Shown one piece after another: positions 1 to 64,000 of a stretch of DNA of 64,000 nt (position 1 is its first letter; each line of letters starts with the position of its first letter). The notes below the pieces were generated by a model. The model was not told where the DNA came from and ran no database searches. It saw only the letters and a program-made list of their open reading frames with translations. Where the stretch lies: assembly GCF_032191835.1 (NCBI RefSeq), contig NC_083243.1, forward strand, positions 160,828,001 to 160,892,000, written 5' to 3'. This stretch comes from Heteronotia binoei (lineage: Eukaryota). The position numbers were made by a program, and so were the translations under genes.

Positions 1-550
1 TGGATGGCACACATACAGCTTGTGTTGCGCAAAGCTTCATTGGCTTCCGGTGGATAACTGGATCTGGTTCAAGGTTCTGGTTTTGAGCTTTAGCTGTTAG
101 GGACCCACATATCTTTGGGACCGCCTCTCTCAGTATGCCCCGGGAAGAGCATAATGATCTAGAAATAAGAACCTCCTGGTGGTTCCCGGCCCAAGAAAGA
201 TCTAGCTGTCCTTAAGTAGGGCCAGGGCTGGTGGAGCCCTTTGCCTGAGGACATCTGCACCCCATGGGATCTGGTACCATTCCGTAAGGCATGCAAGGCA
301 GAGATGTTCTGCCAGGCATTTGGTTGAGGACAGTGATGGTCTGGCACTCTCACATCCTGCTGTCTCCCCCCTTTTCCACCTCTCTATATCATATCTACCC
401 AGGGGGCAAGCAGCCATTGAAATTTTTTTTACATCCATCTCCGTTTTATAGTGGATGCTAAGTATTTTAATGTTTTAATCATTTTTCTGAAGTAAGCCAC
501 GCTGAGCCCTGCTTGCAGGAAGGATGACCAGCAAGTCCAATATAATAAAT
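1..550 (+). mobile_element. L2-clade LINE 3' fragment
   Basis: Bases ~36-92 translate to LHWLPVDNWIWFKVLVLSF, matching the L2 ORF2 C-terminal LHWLPV..RI.FK motif. Decays into an AT-rich tail ending near tataataaat at ~550. Confidence 0.7.
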
Positions 551-907
551 ACATACATACTGACAAAATAGAAATATGCAAATGAGGTTAAACAGCTTTG
601 CACAGAAGTATGAAAGGAGAATGGCTTAGACAGTACATAAGTGGACTAACCTGACCTTTTTTTTTTTTAGAAAATAAGAGTTCATGGTCTACTGATATCT
701 CTTTAACTGTTAATTTATAACACATCTTTGCAAAAGAAGGCAGTGTACGCTCTCTTGTCTTGTTCATTCAGACCAAGGTCCACCAAATAGTTAAGCATTC
801 TGTGTGAGACTCCCAGCAATCAACAGGTTCTTCGTGGTCTAGAAACAATTCTTCTTGTACTGATTTTGCCAGCTTGCAGTGCTCACATATTCTCTGGTCT
901 CTTTCAG

Positions 908-1001
908 CCCTCTGTGTATGAACTGATCAGCCTGCCTAATTTTGCCAGCTTGCCCATCATCATTGAAGACTTTGCAAAAGACTCTGGAGCTAACTTTAGT
1001 G
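908..1001 (+). CDS. GATD1: GATD1 (PDDC1) coding exon, 94 nt
   Basis: ctttcag acceptor and gtatgt donor. Translates [31 protein letters not shown], similar to recalled human GATD1 [31 protein letters not shown]. Confidence 0.9.
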
Positions 1002-2008
1002 GTATGTCATTGCAACACTATGTGGAACCGCAGGATTGATCAATAGTGATTCAAGTACTATTGCTGACAGTTAATTATACAAGTCCAGATTTGTGGGAAG
1101 GATCTTTCACTTCCCTTTCCTTTCTCACTGCAGTTGGGGTCCTGGTCCTTCCACCACAGGCAAATTCATGGATGGGGGGGGGGGGGAGAATTTCATTGGT
1201 CTGCTCCCTCCCCCACTCTGCCGTCTTCTCTGGCACTCTGCGGAAAGTGGTGTGTGGGGGCAGTGGCTGTTGTTCCTTCTCCTTTCCCTGGCTGCTGCCT
1301 CCGAGTTGCATGGGGAGGGGAGCAGAAGCAGCTCCTGTTCCTGCCCACCCACCTGCCTACAAGGAGAGACAGTGTCTGAGCTAGCACTTCAACTTCAGCT
1401 GCACAGGTGCTTGGCATGCTCTTCCTCTCCTCTGTTTTGGGGGAAGTTATCCCTCCCTCTTTTGTTAAGTTTTCAAGAGCTCTTTTGTAAACCCCCTTTT
1501 GTAAAAAAAAAATCTCCCTTAGCATGGCACCAATCTACAGATGGGTCTGTTTGTAGAGTATTAGATATATTGGTTGTGTTAAAAACAAAATATAATTCCT
1601 TGCAGAAGGCCTCACGGAATTTAAAACACTGCACTAGAACACTTTTCTGTAGAATGTGATTTTTAGGAATGGAGCATAGGGATGCCAGAATTGTTTTGTA
1701 GCTCCTTTGAAAGCACCATCTGTGACTTAGACCCATCTGATCCACCATACCCCAGGAAGACTTGCAGCAGCGGAGAAACCATGTCAATCCAGCATTCCCA
1801 AGTGAGTTATCCCAAGATGTGGAATGAGCCCTGATTGACCTATATCTGTATGAGCCAGAGGCAGTATCACTTGAATTGCACTGACTGCGCAAGATTACCA
1901 CCTAGTGGCTCACCACCTTGCCATCATTGCCTAAGCCACTCAGATCCCAGTTAGGTGAATGAGGGTTACCTGCTGGAGCGCCCTCTGGTGGTCCTTTTTG
2001 TTGCAACT

Positions 2009-2075
2009 GTTGTTCAGTCGCACAGACGAGTCCGACTCTTTGCGACCTCATGGACAAAGTCACGCCAGGCCCTGT
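2009..2075 (-). mobile_element. RTE/BovB-type 3' tail fragment
   Basis: gttcagtcgcacagacgagtccgactctttgcgacctcatggac resembles the reverse complement of the BovB/Sauria-SINE 3' terminus. Confidence 0.6.
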
Positions 2076-2485
2076 TGCTAGTTGTTGCAACTAGCAGATA
2101 CTAAAGCTGATTAAGATTCACTTTCTCATCCAGATTCATTCCTGCATATTAAAAGATCCAGATTTTGTACTGCATTGCTTTTCCTGTAGATATTGAATGC
2201 TATCTTTAGTGCTTCGCAAAGGGATTGTATGGCCTGATGGGGATAATTGCTTACTTAATATGGTGTTCAGTATAATATTGGTGAGTTGTATTTGTGAAAG
2301 AGTAAAAACAGATATCTTGGAAATAGGCAAGACAAGTCCAACACATTAGGAAAATGCACTAAATCACTGACAGAATAACAAAATATGAATAGTTTCTCTT
2401 CTCAGATGTTTGTGGGGGGCAGGAAAGAAAGAAAGAAAGCTGTGGCAGATGCAGAAAGACATATGAATATATTCTTCCCATGCAG

Positions 2486-2597
2486 CCAGCAAAGCAGATG
2501 CAGTACATGTGATCCTAGACCAGCACCTTGTGACAGGACAGAATGACAACTCCACAACTGCAGCTGTCCAGAATCTTATTTTCCTCTGCAGTAGCAG
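2486..2597 (+). CDS. GATD1: GATD1 penultimate coding exon, 112 nt
   Basis: ccatgcag acceptor and gtaagt donor, phase-compatible with the previous exon. Translates (A)[36 protein letters not shown](R), with the DJ-1/PfpI-fold LVTGQN motif. Confidence 0.92.
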
Positions 2598-3006
2598 GTA
2601 AGTGAAGGTAGGGAAATTGTCAATAAAAATCTTGTCATCTGAGTTGCCTGAAACATTTCATCAAAACAATTAAAAATATGCCTCTTCTTCTTCCGCCCTA
2701 CTCCTCTTCTCCTCCAAGCTGCTTACAAAATTTAAACTTACTTAGATAACATATCTAAAACACTAAAAACAGTCTCCCTAATTGCCCACCAAACCTCGAA
2801 TGGTCCCTAACTGAAGACTGTTTTTAAGGCTTGAGCAATTCAGTTTCTGGAAGCCTTGAAGTATAAGAGACTTCCTCTATTTTGGGGGTTGTGTAGGCTG
2901 TTTTTCAGGATAGTTACATTAAATCTGTAAGAGTGCAGATTTACTTGTACCTGAGAGAAGAACTCTTGGGAATATAGATCTAATCTACATTTCATTTATT
3001 CAATAG

Positions 3007-3013
3007 AAAATGA
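3007..3013 (+). CDS. GATD1: GATD1 terminal coding micro-segment (R-K-stop)
   Basis: ttcatttattcaatag acceptor then AAAATGA completes AG|A AAA TGA = R K stop, like the human ...SRK* end. Confidence 0.8.
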
Positions 3014-3192
3014 TGCGGCACTGCCTCCTTATAACTGTGATGGATATGGAAGACTTTTTGGCCTGGGAGATGGATCATTTGCTAATGGAGATGAGTTGGT
3101 TGGCCATCATACATAAGTCACAGACAGCAGCAATTTTTCTGTAGGTGGACTGTGTAAAGCTTAAGAAGGTATATTAAACATTCAGGCACTGA

Positions 3193-3198
3193 AATAAA
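3193..3198 (+). terminator. Candidate GATD1 poly(A) signal AATAAA
   Basis: First AATAAA seen after the stop, followed by a GT-rich tract (tgtatgttgttt). Confidence 0.45.
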
Positions 3199-3502
3199 TG
3201 TATGTTGTTTACCGTCCTTAAGGTAATTGTCTGTATATTAAACAGAATTGTATCTATTAAACTACCAGTTGTCCTTTGCCTATTCATGGAATTCATGCTA
3301 TGGGCATGGAAGCATTAAGAATTTGCACTGGTGAAAATCCAGCTCTGCAACAACTCCAAAGTGGTTTTCAGATGAGTTCCTTGTTTTATTTTCTCCTAGA
3401 ATTTTGACTTTAAGCTCCAGAAAAAATACATTGTGATATTTACTCTAGGCATCAGAGTGGCCCACATGCTTCTGATCAGTTTCAAAGGCAGAGCCTGGCT
3501 CT

Positions 3503-4287
3503 AAGGGGTGTCAAACATATGGCCCAGGGGACAGAACCAGCCCATCCAGGACTTTTATCCAGCCTGCAAGCAACTGGCGGGAAGGAGAGAAGGTAGGAGG
3601 CTGTGGAGGGTTGTGTGTGAAGGGATGCACATGGTGAGATGTATATGGTCAAAGCTGTCACGAAATAGGAAGCTATTAAGAAATGCTAAGGGGCAGGACT
3701 ATGAGGCTGAGGTAAAGTAGTGTGGAGGCAATAGCGGTGAAGGTGGAGAAAGAAAAGGCATGATGTTTTTTCTCTCCAGCTCCTCTGACCACAGCTAAGT
3801 GAGGATTAGCAAAGCCACAGCATGGGGGGATGGAACTTAGCATCTGGTGCTCCCACTGTCACACCAAATGGCAACTGTGAGGGGGGGTTGGCTAGAGGAG
3901 GTGTGTGGAGCGGCAGTTTGGCAACTATTGCATAGGAAGAGAGAGGAAGAGGAAGGCTGGCACATGGACTGTGAGGCAACTGGGCTGTGGTGTGCATGTC
4001 ATAGGGTTGTCAGGCGTCCCCCCCATCTACCATCAGGGGGTAGGGGTTAGGGTTGCCAGCTTCAGGTTGCGGAACTCCTGGATATTTGGGGTGGAGCTGG
4101 GGAGGGCAGGGACCTCAGTGGCACAGAATGCCATGTAATCTATGCTCCAAAGCATCCATTTTCCCCAGGGAAACTGATCTCTGTAGTCTGGAAATGGCCT
4201 GTAATTCTGGGGAACCCATGGCCTAGCCTGACAAACTAACATTTATGTCAGATCTGACCCTCATAACAAATGAGTTTGACACATTTG
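3503..4287. mobile_element. Non-autonomous hAT-like MITE with a nested repeat at ~4046-4240
   Basis: Ends aaggggtgtcaaac ... gtttgacacatttg are degenerate versions of the caggggtgtcaaac TIR seen intact at 13119-13669. Confidence 0.55.
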
Positions 4288-5148
4288 CAAGTATCTGGTG
4301 AACAGGATCAGAACAAGTAAACAGTTAAAATCAAGAACAGCACTCCAGACAAAGCAACTGTATTTTGATCTATTTGTATGTGCATTAATTACACAATCTC
4401 ATTTAATCAGATCCTGATTGGGGATGGGCATGAACTGGGAAAATGGTGGTTCCTGTAGATTCGTTTGATTCCTCAAACCATTTTGTGATTCGCCATGAGC
4501 TCCAAAGGCATTTAAATGTCTTCAGAGCTCAGTTCCCATTGAGCATGGTCAGTTTCAGTGGATTAAAACTGACCATCTCTCCCTTCTCTTCCTTTCCCCA
4601 GCTGGCCCTCCACAGCTGCTGGCTGGGAGAAGCAAAGGGGAGGGAGAGAGGGTCAGAAGCCAAGGTGAGTGAAACTGACCCACTCCACCTCTCATTCTCT
4701 TCCCCAGTCCACCTGCCATGGCAGGTGGGCTGGGGTGGGGACATTAGCAGCTGCATGGCTGGGGGAGGGGAAGGTATTTATATGCCACCTCCTCTCTTCT
4801 CCAGGCTATGAGCTCTCGCTCCATAGGAGAGATTGTGCCAATGGAGAGATCACGCCATTGCTGCTGTGTGACTTTCGTGAATAAACAATTTTATTAGTAA
4901 CATATGGTAGTAGAACTATAACTACAACTTATAAAAAGCTTAATATATATTAAGAAAAAGACCATCATTCTACCCCACATCTTACTTTCTCCCACCCCTC
5001 CCCCAATTACTTGACCCCCGCCAGTGTTATTTTCTTTAAAAAAACAGATATTAAAGGTACCCTTAACTATCAAGAAAAAAAACGAAACAAAAAAGAAACA
5101 TAGGGAAGAAGAACCCCCTTCAAGAGTTATATTGTTATCTTAAAAATC

Positions 5149-8100
5149 TTAATCCTCAAAAATTGTCCAATGTCCTTTTATTTTCCACTCTTTCTCTACA
5201 TATCTTCTGAATTTCTTCCACTCTTGGTTAAAAAGTTCTAAATCACAGTCTCTTAATTTTCTTGTTAATTTGTCCATTTCACTCCATGACATAACTTTCA
5301 TAATCCAGTCCCATTTTTCTGGTATTTTTTCTTGCTTCCACAACTGCGCATACAATGTCCTAGCAGCTGAGAGCAAGTACCATATTAATGTTCTATCTTC
5401 TTTTGGAAATTTTTCCATTTGTAATCCCAGCAGAAAAGTCTCTGCCTCTTTATTGAATTCATATCCCAGGATCTTAGATATCTCTTGTTGAATCATTTGC
5501 CAAAACATTTTAGCTCTTTCACAAGTCCACCACATATGGTAGAAAGAACCTTCATGCTTTTTACATTTCCAGCACCTATCTGGCATCTTATTGTTCATCT
5601 TTGCTAATTTTTTTGGAGTCATATACCATCTATACATCATCTTAAAACAGTTCTCTTTAATACTATGACATGTTGCGAGTTTCATGGAATTTTTCCACAG
5701 ATATTCCCAAGATTCCATCTTTATTTCTTTATTTACATTAATTGCCCATTTTATCATTTGAGATTTCACTACTTCATCTTCTGTAGCCCATTGTAAAAGT
5801 AATTTGTACACTTTTGAAATTAATTTCTCATTATCTCCAAGCAGAACTCTTTCCATTTCTGTTTGTTCTTTCCTTATTCCTTCAGCTTTGATATCATTCT
5901 CCATCAAACTTTTTATTTGTTGCATTTGAAACCAATCATATTTATAGTTTAGTTCTTCTGCAGTTTTCAATTCTATTTTCCCGCTTTGTATTTTTAGTAA
6001 CTGGTTGTATGATAGTTGTTTTTCCTTGACTGTTTTGGCCGTTAACTTTATCACTTCAGCCGGCACTATCCATAAAGGTCTCCTCTCATCACCATATTTC
6101 TTGTACTTTATCCACACATTTAATAAGCTACTCCTTATATAATGGTGAGAGAAAAGACCGTCCATCTTCTTTTTTCCATAGTACAAATATGCATGCCAGC
6201 CGAATTTTTTTCCATGGCCTTCTAACATTAGAAGTTTTTTATTTAATAACGTTATCCATTCTTTTAACCATACTAAACAACTTGCTTCATGATACAGTTT
6301 CAAATCTGGTAATTGGAATCCACCTCTCTCTTTCGCATCTATCAGGACTTTCATTTTAATTCTAGGTTTCCTCCTGGCCCACACGAATTCCGAAATTTTT
6401 CTTCGCCATTTATCAAATTGCTTAGCATCTTTCACAATGGGGATGGTTTGAAACAGATACATAATCCTTGGTAAAATATTCATTTTTACTGCAGCTATTC
6501 TACCCAACAGTGACAAATTGAGCTTGTTCCACTTTAGCATATCTTCTTCTATTTTACGCCATAGCTTTTCATAATTGTTCTTAAACAAATCAATATTTTT
6601 CATTGTTATCTCTACCCCTAGGTATTTTACCTTAGAGGTAACTTCACAACCCGTTACTCTTTGTAGTTCTTGTTGTCTATTTTTCTGCATATTCTTACAT
6701 AAGATTTTTGATTTTTCTTTGTTTATATAAAGTCCCGCCAACTCCCCAAACTCTTGTATTCTCATTAACAACAAAGGTGTAACTTGTAAAGGATTTTCAT
6801 TTATAAACATTATATCATCTGCAAATGCTCTGTATTTATAGGTAAATCCTTTTATTTGTAGTCCTTCTAAATCTTTTTCTTCTTGAATCTGCATTAGTAA
6901 AATTTCAAGAGTCATTATAAACAGCAATGGCGAAAGCGGGCAGCCTTGTCTGGTACCTTTACTAATTTTCATTTCATCTGTAAGATCTGCGTTGATGCAC
7001 AGCCTTGCACTTTGTTCAGAATATATTGCCTTTATCATTCTTATAAAACTTTCTCCAAGCTCCATTTTTTCCATCACTGCAAACATAAAGTCCCAATTTA
7101 AATTGTCAAATGCTTTTTCTGCATCCGCAAAGAATAGCGCTACTTCCTTTTCTGGATGTCTTTCATAATATTCTACAATATTTACAACAGTTCTAATATT
7201 GTCTCTTATTTGTCTTTTGGGAAGAAAACCGGCTTGGTCCTCTTTTATAAAATTTATCAAATATTGCTTAAGACGTTCTGCCAGAATTCTTGTAAATATT
7301 TTATAATCATTGTTCAAAAGTGAAATTGGTCTGTAATTTTTCACATTTGTAACATCTCTTTCTTCTTTAGGTATCAAAGAAATAACAGCTTCTTTCCATG
7401 TATTTGGTACCTTCCCTTTGACTCTTATTGCATTCATCAGCTTCTGTAATTTTGGTATTAATTCATCTTTAAACATTTTAAAATACTTGGCTGTATAACC
7501 GTCTGGCCCGGGAGCTTTATCATTTTTCATCACGTTGATTGCTGCCTCAATTTCTATTTTTTCAATTGGGTCATTCAAAATTTTTCTCATATTCTCAGTT
7601 AATGGCTCAATTTTTATTTTCTGTAGATATTCATCTATCTTTTTTCTCTTTACTTCAGCACCTTTAAACAGCTTGGCATAATACTTAAAAAATTCTCTTT
7701 TTATTCCCTCTTGAGTAACTACGTCTCTTTCATCTATCACAATTCTATTAATTATTTTATTTTCCCTCTTTTTTTTCAGCTGCCACGCCAAGTATTTCCC
7801 CGTCTTATTTGCTCCTTCAAACGATTTTTGCTGGAGCCTTTTCAAATTCCATTCTACTTCTTTGTTTAATAAATGTCTTAGTTGAGTTTGCAATATTGAA
7901 ATTTCCCTTAGAATTTTCTTTTTCCCTGGTCTTTTCCTCAGCTCTTCTTCTTTTTTCTTTATTTCATTTTGAATATCCAGTAGTTGTTTTTCTTTTTCCC
8001 TTTTATCTTTATTGTTCAAAGTAATCAGCAACCCTCTCATTACTGCTTTATAAGCATCCCAGACCGTCTGAAAATCGATATCTTCTTTATCATTCACTTG

Positions 8101-8907
8101 GAAAAATTCTTTAGTTTCTTTTCCTAGGAAAGTCACTGTTTCTTTGTTCTGTAGCAAGTCTTCATTCAATCTCCATCTTCTCAATCTTTTGGACAGTTTT
8201 GTAATCCACATTATTGGGTTATGGTCAGTGCCAATTTTAGGCAAAATCTCTATCTTTCTTGTTATGAGGCCTAAATCTCTGGTTCCCCATAGCATGTCAA
8301 TTCTAGAAAATGTCTTATGTCTTGCAGAAAAAAAGGTATAGTCCCGCACTTCAGGGTTAAACTTTCTCCATATGTCCTCCAAATTTTCCTGTTTTACTAA
8401 TTCAAAAAAAGACTTTGGCAATTTTCCTTCTTTTCCACTATTTTTTTTCCCTCCGGATCTATCCAATGAGTTCTCAACTGTTCCATTAAAATCTCCCATT
8501 AAGAGTATTTGATCGTAGGTCAACTCATCTAGTTGTTGTGTAATGTCTTTAAAAAAAACATCTTTTGCACCATTAGGTGCATATAGTCCCAATAACAGCG
8601 TTTTTTTCCCATTTGATGTTATTTCCACTGCTACAAATCTTCCATCCTTATCTTTAAATACCAATTTTGGCTCCAGGTCTTGTTTAATATAAAAAACTAC
8701 TCCCCTTTTTTTCTGGTCAGCTAACGAAAAAAATTCCCTTCCCAATTGTTTGTTCCATAAAAATTTATAATCCTTTTGTTTAATGTGGACTTCTTGCAAA
8801 CAAATTATATTACAATTTTGCTTTTTAATCCAATGAAAAGTTGCCCTTCTTTTTTGTGGTGAATTTAGTCCATTAACATTCCAAGACAATAGTTTGTAAT
8901 CCATCAT
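5149..8907 (-). CDS. L1 ORF2p (APE endonuclease, reverse transcriptase, CCHC), 1252 aa
   Basis: EN motifs SWNVNGL, LQEVH, GDFN, SRID, TDHNP. RT motifs APGPDG, NYRPISLL, DAEKAFD, GTRQGCPLSP, FADD, KYLG. Zinc knuckle CWKCKKHEGSFYHMWWTC. Confidence 0.97.
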   Translation of the reverse strand: MMDYKLLSWNVNGLNSPQKRRATFHWIKKQNCNIICLQEVHIKQKDYKFLWNKQLGREFFSLADQKKRGVVFYIKQDLEPKLVFKDKDGRFVAVEITSNGKKTLLLGLYAPNGAKDVFFKDITQQLDELTYDQILLMGDFNGTVENSLDRSGGKKNSGKEGKLPKSFFELVKQENLEDIWRKFNPEVRDYTFFSARHKTFSRIDMLWGTRDLGLITRKIEILPKIGTDHNPIMWITKLSKRLRRWRLNEDLLQNKETVTFLGKETKEFFQVNDKEDIDFQTVWDAYKAVMRGLLITLNNKDKREKEKQLLDIQNEIKKKEEELRKRPGKKKILREISILQTQLRHLLNKEVEWNLKRLQQKSFEGANKTGKYLAWQLKKKRENKIINRIVIDERDVVTQEGIKREFFKYYAKLFKGAEVKRKKIDEYLQKIKIEPLTENMRKILNDPIEKIEIEAAINVMKNDKAPGPDGYTAKYFKMFKDELIPKLQKLMNAIRVKGKVPNTWKEAVISLIPKEERDVTNVKNYRPISLLNNDYKIFTRILAERLKQYLINFIKEDQAGFLPKRQIRDNIRTVVNIVEYYERHPEKEVALFFADAEKAFDNLNWDFMFAVMEKMELGESFIRMIKAIYSEQSARLCINADLTDEMKISKGTRQGCPLSPLLFIMTLEILLMQIQEEKDLEGLQIKGFTYKYRAFADDIMFINENPLQVTPLLLMRIQEFGELAGLYINKEKSKILCKNMQKNRQQELQRVTGCEVTSKVKYLGVEITMKNIDLFKNNYEKLWRKIEEDMLKWNKLNLSLLGRIAAVKMNILPRIMYLFQTIPIVKDAKQFDKWRRKISEFVWARRKPRIKMKVLIDAKERGGFQLPDLKLYHEASCLVWLKEWITLLNKKLLMLEGHGKKFGWHAYLYYGKKKMDGLFSHHYIRSSLLNVWIKYKKYGDERRPLWIVPAEVIKLTAKTVKEKQLSYNQLLKIQSGKIELKTAEELNYKYDWFQMQQIKSLMENDIKAEGIRKEQTEMERVLLGDNEKLISKVYKLLLQWATEDEVVKSQMIKWAINVNKEIKMESWEYLWKNSMKLATCHSIKENCFKMMYRWYMTPKKLAKMNNKMPDRCWKCKKHEGSFYHMWWTCERAKMFWQMIQQEISKILGYEFNKEAETFLLGLQMEKFPKEDRTLIWYLLSAARTLYAQLWKQEKIPEKWDWIMKVMSWSEMDKLTRKLRDCDLELFNQEWKKFRRYVEKEWKIKGHWTIFED

Positions 8908-9659
8908 GGTGCAAATTCTTTATTTTCTTCAAAAAATCTCCTCAGTTCTCGGGCATTTGTGATCGTGACTCTCTTCCCCTGAAGTTCAAAGCTCACACCC
9001 TCGGGGATTATCCATCTATACCTTGTGCCATTGTCTTTCAATTTTTCTGTCAACTTTTTATATGTTCTCCTGTCATTTATCACTTCTTTCGGTAGCTCCT
9101 TCATAATTCTCACTCTGCTACCTCTTACTATCAATGATTGTTCAAAGTTTCTCTTCATAATCCTTCCCACCATTTCCTTTGTCATGAATCTTACAACCAC
9201 ATCTCTTGGTAAGTTATTTTTTTTGGCATATAACGAGTTGACTCTATACATGTGATCATACATGCTTTTAGTCTTATCAGGGTCTTCTTCTAAGAATTCT
9301 GCGATTATGTTTGTTATATATCCTTTCAAATCATCATTCTCTTCCTCAGGTACTCCTCTCAAACGTAGCTGATTTTCCATTAATTTGCAGTCGTGAATCG
9401 TCACTTTTTCTTGTACTTTCAGCAAGGTGGTATCATGTATTTTAACTTTCTCCTCCACCTCCTGTACTTTCTTGTCTATTTTCCCAATTTGGTTTTTGAG
9501 GTCATCCACTTCTTTTTTAATCACTGTAGTAAGTTCTTCCTTCAACTCTTCCATCATTTTCTTAACTCCTTTCATAATCCTGGCTTCCATAGCCTCCATT
9601 TGGTCTTGCATTTTTTCTAATGAAAGGGCTCTTGTTCGGGGCTGCCTGGGCTCTGACAT
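8904..9659 (-). CDS. L1 ORF1p (coiled coil + RRM + CTD), 251 aa
   Basis: Heptad-rich N-terminus, then NQLRLRGVPEE (RRM start), PRDVVVRF and a C-terminal RRTYKKL...RYRWIIP segment typical of L1 ORF1p. Confidence 0.9.
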   Translation of the reverse strand: MSEPRQPRTRALSLEKMQDQMEAMEARIMKGVKKMMEELKEELTTVIKKEVDDLKNQIGKIDKKVQEVEEKVKIHDTTLLKVQEKVTIHDCKLMENQLRLRGVPEEENDDLKGYITNIIAEFLEEDPDKTKSMYDHMYRVNSLYAKKNNLPRDVVVRFMTKEMVGRIMKRNFEQSLIVRGSRVRIMKELPKEVINDRRTYKKLTEKLKDNGTRYRWIIPEGVSFELQGKRVTITNARELRRFFEENKEFAP

Positions 9660-11819
9660 TTAAGCAAAGAGCAAGGGGGATGCAATTAAAATACCAAAAA
9701 TTTCCGTCGCACAATTTGCAAGTTTGACTACCAAGTTCAGAAGGTCTAAATTTTCTCTCTCAATTAAACTTTGTTCTGTTTTCTTCTGAGCTTCCCAGGC
9801 CCAGATATAAATTTTTGAAGAATTTTTCCCCTTTAAAAAAATGACGAAATTTTTGACCTCACCAATTTAAAATCTGACAGTCAGGTTCAATAGAGCAGGG
9901 CTTGCCCTTTCCAGCAAGCCCAATTTCGCTGGTTTCTGAGCCCCCAAAGCAAAGATATTTAACAAAAAAGTCTTTAAAAAATCCAAAATGGCGGCCGCGA
10001 TTTTTTCTCCTTTTAAAGATTTTTTTTCCCCTTTTAAAATCACCCCAGGAGCCCACCAATAATGTAGTCAATAGTTCTTATCTTCTTACCCTTTTCCCTG
10101 TCGTTTCTGTCACTTTTTAAAGTCCCAAATCTTTTTAAAACGATGTTTTAAATTGGACCTCCCAGCAATGGCTGCCGATGTTTCTCTATGATGTAGAGTA
10201 GGCTTTTTTCTTTACTGCTTCCTGTCTCTGTCACCTTCAACCTTATAGATTGCTTGACGCACTTCCTGTCTTGCTCAGTAGAGTTAGAGGACTGTTCCAG
10301 TATATTCCTGCGCAGTATGGTTGTTTACATTCCACAAATCGTAAGTAGACACAACAATGATTTCTCTTCAATTTTTAGCAGTTTTTAACACTGTCTTTTA
10401 TGTCAAAATAGTCCAAACTTCACCCTTCCCTTCTTCTACTTGCAAGTTTTATATTTTCCCCTTATTTCCACCTTTAAAACGTCTCTTTAGTCTGTAAATA
10501 GCTCCGGAGTGAAAGAAGAGTTTCTGTACCTTTTTTCCTCTGTTTATCCAAGTTCCACTGGTCTTCCAAGACTTTAGTTGTTTAAAAATGTCCCAGAAGG
10601 TTAGGATCGTGACGAGCTTATGCCAAATCAATGGCTCTGAGAGATCTTGCAGACGATAATTTTGCAAACTTCTGAGACTCCTCAAAGCCTCAAAGGACCC
10701 TTCTCCAAAGCTCCTTTTCAGCCAAGGTAAATCTCTTCTAAAGTTTTTAGTGCAAGTCTTGGACCTTTCTCTCACTGAGAAAGGTAGGCAGTGGGCTTTG
10801 GTTTGCCCTCCACTACCCCGAACAAGACCTTCAGCTTGCTCCCGTTACGAGAGACAACTCAGCTCGCCATTTTCCTCCCCGGAAGTCGCTGCTGTGTGAC
10901 TTTAGAGAGAAAGGGCTTAAAGTTTAAAACCCTTCTCTGGGAGTTGTGTCACTTGTATCCTATGGGTCCATAGGGTACAACTGAAAGATCTTTCCCCTTC
11001 TCCAGCCAGCCAGCCCTGGCAGGCCAGCTGGGGAAGCAAAGAGATTAAAGAGAGGTCTCCCCATGGGCTCAGAAGGGCTGCCTGGTTGAAGCTGGACAGC
11101 CCAGCAGAGCCCACAAAACAGCTGATCATGTGGGGGCTCTGAAGGTCAGCAGCTTGAACTACTTTCCATTCTGGGAACAACTTCCACAGTAGCCCTGTGG
11201 CCACCAGCTGCCTGGGGAAGCTGATCCCAGGAGGGAAGGCAGTTTAAACTGCCTCCACCTGGCTTCCCCAGGCGCCCTGCATCTGCAGGTCATCTGGGAA
11301 GTCAATCCTGGGAGGAAAGGCAATTTAAACTGCCTTCCTTAGGAACCCTGCGGAAGCCAAGGCTTGGAGAGGAGGAATGAACCCTTCCCAAACCTCCATG
11401 GGAAGGGTTCATGGGAGGCACTTTTTCCTAAACCGGCCTGGTTTGTTGATCACTTTGTGCCCAACTTCTTAATGTCAGTGTTCCCTTGTCCTGCTGTTTT
11501 AAGTGCTGGTGTAAGAAATCTGGGATTTTATGAGTAAGCAGTATGAACATAACTCTGCTTTGCTTGCCATCAGAAGTCATTACAGGTAGAGCTGCATAAA
11601 ACCTCAAGCGCTCTGCATTTGCCCCATGAAGTTTTGAATGCCCCCCAAGGTCTGCAGATTGCACCTTGGAGGGGATGTATAGCCCCTGTTCAGAATCCAT
11701 GATCTAGAAGTCAATGAGTTTGTTCCAGCCTAAACTGGCAATTCCACCCATTTCCCCTTGCTGCTGCAGACCCCCACCACCACCATTCCACAAAGCCAGT
11801 GCATGGATTCTTATCTAGT

Positions 11820-12052
11820 TCAGTGTATGGATTTTTGTCTGGGAGGCTTGATTCTCCACTCTGCTGATGTGACCTTGAGTCAGTCACAAGTTCTCGTAGA
11901 GCTGTTCGTCTCAAGAGCAGTTTCTGTCAGAGCTCTCTCAGCTCCACCTACCTCATGGGGTGTCTGTTGTGGGGAGAGGAAGGGAAAGATTGTAGGCCAC
12001 TCTGAGACTCTTTTGGGTAGTGAAGGGCAGGGTATAAATCCAATCTCTTCTT
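11820..12052 (+). mobile_element. tRNA-derived SINE (Squam3-like), degenerate
   Basis: Body and tail (ctcatggggtgtctgttgtgggg...ctctgagactc...gggtataaatccaat) match the copies at 49893-50158 and 52122-52372. Confidence 0.75.
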
Positions 12053-12699
12053 CTCTATCACCCATGAACAGCATTTTAGGATATTTATGGGAGTGGGGAA
12101 GCAGGAAAGTTCCGTTTTGCTGATGGAAAATTTAGACTGGATCAAGATCTGTTCCTGTTGTCTGCAAAATTTAAAGTTCTCATCTGAAAGATCCTAAGGT
12201 ATATGAATGCCGTCATGACTGATAATTGAGGAGTTGGAGACACCATAACGACCACTCAGATAAAAAGTAACTATAAAACTCAAAATGAACTAAATTGCCT
12301 GAAGGTCATGATTCCGCCTATTGAGTAGCACCACAATGTTGCTTTTAACTTGTTTTTAATATTGTTTTAAGTTTACTGATTTTAGGTAATTTTTGGTTGA
12401 TTGTTAGAGGGCGGGAAATAAATCCAGAGTAAACTTTATAATAATAACTTTATAACAGAGTAAATCCAGAGTAAACTTTATAACAGAATAACTTTATAAG
12501 CAGGGCTTTTATTAGATACAGCCGCACCATGTATTCATGTTAGTGTCACATCCTTTACCCATTGAAATGTTTTTTTCTTGTGGTTTCTGGACTGCTGCTT
12601 TTGCCGGCATGGTCTCATGTATCTGTTCTTTTGTAAGTGGCTAAAGGCTATTTGAGTGATTGTTTCACTAATCACAAGTTTGCATTTGTGTTTGTTAGG

Positions 12700-12878
12700 C
12701 ACGTGAAGCTGCGTTCTACTGAATTAAACCATTATCCTTCACAATCAGTACTGTTTTCTCAGATTAGTAGCAATTCTTCTGGGTCTCAGGCAGAGAGCTC
12801 TTTAACACTGCCTAATAACTGATCCTTTTATGTGGAGATGCCAGAGACTGAACCTGGTAGTTTCTGCCACTGAGCCAC
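12700..12878 (-). mobile_element. tRNA-derived SINE (same family as 18200-18365)
   Basis: Minus strand reads gtggctcagtggcag...caggttcagtctctggcatctcc...ctctgcctgagaccc...cagcttcacgtg. Confidence 0.65.
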
Positions 12879-12889
12879 AACAGATATGA

Positions 12890-13990
12890 ACTAACTTTGA
12901 TGGAAAACCTCCGTAGGCTCCTAGTGCAGTTCAAAATCCATGTGTTGAATTGCTAATACATTTACTTATGAACCATTTTTTCAATAATTTTTTGAATAAG
13001 TTCAAGGAGCTTTTTCCTTGCGAAACCTGTACAGATGACCATCTAGAAATTTTCTGGATGGTTTTTGAATTTGGCCCTGATACAGCATATCACCGCTTCT
13101 TCATTGAAATAGCTAGATCAGGGGTGTCAAACTCATTTATTATGAGGACCGGATCTGACATAAATCAGACCATGTCGGGCTAGGCCACGTGTGTATTTAA
13201 GTTGAGGTAGCAGAGAGATAAATTTTATAAAGAACACAAACACAAATATATCTTTTTTAAAAAAACTTAAAACGTGCTTAAAACGTTAGCACACATTGGT
13301 CTTAAAGATGCTTTAGTTTGTTTTTCTTCCATGGGATCCAGGGAACTGGGCAAAGGAAGCTCTGGCTCTTTCCTTCCTTCCCCAGGGGATCAGGAGGCAG
13401 AGGAGTCTCAGCTAATAGAAGGAAGAGAGGCTTGGCTCAGTAGTTGTGCAATTGAAAGAGCCTAGCAAAGCAAGCTACTCCCCCCCCCTTCCTAAGGGAG
13501 GAGCTTCAGCCAATGGAGAAAATAGAGGTTTTGCTCTGTAGCTTCTGTGCAATTGAGCAAGCCTGGCAAAGCAAGCTGAAGGGAGTGAGATATAGGGAGA
13601 AGGAAGCAGATGACAACCAGTTGCTCGGGGGCCTGATTCGGCCCTCGAACTGCATGTTTGACACCCCTGATCTAGATGTACTGAAAACATGTCAGCTTTT
13701 AGTATTTTATCTGCCACAGCCTTCTTTATTCAGTCACTAGGGTAACATAGATTTCTTTTTGATAATGTCGCTCTATTCCTATTTCTCCCTAACAGGTACA
13801 CTTCACTCGATTATCTGAACATCTCTTACAATGAGTTATTTGCTGAGATGCATGCATTCTTCTAGACATTTTACTTATTTCCTGTTTTTTCTAATCCAGG
13901 TGTGGTAGACTATTTCTACAGTTGACCTCAATGCTGCCTTGTGTTACTGCAGATATTATGCAGAAATATTTGAAAAGCCATTAGTACTAT
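12890..13990 (-). pseudogene. Decayed hAT (Charlie/Buster-like) transposase fossil, interrupted by a MITE
   Basis: With the MITE removed and frameshifts allowed, the minus strand gives EECMHLSK*LIVRD / IKKAVADKILKADMFSVHLD / DIS-NEEAVICCIR / KLLELIQKIIEKM / SKCISNSTHGF*TALGAYGGF. These are collinear with recalled Buster motifs EELILPAAKDIVRE, FSLQLDESTD and KCVGICTDGA.AM.G. Confidence 0.55.
13119..13669. mobile_element. hAT MITE
   Basis: TIRs caggggtgtcaaac / gtttgacacccctg with an 8-bp TSD agctagat / atctagat (one mismatch). Confidence 0.88.
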
Positions 13991-15389
13991 AGATTTTAAA
14001 TTGAGCAGTAAATTTGGGAAGGCTTTTTGCCTCTGAAATCAGGAGATCTTATGAAGAGACAGTGTGCAAAGTTTAGTATTAAAGAGAAAAATAGAAATTT
14101 TATACATTTGCTAAAAGCTTTATACGAAAGTAGCAGTATATTGCTGCATGGATATCACATCCTTCCTGTAAGAAGATCTGGCTCACAAAGGTAATTAAAA
14201 TGTTCAAAGTCTAAAACTAGCCCAGCAGATCTAAATGCAGCTTGTTCCCTATTCTCCAAATCTAGCCACGATTCAAAAGGAGGCCTTTTGTTGCAGGGAT
14301 ATTATTCTCACCATGAAATAAAAGTGCAAAGGAAAGTGTCTGTTGGTTTGGCAGGTTGTAATGCAGTGCCACTGTCCACTCACCTCTCTCTCCCCATGTT
14401 GACTGAAGCTCATTTTTAAAAATGACACACAGTGGGGAATGAGAGGATTCGTGCTCTGATTTTTTTCCTGCGTGTGCAAACATACCTAGAGTACTAATTT
14501 CGTATTTTATACAATAATCCTTTTTGTAAAAATTTCAGAATGTCATTCATTGACAACACTTAAAGAAAATGTGGATATGATACGACAAGTCCTTAGGTAT
14601 TAAAATTGTGGCATGTTGAGTAACCAAGATAACAGGTAAGAAAAACAAAATTACAGCAATTGAGTTGGAAGATTTTGCACCAAAGACATTACTAGATACA
14701 ATGAATGCAATGGTGGACAGTCTGAAGTTGCAACCAATGACATTATTACCTGGCATTTCTAGAAGGCTCTGGCTCTAGCCACACCCACCCACTCACCCAT
14801 CTGCTCCCAGTGGTTGACCACAGAGGCAAGTTGTCCCAGCTGCAGTACTCCATATGCTCATGTAGTTATCTGACCAGGCTAGCAATGCTATTTGCAGTGG
14901 AGGCAGCAATGACCCTACACAGCACCAAACCACTTACTGGGAAAGGGCTGGGAAGTGAAACAGCCCTGAGGTTTCAAGCTGAGCATCTTCTGCTGTGCTT
15001 TAAGCCAACACTGCAGGATCACTCAGCTCAGTGGGGCTAATAATGGGCATTATTAGCTCACCCACTGCATCAACTCCCAAAGTGGAAGCAGTGCAGGAGG
15101 AGACCGTTGGTGAGCTGACACAAACTGCCCTGGCTGACTGAGGGGTCTGGGCCGAGTTGCAGAGGCTTGGCTCTGCTTGCTCCTAGCCACTAGCAGCCCT
15201 GTAAGGCAGAAGTCCATTGGAAAATTTCCCTGTTAAGTTAAATGGCCAATCTTTCAGAAAATTAAAGGGCTATGCTCTTCTTGGTCTTAATCCAAACTCA
15301 ATTCAAAAAAGCTACAAAATTGGTCCCAGTTTCTCTAAATAGAAATATCTTCTTTCAACTAGCAATAATGATGACAATAAAGTCTTCTA

Positions 15390-16833
15390 CTGTATCATCA
15401 GTGCTACTATAAACCCAGCCTCTAAAATCCCATGCTGTATTGCCTCTTTGATGTGGGAAGTCTATTTTAAGAGGCTATTCTCCGATGCTAATGATCCTAG
15501 TGCATCTATCACTATTCCTCTTGGTGCAATAGCATCCTGGCCCATTTCCACACAAATTAACATCAGTGCACAAATACCTGGTTTATGGAAACATCCTATT
15601 ATTATCCTGATATTTTAAAAGGGACCCAGAAGTGGCCCATCCTGCTATTGACCAATCAGTCTTCTCTAAGAAAATTATATTCTGCTTACTTACTAAAGAA
15701 GCTCCTGGGTTTGATGGAATCAGAAACCATACTAGGGCGTGAACATAGGATTTAGGTGGGGTTCCTCATCATATGACCTTTGCCTAATTATCACCTGGCT
15801 GAAAAATATTCATTTTAAAGGAGGGGGGAAGATTACATGTGGCTTTTATTGACCTCAGGGGGTCCTTCAACCCCATAAATTGCCCTAGATTGTGGAACAA
15901 ACTTAAACCATCATAAAGAAAAGGCTCCTAGGACTTATTCAACACATACTCAGGTTTGACTGCCCAAGTATGATATCGATATGATGGGAATTAGACAAAT
16001 CATTTAATTTGGAAAAGGGGGTTTGTGGGGGATACTTGTTGGCACTTTTCCTATTTAATTTATATTTAAACACAGCATTGATTTTTGATTATTACTGCCA
16101 TCCACCCAAATTAGCTGAGATTGGTGTACCTATTTTGCTTTATGCAGATAATGCAGTGATTTTGTCCCAAACAGGGTCGGACTTCCTATTTGAGGAATCT
16201 GTTTTCAGCAGATCTATCTTGCACACAGTAATTCAGAACAGCCCTTCACAAATCAAGCTTACACAAGCACCATAAATAGGTTCTTCCACAATAAAGTGGG
16301 GTTGTATTCCTGGAGTCATGCAAGCCTTTAATTTGAAAGCAGTTCCCCTCATTTTTTATGGTTCAGCTATTTGGATTAAAGCTATCTCTGATAATATTGA
16401 CCAACCACTAGCCCAGTTCTTAAGGAAAATATTGGATATTCTCTGCTGTGCATCAAACCATCATATTACAGGCAGAATCTGGACAGATATACTTGGGAGC
16501 ATTTGCCCTCAAACTGAGATTAAAACAGCTCTATGCTGAAGATGTTTTGTTAGCTGCTTTAAATCAGGATACACACAAAGCAATGTGGCGGAAGGCCCTG
16601 GATGAGAAACTGATGAAAGCTGGAATGTCGATTGATGATATTTTTGAGATAGGCAAAATTAAAGCATTGTCTCTGATCAAAACGTGAGTCCTGGAAATGG
16701 AACATAGTAGTTTGATTCTGAGAACTCGCAGAGTATGCTGACTCCTATTTTATAGTCTTTCTTACTCCTATATGTACTACCTTACCATTCCATATTACTG
16801 CAAAGCTTTTTTGTTCGCAAGACTGAATATTAA
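15390..16833 (+). mobile_element. Degenerate non-LTR retrotransposon RT fragment (RTEX-like)
   Basis: Frames give APGFDGI, AFIDL, KGV..G..LA.FLFNLY and PILLYADNAVILS. Same family as 41130-41745. Confidence 0.75.
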
Positions 16834-16887
16834 TTTTCCTAACTGAGCCCCAATGAATTAATATTCATTGGGGCTCAGTTAGGAAAA
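16834..16887. repeat. Perfect 25-bp inverted repeat with a 4-nt spacer
   Basis: ttttcctaactgagccccaatgaat-taat-attcattggggctcagttaggaaaa. Confidence 0.97.
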
Positions 16888-17692
16888 CTGATCTGCACTA
16901 ATGATAGCTTAAAAGCCAAACCACAATTTGGGCTTCCAGCTGTACAAATCATGATTAAAAGCTGCTTGTATATTTTAATTTTCCACCTCCTAAACATTCT
17001 ATTTCTAAAATTTAGAGGGCAAACCAGTAGCGATAATTCAATGGTATATTAAACATCACGAAGACATAGCTACACACACCCAAATTTGGCAAGTTTGGAT
17101 TGATGGTCAGTTGTGAATATGTGTTCAGATGTCGTATTAAGGCAGTTGAACGTCCATGGCTTGGTGTGATGTCTAAAATGAACTGCTGTGATTTAAGCCC
17201 ATTACTGCATCCATGTTAATAATCCATGGCCTTCCTCCATAGAAAAATAGCTACTCTTTAGCACTTACTTACTATAGTACAAATTCCTCAAACACTCTCT
17301 CAGAATTCCTTATTCCAAACACAGTTCTCATTTTCAGGACAAAAGTTGGAGCAAAGGTGTTGTTTTATACTTCCTGGAATGGAACATTGTACCCACTGTA
17401 CTTCAAAAGTATGAATAATGGAAACATTGATAAAATCTTTTAAAATTATTAATATTTGAGGGGAGAAAGCCTTCCCCATCAATTAGTGGTAGCCAAGTCA
17501 TTTGCAAATTTATAATTCTCAGTGGAAATGTCTGTCCACCCCCAAGGAGTGGATTTTTGATATATAAAAGTGTCACAAACATTGAAAGCCTTCTGTTTAC
17601 AAATCTACATAAAAAGCTTAGGATACAGAAAATTCATTCATATGCAACATAGCATTTGTACACCCATTCCACATAGAAGAACTTTGGTTTCT

Positions 17693-17725
17693 CTACTTTC
17701 CATTTGCAGCACTGAACATTCGTTC
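17693..17725 (-). CDS. TALDO1: Transaldolase exon 8 (ERMFSAANGK*), 33 nt
   Basis: cttag acceptor and TAG stop. The eight exons sum to 1014 nt = 337 aa plus stop. Confidence 0.93.
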   Translation of the reverse strand, partial: ERMFSAANGK

Positions 17726-18199
17726 CTAAGAGGGAAAAAAAAGAGGACTTAATGGCCAAATTTAATAGTCAGTCATATATCTAAGAACTAAGTCATAATC
17801 TAATCCAGTACAAAAATTCAGTACATTACTTCCTGAAATACTTGCAGAAATGCAGGGTAGTTGACATTATTTCCATTTCAAATAGGCATTTGTATAGGAG
17901 ACAGTTTCGAATCTGGGGAACAAAGTTCAATACCAGCACCTTTCAATTTCTAATATTCAAGGGCAGGTTTTGAGGACCTGAGTGAAAAAGCCTCAAACCA
18001 GAAAAACCTAAAAAGCCCTGAGCTGCCATTTAACAGACTTATCAGACAAATAATGATGTAAAAGTACATGTATACTCAGGTAAAATAACTAGTTTCTCTC
18101 GACTTCAGCACCAGTAATTATTTCAACTTTTATCAAGTTTAGTTGTTCATAGATTTTAAAGTCATGGTGGGGAAAAAAACAGTGTGAGACAGTATTGGT

Positions 18200-18365
18200 A
18201 TATCAAGGTCAGTATTGTCACCTCTGACAGGCAGCAGCTCATCAGGGTCTCAGGCATAGGTCATTTTTATCGCCTACCACCTGACCCTTTAACAGTAAAT
18301 CCTGGGGATTGAACCTGGGACCTTCCGAAAGCTAAGAAGATGCTCTACCACTGAGCCCTGGCCCT
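18200..18365 (-). mobile_element. tRNA-derived SINE
   Basis: Minus strand gggccagggctcagtggtagagc (A box) ... ggtcccaggttcaatcccc (B box), then a non-tRNA body. Confidence 0.8.
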
Positions 18366-18438
18366 ACAACCGAATGCCAACTGTCATTCTCAAAAACCTT
18401 ACTAGCTCTGTACCTAGATAAAAACCTCTTAATTTTAC

Positions 18439-18584
18439 CTTTATCATCCGTTCCAGTTTAATGGCATCAGCAGCAAACTTTCTGATCCCATCAGACAATT
18501 TCTCCACAGCCATTTGGTCTTCATTGTGAAGCCAACGGAATGTCTTCTCATCTAGATGGATCTTCTCAAAGTCAGATGCCTGGG
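18439..18584 (-). CDS. TALDO1: Transaldolase exon 7, 146 nt
   Basis: AG/GT bounded. (A)[48 protein letters not shown]. Confidence 0.96.
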
Positions 18585-18680
18585 CTGCATTGAGGGATAC
18601 ATCAAATTATGGAATCTTCACAAATATAACAACCCAAGCTATTTGAACAGCGCAGTCAGTGAATGCCCATCTTAAGACTG

Positions 18681-18875
18681 GTGATGGTGGAAAGTGCTGT
18701 CAAGTCACAGCTGACTTATGGCAACCCCACAGGGTTTTCAAAATGAGACTTCAGAGGTGGTTTGCCTTTGCCTGCCTTCGTGTCACACCCCTGATATTCC
18801 TCAGAGGTCTCCCATCCAAATACTAGCCAGGGGTGTCCCTGCTTAACTTCTAAGATCTGATGAGACTGGACTAGC
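18681..18875 (-). mobile_element. 5S rRNA-derived SINE (5S-Sauria-like)
   Basis: Minus strand gtctcatcagatcttagaagttaagcaggg...ctggctagtatttggatgggagacc matches the 5S internal promoter region. Followed by a Sauria/BovB-like tail (ggcaaaccacctctg...gacttgacagcac). Confidence 0.8.
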
Positions 18876-18965
18876 AAGAACAATTCCAAGATTGCCCCCT
18901 TCAAAATCCAAATGGCTAACATCATTTATGTATTTAAATATTTATACCCCACTATTCTTCTCAAA

Positions 18966-20148
18966 GGGGCCCCATGGCACAGAATGGTAACTTGCAGTAC
19001 TGCAGTCCAAGCTTTGCTCACAACCTGAGTTTGATCCCGGCGGAAGCTAGGTTCAGGTAGCCGGCTCAAGATTGACTCAGCCTTCCATCCTTCCAAGGTC
19101 AGTAAAATGAGTACCTAGCTTGCTGGGGCGGGGGGGAAGTGTAGATGACCGGGGAAGGCAATGGCAAACATAAGAGAAGCCATGTTGGATCAGGCCACTG
19201 GCCCATCTAGTCCAACACTCTGTGTCACACAGTGGCCAAAAAAAACCCCTAAATGCCATCAGGTTCACAAGTGGGGCTAGAAGCCCTTCTACTTTAACCT
19301 CCCCCCCCACGCACCAAGAATACAGAGCATCACTGCTCCAGACAGTTCCAATAATATGCTGTGGCTAATAGCCACTGATGGACCTCTGCTCCATATTTTT
19401 ATCCAATTCCTTCTTGAAGCTGGCTATGCTTGTAGCCGCCGCCACCTCCTGTGGCAGTGAATTCCACGTTAGTCACCCTTTCGGTGAAGAAGTACTTTCT
19501 TTTATCCGTTCTAACCTGACTGCTCAGCAATTTAATTGAATGCCCACGAGTTCTTGTATTGTGAGAAAGGGAGAAAAGTGCTTCTTTCTTTACTTTCTCC
19601 ATCCCATGCATAATCTTGTAAACCTCTATCATGTCATCCCGCAGTCGATGTTTCTCCAAGCTAAAGAGCCCCAAGCGTTTCAACCTTTCTTCATAGGGAA
19701 AGTGTTCCAAACCTTTAATCATTCTAGTTGCCCTTTTCTGGACTTTTTCCAATGCTATATCCTTTTTGAGGTGCAGTGACCAGAATTGTATACAGTATTC
19801 CAAATGAGGCCACATCATTGATTTATACAGGGGCATTATGATACTGGAGAATTTGTTATCAATTCCCTTCCTAATAATTCCCAGCATGGCATTGGCCTTT
19901 TTTATTGCAATCGCACACTGTCTTGACATTTTCAGTGAGTTATCTACCACGACCCCAAGATCTCTCTCTTGGTCAGTCTCTGCCAGTTCACACCCCTTGT
20001 ATTTGTAGCTGGGATTTTTGGACCTAATGTGCATTACTTTGCACTTGGCCACTTCATAAGAAGTCTGCCAAGAAAACATCATGATGTGATGTCACCCCAT
20101 GGGTCAGTAATGACTCAGTGCTTGCACAGGGGACAACTTTTACCTTTT
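18966..20148 (+). mobile_element. Sauria SINE split by a CR1 insertion (5' part 18966-19168, 3' part ~20050-20148)
   Basis: gactcagccttccatccttcc...ggggaaggcaatggcaaac, then resumes aagtctgcc...gcttgcacaggggac...acctttt. Confidence 0.85.
19169..20049 (-). mobile_element. 5'-truncated CR1 LINE
   Basis: ORF 19399-20082 has KCKVMH, ERDLGVVVDNSLKMS, PHLEYCIQFW, LEKVQKRATRMI. The 3' end has the CR1 (cataagaa)-type terminal repeat. Confidence 0.93.
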
Positions 20149-20149
20149 T

Positions 20150-20270
20150 ATTCTTCTCAAAGTGGCTTACAACACCATTTACACCTTGGCCCATTTTATC
20201 CTCACAACTACCATATTGTGAGGGTTAAGCTGAGAGAAAGTGACTGGCCCAAAGTCAGCTATCCAGCACA
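20150..20270 (-). mobile_element. MIR/L2-related SINE fragment
   Basis: cccattttatcctcacaac...gtgagggttaagctgagagaaagtgactggcccaaagtca, similar to 53490-53650. Confidence 0.6.
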
Positions 20271-20821
20271 TCATACACAGCAGGTATTCATTCTCAGCTA
20301 CTTAACAAGGAATAGCCAGGTATTCAGCATTTAAAACATACGTTGAGAGTTCTGTTATGATTTTGGCTCACAGAAAAATATGGAATAATAATGCAAAAAC
20401 AAATATTCTAATTTGGATATCAGTGGTCAAAAGATGAGCAAACCGGTTCATCTAATCAATGTATCATGGGAGGCTTTTGTTAACCACACAATTTTGTTAA
20501 TTCACACAATTTAACAGCCTGTTAGTACATAGTTTATCCACCTATCACATCCAGAAAGCACAGGGTAACAATAAAAGAAAAATGAAAGCAACTTATCATG
20601 AATTTTAAAATGTTATATTGAAACAACTGCTTCTGAATAGTAACACACATTTTTCACCCCTTATCAGCTCCGAGTTCATTTCTCCTAAACTTTTATTCAG
20701 TATACAGTATTTATGTTATCTCCAATGTCACGTTGAACCAGGGATTCCAAGAACATTATAAAGATTAATACAAAGTGTCTGAGAAAACAGCAGTGCAAAT
20801 CAATTCAATGAATGTTTTGAA

Positions 20822-21335
20822 TAACATAAGACAAGCCCTGCTGGATCAGACCAGTGGTCCATTCTGGTCCAACATCCTGTCTCACACAGTGGCCAACCAG
20901 TTCCACTGGAGGATCACGGCTCAGAGGCTGAGGCCTTCCCCTGAATTTGCCTGGCATAGGGATTCAGAGATTGGCTGCCTCTGAACATGGAGTTCCCTTT
21001 AATCATCATAGATAGTAGCCACTGAGAGACCCTATCTTCCATGAATCCATCTAATCCCCTTTAAAGCTACCTATCCCTGTGGCCACTTGCTGCATCCTCT
21101 GGCAGCGAATTCTACATTTTAATCACTCACTGTGTAAAGAAGTATTGCCCAACAACTTCATTGGATGCCCTTGAGTTCTAGTATTCTGGGAGACAGCAAA
21201 GTTTTTTGTCAACTCTCTCCACCCCATGCATACTTTTATAACCCACCGTCATGTTCCCTCTTAGTTGTCTCTTATCTAAATTGTGACGTTCCAGACTCTT
21301 CAGCCTCATAGGTAAGGTGCTCCAACCCCCTAATC
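20822..21335 (-). mobile_element. CR1 3' fragment (second subfamily)
   Basis: Minus frame LKSLERHNLDKRQLRGNMTVGYKSMHGVERVD. The 3' end cataagacaagccctgctggatcagacc is CR1-like. Confidence 0.75.
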
Positions 21336-21495
21336 TTTCTCTGATCCCTTCCATCCATTTATCTAACACACAACCTCTCCCCTTCCTCCCCCGCCCCCAG
21401 GGTGAAGGACCACCATTAGACGGAATCATCTTCAGTAACACACTCGCACTAAGACTATGACGCAATATGTTGCATTGGTGGAGGAAAAAACTTAC

Positions 21496-21693
21496 CTTCT
21501 TTGACAGTGAGCGTTGGAGTTAGCTTACTGGTATCTTTACTGAGCTCTCCCAGAAGCTTGGGAGAAATGGTGAGATAGTCACAGCCAGTGAGTGCTTTGA
21601 TTTCTCCAGTGTTTCGAAATGAAGCTCCCATCACGATAGTTTTGTAACCAAATTTTTTGTAGTAATTGTAGATTTTAGTGACACTTTTCACTC
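21496..21693 (-). CDS. TALDO1: Transaldolase exon 6, 198 nt
   Basis: AG/GT bounded. (G)[65 protein letters not shown]. Confidence 0.97.
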
Positions 21694-21786
21694 CTATAAA
21701 AACAATGAATGTAAAATGCAATGTTATTTCACCACTTTTCAAGAAACTTACTCCCCAAAGACAGCCATATGAACTGAAACAGTTAC

Positions 21787-21962
21787 CTGGGTCCTCTGAT
21801 GGCTCATAAGCTTTTTTGTCTGTATTTGCAACATGCCAATCCAGGATACGCCCAACAAAAGGTGAAATGAGTGTAACACCTGCCTCTGCACAGGCAACAG
21901 CCTGAGCAAAGGAAAACAGTAATGTCATGTTGCAGTGGATCCCATATTGTTCTTCGAGAACT
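21787..21962 (-). CDS. TALDO1: Transaldolase exon 5, 176 nt
   Basis: AG/GT bounded. [58 protein letters not shown]. Confidence 0.97.
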
Positions 21963-22227
21963 CTGTAAAGTAAGTTATCAAAGAAGAATTACTTTCCCTA
22001 CCAACAACACTCATACTAATAAAACAGCTACAGAATTTTTAATATAAACTATTTTTTAAAAAAAAATAACAGTTATGAAGCTTTATCTAGTATTTGCCCC
22101 ACTTAAAGACTAAGTTCTGAAAATGACTACACCAGAAAACATTACAGGGGTTCCAATCAAGACAGGTAAGCAAAGGTATGTGATATTAAATAGCTATTTT
22201 ACACCAATTCACCAGGTATAAACTTAC

Positions 22228-22359
22228 TTGCCAGCCTGGATGCCTTCCCATGTTGAAGACAGTTTGATAAGGATGCGGTCTTTACTAATTCCTACTTCCT
22301 TATAAAGATCTATGAAGTGTCTAGCCTTCTTAACCATGCCTTCCTTGTCAAATGACAAC
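22228..22359 (-). CDS. TALDO1: Transaldolase exon 4, 132 nt (Schiff-base lysine in [11 protein letters not shown])
   Basis: AG/GT bounded. [43 protein letters not shown]. Confidence 0.97.
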
Positions 22360-22983
22360 CTTTGGAATAAAGAGGATTTTTTGTTAAAGGTTACAAGCAT
22401 GCTTCATAATGTCCTTAAATACATATAACTCATGTTACTGTTATCTACCCCTGGGGTTGTTGGTTTTTTCACTAGAAACACAGTTCTGGCTGGCTTGGTG
22501 TCTGGGGGTGTGGCCTAATATGCAAATGAGTTTCTGCTGTTTTTTTCCCTACAAAAATAGCCCACCCCTCAAAAGAGGAGATGAGATCATGCTTATGTGC
22601 AGAGGAATAATTGTTTTTCTGACAAGCACCGACCCAATGGTAAGAAAGTTAACGGGCATCACTGCACTTCAACAGGTTTGCATTTTCAGAGATTTGCTCT
22701 ATCCAGTTACAGACTTCAGCCAAACACCACTTATGCCAGCAATGCATGGAATGAGAAGACTGCGTCACTCCTTTTTTTATCAAAACAGATGTGCTCATTT
22801 TCCTGACTGCATCACACATAAATATTATATACGCATTCTGTTCCATATAGGGAACAGTATAGGGAATGTATTGCCCAGCATGTGTACTTACAGAAAGTTA
22901 GCCCACTTGTACCCTTGCTCCCAGTTCTATGCAATCTTTATCTAAGGAATTTCAATTGACGAATGAAATCAGAAAATACACAC

Positions 22984-23091
22984 CTTGCATCTACCTCTGT
23001 GGACACACGGCCAGGTATTCTCTTCAATATTTCTCCACCAAATAATATAAAAAGCTTGTCACAAGCATTTGTAACCTGATCATCTTCTGAC
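22984..23091 (-). CDS. TALDO1: Transaldolase exon 3, 108 nt
   Basis: AG/GT bounded. [35 protein letters not shown](R). Confidence 0.97.
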
Positions 23092-24109
23092 CTGGAAATA
23101 TGAGAGAAAATGATAAAAACCTAGAAAAGAATGGAGTATGGTCGTTATGTAGGACAAATTTGCAACAACTAGCTTTAGTACCTTATGCTATGGACTGCTC
23201 TTGGTCTTTATCATTATAACCAAATCCCCTCACTTAAAGATGCTGAGGGATGGAATGAGTAAACTATAGAACATGGATTAAACCAATCATTAGAACTCTT
23301 GTGTTTTCTTTGAACTGCACTAGTTGAATTATGTCTCAATGCTACACATGAATCTTATACAATAGGGCTTTTTATGAGCTGGAACACACCAGAATGCAGT
23401 TCTGGCTGGGTTACCCAGTGCTCTGGCTCTGCCCTCTCCATTGCGCCCGGTCAGTGAGCTACAGCCACACTGTGACATCCATCCAGTCCCCAACTGTGGT
23501 CCTGCTGGCTGCCATGCCTCACTGCGTAGTTGGCGCACCGGAGAGGTGAGTCCACCATCGTATTTATGGCTGGAACCCATCCCCACTATGCCTGCCCTAC
23601 ACTGCCTCTGACCAGCCATGCCACTGCTGCAACCTCATCCTGGTTGGGCTGGTGCTTCTTCTGGTGCGTGCTGGGTGGCAGCCTGGTGGCTACCCATCCC
23701 TGCCAGCCCGCCTGCACCGTTGACTGCGCTGCCTGCAGCTGGGCCCGCCTTGGCCTGGCCCCAGCCCACCATCTTGCTGTAAGCAACTGCTGCTGCATGT
23801 CTTTGCACACCAGGGTGCCCGCTGGCAGACCCAGGCTTGGCTCAGCCTGCCGCTGTTACGTTCCGGAACAGGGTCCCTCCAAGTGCTGCCCCCCCTCGGC
23901 TGCTCCTGTGGGCTCCATCCACATGTTCAGCCTGGCTTAAAGGGCCAGGTGGGGTTTTTCTCCAGGCTAGCTGGAAAGTTTGTGCTGGTGAGAAAACTTA
24001 ACCAGATGAGACCTCTTGGGAACTCAGCACTTGTCCTGGTGTGGCAATTCTTGGCCTCATTCAGGACCAGTTTCAGGAGAGTAGCCATGTCCCTCCACAC
24101 CAGAAGAGG

Positions 24110-24235
24110 AAAATTCAAATCCAGGACCCCCTTAGAGACCAATAAGATTTTTGGTACTAATTTTCAAGCTCCCTTCATCAGATACAGCTTCCACTCTCAA
24201 AAGTCAATACCTGACAAATTCTGGTCCCTCCTGCT
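24110..24235 (-). mobile_element. Penelope-like element terminal-repeat remnant
   Basis: ttcaaatccaggacccccttagagaccaataagattttt...gctcccttcatcagatac resembles recalled squamate PLE termini, with an adjacent partial inverted copy. A related fragment lies at ~46675-46705. Confidence 0.55.
24154..24185 (-). ncRNA. Minimal type-I hammerhead ribozyme motif
   Basis: Minus strand GUAU-CUGAUGA-AGG GAG CUU-GAAA-AUU-A-GUAC: intact core boxes, 4-bp stem I, 3-bp stem II, palindromic AAUU stem III, UUA cleavage triplet. Confidence 0.5.
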
Positions 24236-24859
24236 GCCCTCTTAATACCTATTTGGTCTGCATTCACTGTGATATACCACAGAGGCAATCAACCTCTGAA
24301 TGCTGGTGCTAGAAAGGAACGTTAGGGGAAAAGCCTTTATGTCCAGTTTGTTGGAACTCCAGGGCAACAGATGAACTTCTGGCTTGATCCACAGGGCACT
24401 ACTTGTGCTCTTAGTCTCTGCTGGTGAATTTGGAATGGCACACTTCTCTAGGAGCAAAGAAACAAAACTTACGATTGTTTGTTTTCTTTGGAACTACCTG
24501 CCAGAGGAGATTAGAAAGGCCACTTCCCTCCTTTAGTTTAAGAAGGGATGTAAGCCATCTTTCTGGAGTGCAGCCTTTGACTGATTCATTGCTGAATGCT
24601 CAGAAAATTGTCTTTAGAAGAGTGACAGCATCAGAAAAAAGTTGAAAGTAATTTCTAGTCTGAATTCTGTTGCTGATGGCTTTATTGATCTGTTTTTGAA
24701 CATTGTAGTACTCTTTTAAATGACTGTTGTATGAAATGTGGTCTAAATTTTTATTAGTTTTGTTTACTGTGAGATAGGTTACACTGAGTGTGTGTGACTG
24801 GCTCATGGTCACTCAGGAAGGTATCATGGCAGAATGAGAATTCCAAACCTGTTTTCCCA

Positions 24860-24992
24860 GGTAAATGCTGTTAACCAGCATCAATCACCCAAAACTCGGG
24901 CGTGGCTGGATGAACGCACTTTTGGTGATGTCAGGGTGTCTGGCCTAATATGCTAATGAGTTCCTGCTGTGCTTTTTCTACCAAAAAAGCCC
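24860..24992 (-). mobile_element. hAT-like MITE end (cagggcttttttggtag family)
   Basis: taatatgctaatgagttcctgctgtgctttttctaccaaaaaagccctg. Related ends at ~22490-22563 and 51023. Confidence 0.6.
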
Positions 24993-25269
24993 TGATAATA
25001 ATTATATCTTTTAAGAACTTTCAATTTTTATGTTTAAAGAACTTTACACACTCAGAATTTTGGGTGTCAGAACTCTTGAGTGTTCTTTGAACTGTACTTG
25101 TTGAATTATGTTTAAATATTTTTTGTACTAGTTGTCATGTCTCTTTAAGAACTTTAGACACTTAGCTGTGATTGGTTTGGGAATCTTCAAACTCACCATG
25201 CTATGAAAATGCTGAGCACAATGTGAGCATAATGTGACTCATTGAACATTCTGAGTGGTCTTTGCAATT

Positions 25270-25580
25270 TAAAATTCAAAATTTAAAATCTACAACTGAG
25301 AACTGATACATTGCCTTGGGGCTCTACAGAACCGGTGAGTAACTTATGGTGTGATCTAATTCAATATTTATGGTATTTAGGCTTTATATAGGCTTTTCTT
25401 ACAGCGTAGCTTATTGCTTGAGTTATACTGAAGCTTTTTGCCTTTTAAAACTCAAAATTTAAAATCTACAACTGAGAATTGATACATTGCCTTGGAGCTC
25501 TATAGAGCTGTGTGGCTTATTGCCTGACTTATACTGAGGCTTTTCTCCTTACTGAAATACTGAAGCTTTTTGCTGTACTG
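25270..25580 (+). repeat. Local tandem duplication (~175-bp period)
   Basis: aaaatttaaaatctacaactgagaa(c/t)tgatacattgccttgg occurs at ~25278 and ~25454, and the ttatactga(a/g)gctttt unit recurs. Confidence 0.85.
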
Positions 25581-26080
25581 GAATTTACCTCTTATGAGGT
25601 GGGACGTTCTCCCTTCAGTGGTGGTGGAAGGGGAATACAAAAAAGTGCCGTTCCAAGAACGATTTGTCCCTGCTGCTGCAATGGTATCGAATCTCTAGTC
25701 CATGTCATATTTGACTGTGAGGCTTATAATGATCATAGAGAAGTACTTCCATTTTCCACGGCCATACCTTTTACCAGTAGCCAAAAATTGCAACTCCTTA
25801 AGAATCTTCTTAGTGATAGGAACCCTGAGGTTACATACAAATTAGCAAAATTTAGCTGGCTTGCCACAAGAATAAGGAAAACTCTAATGATTCAGTCAGG
25901 GAATGGCTAAACACCTTTGTCAATCTGTTGGCTGTAACTGCAATGTTTTGTTATATATGTAGTTTTATAACAGTATTTTATGCTTTTTATGTATGATTTT
26001 ATGGACAATTAGTTTTAATTTTGTATGATTTTACTGCTTTAAATGCTGGCTTAGGCAGGGAATAAATAATTTATTTATTA
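25580..26080 (+). mobile_element. RTEX-like LINE 3' end
   Basis: ORF 25512-25910 contains RTICPCCCNGIESLVHVIFDCEAYNDHR (CxxC..E...H...C..Y...R C-terminal motif), followed by an AT-rich tail with aataaat repeats. Confidence 0.65.
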
Positions 26081-26721
26081 AGGGAAGAAACAAAGAGGTC
26101 TAGACAGGGTTTTTAGTTCATCCTTGGTTTTAACACTAATTTTACATCTTCAGTGTCAGCGTCTTAAAGTCTGTATTGGTATTTTATGTATATTTTAGGT
26201 GGTATCATATTTTAGTGTATAATAATTATTGTATATTTATATCACCTTTTATTGGTTATGAATTGGACTTTTATTAATTGTTTGCTGGTCTATGACAGTT
26301 ATAAATAAATAAATAAAAACTAATCACACAATTGCATGTGCAATAACTTACCTGTGCTGAGGAAGATTCACATCTTTGAAACGTGGGACTCCCAGTCCCT
26401 GGTTGGATCAATTTATTCTTGGATTAAGGCATTCTGAATCGTATATTGGAATCGTATATTGGATCTTGTGAACTTTAATACCTTATTCAGACTGAGTTTC
26501 TGAATTCTATTAAGTTTCTGATTAGTTGTTATTCTCTTTTGTATATGACAGTTGTCGTCTTTGGATTATTTGTGTTATAGATTTTTGTATAAGGGCTTCC
26601 ATTTTTCCTTATATTTACTAATAATATATGTTTTTGACAATATTTATTTTTTGTTATTACTGCTCATCTAATTACAGTTTGTATTTTTGTTGGTTTACTT
26701 GCTTGTAACTGCAGTTCCTCT

Positions 26722-26964
26722 AGGTCAGGCCAAACTTGCTTAATGTAAGAGCCACAAAGAATAGATGTTTGAGAGCTGCAAGATGTGAACATCAGATGTA
26801 GGTAGGTAGGAAGGAAAAGATGGGAGAGGGAGACAGAGGTGGAAAAAAACAACCTTAACTTTAAATGCCTTCTCCAAGCCATTAGCTGAATGGAACTTTG
26901 AGAGCCAAACAATGTGTGTGAAAGAGTCAAATGTGGCTCCTGAGCCACAGTTTGGCCACCCCTG
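26722..26964. mobile_element. hAT MITE
   Basis: Right end gtttggccacccctg and degenerate left end ggtcaggccaaac. ctctag on both flanks. Confidence 0.55.
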
Positions 26965-27072
26965 CTCTAGGCTATAGTGAACTACAGTACAGCAGGGATT
27001 AAGGAAACAAAGGCCAATAATATAACCAAACATTTGCAACTGCAAGTTTAAGTATTAATAGGGCTTACTCAC

Positions 27073-27196
27073 CCACCAAGTTCTTTTCCATATGCAATAG
27101 CATCTTCCACTAACTGCTGGTAAGATGGCATCTGGGCAGCAGCCAGTATCAGGGAAGGATTGGTAGTAGCATCCAAAGGCTTATATTCCTCAATGG
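27073..27196 (-). CDS. TALDO1: Transaldolase exon 2, 124 nt
   Basis: AG/GT bounded. (A)[40 protein letters not shown](G), with the DATTNPSL signature. Confidence 0.97.
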
Positions 27197-28361
27197 CTTT
27201 GGAAATAAAAAGCAGCTTTCACTATTTATCCATTTAATCTAGGAATTCCTGTATCTGTACAAACCCAATGTCAACCCAGTGTGCCACAATAGTGAAAAGG
27301 ACAAACTCTATGCTAGGGATTACTAGGAAAGGGATTTAAAATAAAACAGCCAAATTATAATGCCCCTGTGTAGATTTATGATACACCCTGGATCCGCTGC
27401 ATTCACTTTGCACTGCAGCGCAAAGAGAGAAGAGTTAGTTTTCATCATAAGAGCTGAAGCTGAGTTTTTCTGGGTGCATCTGCTTCGGTAGGCTATAACT
27501 CAGACATTCCAAATCCAATCTTTGTCAAACTTGGAGGGCAGGTGGAGGAGAGCCTGCTGAAGGTTCCTGGTGAGTTTTACACCTCCCAAACTAAATGAAC
27601 CATGAATTGGGTCAGAAGTCAAACAAATCACAAAACAAACCACCATTTTCCCCACTGCCTGTCCACAGTCTCAAATATTGTGTTACCTAGTAATCCTATA
27701 ATGCTAATTGTAATCTTTTGAGATCTCTGCCAGCATTGTTTAAAATTCTAATTTGTGTGTCAGTACAGTCTTTGTTTCTCTACTTGTGGGTGGGTTAAAC
27801 CCACAATTTTATCGTGTGAGATTACAGAGTGAAATACATCTGACTCTATTGACTTGATTTTTTAAAAAAATCTGGACTGTAAAGTCAACTTTGGAACTAG
27901 CTACATGACTGGGCTGTTTCAACTGATAATTTTTAAGTCAACATTTTTTATGTTTGCTAATGCTATCTCTTCAGAACATGGTTAAAACTGGAACACTAAT
28001 AAATCTCTGCTGTTTGCACAGCTTGGCGAGTAATCAACATGTTCAGAACAAAAATAAAGCTTTAGGACTAGTATTTAAATACTTTCCTCCTCAAGCTTTT
28101 GGACATGAGCACACTTGATGGATAAATTCTATTTGTTAAGACTAAAAAGAAAACAGTCCAGATATTCAACCTACCTAAGAACTTCCCTGTTTATAAAGAA
28201 TAAGGAAGTGCTACATACATCATTTCCCCACCTCAGTACTATATGCCATTTCCTCTTAACTTTATTACTTTGTCACACAGATATACCCAAAATTCTGGTT
28301 TCATCCTGCAACATACAGGTACTGCCTGAACAAATAACAGATTCCCATCATTTACCACAAG

Positions 28362-31300
28362 AAAACGAAGTTACACTGACCTGTAACTATTATTCATCCA
28401 TTACTTTCTGTGCACACACAAGGACCACATGAATGGTCAGATAGGTCTTTATAGCTAAAAGCCTCTGGGGGCACTGCATCCCAGAGCCAGAATCTTGTTC
28501 CCATCTAGGGACCACATGCTCCTGCATAGCAGCATACCCCTACCCTCAATACCTCTAGTGCCACTGAAGCCAGAGCATGCAGTGGAGCAGGAGAGAATGT
28601 ATGTGTGCCTGCACAGAAGATATTCAATGAACAACAGTTACAGGTAAGTGCAACTTTGTTTTCAACATTGATCTTTTGTACAGTCCCACATGAGGATTCT
28701 AGCAAGCTACTCACAGGTGGTTGGGCATGCTCTTCTCACTTGAAAAGTGAATGAAGACCTGCCTTGCCTACTTGAGCGTTATGTCTCACCTGCAGATTCA
28801 AAATGTAGTGATGTACAAATGTGTCTGCAGTTCTCCCTCAAAGGCACTTCATCCAGGAAAGCTGTGGAGAAGCCATAGCCCTAGTGCAGGCGTCCCCAAC
28901 CACCAGGTCATGGACTGGTACTGGACTGTGGCCTGCTAGCAACCGGGCCGCGGAGCAAGGCAGAGAGCAGCCCCGGACTAAAGAGGTTGCAGGGGAGGCA
29001 ACCTCAGAGTGAGGCCACACCGCCTCTTTCAACCACCCAGGTCCTGGACCGGCAGAAGGGGCAGCACTGCTGTGGCCTTAGCCTTCCCCTCATTTATAGA
29101 CTTCCACCTATCAACTGATTGGCAGGAGTCTTTAAATGGGAGGGGGAGGCAGAAACAGCCCAAGTCTCCCCCCATTTAGAGACCCCCATAGGGGACAGGG
29201 ATGTGGCATGGGCGGGGGCAGCCTGGGGTGGCAAAACCCCCAGTGCCGCCTCCCCCACTGGTCCCTGGAAAGATTGTCTTCCATGAAACCGGTCCCTGAT
29301 GCCAAAAAGGTTGGGGGCCAATGCCCTAGTGGAATGGGCATGATTGTTCTATAGGCATGGCAATCTGGCCCTATCATAACACTCCCTAATGGTCCTGACA
29401 ATCCACTGGGACAGGGTCTGAGATGGTGTTCTCCTACTCTCAGGGCCACTAAAACAAATGGCTCTATTCCTGCAAAACTTCAGGGTTCTGAGGTAAAATA
29501 ATAATGCCCTCCTAACAAAGGATACAATAAACACTCATTCACAGAGCTTGGTGCAGGAAAAAATATGGGCAAAACAATATCTTGGGATAAGCGGAACATA
29601 GAAACTACCTAGGAATACCTTCAGAAAGAGAGGATATCTATCTGAAGAGCTGCTGGCTCACCCACTCACCTGGCTGAGGTAACAGCTACTAGGAAACACA
29701 CCTTCATAGAAAGTTCTGCCAAGGAACAGGTAGCAAGCGATTCAAAAGGCTTGAGCATTAACTGTGCTAACATAACAGATAAAAGACCACTGGGGCATTA
29801 AAGGATCCCAGGGCAGGCAGAGATTGCCTAACCCTTTAAGAAATCTCTTAGACAAAGGATGGGAGAAAACGGATCCTTCCTCAGTTCGTCTGTGATAGCA
29901 AGAGATAGCAGCCAGGTGAACCTTCAAAGAAGAAAACACCAGGCCCTCAGTTTTCAGGTATAAATATAATAAATAATCAAATATGACTTGCAACAGGGCA
30001 CTACCTGGCAACACATCCTCACTACATCAGAGGGAGAACAGCCTCCACTTGTATGTATAGGATTTCGTAGTGTTAAGTTTGTGTGACTGCAGGAGGACAT
30101 CACTAACTTCCTTAGAAAATATTAGGTCTCTGTTTGAAGCCTCCGAGCCATCAGGTTAATGCGGTTCAGACTGCGATGAAGCACCTGGTTGATGCTGATT
30201 ATATCTAGTCATTTTGGTAGAGAAAGAAACTGGCTCTGGGAGATCTCCATAAGGACTGGCAACCATATCTGATGAGGCCAAAAGGGTGATACCGGGATCA
30301 TATTTGATCTCTCCCTACTGTCTATTCCCCTGATAGGGAGTGGGAGTGGAGGGAATGCGTAAACAAACAGGGCTTGCTGTCAACATAGCTGAAACACATC
30401 CCTTGGGGAACCAATTCTTACTCTTGCTTGAGAACATAATCTTACAGCTGTCTTGTTTTCTCATGTCACATAAAGACTGACATCCAGCACCCCCAGAGGA
30501 TAAAAAACAGCTCCAGGTAAGTGGCCTTTATGGACCACTCGTGGGAGTGTGTTCCAGCTTCCCAGGGATGTGGATAGTTTGACTCAAAACATTGAGCTTC
30601 ACCACTATGTCCCATGTAAAAATAGCTTTCTGATATAGACCTCTGGACCCTGTACTTCCCTGCTTTTAAAAATAAAACATTGTACATTGTAACTGTATTT
30701 TCTGTCTGGACAAGAATGGATCAGTTTCAACGATATCTGAAAAACAACTAAGGTCATAATGCACTGCTTGCAATTCTGAAATGTTAACATGCAGCAGCTT
30801 CTCATCTTCTAACCAAGTACCCCTAGCTGACAATTCATCATAGTGGGTGCCCCAACTGAAGAGCAAAGAATCCATAGTAAGAATGCTACCCCATGTTCAG
30901 AAACTTGAAAGGAAATCCCTTTAAAATAAATTATCCATGGAAGACTACCCCAATAAAGAATGTATGACAGGTCCGGGAATAGAGAATCTGGGCCATGAGG
31001 CATTAACCCCAGCTCTATAACAAGACAGAAACCAGATCTGCTGGGATCACATATATAACCTAGCCATATGTAGGACTGTGATGGTAGAAGCCATATATCC
31101 CAAAAGCCACAGAATTTTCCAAACCAATTTGAACTATCTCACCAAGACAAAAATAGCCTGTACCTTTTAGTGAGATAGGAAACTTTTCCACACTAGGGAA
31201 TCCAGCATAGCTCCGACAACCTGTACCCTTTGAGATGGAACTAAATGTGATTTATCCCATTTTACCAGGAGTCCTAGTCCTTGACAGGCCTCCAGGACAA

Positions 31301-32335
31301 AAGTGCAATAATTCAACAATCGGTCCTTGGAATTTGCCACCATTAACCAGTCATATATATGGAATATATAGCAACCCCACATTCAGAGGTAAGCAATAAC
31401 CAGGGTTAATTAGAAAATACTCTGGGTACAGTGGTGAAACCAAAGAGTAGGATTCTGTAGTTCCCCACATGAAAAATGCAAGAACCTATGATGTCGAGGG
31501 TGGATTGAAACATGATTTGAAGGCATCCTTCAAATCAATAGCAAGGAACCAACAATTAAATTGTAATAATTGAAACATGAAGAAAAGTGTTTAATTTTCT
31601 GAGGTCTAAAATGGATCTAACTCACCCATCTTTCTTATCTACTTGGAATATGAGAGAAGAAACCCTCTGATGCCTGAGACACCATAACCTCCTGTATGGT
31701 ACCCTTGTCAATTAGGGAGGCCAAAGTCTGGGCAACACCCAAATCTGTTTGGTTAGATCCCCTTAAAGGTAAACAGCAATGGGGAATATACTCAAATTCT
31801 AATCTGTAACCAAATTAACTATGAACAAAACCCACTCATTGGAAGTAATAGTCTCCCACGCCGTAGAAAACTGAGCTGGCCTGTCCTGAACTTTACAGGG
31901 GCTGGCAATTAACATAGTCAGAAGGATGACTTCTGGGATGAAGATGCTTCTTTGGAGGAGGGCGGTTAATGCTTCAACCTAGACCAGTTGGAACCCTTAT
32001 GCCTATGGTTACCCTGCTGTGGGGTAAATGGCTTAAGGGGAGGATACTGAGACCCCAAGGGACTAGAAAAGCAGCAGTCCCTTTGATATGAGTGTCAGGG
32101 CTGTCTCACAAAGGATCTCCATTTAAATTGGGATGTGGACAAATGAGAGACTCCTAGGGTCAGTTGTATGTTTGTTCTTTATCACGGAGAGCACCTCATC
32201 TGCTTTGGAAGAGAAGAGCATGAAACCTTCAAAAAGTAAACCCTCAACTTTAAGTCTGATCTCCAAAGGCAAGGCTGTTGATCTTAACCACACATGACAC
32301 CTGGGTACGATGGAGCTCATCATGGCCCATGCAGC
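28362..32335 (-). mobile_element. Old, decayed DIRS1-type tyrosine-recombinase retrotransposon in TALDO1 intron 1
   Basis: Minus-strand fragments in order: gag (CHVWLRS..LPLEIRLKVEGL.FEG), RT (IYDWLMVA...KSHLVPSQ), RNase H (WGTH...HVNISELQAV), YR (SSLKVHLAAIS; VRRALLFYL; HSTRA; TFVHHY). ICR at 28601-28692 is complementary to the 3' terminus at 28362-28420. Confidence 0.85.
28887..29323. mobile_element. hAT MITE inserted in the HSTRA motif of the old DIRS recombinase
   Basis: TIR-like ends caggcgtccccaacc / ggttgggggccaatg and an exact 8-bp TSD ccctagtg at 28879-28886 and 29324-29331. Confidence 0.85.
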
Positions 32336-34096
32336 TGAATGCATTTTTTGCCTCTGTCTTCACTGTGGAAGATGAGAAGTGTTTGCCCACTCCAGAACTG
32401 CTGATTTTGGGAGGGGTGTTGAAAGACCTGAGGCAGATTGAGGTGACGAGAGAGGAGGTCATACGACTGATAGACAAATTAAAAACTGATAAGTCACCAG
32501 GCCCAAAAGAACTCAAAGGTGAAATTGTTGATCTCCTGACAAAAATATGTAATCTTTCTTTGAAATTTGCCTCCATTCCCAAGGACTGGAAGGTAGCAAA
32601 TGTCACCCCCATCTTTAAAAAGGGTTCCAGAGGAGATCTGGGAAATTACAGGCTAGTCAGTCTGACTTCAATACCAAGACAGTTGGTGGAAATGACTATC
32701 AAAGAGAATAAGTAGGCACATTGATGAAATAAAGTTATTGAGGAAGACTCAGCATGGGTTCTGTAAGGGAAGATCTTGTCTCACTAACCTGTTAGAATTC
32801 TTTGAGGGGGTGAACAAACATGTGGACAAAGGGGACCCAAAAGATGTCGTTTACCTGACTTTCAGAAAGCTTTTGATAGTTCCTCATCAAAGGCTTCTTA
32901 GTAAGCTCAAGAGTCATGGGGTAAAAGGACAAGTCCTCTTGTGGATCAAAAACCGGCTAATTAATAGGTAACAGAGAGTGAGTATAATTGGGCAATTTTC
33001 GCAGTGGAGGGTGGTAAACAGTGGGGTGCCACAGGTCTCAGTAGTGGGTTTGATGCTTTGTAACTTGTTCATTAATGGTTTGGAGTTGAGAGGAAGCAAT
33101 GAAGTGGCTAAGTTTGCGGATGACAGTAAATTGCTCAGGGTGGTGAGGACCAGAGAGAACTGTGAGGCACTCCAAAGGGATCTGTCGAGGCTGGGCAAGT
33201 AGGCATCAACATGGCCAACTGCAAAGTAATGCATACTGGGGCCAAAAATCCTAACTATAAATACAAGTTGATGGGGTGTGAACTGGCGGAGACTGACCAA
33301 GAGCGAGATCTTGGTATCGTGCTAGAGAATTTCACTGAAAATGTTGAGACAGTGAGCAACTGCGATAAAAATGGCCAACGCCATGCTGCGAATTATTAGG
33401 AAGGGAATTGAAAACAAATCAGCCAGTATCATAATGCTCCTGTATAAATCGATGGTGTGGCCTCATTTGGAATAGTGCACAATTCACTGCACCTCAAAAA
33501 AGATATTACAGCATTGGAAAAAGTCCAGAAAAGGGCAACTAGAATTATTAAAGGGTTGGAACACTTTCCCTATGAAGAAAGGTTAAATGCTTGGGGCTCT
33601 ATAGCTTGGAGAAATGTTGATGGCGGGGTGACATGATAGAGGTTTACAAGATTATGCATGGGATGGAGAAAGTAGAGAAAGAAGTCCTTTTCTCCCTTTC
33701 TCATAGACATTCAATGAAATTGCTGAGTGGTCAGGTTAGAAATGACAAAAGGAAGTACTTCTTCACCCAAAGGGTGATTAACACATGGAATTCACTGCCA
33801 CAGGAGGTGGCACTGGCTACAAGGACAGACAGCTTCAAGAGAGGATTGGATAAAGATATGGAGCAGAGGTGCATCAGTGGCTATTAGCCACAGCATATTG
33901 TTGGAACGCTCTGTCTGGGGCAAGTGATGCTCTGTATTCTTGGTGCTTGGGGAGGGCACAGTGGGAGGACTTCTAGTGTTCTGGCCTCACTGGTGGACCT
34001 CCTGATGGCACTTGGTTTTTTGGCCACTGTGTGACGCAGAGTGTTAGACTGGATGGGCCACTGGCCTGATCCAACATGGCTTCTCTTATGTTCTTA
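32330..34096 (+). mobile_element. 5'-truncated CR1 LINE (~1.8 kb), disrupted
   Basis: LNAFFASVFT, KSPGP, DWKVANVTPIFKKG, GNYRLVSLTS, QHGFCKGRSCLTNLLEFF, KFADD. Ends ttctcttatgttctta. Same subfamily as 19169-20049 and 63905-64000. Confidence 0.95.
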
Positions 34097-35859
34097 ACAT
34101 ATCAATAAAGCTTCACCTATGCTTTCATAAACCATCTGAGTGTTAGTGGCAAAACCTCACAGCTCTCGAAACACAACACTGATTTCAAATAATGAATAAA
34201 CTAGTTGCCCTTACTAGGCATGGGCCACATACTGCTTTGTCTGTCCTGGAAGTTATCTGCTGAGAGTAGCTGCAACCTTAGCCTGTAAAGGTTTAGTTAA
34301 GTCTCTGTTCTATAGAAGTTTCAGGAATTCCTCATCCTAAGTGATCTTTTCCCAAGGCTCTTCAGATTGCAAAGTAATTTTGTTTTGATGATCCAACCAC
34401 TAATAATAAAAGTAAGGTAATCTATCCTGTTCTACAAGTCTTAATCACACCATGCAAAGAACTCTGACCTGTCCCAATTTGCTAACTCATTGCACATCAG
34501 TAGGATGCAATCCTTTGTTAAGTAACAGAAAGATTCTACTCTTTCATAAGACCATTTACAAAACACTGCGTGTTTTAAAAAGTTCCTCTTCTATGCTGAA
34601 TTTCATTTTTATCATGTATCTGTACATCCCTAATTCATGTAATAAGCACAAGTGAAGAAAATATGGAAGCTCAAAACAAAGTAAATCAGCCAAAACACAG
34701 GCCTGCGATACAACAGAATTTCAGAGTGGACCCTAAGAGAAGACAATGCATCCTAGGCATCCTTCCGTTCATGAAATTCTGCAGATAACCTTTTAGATCA
34801 TGGTCCTATCTCATGAAATATGCTGTTGAAGAAGATCTAACTATGTATGAATCTTGCAGTAATCAGTGGAAGAAATTATTTGGTTTGCTTGACATCCTCT
34901 ACTTCTCCAGAGCTAGTAATTAATTGTATTAGCTTTATTTTTATTAACATATTAGTATGCTCTTTGGAACAATCATTTAATTCAGTTACAAAGGAAATGA
35001 AAAGATTCCAGTCTCTCCTCTCCTGCAGTGCCTGTGGATCTCCTGCTTCTGAATACACCCAAGATAGTAACCACTTTAATTAAGCTAAGCATAACCTCAC
35101 TACCATGGGCCTCATAATACTCTTTATACACGTTACGTACATCAAACACGACACAGGTATGGTGGGGGCATTATGGACTGCACTATCTGGGTTAAAAAAG
35201 CCACAGCATCCTGAGATTAATAATGGTGAGATTAGAAAATCGTGGGGGTGATGGGGGGGGGGAGATTTCATTGCAAAATCAGGTAACCGAAATTCAGTAG
35301 TTAGATTCAAGCATGAGCCTTGATCTTGCCCCTGGCTCTTCAAGCAGAAGCAATGGAGGCCGCCACTTCCTGTTTCCAGAGAAGTCGCACTTGGGTGAAG
35401 TGGCCAAACCAACAAGGACTTGTCGTTTTAATAGCTTTAACTTCACTATCTCCTTTGTCTACCTAATTCCATCCTTCCGCCTCTGCACATTCCCGCTCCT
35501 GTCACAATGCACTACACAGAAGGGCCTCCGGAGTCTGCAGCACTAGGCACACGTTAACTGGCAGTAATTTCAGAGGAGAAGCCACTCTAGTTTGATCTCG
35601 TAGAGACATAAGGGGAGGGTTTTTTTTTTTTAAACCCACTTTATTTCATCATATACTGTACTGGATCCTGCTTCATCAAACACATCAGTGAAAAGCATTT
35701 CAGAATGACTAGTGCTTCTGAACATGCGAGTTCTAGTCCAGGTCACTGTATACCGGAACAAAACTTTTGTTAGCTTTTAAAATGCCACAGAACTCTTTTT
35801 AATTTGAAGCTAGCCCCATTGAACACAGTCGGCCTTAAGTCCGAGTAGAACTGCCAGGA

Positions 35860-36700
35860 CGGAGCTTGGATGAAATACTTCCTCTTTCGCAGCAGCAGGT
35901 CTAAGGAAAAGAAAGGAAAGGGGGCGGGAACGTGAAATAAGCGGAAGCATGCAAGGAAAGCAGACCCGACTCCCGAGAGACACACCAGACCCTCCCCCCT
36001 GCCCCAGTTCGCCTGCTCCGCGCTTCCTCTGGAAGAAATCAACGGCTGATTAAGGCGTCAAGGCAGACCCTCTCACCATGGAAGTCCCCGGTGTCGGCCA
36101 CCACCGTGGTGTGCTGCTTGAGCTGCTCCAGCACCGACTCCATCTTCTGCCTCTTCACGGGCGAAACTGACATGGCCCTTTGACCAAGTGAGAGGGCGCA
36201 ACTGCGCCTCGCGAGACCCTTATATACCCTCCGAGAAGCTGCGGACGCCTCGCGCCACCCAACACTGCCACAGACAAGCGAAACTGACGGCCGCGCGAGG
36301 ATTAATGAAGGGGCGGGGTCAAGCAGGCTAGTGCTGGCTCCTAAATTGACCCGGTTTCCTTATTCTGACTTTACCCCCAAGCCTCCACAGGAAAGGGGGA
36401 GGGGACTGCTGAGCGACAGCCCAGGGAAGAATAAGCGCGCATGCGCACCAGGGGAATTTCCCCCCCCCTTGCTTCGGTTTAGTGCCAATCGCAGGCGGCC
36501 GTTTATCGTAGAACTAAGGGGTAGCGCGAGAGCTGGAGATAGCCGCGTAGGGAGAATGAAGTAGCCAATTGCAGGACAGCGGAAGGACAGTAGAGGTGAG
36601 GCGTCTGTGTGGGCTTCTTCTCCCCCCATCCTCCTGATTGTGCGACGAAATTCGTTGAAATTTACGAGTTCAGTAATCATGATTGTGGGAGGCGTCGCCA
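35860..36700 (-). promoter_or_regulatory. CpG-island promoter of TALDO1
   Basis: Dense CpG compared with the rest of the window. TATATAA on minus at 36226-36220, GC box ggggcggggt at 36310-36319, NRF1-like cgcgcatgcgca at 36436-36447, CCAAT at ~36485 and ~36565. Confidence 0.85.
36077..36173 (-). CDS. TALDO1: Transaldolase exon 1 coding part, 97 nt
   Basis: ATG at 36173; [32 protein letters not shown]; gtgaga donor. Contains the VVADTGD signature. Confidence 0.97.
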
Positions 36701-36984
36701 ACTATGGTTGCAAATCCCCAGGAGGTGGCTGGTAATCTCGTGGGATTGTAACTGGTCTCCAGGCAATACATATCAGTTCACCTAGGAAAATGGCCACTTT
36801 GGGAGATGGACTTTGTGGTATTACTAGGAATAAGGCCTGCTGTGAAGAAAAATACAACGGACTCTAGAAGGAGGCTCTGGGCAAGTGCCCCCCACCCTTG
36901 CTGTCTTCCTTCCCTCCCACCCACTCAAGAGAGGGCATTCACTCCCCCCCCCCCCACCACCACCTCAAGGGGAGCTGATCTCTG

Positions 36985-37195
36985 CAATCTGGCGAGCAGC
37001 TGTAATGCTGAGTGATCTGCAGCTGTCACTTGGAGAATGGCGACAGTGGTTCCCCAGGAGGAAATGGCTGATTTGGAGGGTGGAGTGTTTAGCATTGTAC
37101 CTGTCTGAGGTCCTGCCCCTCTTCAAACCCTACAGTCTCCAGGCTGCACCCCTCAATTCTCCAGGAATTTGCCAACCTGGAGTTGGCAGTTGCTA
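36985..37195 (+). mobile_element. Abundant ~200-bp non-autonomous DNA-transposon-like repeat (tagggttgcca/tggcaacc ends)
   Basis: Shared core ggagaaaatgg(c/a)tg(a/c)tttggagggtgga...ccaggaattt(g/c)ccaac...tggca also seen at ~4046-4240 (-), 37285-37420, 37800-37945 and 43758-43931. Confidence 0.7.
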
Positions 37196-37989
37196 AGTCA
37201 CACTGGCTGTCATAGGAAGGCTGCTGCTGAACAGGAGCAAGCAGCCAGGCTTAGTTTCATGCCAGGTAGGTGGCATCAAGTCACCCAGAAGGCCTAGGGT
37301 AGCCATACTCCAGGTGGAGCCTGAAGATCTGGGATCACAACAACTCCAGACAACAGACCTCTCTCCTCCTGGAGAAAATAACTGGTTTGGAGGGTGGGTT
37401 TTATGGCCTTCTATTCCCTTTACTGACAGAAGCAATTTTGGTTGCCTAGCAGCAGCCTCTGGCTAGCGGCTTCCCCAGTGGCCCAGCCCTCATCTGTCCT
37501 GAAGTGAAACTGAGGGAAGGAGGGATGGAGTGACAAGAAAGAGGCAGCCGCCATGGCCTTTGAGAAAATGATTTGTGAGGGTGCAGTAGAGCAGCAGCCC
37601 TTTCTGAGGCCAGTTGATGGAGAGGACACAAAAGTGGTGGAGATGTGTCTGTCTCTGAGGTAAGACTTCTTTGGTGATTTGTTCAGTGTTCCTGGACCTG
37701 CAGTAAGCAGGGGCAGGAAAGTCAGCCAATGGGAACCCAGAGGTGATGAATGATTCATGATGGGCCAATGGTTTGTTGAGTGCACATGTGAGCCAAAGGG
37801 AGCATTGCATTTGGCTACCACCATTAGGGAGTTATTATCTATGATGGTGATATACCATCCCTCTCCTCCCCAAACCCTGCACTCCTCAGGCTCTACGCCC
37901 CAAACCTCCAGGAATTTCCCAACCCAAAGCTGGCAACTTTACCCCTTCCAGTTTACCCTGCTGGACACAGAGGTGGAAAGTCTTCTCAG

Positions 37990-38520
37990 AACCATAGAAT
38001 CAGAGTTGGAAGGGACCTTTAGGCTCATCTAGTCCAACCCCCTGCGCAATGCAGGACCTTCACAAATACCTTCCCCTAAGTTCACAGAATCAGCATTGCT
38101 GTCAGATGGCCATGTGGCCTCTGTTTAAGAACCTCCAAAGAAGGAGAGCTCACCACCTCCTGAGGAAGCCTGTTCCACTCAGAAACTGCTCTGTCAGGAA
38201 GTTCTTCTTAATGTTTAGTCAAAAACTCTTGATTCAATTTCAACCCTTTGGTCTAACCCTTTGGAGCAACAGAAAACAACTCACCATCCTCTATTATGAC
38301 AGTCCTTCAAGTACTTTAAGATGGTTATCTTATCTCTCAGTTGTCTCCTCTCCAGGCTAAACATACCCAGCTCTTTCAACCTTTCCTCATAGGACTTGGT
38401 GTCTGGACCCTTCACCATTTTCGTTGCCCTCCTCTGGACACATTCTAGCTTGTCTATATCCTTGTTAATTTGTGGTGCCCAAAACTGAACACAATACTCT
38501 AGGTGAGGCCTAACCAGAGC
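37990..38520 (-). mobile_element. CR1 3' fragment (third subfamily)
   Basis: catagaatcagagttggaagggacc...ctagtccaacccc 3' end, plus reverse ORF2 remnants (ccagagggcaacgaaaatggtgaagggtc; tatgaggaaaggttgaaagagctggg). A short + copy lies at 42650-42722. Confidence 0.85.
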
Positions 38521-38661
38521 AAAGTTCTAGTTGTGGTTGGTAAAGCTTCAGTGGCAGCTGCTTAATTTCTGTACCTGATTGCTCTTAAAGGCATAGGAGC
38601 AGGCATAGTTAGAAGAAAAACTGACAACTCTAGTTCTGCCATCATTTGAGGGGGTTAGAAT

Positions 38662-38898
38662 TAGGGTTACCATATTTTGAAAAGCAAAAAAGGACATATT
38701 TCCCAACTGACTACTTCAACCAAGTGATCACTATGACAAATCTCAGTTTAAATACCCCTACTATTTAAAGTGTGATAATTTACTAACTAGAAATATTCCT
38801 AACCTTCCAACCCCAAAAGAAAACATTTTCATCAGTAAAAAAACAAACAAACTCAAAAGTGGACAGACACACAAAAAAGAGGACATCTGGTTACCCTA
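38662..38898. mobile_element. Short TIR element with a 9-bp TSD
   Basis: TIRs tagggttacca / tggttacccta. ggttagaat at 38653-38661 and 38899-38907. Confidence 0.85.
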
Positions 38899-41129
38899 GG
38901 TTAGAATTTATCACAGATTCCTTCCCTTAGATGCCCACGATTCACATCATTATGTTATCCACCGAATGTATACCCTACAAGTTGAGCAGTCTTTGGGATT
39001 AAGAGTTCTTTGCTGTACTCAGATGTCATAAACCATCATGACAGAGCCAGTCCCAGGTTTCAGTAGGGCCTGGGTAGACTGTGCTGGGACCCCATTTTCC
39101 ACCACCAGGGCCCTCTCATGTCTTCCTTTCCACTTCTACTCCTGTGTTGCCCCGCTGTGTTTTCCCACTTGCAAGTCCTTCCATAGCTTGTATGCAGTTG
39201 CCTTTGTGAGCTGCGCATCCATTCCCTGACAGCACTGGCCACTATGGTCCTGGGAGTGCCGCCATCATGCACCATCCACATGCTATTCCTTAATGTCTCT
39301 CGGCAGTTAGAAAAATGGGTAAAGAGATGGCAAGGGAGGTTCACAAGCAGGAGTCAACAGCAGTGGGTGTCAAAAGACTCCACCACTCATATAATGAACT
39401 CCAGGCATGGGTCTTTCATGAAGGGGTAGGCCACACAAGACTAACAACCGAAAAGGCGTTAAGTGTGAGTTCTCACACCTAAGAATAGAACTGCCACCAG
39501 CCCCTTTCTACTACGCAATCAGCCAGGAGCCAAGGGACAAAGTCTCAGGTCCTCCTTAAACTAAAGTCAAGAAAGTCACTCTTGCAAGGTAGGACACGTA
39601 TAAGGCAAGTTTCCCAAAACAATTACTCTAGTAGCTGTAGCCAAGGAGGGCTAAAGTACTGGATTCAAATTGAAGCTTCTTAGATTGAAGAGCTCCACAC
39701 AAACATAAGTAAAGCAATTTATTTAAAATTGTGCAGAAATAGTCAAAATAACAGAGCCATGGACGGTGAAGATAAAATAACAAAGCTAAAAGCCTAACTA
39801 AGGACTTTTACAAACAGTGGCTCAAATTCCAGATATTACCCAAATGCAGAATTGAGTCTATCAAGGTGCCAAAGTCCAAGATAAGATTTCCAGTCAATAG
39901 GACCCACCAGGCAAGGCAACATCCATGCACAGAGCCAGTCCAAAACAAAGCAAAGTCTTAAAGCAATGGTTAAGAACAAAACTTGAATGAAAAACCTTTA
40001 CTTTATGCCCAAAGAGTGGAGTTTGCCTGATTCTAATTAACCAATCAAATGTAACCTTGTGGTCTGACTAATCAGATGGGTTTGTCTGCAGCTGTGTTAA
40101 CTGTGATCAAATGCCTTTTTCCCACCCATGTGTTCAGGTGTTGAACAAGATGGGATGCACCTTCCCATATCTCATGTTCGTGAAGTTACCAGGCCTAGTG
40201 GCGTAACCAGCAGCTCTCCCTTATCTACATCTTTGAAGCTTCAGGCACCTTGCTATGTTGCAAACAGAGAAAAAAATCCGTCTTTACTAGGCTGAGATCT
40301 GAATCAGTGTTTGAAATTTGAATAAGAAACTGTGTAGAGAGACCAAGTTCTTGATAGTGGGCCTACCAGAAGTCCTAGGCCTGACAGCTGCCCCACCTCA
40401 GGATTTGCTGGGATGTGTGTGAACCTACTGGTATTGTGTAAATGCAGTCTTACACATACATGGCAAGAAGGTGGGGGGTCACACGCATTCTGGCTTAATG
40501 CTGGCTTTTTGTACCATCTGAATGTAGTTGTATTATGTGGCTAAAATGGGCTCCTTGTTTTGTGCTGTAAATTACTGGTATACCTGAATGTGGAAGAAAG
40601 TGTCATGTACTGATTCTGTGCACACTATATCTAGTATGGATTATAATTTACAGTTCACCTGATGTGCAAAACCATTCTTGCCTGATTGTTGTTTTGAAGG
40701 TGAGAGTGTAAAGAGGTTTCCTAATCTGCATGAAGTGATCTTGAGCATGTGTGCATCCAATCCAGAATTTTGTTTCTACTTTATTGGAATATAAATCCAA
40801 ATTGGTTCTCTCCTTTGACAGACACTGGAAAGTCACTGCCATGAGTGGGCTTCTTTGGCAAGTATCAGGGTATCCAGCTATAGCAGAACAGGAACTTTTT
40901 AACTGTACTTAGTTTTTGTAGGAAACAACAGCCTACATCAGTGGATGGTCACCTGATGAAATAGTTGCCTACAGATTATATGATGAAATGAACTGTTGCT
41001 TTCTACCATTTATGAAATAGTAGCCCATTACATCATTTTTACGTGGGAGATTTATATGAGCTTGGTTTAAATGTTTCTACTCTTCCACATTTACACTAGG
41101 CCAAACTGGGGCACAAGAGGCTTCAAGGC

Positions 41130-41745
41130 ATATTTATGCACAGTACAGTGCTTTACCAAACAACCTTGTGCTACTGGATTTTAGCAATACTTGAAGAGCA
41201 ATTCTTAAGCATTTAGAATATAATGTAAAATCCACCATCTTCAGGTGATCAGTTAAGAAACTGAATTTTTCAAAATTAAGTTGGAGCTTATTGATTTCAA
41301 AATACTCAAGACAGCAGCTAAAAAGACGCTTCAAACCCACTCGCGTGCAGGACATTAGTAAAGCGTCATCTGCATACAGTAACAGTGGCACGTGAGTGGG
41401 ACCGAGTTTAGGGCTGTGACCGTCGGCGCCAGACAACGTCAGTGCTAGATCATTAAGGAAAAAAAGGAGGGGGCTAGAATGCAGCCCTGTTTAACACCCT
41501 TATTGGATGGAATTTTTGCCGTTAACTTTCCAGCTAGGGAGCATTTGACCTGACAAGTTGTTGAGGTATGCAATTTTCTGATAAGAAAAAGTAATCGCTT
41601 ATCAATATTCATTTTATTCAGTTTGTCCCAAAGTAGGCCTCTATCTATAAAGTCAAAAGCTCCTTTAAGATCTAGGAAGGCAGTATATAACTTAAGCTTG
41701 GGCTTCCTAGTATATTTATTTACCAGATGGGACAAGATAATACAG
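41130..41745 (-). mobile_element. RTEX-like LINE RT fragment
   Basis: LYTAFLDLKGAFDFIDRGLLWDKL...KGVKQGCILAPSFF and PLLLYADDALLMS...GLKRL. Confidence 0.85.
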
Positions 41746-44470
41746 TGATCCAGTGTGGATTTCCCATGGCAAAAACCCGCCCTTTAGCAAAGAAGAGGAT
41801 AAAATGGGGTGTAGCCTGAGATTGGAAATAAGGGCAAGTTCAAGACTTAAGGCCTCCTTTCTTAATCCCCCCTCCTGCTCACACACATGGCTTAAGCAAA
41901 GTAGCTTTTTATTATAACAGAGTAAATACAGTATTGCACACAAAGTATGGTACTTTCCACCCACCCTCATACTACTTTTCCTTCCCAAACCAAAGATCCA
42001 GTAGTCAGTGTCCCAGAAGTGCTTCTTTCTTGATGAAGCTGGTCCAGCCAGACCCTCAGAAGCAGGCCTCCAGTGGGAAGGAAAGTTCTCAGGGCCTCTC
42101 TCCTCACCATCCAAGAGAAGAAGTCAGATCCAGTTCATAGGCAGGTGGTCTGGGGGCTAACTTCCTCCAGAAGAAATGATTTCCAAAAAAAGGAGGGCCC
42201 TGCACCAGACAAAACCCTTCCTCAGCTGAGGTCTCAGCACTCCAGTCCTTGGAGAGACAAGACTAGGCCCTTTGCTCCTCCCACTACCCAGCTTTGTTTT
42301 CTTCCAGTCACTTCTACACACACTCCTCCCAATATGCAAATTAAACAATTTCATTGCTCTCCCCAACAGGATATATCCCCAAAGGGGATCAGGATCCGGC
42401 TTTTCTGGTGTTTCTAGAAGCCTTGCACATGACAGTTGCAAGTATAGGAGGACAGTTGATCTCAGATATAGAAATATGTGGATATACTGGCTATGTCCAA
42501 GGAACAGATACTGGTTCTTCAGGTTAAAGTGTTTTTTGTTTTTTTTACAAACACTACTATGCAAAGATGAATAAAAACAACTGATAGGTTTTGAAAAAGT
42601 AGCAATAACCAGTGAAAATAATATATATACTGGGGAGGAATTTGTGAAGCTCCTGCATTGTGCAGGGGGTTGGAATAGATTACCCTGGAGGCCCCTTCCA
42701 ACTCTGATTACGATTCTAAGATATATAATTTTTATTGGATGCTGATAGTAAATGGCAGAAAAAAAATTGTAAAACCCTGGACAAAAGATCTGAAAGTCAC
42801 AATAAATCTAGAGATTTGGACATCAGTGTTAAGTGGTTTACATTTTACAATAAACCTTAATAGTGGTACAATGATAGCCATGAATTTTAATGTTTTAATG
42901 TTAATATTTAATATTAATTTGTTTTATGTTGTTTTTACTTTATTGGTTTTAATGTAAGTCACCCTGAGACCCTTTGGATGAGTGGTGACTAACGAGTCTA
43001 ATAAATAAATAACCCCAAAGAGTTTTAAGTGGCATCTATATTATAATATTTGATTCTCACAAAAACTAAATTGGGAGACAGTTACTTGTCCAAAGAGCTT
43101 TGGGTTTCATATTCCCAGTCAGCTCAGCACCCCAGCCATAATACCACTGTGGGGCTCTAGAAACCAGTGGAGTCACTGAAGTCAGTAAAAATATGTGGTT
43201 TCAGGACTGAGCATTACCATTACTATTATAAAGATTTACCAGAGAATGCTACTGATGGTGTGACTTAACAGGAAGTCCCTTGATTGAGTTACGTCTTTTG
43301 AATTGTCATGCATGAAACACATACCACTTGCATTTTTCTTCAGATACCACTATGCCCAGACCAAAGAGCAATGTGTCTCTAGGCATGCATCCATGCAGAA
43401 CATCTAATTTTGATCAGGGTTGTAGATGTTCTTCCAGAAACAACTACTTGGATGACAGAAACGGCATAGCATTTGTATAAACTACTTTTTCAATATCCAC
43501 AGATTTTTATTTAGCACAAAGAAAGGCATAGTATAAATGTTTTCATAAATAAAATTAATAAATAAACCTCTAAGCTGAAAAAGTAGAAGTAATAAACTTG
43601 TGTAGTTACTAGGGGAGTGCTCTCTGCTGACAAAGTAGGCCATCTGGTTCACTTTTAGTTACTCAGTTTAGAACATACATGAGGGAAGTCTCATGGTTAA
43701 CAGTTCCCAAATCATGGGTCCCGGCTCCAACCACTAGGTAAAGGGGAGGGTCAGCTTGGTTCCCATGGAGAAAATGGATGCTTTGGAGGGTGGACTCTAT
43801 AGCATTGTGCCCCACTGAGCTTCCTGTTCTCCCCAGGCTCCAACCCCAAGCTCAACATAACTTGAGTTTACTAACCTCAATCTGGCAACTCTACCCCCAC
43901 CATCCCTTGCTAGGAGAGACCTGGCAACCCTCCTCCCAGTCCATTCCCAGCCACATCCCTCCTCCCAGTCCACTTTCTCCTAATCAGCCCAACTTGACTG
44001 GCAATGGCTCACTTGCAGGCCACATTTCTGACATCCAGTGCCCCATGCCTGCACTAGAACTTTTTGCTTCTTTGTGTGACTGGGGCTGACTGTTGGGGTG
44101 GGGTGGCGCTTGACTTTGGCCATACCTTTCTAGGACAACTGCCTGCTGGGACCCAGGTGATTTGGCAATGAGCAATGCAGAGCCTCTCTAAGCCATTCCA
44201 TCACAGAGCTATTTCGTGTATGCCAGCCTACCATGCATCTTTTTTTACCACCATATCACTTGTCTCAGTCCACACCACTAATAAATGCCAACACATGTGG
44301 CAATAGCTTGCAGCTGCCTGTTGCAGTGGTAGCCAATCGACCTGGTATAAATCACTGTTTCTAAAATGATTTCACATATCGAATAACTACCACATGGGGA
44401 GTTTCAGGTAGCTGTACTGTGAGAAACTACCTAGTTATTTCCATATGGCAATTATCTTCAAACTGAAATG

Positions 44471-45040
44471 TTCTCCCTCTGAGTCGGAGGCCATCTTGGG
44501 TGTTTCCCACTATCGTGTCAGGGAGGCAGGAAATAGAATCTTTCTTCTTCCTCTTCCTGTGGCACTGGAACACCAATCTCCTCAGTTGTGTTTTCAGAAG
44601 ATAGCGATGTCCCACCCAACGCTCTAGGAGCTCCCAAGATGGCCTCTGGCTCAGGAGAATGACCATTGATACTTACTGTGAGGGTTCCTTCTCCTCTGAG
44701 TACAGGAGGACATCTTGCCCACCTCTGTACATAGCTCGTGTTCTTCTTGAACTTTTTCTGCCTGACTCCTTTCCTTTTGAATATACAGTTATGTCTGTTC
44801 AGAATTATTTCTGTTACCTTGTTATTATCACTGTTGTGGTTGTTTCTGAGTAAGGTTGATAGTTTAAACTGCTTTCTTGGAGTACTCGAACTGAGGAGAT
44901 GGGTGTTCCAGTGCCACAGGAAGAGGAAGAAGAAAGATTCTATTTCCTGCCTCCCTGACACGATAGTGGGAAACACCCAAGATGGCCTCCTGTACTCAGA
45001 GGAGAAGGACCCCTCATGGTAAGTACCAATGGTCGTTTTC
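44471..45040 (+). mobile_element. Miniature non-autonomous DIRS-type element (ITR-ICR-ITR, no ORFs)
   Basis: 102-bp inverted repeats 44486-44587 / 44889-44990 (1 mismatch). Segment 44633-44721 is the reverse complement of the left terminus joined to the reverse complement of the right terminal extension. Confidence 0.8.
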
Positions 45041-48000
45041 ACTAATGCATATTGAGCATACTAATTAATTCTGCCCTGGTGAGAAACATGCATTATGAAT
45101 GTGGCAGATTGATTTAACTGTCTTGTAAGAATTAGTGAAAGTTATATATTACTGAAATCTAGCACTGGGAATAGGAGTCTATTTTTAATTTACAAATTAG
45201 AACAGCTTTCAAATAAACCAAAGTGATGTGTAAATATCTTTTAATTTTGAAACCAGCTTGCTATCCCTGTTTACAATAGCATGTTTACAATACATACATA
45301 CAGTTCAGCATAATTATATCAAGCCATGTTTGACTGAACAAATTAGGCAAGATCCTAACCCTGTTAAAATATATGTAAATAATCGATTTGATATGTTGTG
45401 AGCACTCCCAACTAAAACAAGAAGAGCATGGGTTCTCAAGTGCAGCCACTGCAGAGCTTTCGGTGTGGCCACCATTACACTGGTTCATTGACTTTTAGGG
45501 GATAGAACTAATATGTGGCTGCATTTTTATTAGAGGTAAGTGTCACCAAATAGGACTGAAAGGTTTTAATTCACTAATAGTGCAGTCTTAAATTTAGTTG
45601 CGCTGTTCTACATCCATTGAAGTAAATGAGTTTAGACGGGGTTAACTCTGCATAGGATTGCTCTGTGAATATGTTCAGTATATATCTGCATAGAATTTGA
45701 ATAGTCCACATCCATTAATGTTAGCCAGTGCTGGAGCACACGAGAAGGAGAATAAAGCAGTTCTTTATTCATTGCATTTCTTGTCTTGGAGCTCACAGTT
45801 GTGCTTTGTTTCTACGTTGTTGCACTTTCATTGCTACCAGCTCCATGTAAGAAACAATCTGTTTGCTTTTTCTGTTCTAAAATCTGGTCCAACATTAAAC
45901 AAAAACATACTTGAATATTCTGACTGTAAACTTGCCAGCTTCATATATACTATATACTTTATGCTAGCTCTGATTTCTTAGATTGTAATTAATTATCTCT
46001 GTGCAGCTACTTTTCACAAGTAAAATATAATGTGAAAACATAATTTTCATTTAGTTATAACTTCATGGATTTTTGGTCATGAACTTTGTCTATCTATTTA
46101 TGTACATATAATCTAAATCCACTGTGGCTAATGTACAAATAACAGTAAGCAAAGAAACATTGAGCAGTGATGTGTGTACTTCTTAAAGGCTTGGTCTTGC
46201 CTAAGTCCAGGCATATACAGAGCAAAGTGTTTTAGGGAGAAACAACAGTGTTATGGGATTGCTGCCGCCATTTCATTCTGTATGGATGCAGATCTTTATA
46301 GGCCTTAATTTTAGAAGAAATTCATTTTCATACATCCAAAACTTGAATAACATGGCATTTAACAATCATATTTGTTCAGATGGATTTATCAGGCTTCTAT
46401 TTCCAGTATCTGAGAACATTCCAATATCTGAGAACATTAAAACAAGGATATATGCAGTTCTCACTGACACCAACTTCAGCTATAGTGATACATAATCAAC
46501 ATGCATACTTCACATTTGCTGAGCTAAGCAGAGTTCCCTGGGGAGTATGTCCAGAATGGAAATAAGTGGACTTGCAGTAAAACAATGTAATTTGGACAAT
46601 ACAGCTCAGTTTCTGAAAGCTGGTATTGCTTGTGGGATTTGGCTTATAGTTTATCATCAGAGGGAGACAAAATTCGAGTCCAGGAGCACCGTAGAGACCA
46701 ATCCATTTTTCTTATACAGAGTTGGTAGTAATGAAAGTAATAAAGATTTTGTTGTTCTCTGTTATTGGACCCATTTTTTCTTCTTCTACAGACTAACATG
46801 CTGTCCACCTGAAACTATCTTCACAGAGGGAGACAACTAGGTGTGCACCAGGTGATAGCATAGAGTGGCACTTGACTCTTAATTTGATGACCAAGGATTC
46901 CACTACTATCAGATCCAAAATTTCAAGTAACACAATGCTTTCTGTTATGATTATTAAAATCTAATTTGGAATTCTTTTATATGTTCTTATTTCTGAGTGA
47001 GCAAGGCATGGGCAACATGCATGCTTTCAAACTTTCCCTCCCCTCGCTCAATCACATGGGACACTTTAACCCCCCCCCTCTAAGTTTTAATTTGTTACAA
47101 TATTCCCTGAACCCAAAAGACTTGTCTCTGAGGCCTTATAGTGTATATCCATGAATTAAAGTGAAATATATTACTGAATGAACTCAGAATGGTTGGACTT
47201 AAATTTCACATTCTGACTCACATTTTGACTAGTTCAGTCTTGCATTGAGAAGTACTGTGGCTTTTATATTAGGGATGAATTCCAAAACAAACTATTACAC
47301 AGCTAATGAGGTCCCTGGCAGTGCCATCCTAAGCAGAATTATATTCTTTGAAGGTCACTCAATTCACTACACTTAGAAGGGTGTACTTCTACTTAGGATG
47401 GTCCTGTTAGAGAATTTGGGACAGGGGATTGTTTTTGAATCAGTGAGAAATTAGTTTCTTACACACACTGCTAAGGGCCATTTGTGATATAATATTTCAT
47501 ACTTCTAAGTATGATAATTTGAATATTTATCTGTCTGAATTAATCTAGGGAAACATGGAAATTCCTTGCAATCACTTCATTGTCAGAAATGGAGGCACTG
47601 GTGATACAGTCTTGAGGGCATGGATATGAAAATAATCTATTTGCTTGGCCAAGAGCTCTTACACAGTACATCAGAATATATTTACATGTGCTGTAATCAC
47701 ATCCAGCTCACATTTTTCTTTTTTCCTGGTGATAGTGCTGTTACTGGTTCTGTCAAGAATGGACCCAGCTGGATGAACTCTCATTATCCTCAGTGCATGA
47801 GGGCTTTCCTGAGGACTTTTGATAACACATAAAAGCAACACACACAGTTGGGGCAGGATAACCAAATTCCAAATTAATTTGCTTGCAAGTTGATCATTAC
47901 CTCATCCTATATTTACTCTTCTTATATGTTGCAAAAGTGAACCCCAAAGTGGGCAGCATGTTATGTACTAAAAAGTATACCAGAAGAGGTGAGATCATCT

Positions 48001-48455
48001 TCCTACAATCACAGGGAATATCCTGGAACATTCTGTGGAGCTTTTATAATTATTTCAGGCTCACTCTGTGATATTTTACTGTAGTGTGATGGGCCATACA
48101 GGAAACAGTTTGTACACATGATTTTGTTTCAATCCGGCCTCTGCTTAGAACATGAATTTTGATCTTCCTCATGTCCTGAATGTCACACACACAAATTTTC
48201 TGTATAAAATATAGAAATATAAAAATAATACTTCATGCAATACTACAACCTCTCTCCCAATGCAATGTCATGTTATCAAGGGAGTATAGCCTCCTCATAA
48301 CCAAAAATGCTCAAGGAACAGTCACTCTGAATGGCAATTTACATTGCTCAGATGCTGGTCCCTGCAGTCTCTTTCACTTAATGGGATATTTCATACTCCT
48401 TTTCCCTTTTTCTGCAAGTAAGTGTATATTAAGAGATGAAAAAAGCAGATAGAAC

Positions 48456-48527
48456 TTAAATAGCAGAATCAATCCTCTCCTGACGCCGCTTCATGATTTC
48501 TTGAAGCTCTGACTCTCCTCTGCTTTT
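48456..48527 (-). CDS. EPS8L2: EPS8L2 last coding exon (KSRGESELQEIMKRRQERIDSAI*), 72 nt
   Basis: gtttattccag acceptor, phase 0 after the SAM exon, TAA stop. EPS8-family C-terminal helix. Confidence 0.85.
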   Translation of the reverse strand, partial: KSRGESELQEIMKRRQERIDSAI

Positions 48528-49469
48528 CTGGAATAAACAGAAAAGATAAAGAATATGAAAGTTTTATTGAAATAGTTCTCAAACTCCCCCCCCCCCCCCC
48601 CCGAATTTAGTTGCTGCCTTTCCAAGTCAAAGACCTGCTCAAAGCAGTTAACTGTCAAGGTAATTCAGCCATAATTCCAATTCCAAAAACCTTTATTGGC
48701 ATAACAATTATAAAACAACAGAAAACAAGACATTTTATACAGTTTATAAGAAAATTTAGGATCTTAGGTTTGAAAAGCCTTCAAAAATTGATATTGGAAT
48801 GCCTGTAAAGAAGGGGCCCGATATAGCTCATTGAGGAGGGTGTCCCAAAGGCATGGCAAGGCTACCAAGTTGGGCTTGGCATGACTCTCCACCAAACATA
48901 GTTCTTTCACCATGGGTTTTTACAATAGGGTTTCCTTAGACAATCTCAGAATGTGGACAGACAGCTATATATGAATGGATGTAGTCCTTCAGATATTTTG
49001 GACAAAACGTTTAGGTCTTTAAAGATGAAAAGCAGCAATTTGTATTGTGTTCAGAAACACATTAGGAGCTAATGCAATGGATTAAAAATGGGTGCTATGT
49101 GCCTACTGCTCATATGAAGTTTCCAGACTGTCTTCAAAGTCAGCCTTCCCTCTCTCCCCTGGCATAGAATTTAATATAAAATTTAGCTGTGTATAGTAAT
49201 CACTTTGGGATTGGTTGGCTATATTCTGGAGTATCTCTGGAAGACTGCAAAGGTGCTTCCTAATGAAGCAGAGGTGAAGATTCATCACTGTAACCAGCAG
49301 ATACTTGTAACTTGCACTGCACTCTGAAACAGAAGATGTTACATATATTTACAAAGCAGACTTGACTGCTAAATTTCAGGCCCATCGCTACAGGGGGCAC
49401 CAGGATAGGCCAGGCCACTCTATTTAACCCCCCCTCCCTCTGTAGGGCCCCTCCGTTGGACCTGAGGAG

Positions 49470-49892
49470 AAGGGACGGAGAGGGAGTGCAAGAAAAAGAG
49501 AGAAACAACGAGAGAGAGCGACAGAGCGTGACTGCAAGGGGGACTGAGAGAGCAGAGAGAGAGAGCAACAGTGAGAGAGAGCGCGACAGCAAGGGGAAGA
49601 GTGAAAGCAGCAGAGAGAGAAACTACAAAAGGGCAGCAGTGAGAGAGAGTGAGAGAGAAAGTGACTGCAAGGGGGACAGTGAGAGCAGCAGAGAGAGAGA
49701 GAAACAGTGTGAGAGCGGCAGCAAGGGGGACATCGAGAGAGCGGGAGAGAGAGAAACGAACTGCGAAGCAGCGGCAGTGAGAGCAACAGAGCTAGAGAGA
49801 GAGTGCGACAGCAAGGGAGAGAGCAAAAGAGCAGCAAAGAGAGCGCATGCAACAGCCGGGGGGAAAGAGAGAGAGAAGAAGAAGAAGAAGAA
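49470..49892 (+). repeat. Degenerate purine-rich (GA)n-based minisatellite
   Basis: Recurring gagagagc(g)acagcaagggg / gactgcaagggggac units ending in (gaa)n; continues at 50160-50197. Confidence 0.9.
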
Positions 49893-50158
49893 GAAATTGG
49901 ATTTATATCCCGTCCTCCACTCTGAAGAGTCTCAGAGCGGCTCACAATCTCCTTTACCTTCCTCCCCCACAACAGACACCCTGTGAGGTGGGTGGGGCTG
50001 GAGAGGGCTCTCACAGCAGCTGCCCTTTCAAGGACAACCTCTGCCAGAGCTATGGCTGACCCAAGGCCATGCTAGCAGGTGCAAGTGGAAGAGTGGGGAA
50101 TCAAACCCGGTTCTCCCAGATAAGAGTCCGCACACTTAACCACTACACCAAACTGGCT
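49893..50158 (-). mobile_element. Squam3-like tRNA SINE, full length
   Basis: Minus strand agccagtttggtgtagtggttaagtgtgcggactcttatctgggagaaccgggtttgattcccc (A/B boxes) ... gggcgggatataaatccaat-like end plus a (ttc)n tail. Confidence 0.9.
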
Positions 50159-51022
50159 GTGAGAGAGGAACAGCAAGAGAGAGTGAGAGAGAGAGAGCCT
50201 AGGGCCCAATCAGAAATGAACAGTCCACAGGAGAGAAGACACGTTGTAAAATAAACCCCCACCCCCTCATCCCATTTTTTATTTATTAAGGTGTCAAGCA
50301 CACTCTCCCCCTCCCCCTTTTTTCCTTTTCTTGGGCAAGAGAGAGCTGGGGCTGGGAGGGCTGGCCACTGGAGGGAAGAAGCAGCCAAGCCCCGCAGCCC
50401 CCCCCCCTCAACAATTTTTTTATCTCCGGGGCCACTCCACCCAAACTTTTCTGGCTATGGGGCTGCTAAATTCTAAACAGGCAGAAAATGTACACTGCTC
50501 TGCTGTCTTGTACTTTCGTGCAGGGTTTGTTTAATCACATAACATACTGAAGTATAATATCTTCCTCTGCATCCCTACTTATTTCATTACCATTTTTGCC
50601 CAAGTGTCCTCAGGAAATGGCCATGCAAGTGTGAATATGTTCACAGAGACTGCTCTGTGCTATGAACTTTAGGCAGCTAAAGACAGCTTCATGATTGCCA
50701 TTTAGCCATGTGGTAAGCAGTCCAGCAGAAAGTCCCCACAGTGCTTGTGAGATCTTGACACTCAGCTATTGCAAAAAAGAATTATATGATTTTAGTGGGA
50801 ATTTTAGTTGTGGCAAGTCATGAAAAATGGAACTCAAAAAAGAAGACAATGTTGCCTAATTAGTTTATCAGCATTTTCTGAAAACATTTTTTTCTTTTTG
50901 AAAGTCAGCATTACAAGACCAATCAAATGTCCTTAACTTGTCTCTGTATCCTTCATGTGGTTGCTTCAACTCTAGCCATTTCATTTGCATTTGTTCACTC
51001 AGGTTTTATGGAGTATCCAGAT

Positions 51023-51463
51023 CAGGGGTCATTTCATAGAAAAAGTTGTGCCAGAGCTCATTAGCACAACTCATTTGCATAACTCATTTGCATATGCCAC
51101 ACACCCCTGACATCGGAAGGTGTACTAAATTATATCAGTTCAGAATCTACCTTAAAATGCTTCATGAATTAATAAAACCTTACTCCCATCATACTTTTTA
51201 AATTGCTTTCTCCTATGTGACCACAGTGGCATGATGATTTCCATCTATCTGCTTTATATGTTTTGGTTATTTTCCCATTTTTTGGTGGGGGGAAATATTA
51301 AAAAGTTTGTTAAATCTTAGAGTTCAGCAAAATTCTCACGGGATTTAAACAGTGGAGCCTAGAAGCAAGTATTGGGGCTGGGGGAAGGGTTAAGAAAGAA
51401 AACAATAAAATGTAGAGGTTCTTGAGCTATATTCCTGTGAGCTCCTGCCCAAAATGAGGCCTG
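51023..51463. mobile_element. hAT-like non-autonomous transposon
   Basis: Ends caggggtcattt / aaaatgaggcctg. Flanks atccagat / atcagat approximate an 8-bp TSD. Confidence 0.7.
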
Positions 51464-52121
51464 ATCAGATGATATTATGGTTGCATTCCAGTATTTTCTG
51501 AGCTGGTTTTTTTTTTGTCTTTTTAATGATCTAATTTGTGGTCATTTTTATGTATTTAAAACACATACTATGCCAGACTGCCCCATTCAGACAGGCTGTT
51601 TAGGCATCTTAAGGTTGCTGTGCCTTAAAAATTGCTTCTCTTTCTTTTCATACCAGCCTGGTTAGTTAATTCCTGTTTTCTCAGGATTTGCCAGAACACT
51701 TATTAATATATGCTTGACTGTTAGGGAAGAGAGAATTTAAGAATATATATATTTTTTAAAAAAAATGGCAGCAAGCCAAGTCACTTACCTCCCCCCCCCC
51801 CCTTTTGTTATAATTTTTTAAATAACAAACAAGATAAAGCAGATTAGTGACTTCGGCTTCTTTCAAATGAAAAAAGAGAAGAAAATAACAACAAAGAAGT
51901 CCCTTCTCCCACCCTGCCCCCCAAAGAGTTGATGATCAAGCATTTATTCATGGAGAGGATATGCAAGGAAAATGTGAAATAACTAATTAGCTTGACCACT
52001 ACAAAATGAGGGAAATTGCAAGAAGTAGTAGCATTTTTGCTAGGAGTCTGGGACACTGGGAACATGGGGGCACTGTAGTGCGATTGTGTTACATCACTTC
52101 CAAAGAAGAAGACAATGACAT

Positions 52122-52372
52122 TGGATTTATATTTCGCCCTCCACTCAAAGTGGCTCACAATCTCCTTTATCTTCCTCCCCCACAACAAACACCCTGCGAG
52201 GTGGGTGGGGCTGAGAGGACTCTCACACCAGCTGCCCTTTCAAGGACAACCTCTGCCACAGCTATGGCTGACCCAAGGCCATTCCAGCAGGTGCAAGTGG
52301 AGGAGTAGGGAATCAAACCTGGTTCTCCCAGATAAGAGTCCACGCACTTAACCACTGCACCAAACTGGCTCT
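52122..52372 (-). mobile_element. Squam3-like tRNA SINE
   Basis: Highly similar to 49893-50158 along its length. Confidence 0.9.
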
Positions 52373-52972
52373 CAGAAAGAAAACCCGGAAGTGATGTCAC
52401 ACCTTTTTTAGGAATCGCCAGAAACGCTATGATTTTACCATAAGGTTCCTGGTGATTCCTAGAATGGAACTTTGTCACTTCTGGGTTTCCTCCTGAAGTG
52501 ATGTGATAATACCATCACACTGATGGCAATTTTAAAATTAATTTTTCTCTTGCCAGCCAACATAGTGGCAGTGGAGCTTGCCAGCACGAGGTCTCCCATC
52601 TTAGCAGAAAATCTGGCAACCACAACCTTTACCAAAGGGAAATTTATTCCAAGTAGACATATAGTGGATTTGGTGAACAATATAGCACTTTATTAAGTGC
52701 TGTGTGGAATCTTTATTTGCATTCTGCTTGCAGGTAAACAAGAAAAGGAACAATGGATCAGCCCAATAAGTCTGCATTATGGAACTGGATTGTTAGTCCA
52801 GTTGCTACAGATGACATATTATGAAGAGGTGTGTAGCATCAATAAAAGTGTAACAGGTGCTATGATTTCACCACCCATTTTTAAAGTCTGAGTACAGTCT
52901 TAAATTTGAAACTTCTTAGGAACTTCTATCTCTTTTTATCCTAAGGCACTGTTTGCTAACAAAAGGTCTTAC

Positions 52973-53105
52973 CTCTAAGAGAGATTTTTGAACTGTGATT
53001 TTACTGTACACCCTAGCCCCTTCTTCTCCGCATACTTTTTTCAGCTCCTCTTTGTTCAGAGAGAAAAGTTGAGCCCCGGTCAGTATTCCAAGATGGTCCA
53101 CAGTT
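52973..53105 (-). CDS. EPS8L2: EPS8L2 SAM-domain exon, 133 nt
   Basis: ttttccag/gtaaga bounded. [44 protein letters not shown]. Confidence 0.93.
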
Positions 53106-53489
53106 CTGGAAAATACACGTTTTAAACTTGTATTATGAAGAAAAAGTGATAAAAGCCCAGAGTTATCAAGTTCTCAGTATATAGTAACTGATGTGCAAGA
53201 CTCTTCATGTACAGATAATCATGGCTGTGATTCATCTTCTCGGCTTAGCATTCAAGAACAACTCATGGCCCACTGGACTGAAAACATTCTCAGCTCAACC
53301 TCTCAGTGTTTTTGTGAGACAGGAGTAAGTGGAAGGAGACTCAGGACTTTTTTCCTGATCGTACACACTGGTACTGAGTAACAGAAACTTTTTTGAGAGG
53401 GCTCCCCCAAGTCTTTTCACCCAGCACAACAGCCATATGTGGAATGTATTTCTCTCTCCCCTACGTAGTACATTTTTTATTCTGCCTCT

Positions 53490-53650
53490 CCACCAAGAAG
53501 CTCAGGGCATCATATGCCCATTTTGACCTCACAACTATCCTGTGAATGGAGAGAGTAACTGAGTCAAGATAGTTAATCAAGCTTCATGGCTGAGTCAGGA
53601 TTCGAAATCATAACTCCCAGGTCCTAGTGTGACATTCACACCACTACTAC
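53490..53650 (-). mobile_element. MIR/L2-related SINE
   Basis: ccattttgacctcacaactatcctgtga...gcttcatggctgagtcaggattcgaa...cccaggtcctag...accactac. Confidence 0.65.
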
Positions 53651-54062
53651 TTACCATCTTAAAACTTTATAATCTTCATCGTGGCCTCCGTGCAGTCCCA
53701 CACATAAGTCTTGCTGCAGGCAATGGATCCATACCTCGGAGTCTCCAATAGCTCGCCTAGAGTGTTTTTTGGCGCGCTTTATGCTTGCCCTGGGGAGCAG
53801 GCATCGACTGCGCATGCCTGGAGCGAGCGGGAGGCACCATTCCCACTCAGTTTCTTCCTTTCTGCCACCCAGACAACACCTACCTTGCTGCGTTCCTCTC
53901 TCCTCAGCTCGTCTTTTCCTGTTTGGTATTGTATTCCTCCTTTTTCTCTTATCTCCTTTCTTCTATTATTTTTCGTCCTTATAAATTTTTTTTTAAAAAA
54001 AGCCCTTGTTGCTGCGCTTTTCTTTCCCTGTTTTTCTCCCTCCCCTCACTTGTCCGGAGGGT

Positions 54063-56375
54063 ATGGAAGGGAAAATTACTTTCAAAAAGTGTCGGAGGTG
54101 TGGATCTAAAATCCCTACTTCAGACGGACATTCGTACTGTTTTTCTGCTTGGGTGAAGCTCATTGGGTAGATACTTGCCCTCATTGCGCCAACTTCGGTA
54201 AACAGGTGCGAAAAAATCAAGCGGCCAGACTTCAAAGTTTCCAGCTCGAAAAATCTCTCTGGGCTATGCCCAGCTCTGATTTGCCGCCTCCCCCACACCG
54301 AACTGGAGATTCGGCTGCGTCGGCTGCTCCTCAACTCCATAAAAAGCATAAGTCTGACAAGAGACCATCCAAGCACTCTGACACCGGCCACAAGGTTTCG
54401 AAGAAGTCTCGCCATACCGATCCGTTGGCCTCGGCTCCGAAAAAATCTCGCGATCCGACAAGGTCGACTCTGACGACTTCCCCGAGGGCTACCACTTTGA
54501 CAACTATAGCAACATCGATGGCATCAGTTTCCACACACTCGGCTCCGATCCAACCTCTTGTTCCACCAGAGCTTTCGGCGCCCTCCGACGTCATCTCCGG
54601 CATGCTTCATCTCACTCCTCACTCCCCAGCTGCAGTCGAGGTTATACCAGTCCGATCTTGTTCGCCCTCGGTCCACAGCATGGTGCCGTTCAACATCCTC
54701 GAATCCGACCCCCATTTGGATCCGACTTTCTCTCAGGAGCATCCCCCGTCTTTGCTACAGGCTGGATCCTTTCGAGACATCGGAATCTCTCCTCTCTACA
54801 GAGAGTCGTCGACACAGGTTTCCACCCAACATGTCCGATCTCGCTCACCGGTTCGACGTCGTGATTTCCGCTCACGCTCTCCAGTCTACCGTGAGTACCA
54901 GGACTATTACCAGAGGGGTCGATATGAATATTCTTCACTCTCCAGATCGCCATCTTCCAGACACCGCTGGGTTTACCATCGCTACTCCTGTTCCCCCTCG
55001 GATGAAGGTTTCCGTCGCTCTCATTACCGTGAATTCGAGGTCGCGTCCCACAGCCGTGATGTATTAACACCTCAAATCTGTGACTTTGAATCTCCTCGGT
55101 ACCGTGAGTTTTCTTGAACCCGAGACCCGGAGTATCTCTCTTCTCGAGACCGTGAAGTCCTTTGAGTCCATGAACCTCCTCGGTACCGAGAATCTTTTAT
55201 ACCCTGCACAGCTTCTGCCACCATATCTGCTGCTCCGGCCATGACTTCTATATCGACCATGACTTCGACTGCCTTACAAGTACAGTCTAAACCTTCCAAG
55301 GAAGGTGCATCCACATCTGCACCTACCAAGCCTCTGATTTCTCCCGCAACCGAGGAATCCCAATCCGAAGGGGACAGCTCCAGCAATTCTGACTCCGAAG
55401 ATCCTCCTGGCTCTCCTGCTTCAGATTCCACACATCCAGCCCGTCTTTCTCCATCAGATGGTTTGAAGGCCTACCTTAATCTGTTTACTACCATGGCTGA
55501 AGCCTTGAATGTTACTCTTCCTTCCGACTCACACAAGGTTTCTGACATAGTCCACGATTTGGTTCAGGCGGATTTTCCAGCGGGGTCACCCCTACCTATG
55601 TTGCCAGTGCACTTGGAGGGGCTGCGTGAGGCCTGGGACAAACCTGCATCGATTCGCTTTGACTCCCTGTACAGAGTACACGCTCCTGATTCTAAATTTT
55701 TAGCCTTTCATTCTGCTCCAAACTCCATCATCGTGCGCTCAGCGACTAAAGCCAAACCATCCAGACATCCTACTCCTCCTGATCGTGATGGCCGGAAGTT
55801 GGACACCTTGGCTCGCAAGATTTACAATTTTGCCTCTACTAATTCCAAACTTAATGATTACCTGGCTTATTTTTCTGCATATACATTTAATCTCGCCAAC
55901 CAATTTATTCCTCTCATTCCTTCTCTGCCTGAAACTTCTCAGAGAGTCGCATCCAAAATAGTCTCTGAGCTCTCACGAGTTTCTAAACAGCAGATTAACA
56001 CCATCAGACATGCCGTTTTCTGCTCATCTAGAGTTTTTGCTTCATTGGTCCACGAACCTGCAACCCGACATCAAACAAAAAATCGAAGACCTACCTTTTG
56101 ATGGCCTTGGCCTCTTTCATGCATCCACTGATGAAGTCCTCACTTCGGTAGATGATGGCCGCAAGAGGGTGAAGCGCCTTGGAGTCTCTCAGCCAGCTTC
56201 TCAGCAGTTCAATCGACCCAAGCCCTGGAGACCATCTTTTCAGAGGCGTCAACACTCTCCTAAGCAATCCGATTACTGGAAGAGGAAACCCCCCCAGCAA
56301 AAACAATCCTTCCAACAGAGGCCACACTCTCAGCAGACAAAGAAGTCTTCTCAGCCAGCCAAGCAGTCTTTTTGA
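54063..56375 (+). pseudogene. DIRS gag-like ORF1 (frameshifted)
   Basis: MEGKITFKKCRRCGSKIPTSDGHSYC/CLGEAHWVDTCPHC zinc-binding N-terminus, S/R/P-rich middle, then PPDRDGRKLDTLARK and IEDLPFDG. Broken by a frameshift near 54145, a stop at 55117 and a further frameshift near 56020. Confidence 0.85.
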
Positions 56376-56468
56376 CTCCCCTCTGCATCTCATCCAACAG
56401 CTGAATCCCTGTTATCAAACACGTCTTTTCCCGTTCTACCCAACCTGGAGCTCAATCACCATGGACTC

Positions 56469-58250
56469 TTGGGTACTCACCATAATCCGCCCAGGTTACG
56501 CAATCGAGCTCGTTTTGCCACCTCACCACCACTACTTTACTGTTACTCCACCATCCCCTCATCTCAAACAAGAGATTCTGGACTTGCTCCAAAAAATGCC
56601 ATAGAACCTGTTCCTCCTCACCATCAGGGGACAGGTTTCTACTCACAATATTTCCTGGTGCCCAAGATGGACGGGGGCAAGCGACCCATTCTGGATCTCA
56701 GGAGATTAAACAAGCGGATAGTCTACAAGAAATTCAGAATGATCTCCGTCCAATCCATCCTTCCCCTAATTCCGCAGGATTCCTGGATGGCATCCCTGGA
56801 TTTCCAGGACACTTATTTCCATGTGACCATCAGACCTCAGCACCACAAATATCTTCGCTTTGCCATGGGACAACATCACTTCCAGTATCGATCCCTCCCG
56901 TTCAGGCTATCCACCGCCCCGAGAGTGTTTACGAAATGCATGGCAGTGGTCGCAGCTGCCCTGCGTCTTCGCAACATTCCAGTGTTCCTGCACATAGACG
57001 ACTGGTTACTCATCGCTCCCACAGCACATCAACTGGTGAAGAATCTCAAAACAGCACTCTCTCTTCTCGCCTCCCTGGCCCTGTGTGTGAATGCTACCAA
57101 ATCTCACCTCACCCCAACTCAGGACCTACAATTTATAGGTGCTCGTCTCTGCACATCTCATCTCGTTTTTCTTCCCAGGGATCGTGCCCACACCATTCTG
57201 TCCCTGGCCCAGGAGGTCATACGTACCACAACGCAATCTGCAATCACCATCCAACGTCTTCTGTGCCTCATGGCCGCAACAACCTCGGTTCTTCGATTCG
57301 CAAGACTGCGCATGCAGCCTCTCCAGCTTTGGTTTGTCCGTGCCTACCACCCACACATAGAACCACAGAATACCGTTCTCACTGTACCTCAGAGGGTTCG
57401 GCTCTCCCTTGTCTGGTGGACAGTACCAGACATTTTACTTTGCAGAATGCCCTTCGTTCTTCCTCTTCCGTCTGTCATCGTGACTACAGATGCCTCCAAG
57501 TGGAGATGGGGAGCCCACTTAGAGGACAAGACTGCCAGGAGTCTGTGGACTGTGCTCGAGAGGGCTATGCACATAAACTGCCTAGAACTCAGCCGTTCAC
57601 AGGGCTCTTCAATCGTTCCTTCCGTCTGTAATCAACCAACATGTCCAGATCACAACCGACAATATGGCCACAGTTTTCTATGTGAACAAGCAGGGCGGTA
57701 CCAGATCTCTCTGTCTGTGCCGCATAGACATACTTTTTTGGGAATGGTGCGTCAAAAACAGCATCTACCTGACTGACATTCACCTTCCAGGGAGAGAAAA
57801 TGTCTTTGCCGATTCCCTCAGCAGGATTCGCATAGACGACCACGAATGGTCCCTCAATCCACGCTACTTGCATTGCGTCTTTGCATGATTCGGGACTCCA
57901 AAAGTAGATGTTTTTGCTACGAAGGACAACTCGAAATGCCCTCTCTTTTATACCAGGAGAGGCAACGATGCTTTCCTCCACAGCTGGAGGGGTCCTCTTC
58001 ATTATCTTTTTCCACCAACCCCTCTGATTACCCGATCTCTACTCAAAATTGTTCGGGACAGTACAGACTGCATACTGATAGCGCCATGGTGGCCACGGCA
58101 ACCGTGGTTCACGAGACTCCTTCAAATGCCCCATCACACTTATCGCTGCCTCCTCCTGGCAGACGACCTCCTCACCCAGAATCACGGCCAGGTATGGCAC
58201 CACAACCCCCAAATTCTAGGGCTTACAGAATGGAGAATTCGGCCACATTT
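56469..58250 (+). pseudogene. DIRS pol: RT, RNase H and methyltransferase-like domain (disrupted)
   Basis: FYSQYFLVPKMDGGKRPILDL, LPFRLSTAPRVFTK, HIDDWL (Y to H), TTDASKWRWGAH, HINCLEL, then VDVFAT...YLFPP...IAPWWPRQPWF. Confidence 0.9.
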
Positions 58251-59240
58251 TTACCACCAAGAGTAGCGGAAGTTATCCTGAATGCCAAAAAACCTTCTAC
58301 CAGATGCTCATACCAGTGCAAGTGGAAGCGCTTCTGCTCCTTCGCATCCTCTCAACAACTTGATCCACAGTCTGTACCTCTCCCTTAAGTCCTGGAATAC
58401 CTGCTGTCTCTACAGGTGTCGGGTCTCAGTTATTCTTCTTTAAAGGTTCACCTTTCAGCCATTTCTGCTTTCCATGAGCCTATTGACGGTCAAACCGTTT
58501 TCTCTCATAGACTGTCCGAATCATTCCTTAAGCGCATGTTGCACCTTCACCCTCCTATCAAACCGATTGTGCCAGTTTGGAGTATGTCGTTAGTTCTTGC
58601 ACAACTTATGAAACTCCCGTTTGAACCCTTGGCCACTGTGGACCTTAATCTTCTCTCTTGGAAGACTGCCTTGTTGGTTGCTCTTACTTCTGGCAAGAGG
58701 GCCAGTGACTTGTGTGCCTTCTGCTCTGACCCACCTTATGCAGTTTTTCATAGGAACAAGGTGGTCTTGAGAGCGGATCCTGCTTTCTTACCCAAGGTTG
58801 TATCGAAATTTCATCTTTCAACTTCTACTTCGTTGCCCACGTTTTTTCCTAATCCTAAGGACTCTGGACAAAGAGCTCTACACACCCTCAACATCAGAAG
58901 AGCTTTGTCTTTTTACCTCTCTAGTACACAACCGTTCCGAAAGGACCCTAACTTATTTGTGGCCTATGGCAATCATCAAAGAGGACACAAAATTTCTACC
59001 CAGAGACTCTCTAAGTGGGTATCCATTGCAATCCGGTTGTGTTATGAAGTTGCTAAGCAACCTTTACCTGAAGGCCTTAAGGCTCACTCGACTAGAGCAG
59101 TCTCGACCTCCTCGGCCTTCCTGGAGGGCGTCTCCTTAGAGGACGTCTGTGCTGCTGCATCATGGTCCTCGCCGTCCATGTTCGTCTCACACTGCCTTGG
59201 ACGTTCGTGCCAGACGGGACGCCTCCTTCAGCCAAGCGGT
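58230..59240 (+). pseudogene. DIRS tyrosine recombinase (disrupted)
   Basis: KPSTRCSYQCKWKRF, SSLKVHLSAIS, SGKRASDL, HTLNIRRAL, HSTRA. In-frame TAA at 58386-58388. The expected catalytic HY reads HC (cactgc) followed by a frameshift. Confidence 0.9.
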
Positions 59241-61897
59241 CCTCAGGTCCATCTTCCACTGAAATCATTCCAGGTGAGTGCATGCATACATTGTAAGTAT
59301 GAAGATGTTTTTTTCTTGCCAGCACCCACCTTCCTTTTGACTTTTAGCTTGCTAGTCACCCATGTGTGGGACTGCACAGAGACCACGATGAAGATAAACA
59401 GGTTGCTTACCGGTAACTGATGATCTTTGAGTAGTCATCTGTGCAGTCACACACGCCCACCCTGCCTTCCCCTCTGCTGGCTTTTTCTGCCTTGGTTTTC
59501 ACCTTTGTAGACTGTCAGTAGCGGCTGGAAGAAACTGAGTGGGAATGGCGTCTCCCGCTCGCTCCAGGCTTGCGCAGTCGATGTCTGCTCCCCAGGGCGA
59601 GCGGAAAGTGCGCCAAAAAATGCTCTAGGTGAGCTGTTGGAGACTCCGAGGAATGGATCCGTTGCCTGCGGCAAGACCCATGTGTGTGACTGCACAGATG
59701 ACCACTCGAAGATCATCAGTTACAGGTAAGCAACCTGTTTTTCTTCTCTTTATAGAAAGTACAATCTTTTCTAATTCAAGAAGATGGCCATTTAACTGGT
59801 AAACAGACATATATAAGTTTATTTCAAAAAAGGAGCTTGGTCTCCACACCTATATGTGACTGTCTACAACAGTCCTGTCTGGCTTTCTCAGGAGCCTGCT
59901 CTTTCAGATCCCACTAACCATCTCAGTACTTCTGTAAATTCTTAACTTCACCTTATGTACAGGGGAGATAGGCTCTTCTTGTTCTTGGTGAAAGAACTCT
60001 CAAGAAGTAACTATAGCCTATTATACATGGGTGCTTTCCTTTGCTTTCACTGTGCATCCATTGGGTATTCTTTGTCATTCTGCATTGATTTCCCTCCCTT
60101 TAGTGCTCAGTTCACTTTCCGGTCACTGTTTCCCTACATTCTCTGAGAGTGTTTTTGTGCTGATTTTACCCTTGTTTCACTTCCAAGCTGAAGGTAATGA
60201 AAAAGCATACAGATTCCCTTGAATTTCCCCCCAACCTTTCGCCACCCCTTGAAGGTCACTCCTTGCCTATATCAAGGTCATTCTACCCACTCTGCACCTT
60301 CTACCATCCTCCTCCCTTTCTTGGTGTGCAAGCTTCATTTTTCCTCAGTTTTAATTTTTAAAAATAATTTTTTTACAAGTGGCATGGTTCTAGTTATATG
60401 AGAAAATTGCCAGTCTCGGATTGCAGAATAAAAAAAATTAAAACAATGGAGGGAGGGGGAGTTTAAAAGGAGCTGCACGAGGTTTAGTTCCCTGTTGGTA
60501 TTGATTTGAAAAGGGGATCAGAGAGAAGGCAAATATCAGTGTCCTCAGTACAAAAAAATGAGGATTTCAGTGCTGCATGCAAACAAAATAAAGTGGGGGA
60601 GGGGGGATCATCGGTACAGAATGATATTGACATGAGTTGTAAAGAGAGAGAGAGAGAGAGAGAGAGACATTGGCATGGGAAGACTAAAGCTTTGAAAATA
60701 TTTTTCCCTTTACTTCTTTAGTGAACAAAGCTGGGGAGTGGGGCCATTTCAGCAGTCTCTGGAAGCCTAACATTAAAATGGAAGCTGAGCTACATGGACC
60801 TTCTGTGAATTTAAGAATAATTTGGGATTGATCTGTTTGAAGGACAGTGCAAACCTCTCAGAACAGGCTCTAAAAACTGCCAAGATCATGACCAGTTTGC
60901 AGGATCAAATTAGAGAATCACAAAAAAGAAAACCCTGCAAATTTTTATAGAAAGAGCAGGAAATTAGTGTTGTATAGTAGTAGTTGTATAGTACTTTTGC
61001 ATAGTTGCATAGTAACACTAATTTCCTGCTCTTCCCCCCAATTTTTTCACTGTAGTGGCACAAGATTAATAAAGCTCGCCAGAGGTTCTGCCAGAGGACT
61101 CCTCCCTCATGCAAATTGCAGCCCTGGGCAAAGCATGGTGAAGTTACAGCCAACTTTACACATGCACACACATACACATTGACAATGATCACAGCTTCCT
61201 ATTCCAGTGTTAGTTGGTTTTGCCATGCATTCTATACACTCAATATGTTTTCCCATATTATGAGATGGTGTGACTCTTTTCCATTTTTCACACTGGCGAA
61301 TAACACAGCAGAGAATCCCTAGTGCATAGAAAATGGGGCTTTACAGCTGCTTGTCAGTTTCAGAAAAAGTCTGGTCAGTTTCAATAGTGAGTTTTCCCTC
61401 TTTGCCTGCCTTCCTTTCTGTCCCCTTTCATTCAATGATCTAATGCTAAAATGCATTCACAAAACCTGAACCATAAGGATTTAAATGGAAGACACTTGTT
61501 GGATACTATGGCACAGTTATGATGGGGTAATTGTGTAAATTGCAAAAAAAAAAAACTTTGGATGCCACCTCCCGCATATCACAAGTAATGTCCTACCCTG
61601 ATTTAGAAAGGTGCTCTTTTAAAATTGTAGCTGCAGGATAAATACACCGGAGGAAAAAGAATGGTGCATAAGGCGGGCACAGAATCTGAAGTCAAGATTT
61701 GAAAATCTGCAGTAAGATGTGCATGTATAATGGGCCTATGACTCGGGAGAAAGTGTGGTTTGGATAACAAAATTTATCCCATACCCAGTTTATCAATAAA
61801 AACTTGTCCCACTGCCTCAAGTCATGTCATATACAAACAGAAAAACAGAATAAGAAAAGAGAACAGTGTGAGGAGGAGAAAGACAACAGCAACTTAC

Positions 61898-62081
61898 CCT
61901 TTGCTAAAAGAATTTGCTTCAAGCCAAGCCCTGACTTCTTCAGCATTGGACTCAAAAGTCAGGGGTACATGAATTTGCTGTGCCTTCTCAACTTTAAAGT
62001 TTCTTTGAGGAGGCTGCACTTTAATATTAGTAATCTTTTTCAGCAGTTCATCATTGACCTCATCCATATGATGGATCAGTT
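61898..62081 (-). CDS. EPS8L2: EPS8L2 coding exon, 184 nt
   Basis: tgtttttag/gtaagt bounded. (E)[60 protein letters not shown], close to recalled human [20 protein letters not shown]...[12 protein letters not shown]. Confidence 0.93.
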
Positions 62082-63469
62082 CTAAAAACAGATGGCGGGG
62101 GGATTAGATCAACCAATTTTTAGTCAATTATCTATTTTAATTATCTTCCATTTAATAATTTTCAGTATATCTGAATATATTATCAGATTCTTAATATAGA
62201 AAAATTCTCACATACTGAAGGAAGTACAACTTATATTTTAATGAACAAAAGTCAGCAATCATTAGAAAGAACATCATTAATGTTTTCTTTTTCATTCTCA
62301 ATTTTAGTAAACAAATCTAAGGTAAAATTACTTCAAAAACATGTCCTTACATCTCATCTACACTGATTACAATTCTTCCTTAGTTAAAATTAGTCCCCAC
62401 TGACACTAGACAATGAACTCTTTAGTTGATTAATCTATTGCTTAAATCATGTAGCCCTGCAAAGTATTAAAAGTATGCTCAAAACAAACAAGTCACTCCC
62501 TTATAGAACTGTTCACGTGGATAGAGATGATTTGAGGAAGGCACAGGATTTGACTACTTCAGCTGCTTTGTTGAGCTAACTCCATGTAATAAAAAAGATA
62601 GCCCTGATGCCAGTTCATTAAAAAAAAAATAAAAGCATTGGTGGGAGGCAGGTGAGAGTGCAGAAGTGGGGATGTGTGTGATAAGAGGGTTGTTGGATAT
62701 TATTGCTGATAGTTTCTCTACCCTGAATTGTCCTTGTGGTGAAGCATGTCTGCTCTGGCCTGCAGGCCCTGTCCAACCTTTGTCCACTGTGCCCTCCAAG
62801 GTTTATCCAACACCTGTTTCTCAGGTAGCCTGCTGCCACCACATGACCTTTGTAGGAATTGCCCACTGGGAGGGCCAGGACTCCCAGCTTTCCTTCCAAG
62901 ATCTGAAGCCCTCCCTCTGTGTTGCCCACTGCCCAGCACCAGGTGACCACGGAGATGGTTTACTGCCTTGTACACCCTTGGAGGAACTGCCTGCCTTCCC
63001 TCGGTGCGCCTTTTAAAATAGTATGTCTGAGATGGTGGAGGTCTATGTGGTATACAGAACCACCACCTGGATCCAAAATTATAAAGTATTTATTAAAATG
63101 TTCACCAGCATACTTTTAGCACAGCACCAGATTGAGCAAGAGATTAAAAAGAAATGGGTAAAGTGCAAATTCCTCTGCCCCTCTCTCTATGCATGCCCAA
63201 TCAGATGTTAAAATATAGGACAGGCTCCTAAACTTATAAAGTTACAAATCTCTGGAGTTCCATACCTTGAAGCTTCCTCCAGCTCTCCAGTTAGGCAAGT
63301 GCATGGTCAGTGGCAGCCTGCTTCAGACCTCAGTTAAGAGTTCTGTTTGCCTTGGTGGAAACAGAACTTTTTCCTTGCTCCCCTGAGTTTTATAACTTCT
63401 CTTTTCCTTATGCACTGACCAGTTCAGCAAACTTCCAAAAGAAAAAAAATGTATTTCTTCATAGTTCTC

Positions 63470-63663
63470 CAGGACCGGATCTACATGTTTTGTTTTGTTT
63501 TTTTTTGGGGGGGGGGGGCAAAATTAAAAAATGACGCCCCCTTATGGGTCATTCTATCTTATGTTCCCATAAAATACAATGGACTTCATACCCAATTTGG
63601 CGCCCTCCTTCTGTTGGTGCCTGGGGCAAGCACCCCCCTCTGCCCCCCCTAGATCCAGCCCTG
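63470..63663. mobile_element. hAT MITE
   Basis: TIRs caggaccggatcta / tagatccagccctg with an exact 8-bp TSD tagttctc (63462-63469, 63664-63671). Confidence 0.88.
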
Positions 63664-63904
63664 TAGTTCTCTTAACTGTCTTCCTCAGGCCAGGTCAGCA
63701 AAGTGTTTCTGGGAGCTTCTTCCTGGAGCCTTTCTAGTCTAAAGTCCTCCAAATCTCTTTTCCCTGCTTGGAGAAGGGGGAGACCTTGACCCACCTTGCT
63801 ATCTCACCTTGTATGCCAATATTTATAACTAATTAGGTCTATTACAGCTGAGTCTAATTGTATTCTATTTCCATAAATTAATATTAATTTGCCTTTGTAT
63901 CTTA

Positions 63905-64000
63905 TAAGAACATAAGAGAAACCATGATGGATCAGACCAATGGCCCATCCAGGTTAACGCTCTGTGTCACACAGTGGGCAAAAAACCAGGTGCCATCAGG
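63905..64000 (-). mobile_element. CR1 3' end (runs off the window)
   Basis: ataagaacataagagaaaccatgatggatcagacc...ctctgtgtcacacagtgg, same terminus as 19169. Confidence 0.85.

Follow-up and report, generated by a model that had tools for sequence, protein, structure and literature searches.

The replication of DIRS retrotransposons is still mostly a model. According to the model of Cappello, the DIRS RNA is synthesized without most of both terminal repeats, and one repeat is restored from the other. The tips anneal to the ICR and are completed by DNA synthesis; ligation then joins the ends, and the recombinase inserts the product without forming a TSD (PMC7192593). In its standard version, this model predicts that a newborn copy has exactly matching arms and an ICR that pairs exactly with the termini (PMC7192593). 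In Dictyostelium, the ICR was shown by experiment to be essential and the RT to work in trans on a truncated element, while the observed DIRS-1 cDNA was mostly linear and single-stranded and the full cycle of the truncated element was not demonstrated (PMC7192593). An initial annotation of the locus described here regarded end templating and circle formation by the ICR as established; the essential role of the ICR indeed stands by experiment, but the templating and the circle formation belong to the model (PMC7192593). The ITR/ICR layout with a "circular junction" corresponds to the published definition of the DIRS1-type ICR (PMC8969392, PMC3266345), and in AcDIRS1/2 of Anolis it consists of a divergent ITR of 26 nt, a conserved ITR of 136-140 nt, an rE (right extension) of 26-28 nt, and an ICR of 39-40 + 58-60 nt (PMC3266345). 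Non-autonomous relatives in the DIRS order are already known, namely TOC1 (PMC9940879) and SIRE/VIPER (PMC6681497). In the literature searched, Repbase aside, no description of a miniature DIRS1-type element with the ITR-ICR-ITR arrangement was found. Deletion derivatives of retrotransposons are commonplace.

In the 64-kb window, that is, the whole stretch of DNA analysed, a miniature element of ~570 bp was located at 44471-45040, in which sequence reading and repeat detection revealed every known DIRS cis part and no genes (Table 1). The left ITR (44471-44587, 117 nt) and the right ITR (118 nt) are inverted copies of each other, and their gapped alignment extends over 119 columns with 95.8% identity (E = 2e-49, blastn against the window). 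The arms are separated by a 301-bp spacer and their sole mismatch is located at 44575 (A vs C). The left end reads TTCTCC from 44471, and this left tip pairs with the tip of the right ITR only via three indels, which affect the outer 15-20 nt, while its complementarity to lICR (the left half of the ICR) includes two mismatches and a 3-nt indel. At the other end, rE carries a 5′ splice-site-like motif, ATG|GTAAGT, at 45018-45024 and terminates with CGTTTTC, where the final TTTTC (45036-45040) may still belong to rE or may instead be the crossover core contributed by the target. Rereading of 44471-44500 and 45018-45040 thus bore out the left terminus, the right end, and the 102-bp ITRs with one mismatch as they had been annotated initially. 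A further motif, (C)CCAAGATGGCCTC, occurs three times (44488-44500, 44633-44646, and 44976-44989), that is, once in each ITR tip and once in the ICR, and its core may resemble a YY1-type site.

Table 1. Coordinates of the parts of the miniature element and of the two coding DIRS elements in the window
Feature	Position	Strand	Remarks
Left tip, "divergent" part of left ITR	44471..44485	+	Starts with TTCTC, one copy of the junction core
Conserved arm, left ITR	44486..44587	+	102 nt, 101/102 complementary to 44889-44990
Linker, left ITR to ICR	44588..44632	+	45 bp; stands in place of ~5.5 kb gag/pol/recombinase of coding DIRS
lICR, left half of ICR	44633..44659	+	Reverse complement of left tip
rICR, right half of ICR	44655..44717	+	Reverse complement of right ITR tip + rE
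Post-ICR spacer	44717..44888	+	GCCCACC (44717-44723) and CTTTTTCTGCCT (44752-44763)
Right ITR	44889..45006	+	Conserved arm 44889-44990, tip 44991-45006
Right extension (rE)	45007..45040	+	31-34 nt; complementary only to rICR, not to left ITR
DIRS A arms	53669-53858 and 59527-59716		86%
DIRS A ICR	59362-59454		Complementary to both ends, 86% and 94%
DIRS C recombinase	30155-29298	-	In pieces
DIRS C RT	31514-30771	-	
DIRS C ICR and right end	ICR near 28604-28690; right end 28361	-	

The ICR had been described as an 89-bp segment (44633-44721) composed of the fused reverse complements of both ends. The fusion was confirmed, but the complementarity stops at 44717, which leaves a bipartite ICR of 85 nt (44633-44717) representing the reverse complement of the right-end/left-end junction. 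In blastn, 44633-44654 proved to be the reverse complement of 44479-44500 (22 nt, 91%, E = 0.011) and 44655-44717 that of 44978-45040 (63 nt, 56/63, 89%, E = 7e-18). The two halves abut with a 5-nt overlap, GAGAA (44655-44659), which is the circle-junction core and complements the five bases at either end of the element, TTCTC at its start exactly and TTTTC at its end with one mismatch, while rICR also includes CTTAC, the mirror of the splice-donor-like motif. Since the ICR reads ...GGAGAA|TGACC..., it predicts the junction GGTC(A)-TTCTCC, whereas the genome has GGTCG and then TTTTC. The ICR sits 171 bp upstream of the right ITR, and the linker and the post-ICR spacer together amount to ~216 bp. 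The inverted terminal repeats and the bipartite ICR near the right ITR agree with those of DIRS1-like elements.

Reading of the sequence around the miniature element revealed no flanking TSD, and its bounds, TTCTC (44471) and TTTTC (45036), would fit a crossover core in the single copy examined. As the ICR of DIRS C, one of the two coding elements described below, includes the complement of GTTTTC, position 45040 is a reasonable right end for the miniature element, with a 5-nt overlap. Around the other coding element, DIRS A, the flanks (53660-53680 and 59735-59750) look like the circle junction of DIRS A itself: the sequence on the left, ACTTTATA, is similar to the right end CCTGTTT, and that on the right, TTCTTCTC, to the left start ATCTTCAT. 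These flanks suggest that the DIRS recombinase may pick junction-like targets.

The ORFs across the miniature element are short (34-174 aa) and span the repeats. Five of them had no exact match in a collection of 15 billion proteins, where two that begin with GTG were possibly queried with V for M, and the longest one, of 174 aa, had no relatives in the protein search. Scanning of 44200-45300 for tRNAs and Rfam families returned nothing relevant either. The statement of the initial annotation that ~45 bp replaces the ORFs between the left ITR and the ICR agrees with the linker delimited here. Since it encodes no recognisable protein, the miniature element is a non-autonomous derivative and not an autonomous DIRS1-like member.

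Two coding DIRS elements are present in the same window. DIRS A is a 6-kb coding element (53672-59740) with the same layout as the miniature element, and the complementarity of its ICR to both ends upholds the view that the two ICRs follow the same logic. Its RT ORF matches Pfam RVT_1, while its recombinase ORF, without a Pfam match, has DIRS-type relatives in reptiles and amphibians. The search with the recombinase gave 19 matches with ≤53% identity from other reptiles and amphibians, and the best identity of 53% indicates that the DIRS proteins of this genome itself are absent from the protein collection. A metagenome scan using the DIRS A recombinase as a single sequence found nothing, and the scan using the recombinase alignment found one 1.7-kb contig without ends. 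DIRS C, a second coding DIRS related to DIRS A, lies at ~28361-31514 on the minus strand; its left ITR was looked for and not found, thus DIRS C is probably 5′-truncated or decayed. The inverted pair 37998/42709 was considered as a third large DIRS and rejected, because it looks like two SINE-like repeats (37998-38075 and 42632-42709, 78 nt, 4.5 kb apart, 87%). The window also contains an apparently intact L1-type LINE (5149-9659, minus strand), in which ORF2 (1252 aa) has endonuclease and RT domains and ORF1 (251 aa), with a weak L1 RBD-like match, overlaps the start of ORF2 by 4 nt.

Comparison of the ITR, the linker, and the right end of the miniature element with DIRS A and DIRS C detected no significant similarity, only short positional motifs, consistent with the earlier observation that its ITRs match neither large element. 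The lack of significant overall similarity means that the miniature element comes from another lineage. The positional motifs are nevertheless arranged alike. GCCCACC directly follows the ICR in both the miniature element and DIRS A (59455-59461), as had been noticed initially, and the 12-mer CTTTTTCTGCCT is found in both of them, in the same order, 26-35 nt beyond GCCCACC (at 59481 in DIRS A); a shared 12-mer was attained in 3/2000 and 2/500 shuffles. At the right end, GGT(A/C)AG is located 19-23 nt before the terminal GTTTTC/TTTTTC in the miniature element, in DIRS A (59725), and in DIRS C (28381), and it is mirrored as CTTAC(C) in each of the three ICRs. Judged from these three elements, the right-end motif appears to be conserved across otherwise dissimilar families, which raises the question of whether it may serve as a U1 site or as a self-priming hairpin. 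The splice-site-like sequence lies within a small hairpin at all three right ends (45018-45040, 59725-59743, and 28381-28361).

The initial annotation had anticipated that the RNA of the miniature element would fold into a long hairpin, and the predicted structure is in fact one long hairpin of -315 kcal/mol vs -169 +/- 7 in shuffles (z = -19.9), while the ICR forms its own inner hairpin within the fold of the single-stranded element. Long, perfect-looking hairpins are known from many MITEs, and the element might accordingly be thought to have no DIRS origin at all and to represent a DNA transposon of the fold-back or hairpin type, an inverted repeat that arose by chance, or an artefact of the assembly. 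We consider this highly improbable. MITEs and fold-back elements are characterised by TIRs and a TSD and lack an internal region that pairs with both ends, whereas the miniature element has a bipartite ICR complementary to both ends in the DIRS order, at the E-values given above, and no TSD beyond the TTCTC/TTTTC core. Its right extension is one-sided, the splice-donor-like GGTAAG and the GTTTTC end are common to both coding DIRS, and GCCCACC and the 12-mer are placed as in DIRS A. A fold-back artefact is also contradicted by the arms, which are below 100% identity, and by the indels in the tips.

The explanation that we put first, and to which we assign an even chance, is that the miniature element may be a low-copy or one-off, non-autonomous, internally deleted DIRS1-type derivative belonging to a family distinct from DIRS A and DIRS C. 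Its origin would then be a deletion, by which a tyrosine-recombinase retrotransposon parent lost ~5 kb between the left ITR and the ICR but kept both ITRs, rE, the bipartite ICR spelling the circle junction, and the post-ICR motifs. This could have happened by a template jump of the RT during retrotransposition of the parent, followed by integration as a miniature element, or by a later deletion in place. For any renewed movement, Gag, RT/RNase H, and the recombinase would have to be borrowed from a coding element; since the cis parts are kept and the RT can act in trans, we infer that the element is a plausible substrate for trans-mobilisation. No second copy was found by blastn within the 64-kb window and the flanks are unique, which speaks for the low-copy or one-off reading. 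On the other hand, the loss of the interior with every cis part spared resembles a product of selection for mobility, as in TRIM, LARD, and MITE elements, and a single random deletion is improbable as the source of such a shape (by a rough estimate, with two breakpoints placed at random, a few in 10,000). The arms are 99% identical, which fits a young insertion and counts against this reading as well.

The same traits enter the case for an amplified MITE/TRIM-like family of mini-DIRS elements, whose members would be transcribed from the left ITR, reverse-transcribed, circularised via the ICR, and integrated by the proteins of an autonomous DIRS with the same termini. The miniature element retained all the cis parts and almost nothing else, 101 of the 102 positions are identical in its arms, and its post-ICR motifs are conserved; moreover, the Dictyostelium DIRS-1 RT works in trans on a truncated element and endogenous proteins integrate transformed cDNA (PMC7192593). 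However, the 64 kb searched contained neither a second copy nor an autonomous partner, as neither DIRS A nor DIRS C shares the ITRs of the miniature element, and the ICR and the termini are ~11% apart, whereas identity is predicted for a fresh copy. An amplified family is a serious possibility, although we would not expect it.

The ICR differs from the termini by 9/85 mismatches plus a 3-nt indel (~89% match), while the arms differ only by 1/102 (Fisher p = 0.006). Of the ICR/terminus differences, 7/9 are transitions and three or four affect CpG sites, one of these dinucleotides having decayed on both partners. DIRS A gives similar values for the two measures (arms 86%, ICR 86-94%). The exact ICR/terminus complementarity expected of young DIRS copies was therefore not seen in the miniature element, so this copy would either not be freshly rebuilt on its own ICR or have had its arms homogenised later. 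Three possible scenarios may account for this gap. The miniature element may be about as old as DIRS A, its close arms having been homogenised by intramolecular template switching or gene conversion; it may be young, with tips last restored on another ICR, for example, that of a helper; or the ICR may be a splint that tolerates mismatches. In none of these cases is the element a fresh product of its own ICR, which tempers the initial claim that it represents a complete replication scaffold.

The ICR/terminus pairs have diverged (9/85 plus the indel, chiefly by transitions, several of them at CpG) to a degree similar to that in the decayed DIRS A, and only the arms are near-identical. This would be in line with an old full-length DIRS that was deleted once in place, whose arms were later homogenised by quasi-palindrome correction and which never moved as a miniature element. 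Such a history overlaps with one of the two routes allowed by our first explanation. It would take a neat deletion and later, as a separate event, a presumed homogenisation of the arms, in each of which the CpG is still intact. Taken together, we regard it as improbable.

The second scenario leads to the boldest version of the amplified, trans-mobilised family, in which the tips would be restored on the ICR of a helper. This version would account for the contrast between arms that are 99% alike and an own ICR that is ~11% off, and it predicts a coding DIRS with an ICR exactly complementary to 44471-44500 and 44978-45040. Membership of the element in such a family seems rather unlikely to us. 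If an amplified, trans-mobilised family did exist, it would prove from nature that every DIRS protein works in trans and that the left ITR, ~45 nt, the ICR, ~170 nt, and the right ITR/rE suffice for the full cycle.

That the arms match better than the ICR and the termini is relevant to the question of whether the ICR serves as a template for the ends or just as a splint. A natural 0.57-kb element composed of ITRs, ICR, rE, and ~216 bp would define the minimal cis set if it were mobile, and the initial claim about minimal cis requirements likewise depends on a demonstration of mobility. The element would also offer a compact donor for helper/donor assays in vertebrate DIRS. If it is a one-off deletion product, as the first explanation allows, the element is a decayed copy of the usual kind that happens to look tidy.

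Among the known short retroelements, SIRE, the short VIPER derivative of Trypanosoma cruzi (PMC6681497), is similar to the miniature element in that it is a ~0.43-kb element in which a short linker of its own joins the 5′ end of a tyrosine-recombinase retroelement to the 3′ end, and both pose the same question, namely, whether they are mobile in trans or only remnants. VIPER differs in having split direct repeats and no ICR (PMC6681497), and SIRE is highly repeated, whereas the miniature element was seen once in the 64 kb searched. TRIM and LARD elements likewise kept the terminal repeats and cis signals and lost the coding part, but they have direct LTRs, PBS/PPT, and depend on an integrase. 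TOC1, in turn, is presumably a ~5.7-kb element of the split-direct-repeat type and not an ITR/ICR element. What it has in common with the miniature element is that this Chlamydomonas reinhardtii member of the DIRS order is non-coding and dependent on a coding relative (PMC9940879). The cis signals are also kept in trDIRS-1 of the helper/donor system (Malicki et al., 2020, PMC7192593), the RNA of which was reverse-transcribed in trans; trDIRS-1 was, however, engineered, retained a part of the ORFs, and its full cycle could not be scored (PMC7192593). Compared with the squamate DIRS1-like elements AcDIRS1 and AcDIRS2 (Piednoel et al., 2011, PMC3266345), the miniature element is ~0.57 kb instead of ~6 kb, has no gag, RT/RNase H/MT, or recombinase, and its ICR matches the termini only at ~89%. 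In all other respects compared, the architecture is the same: a divergent ITR tip followed by a strictly complementary inner part, an extension on the right side only, two abutting/overlapping ICRs just upstream of the right ITR, and, as far as the single copy examined shows, no TSD (PMC3266345). The sizes of the parts are similar as well, with a tip of ~15-20 nt, a conserved ITR of 102 nt, an rE of 31-34 nt, and an ICR of 27 + 58-63 nt in the miniature element.
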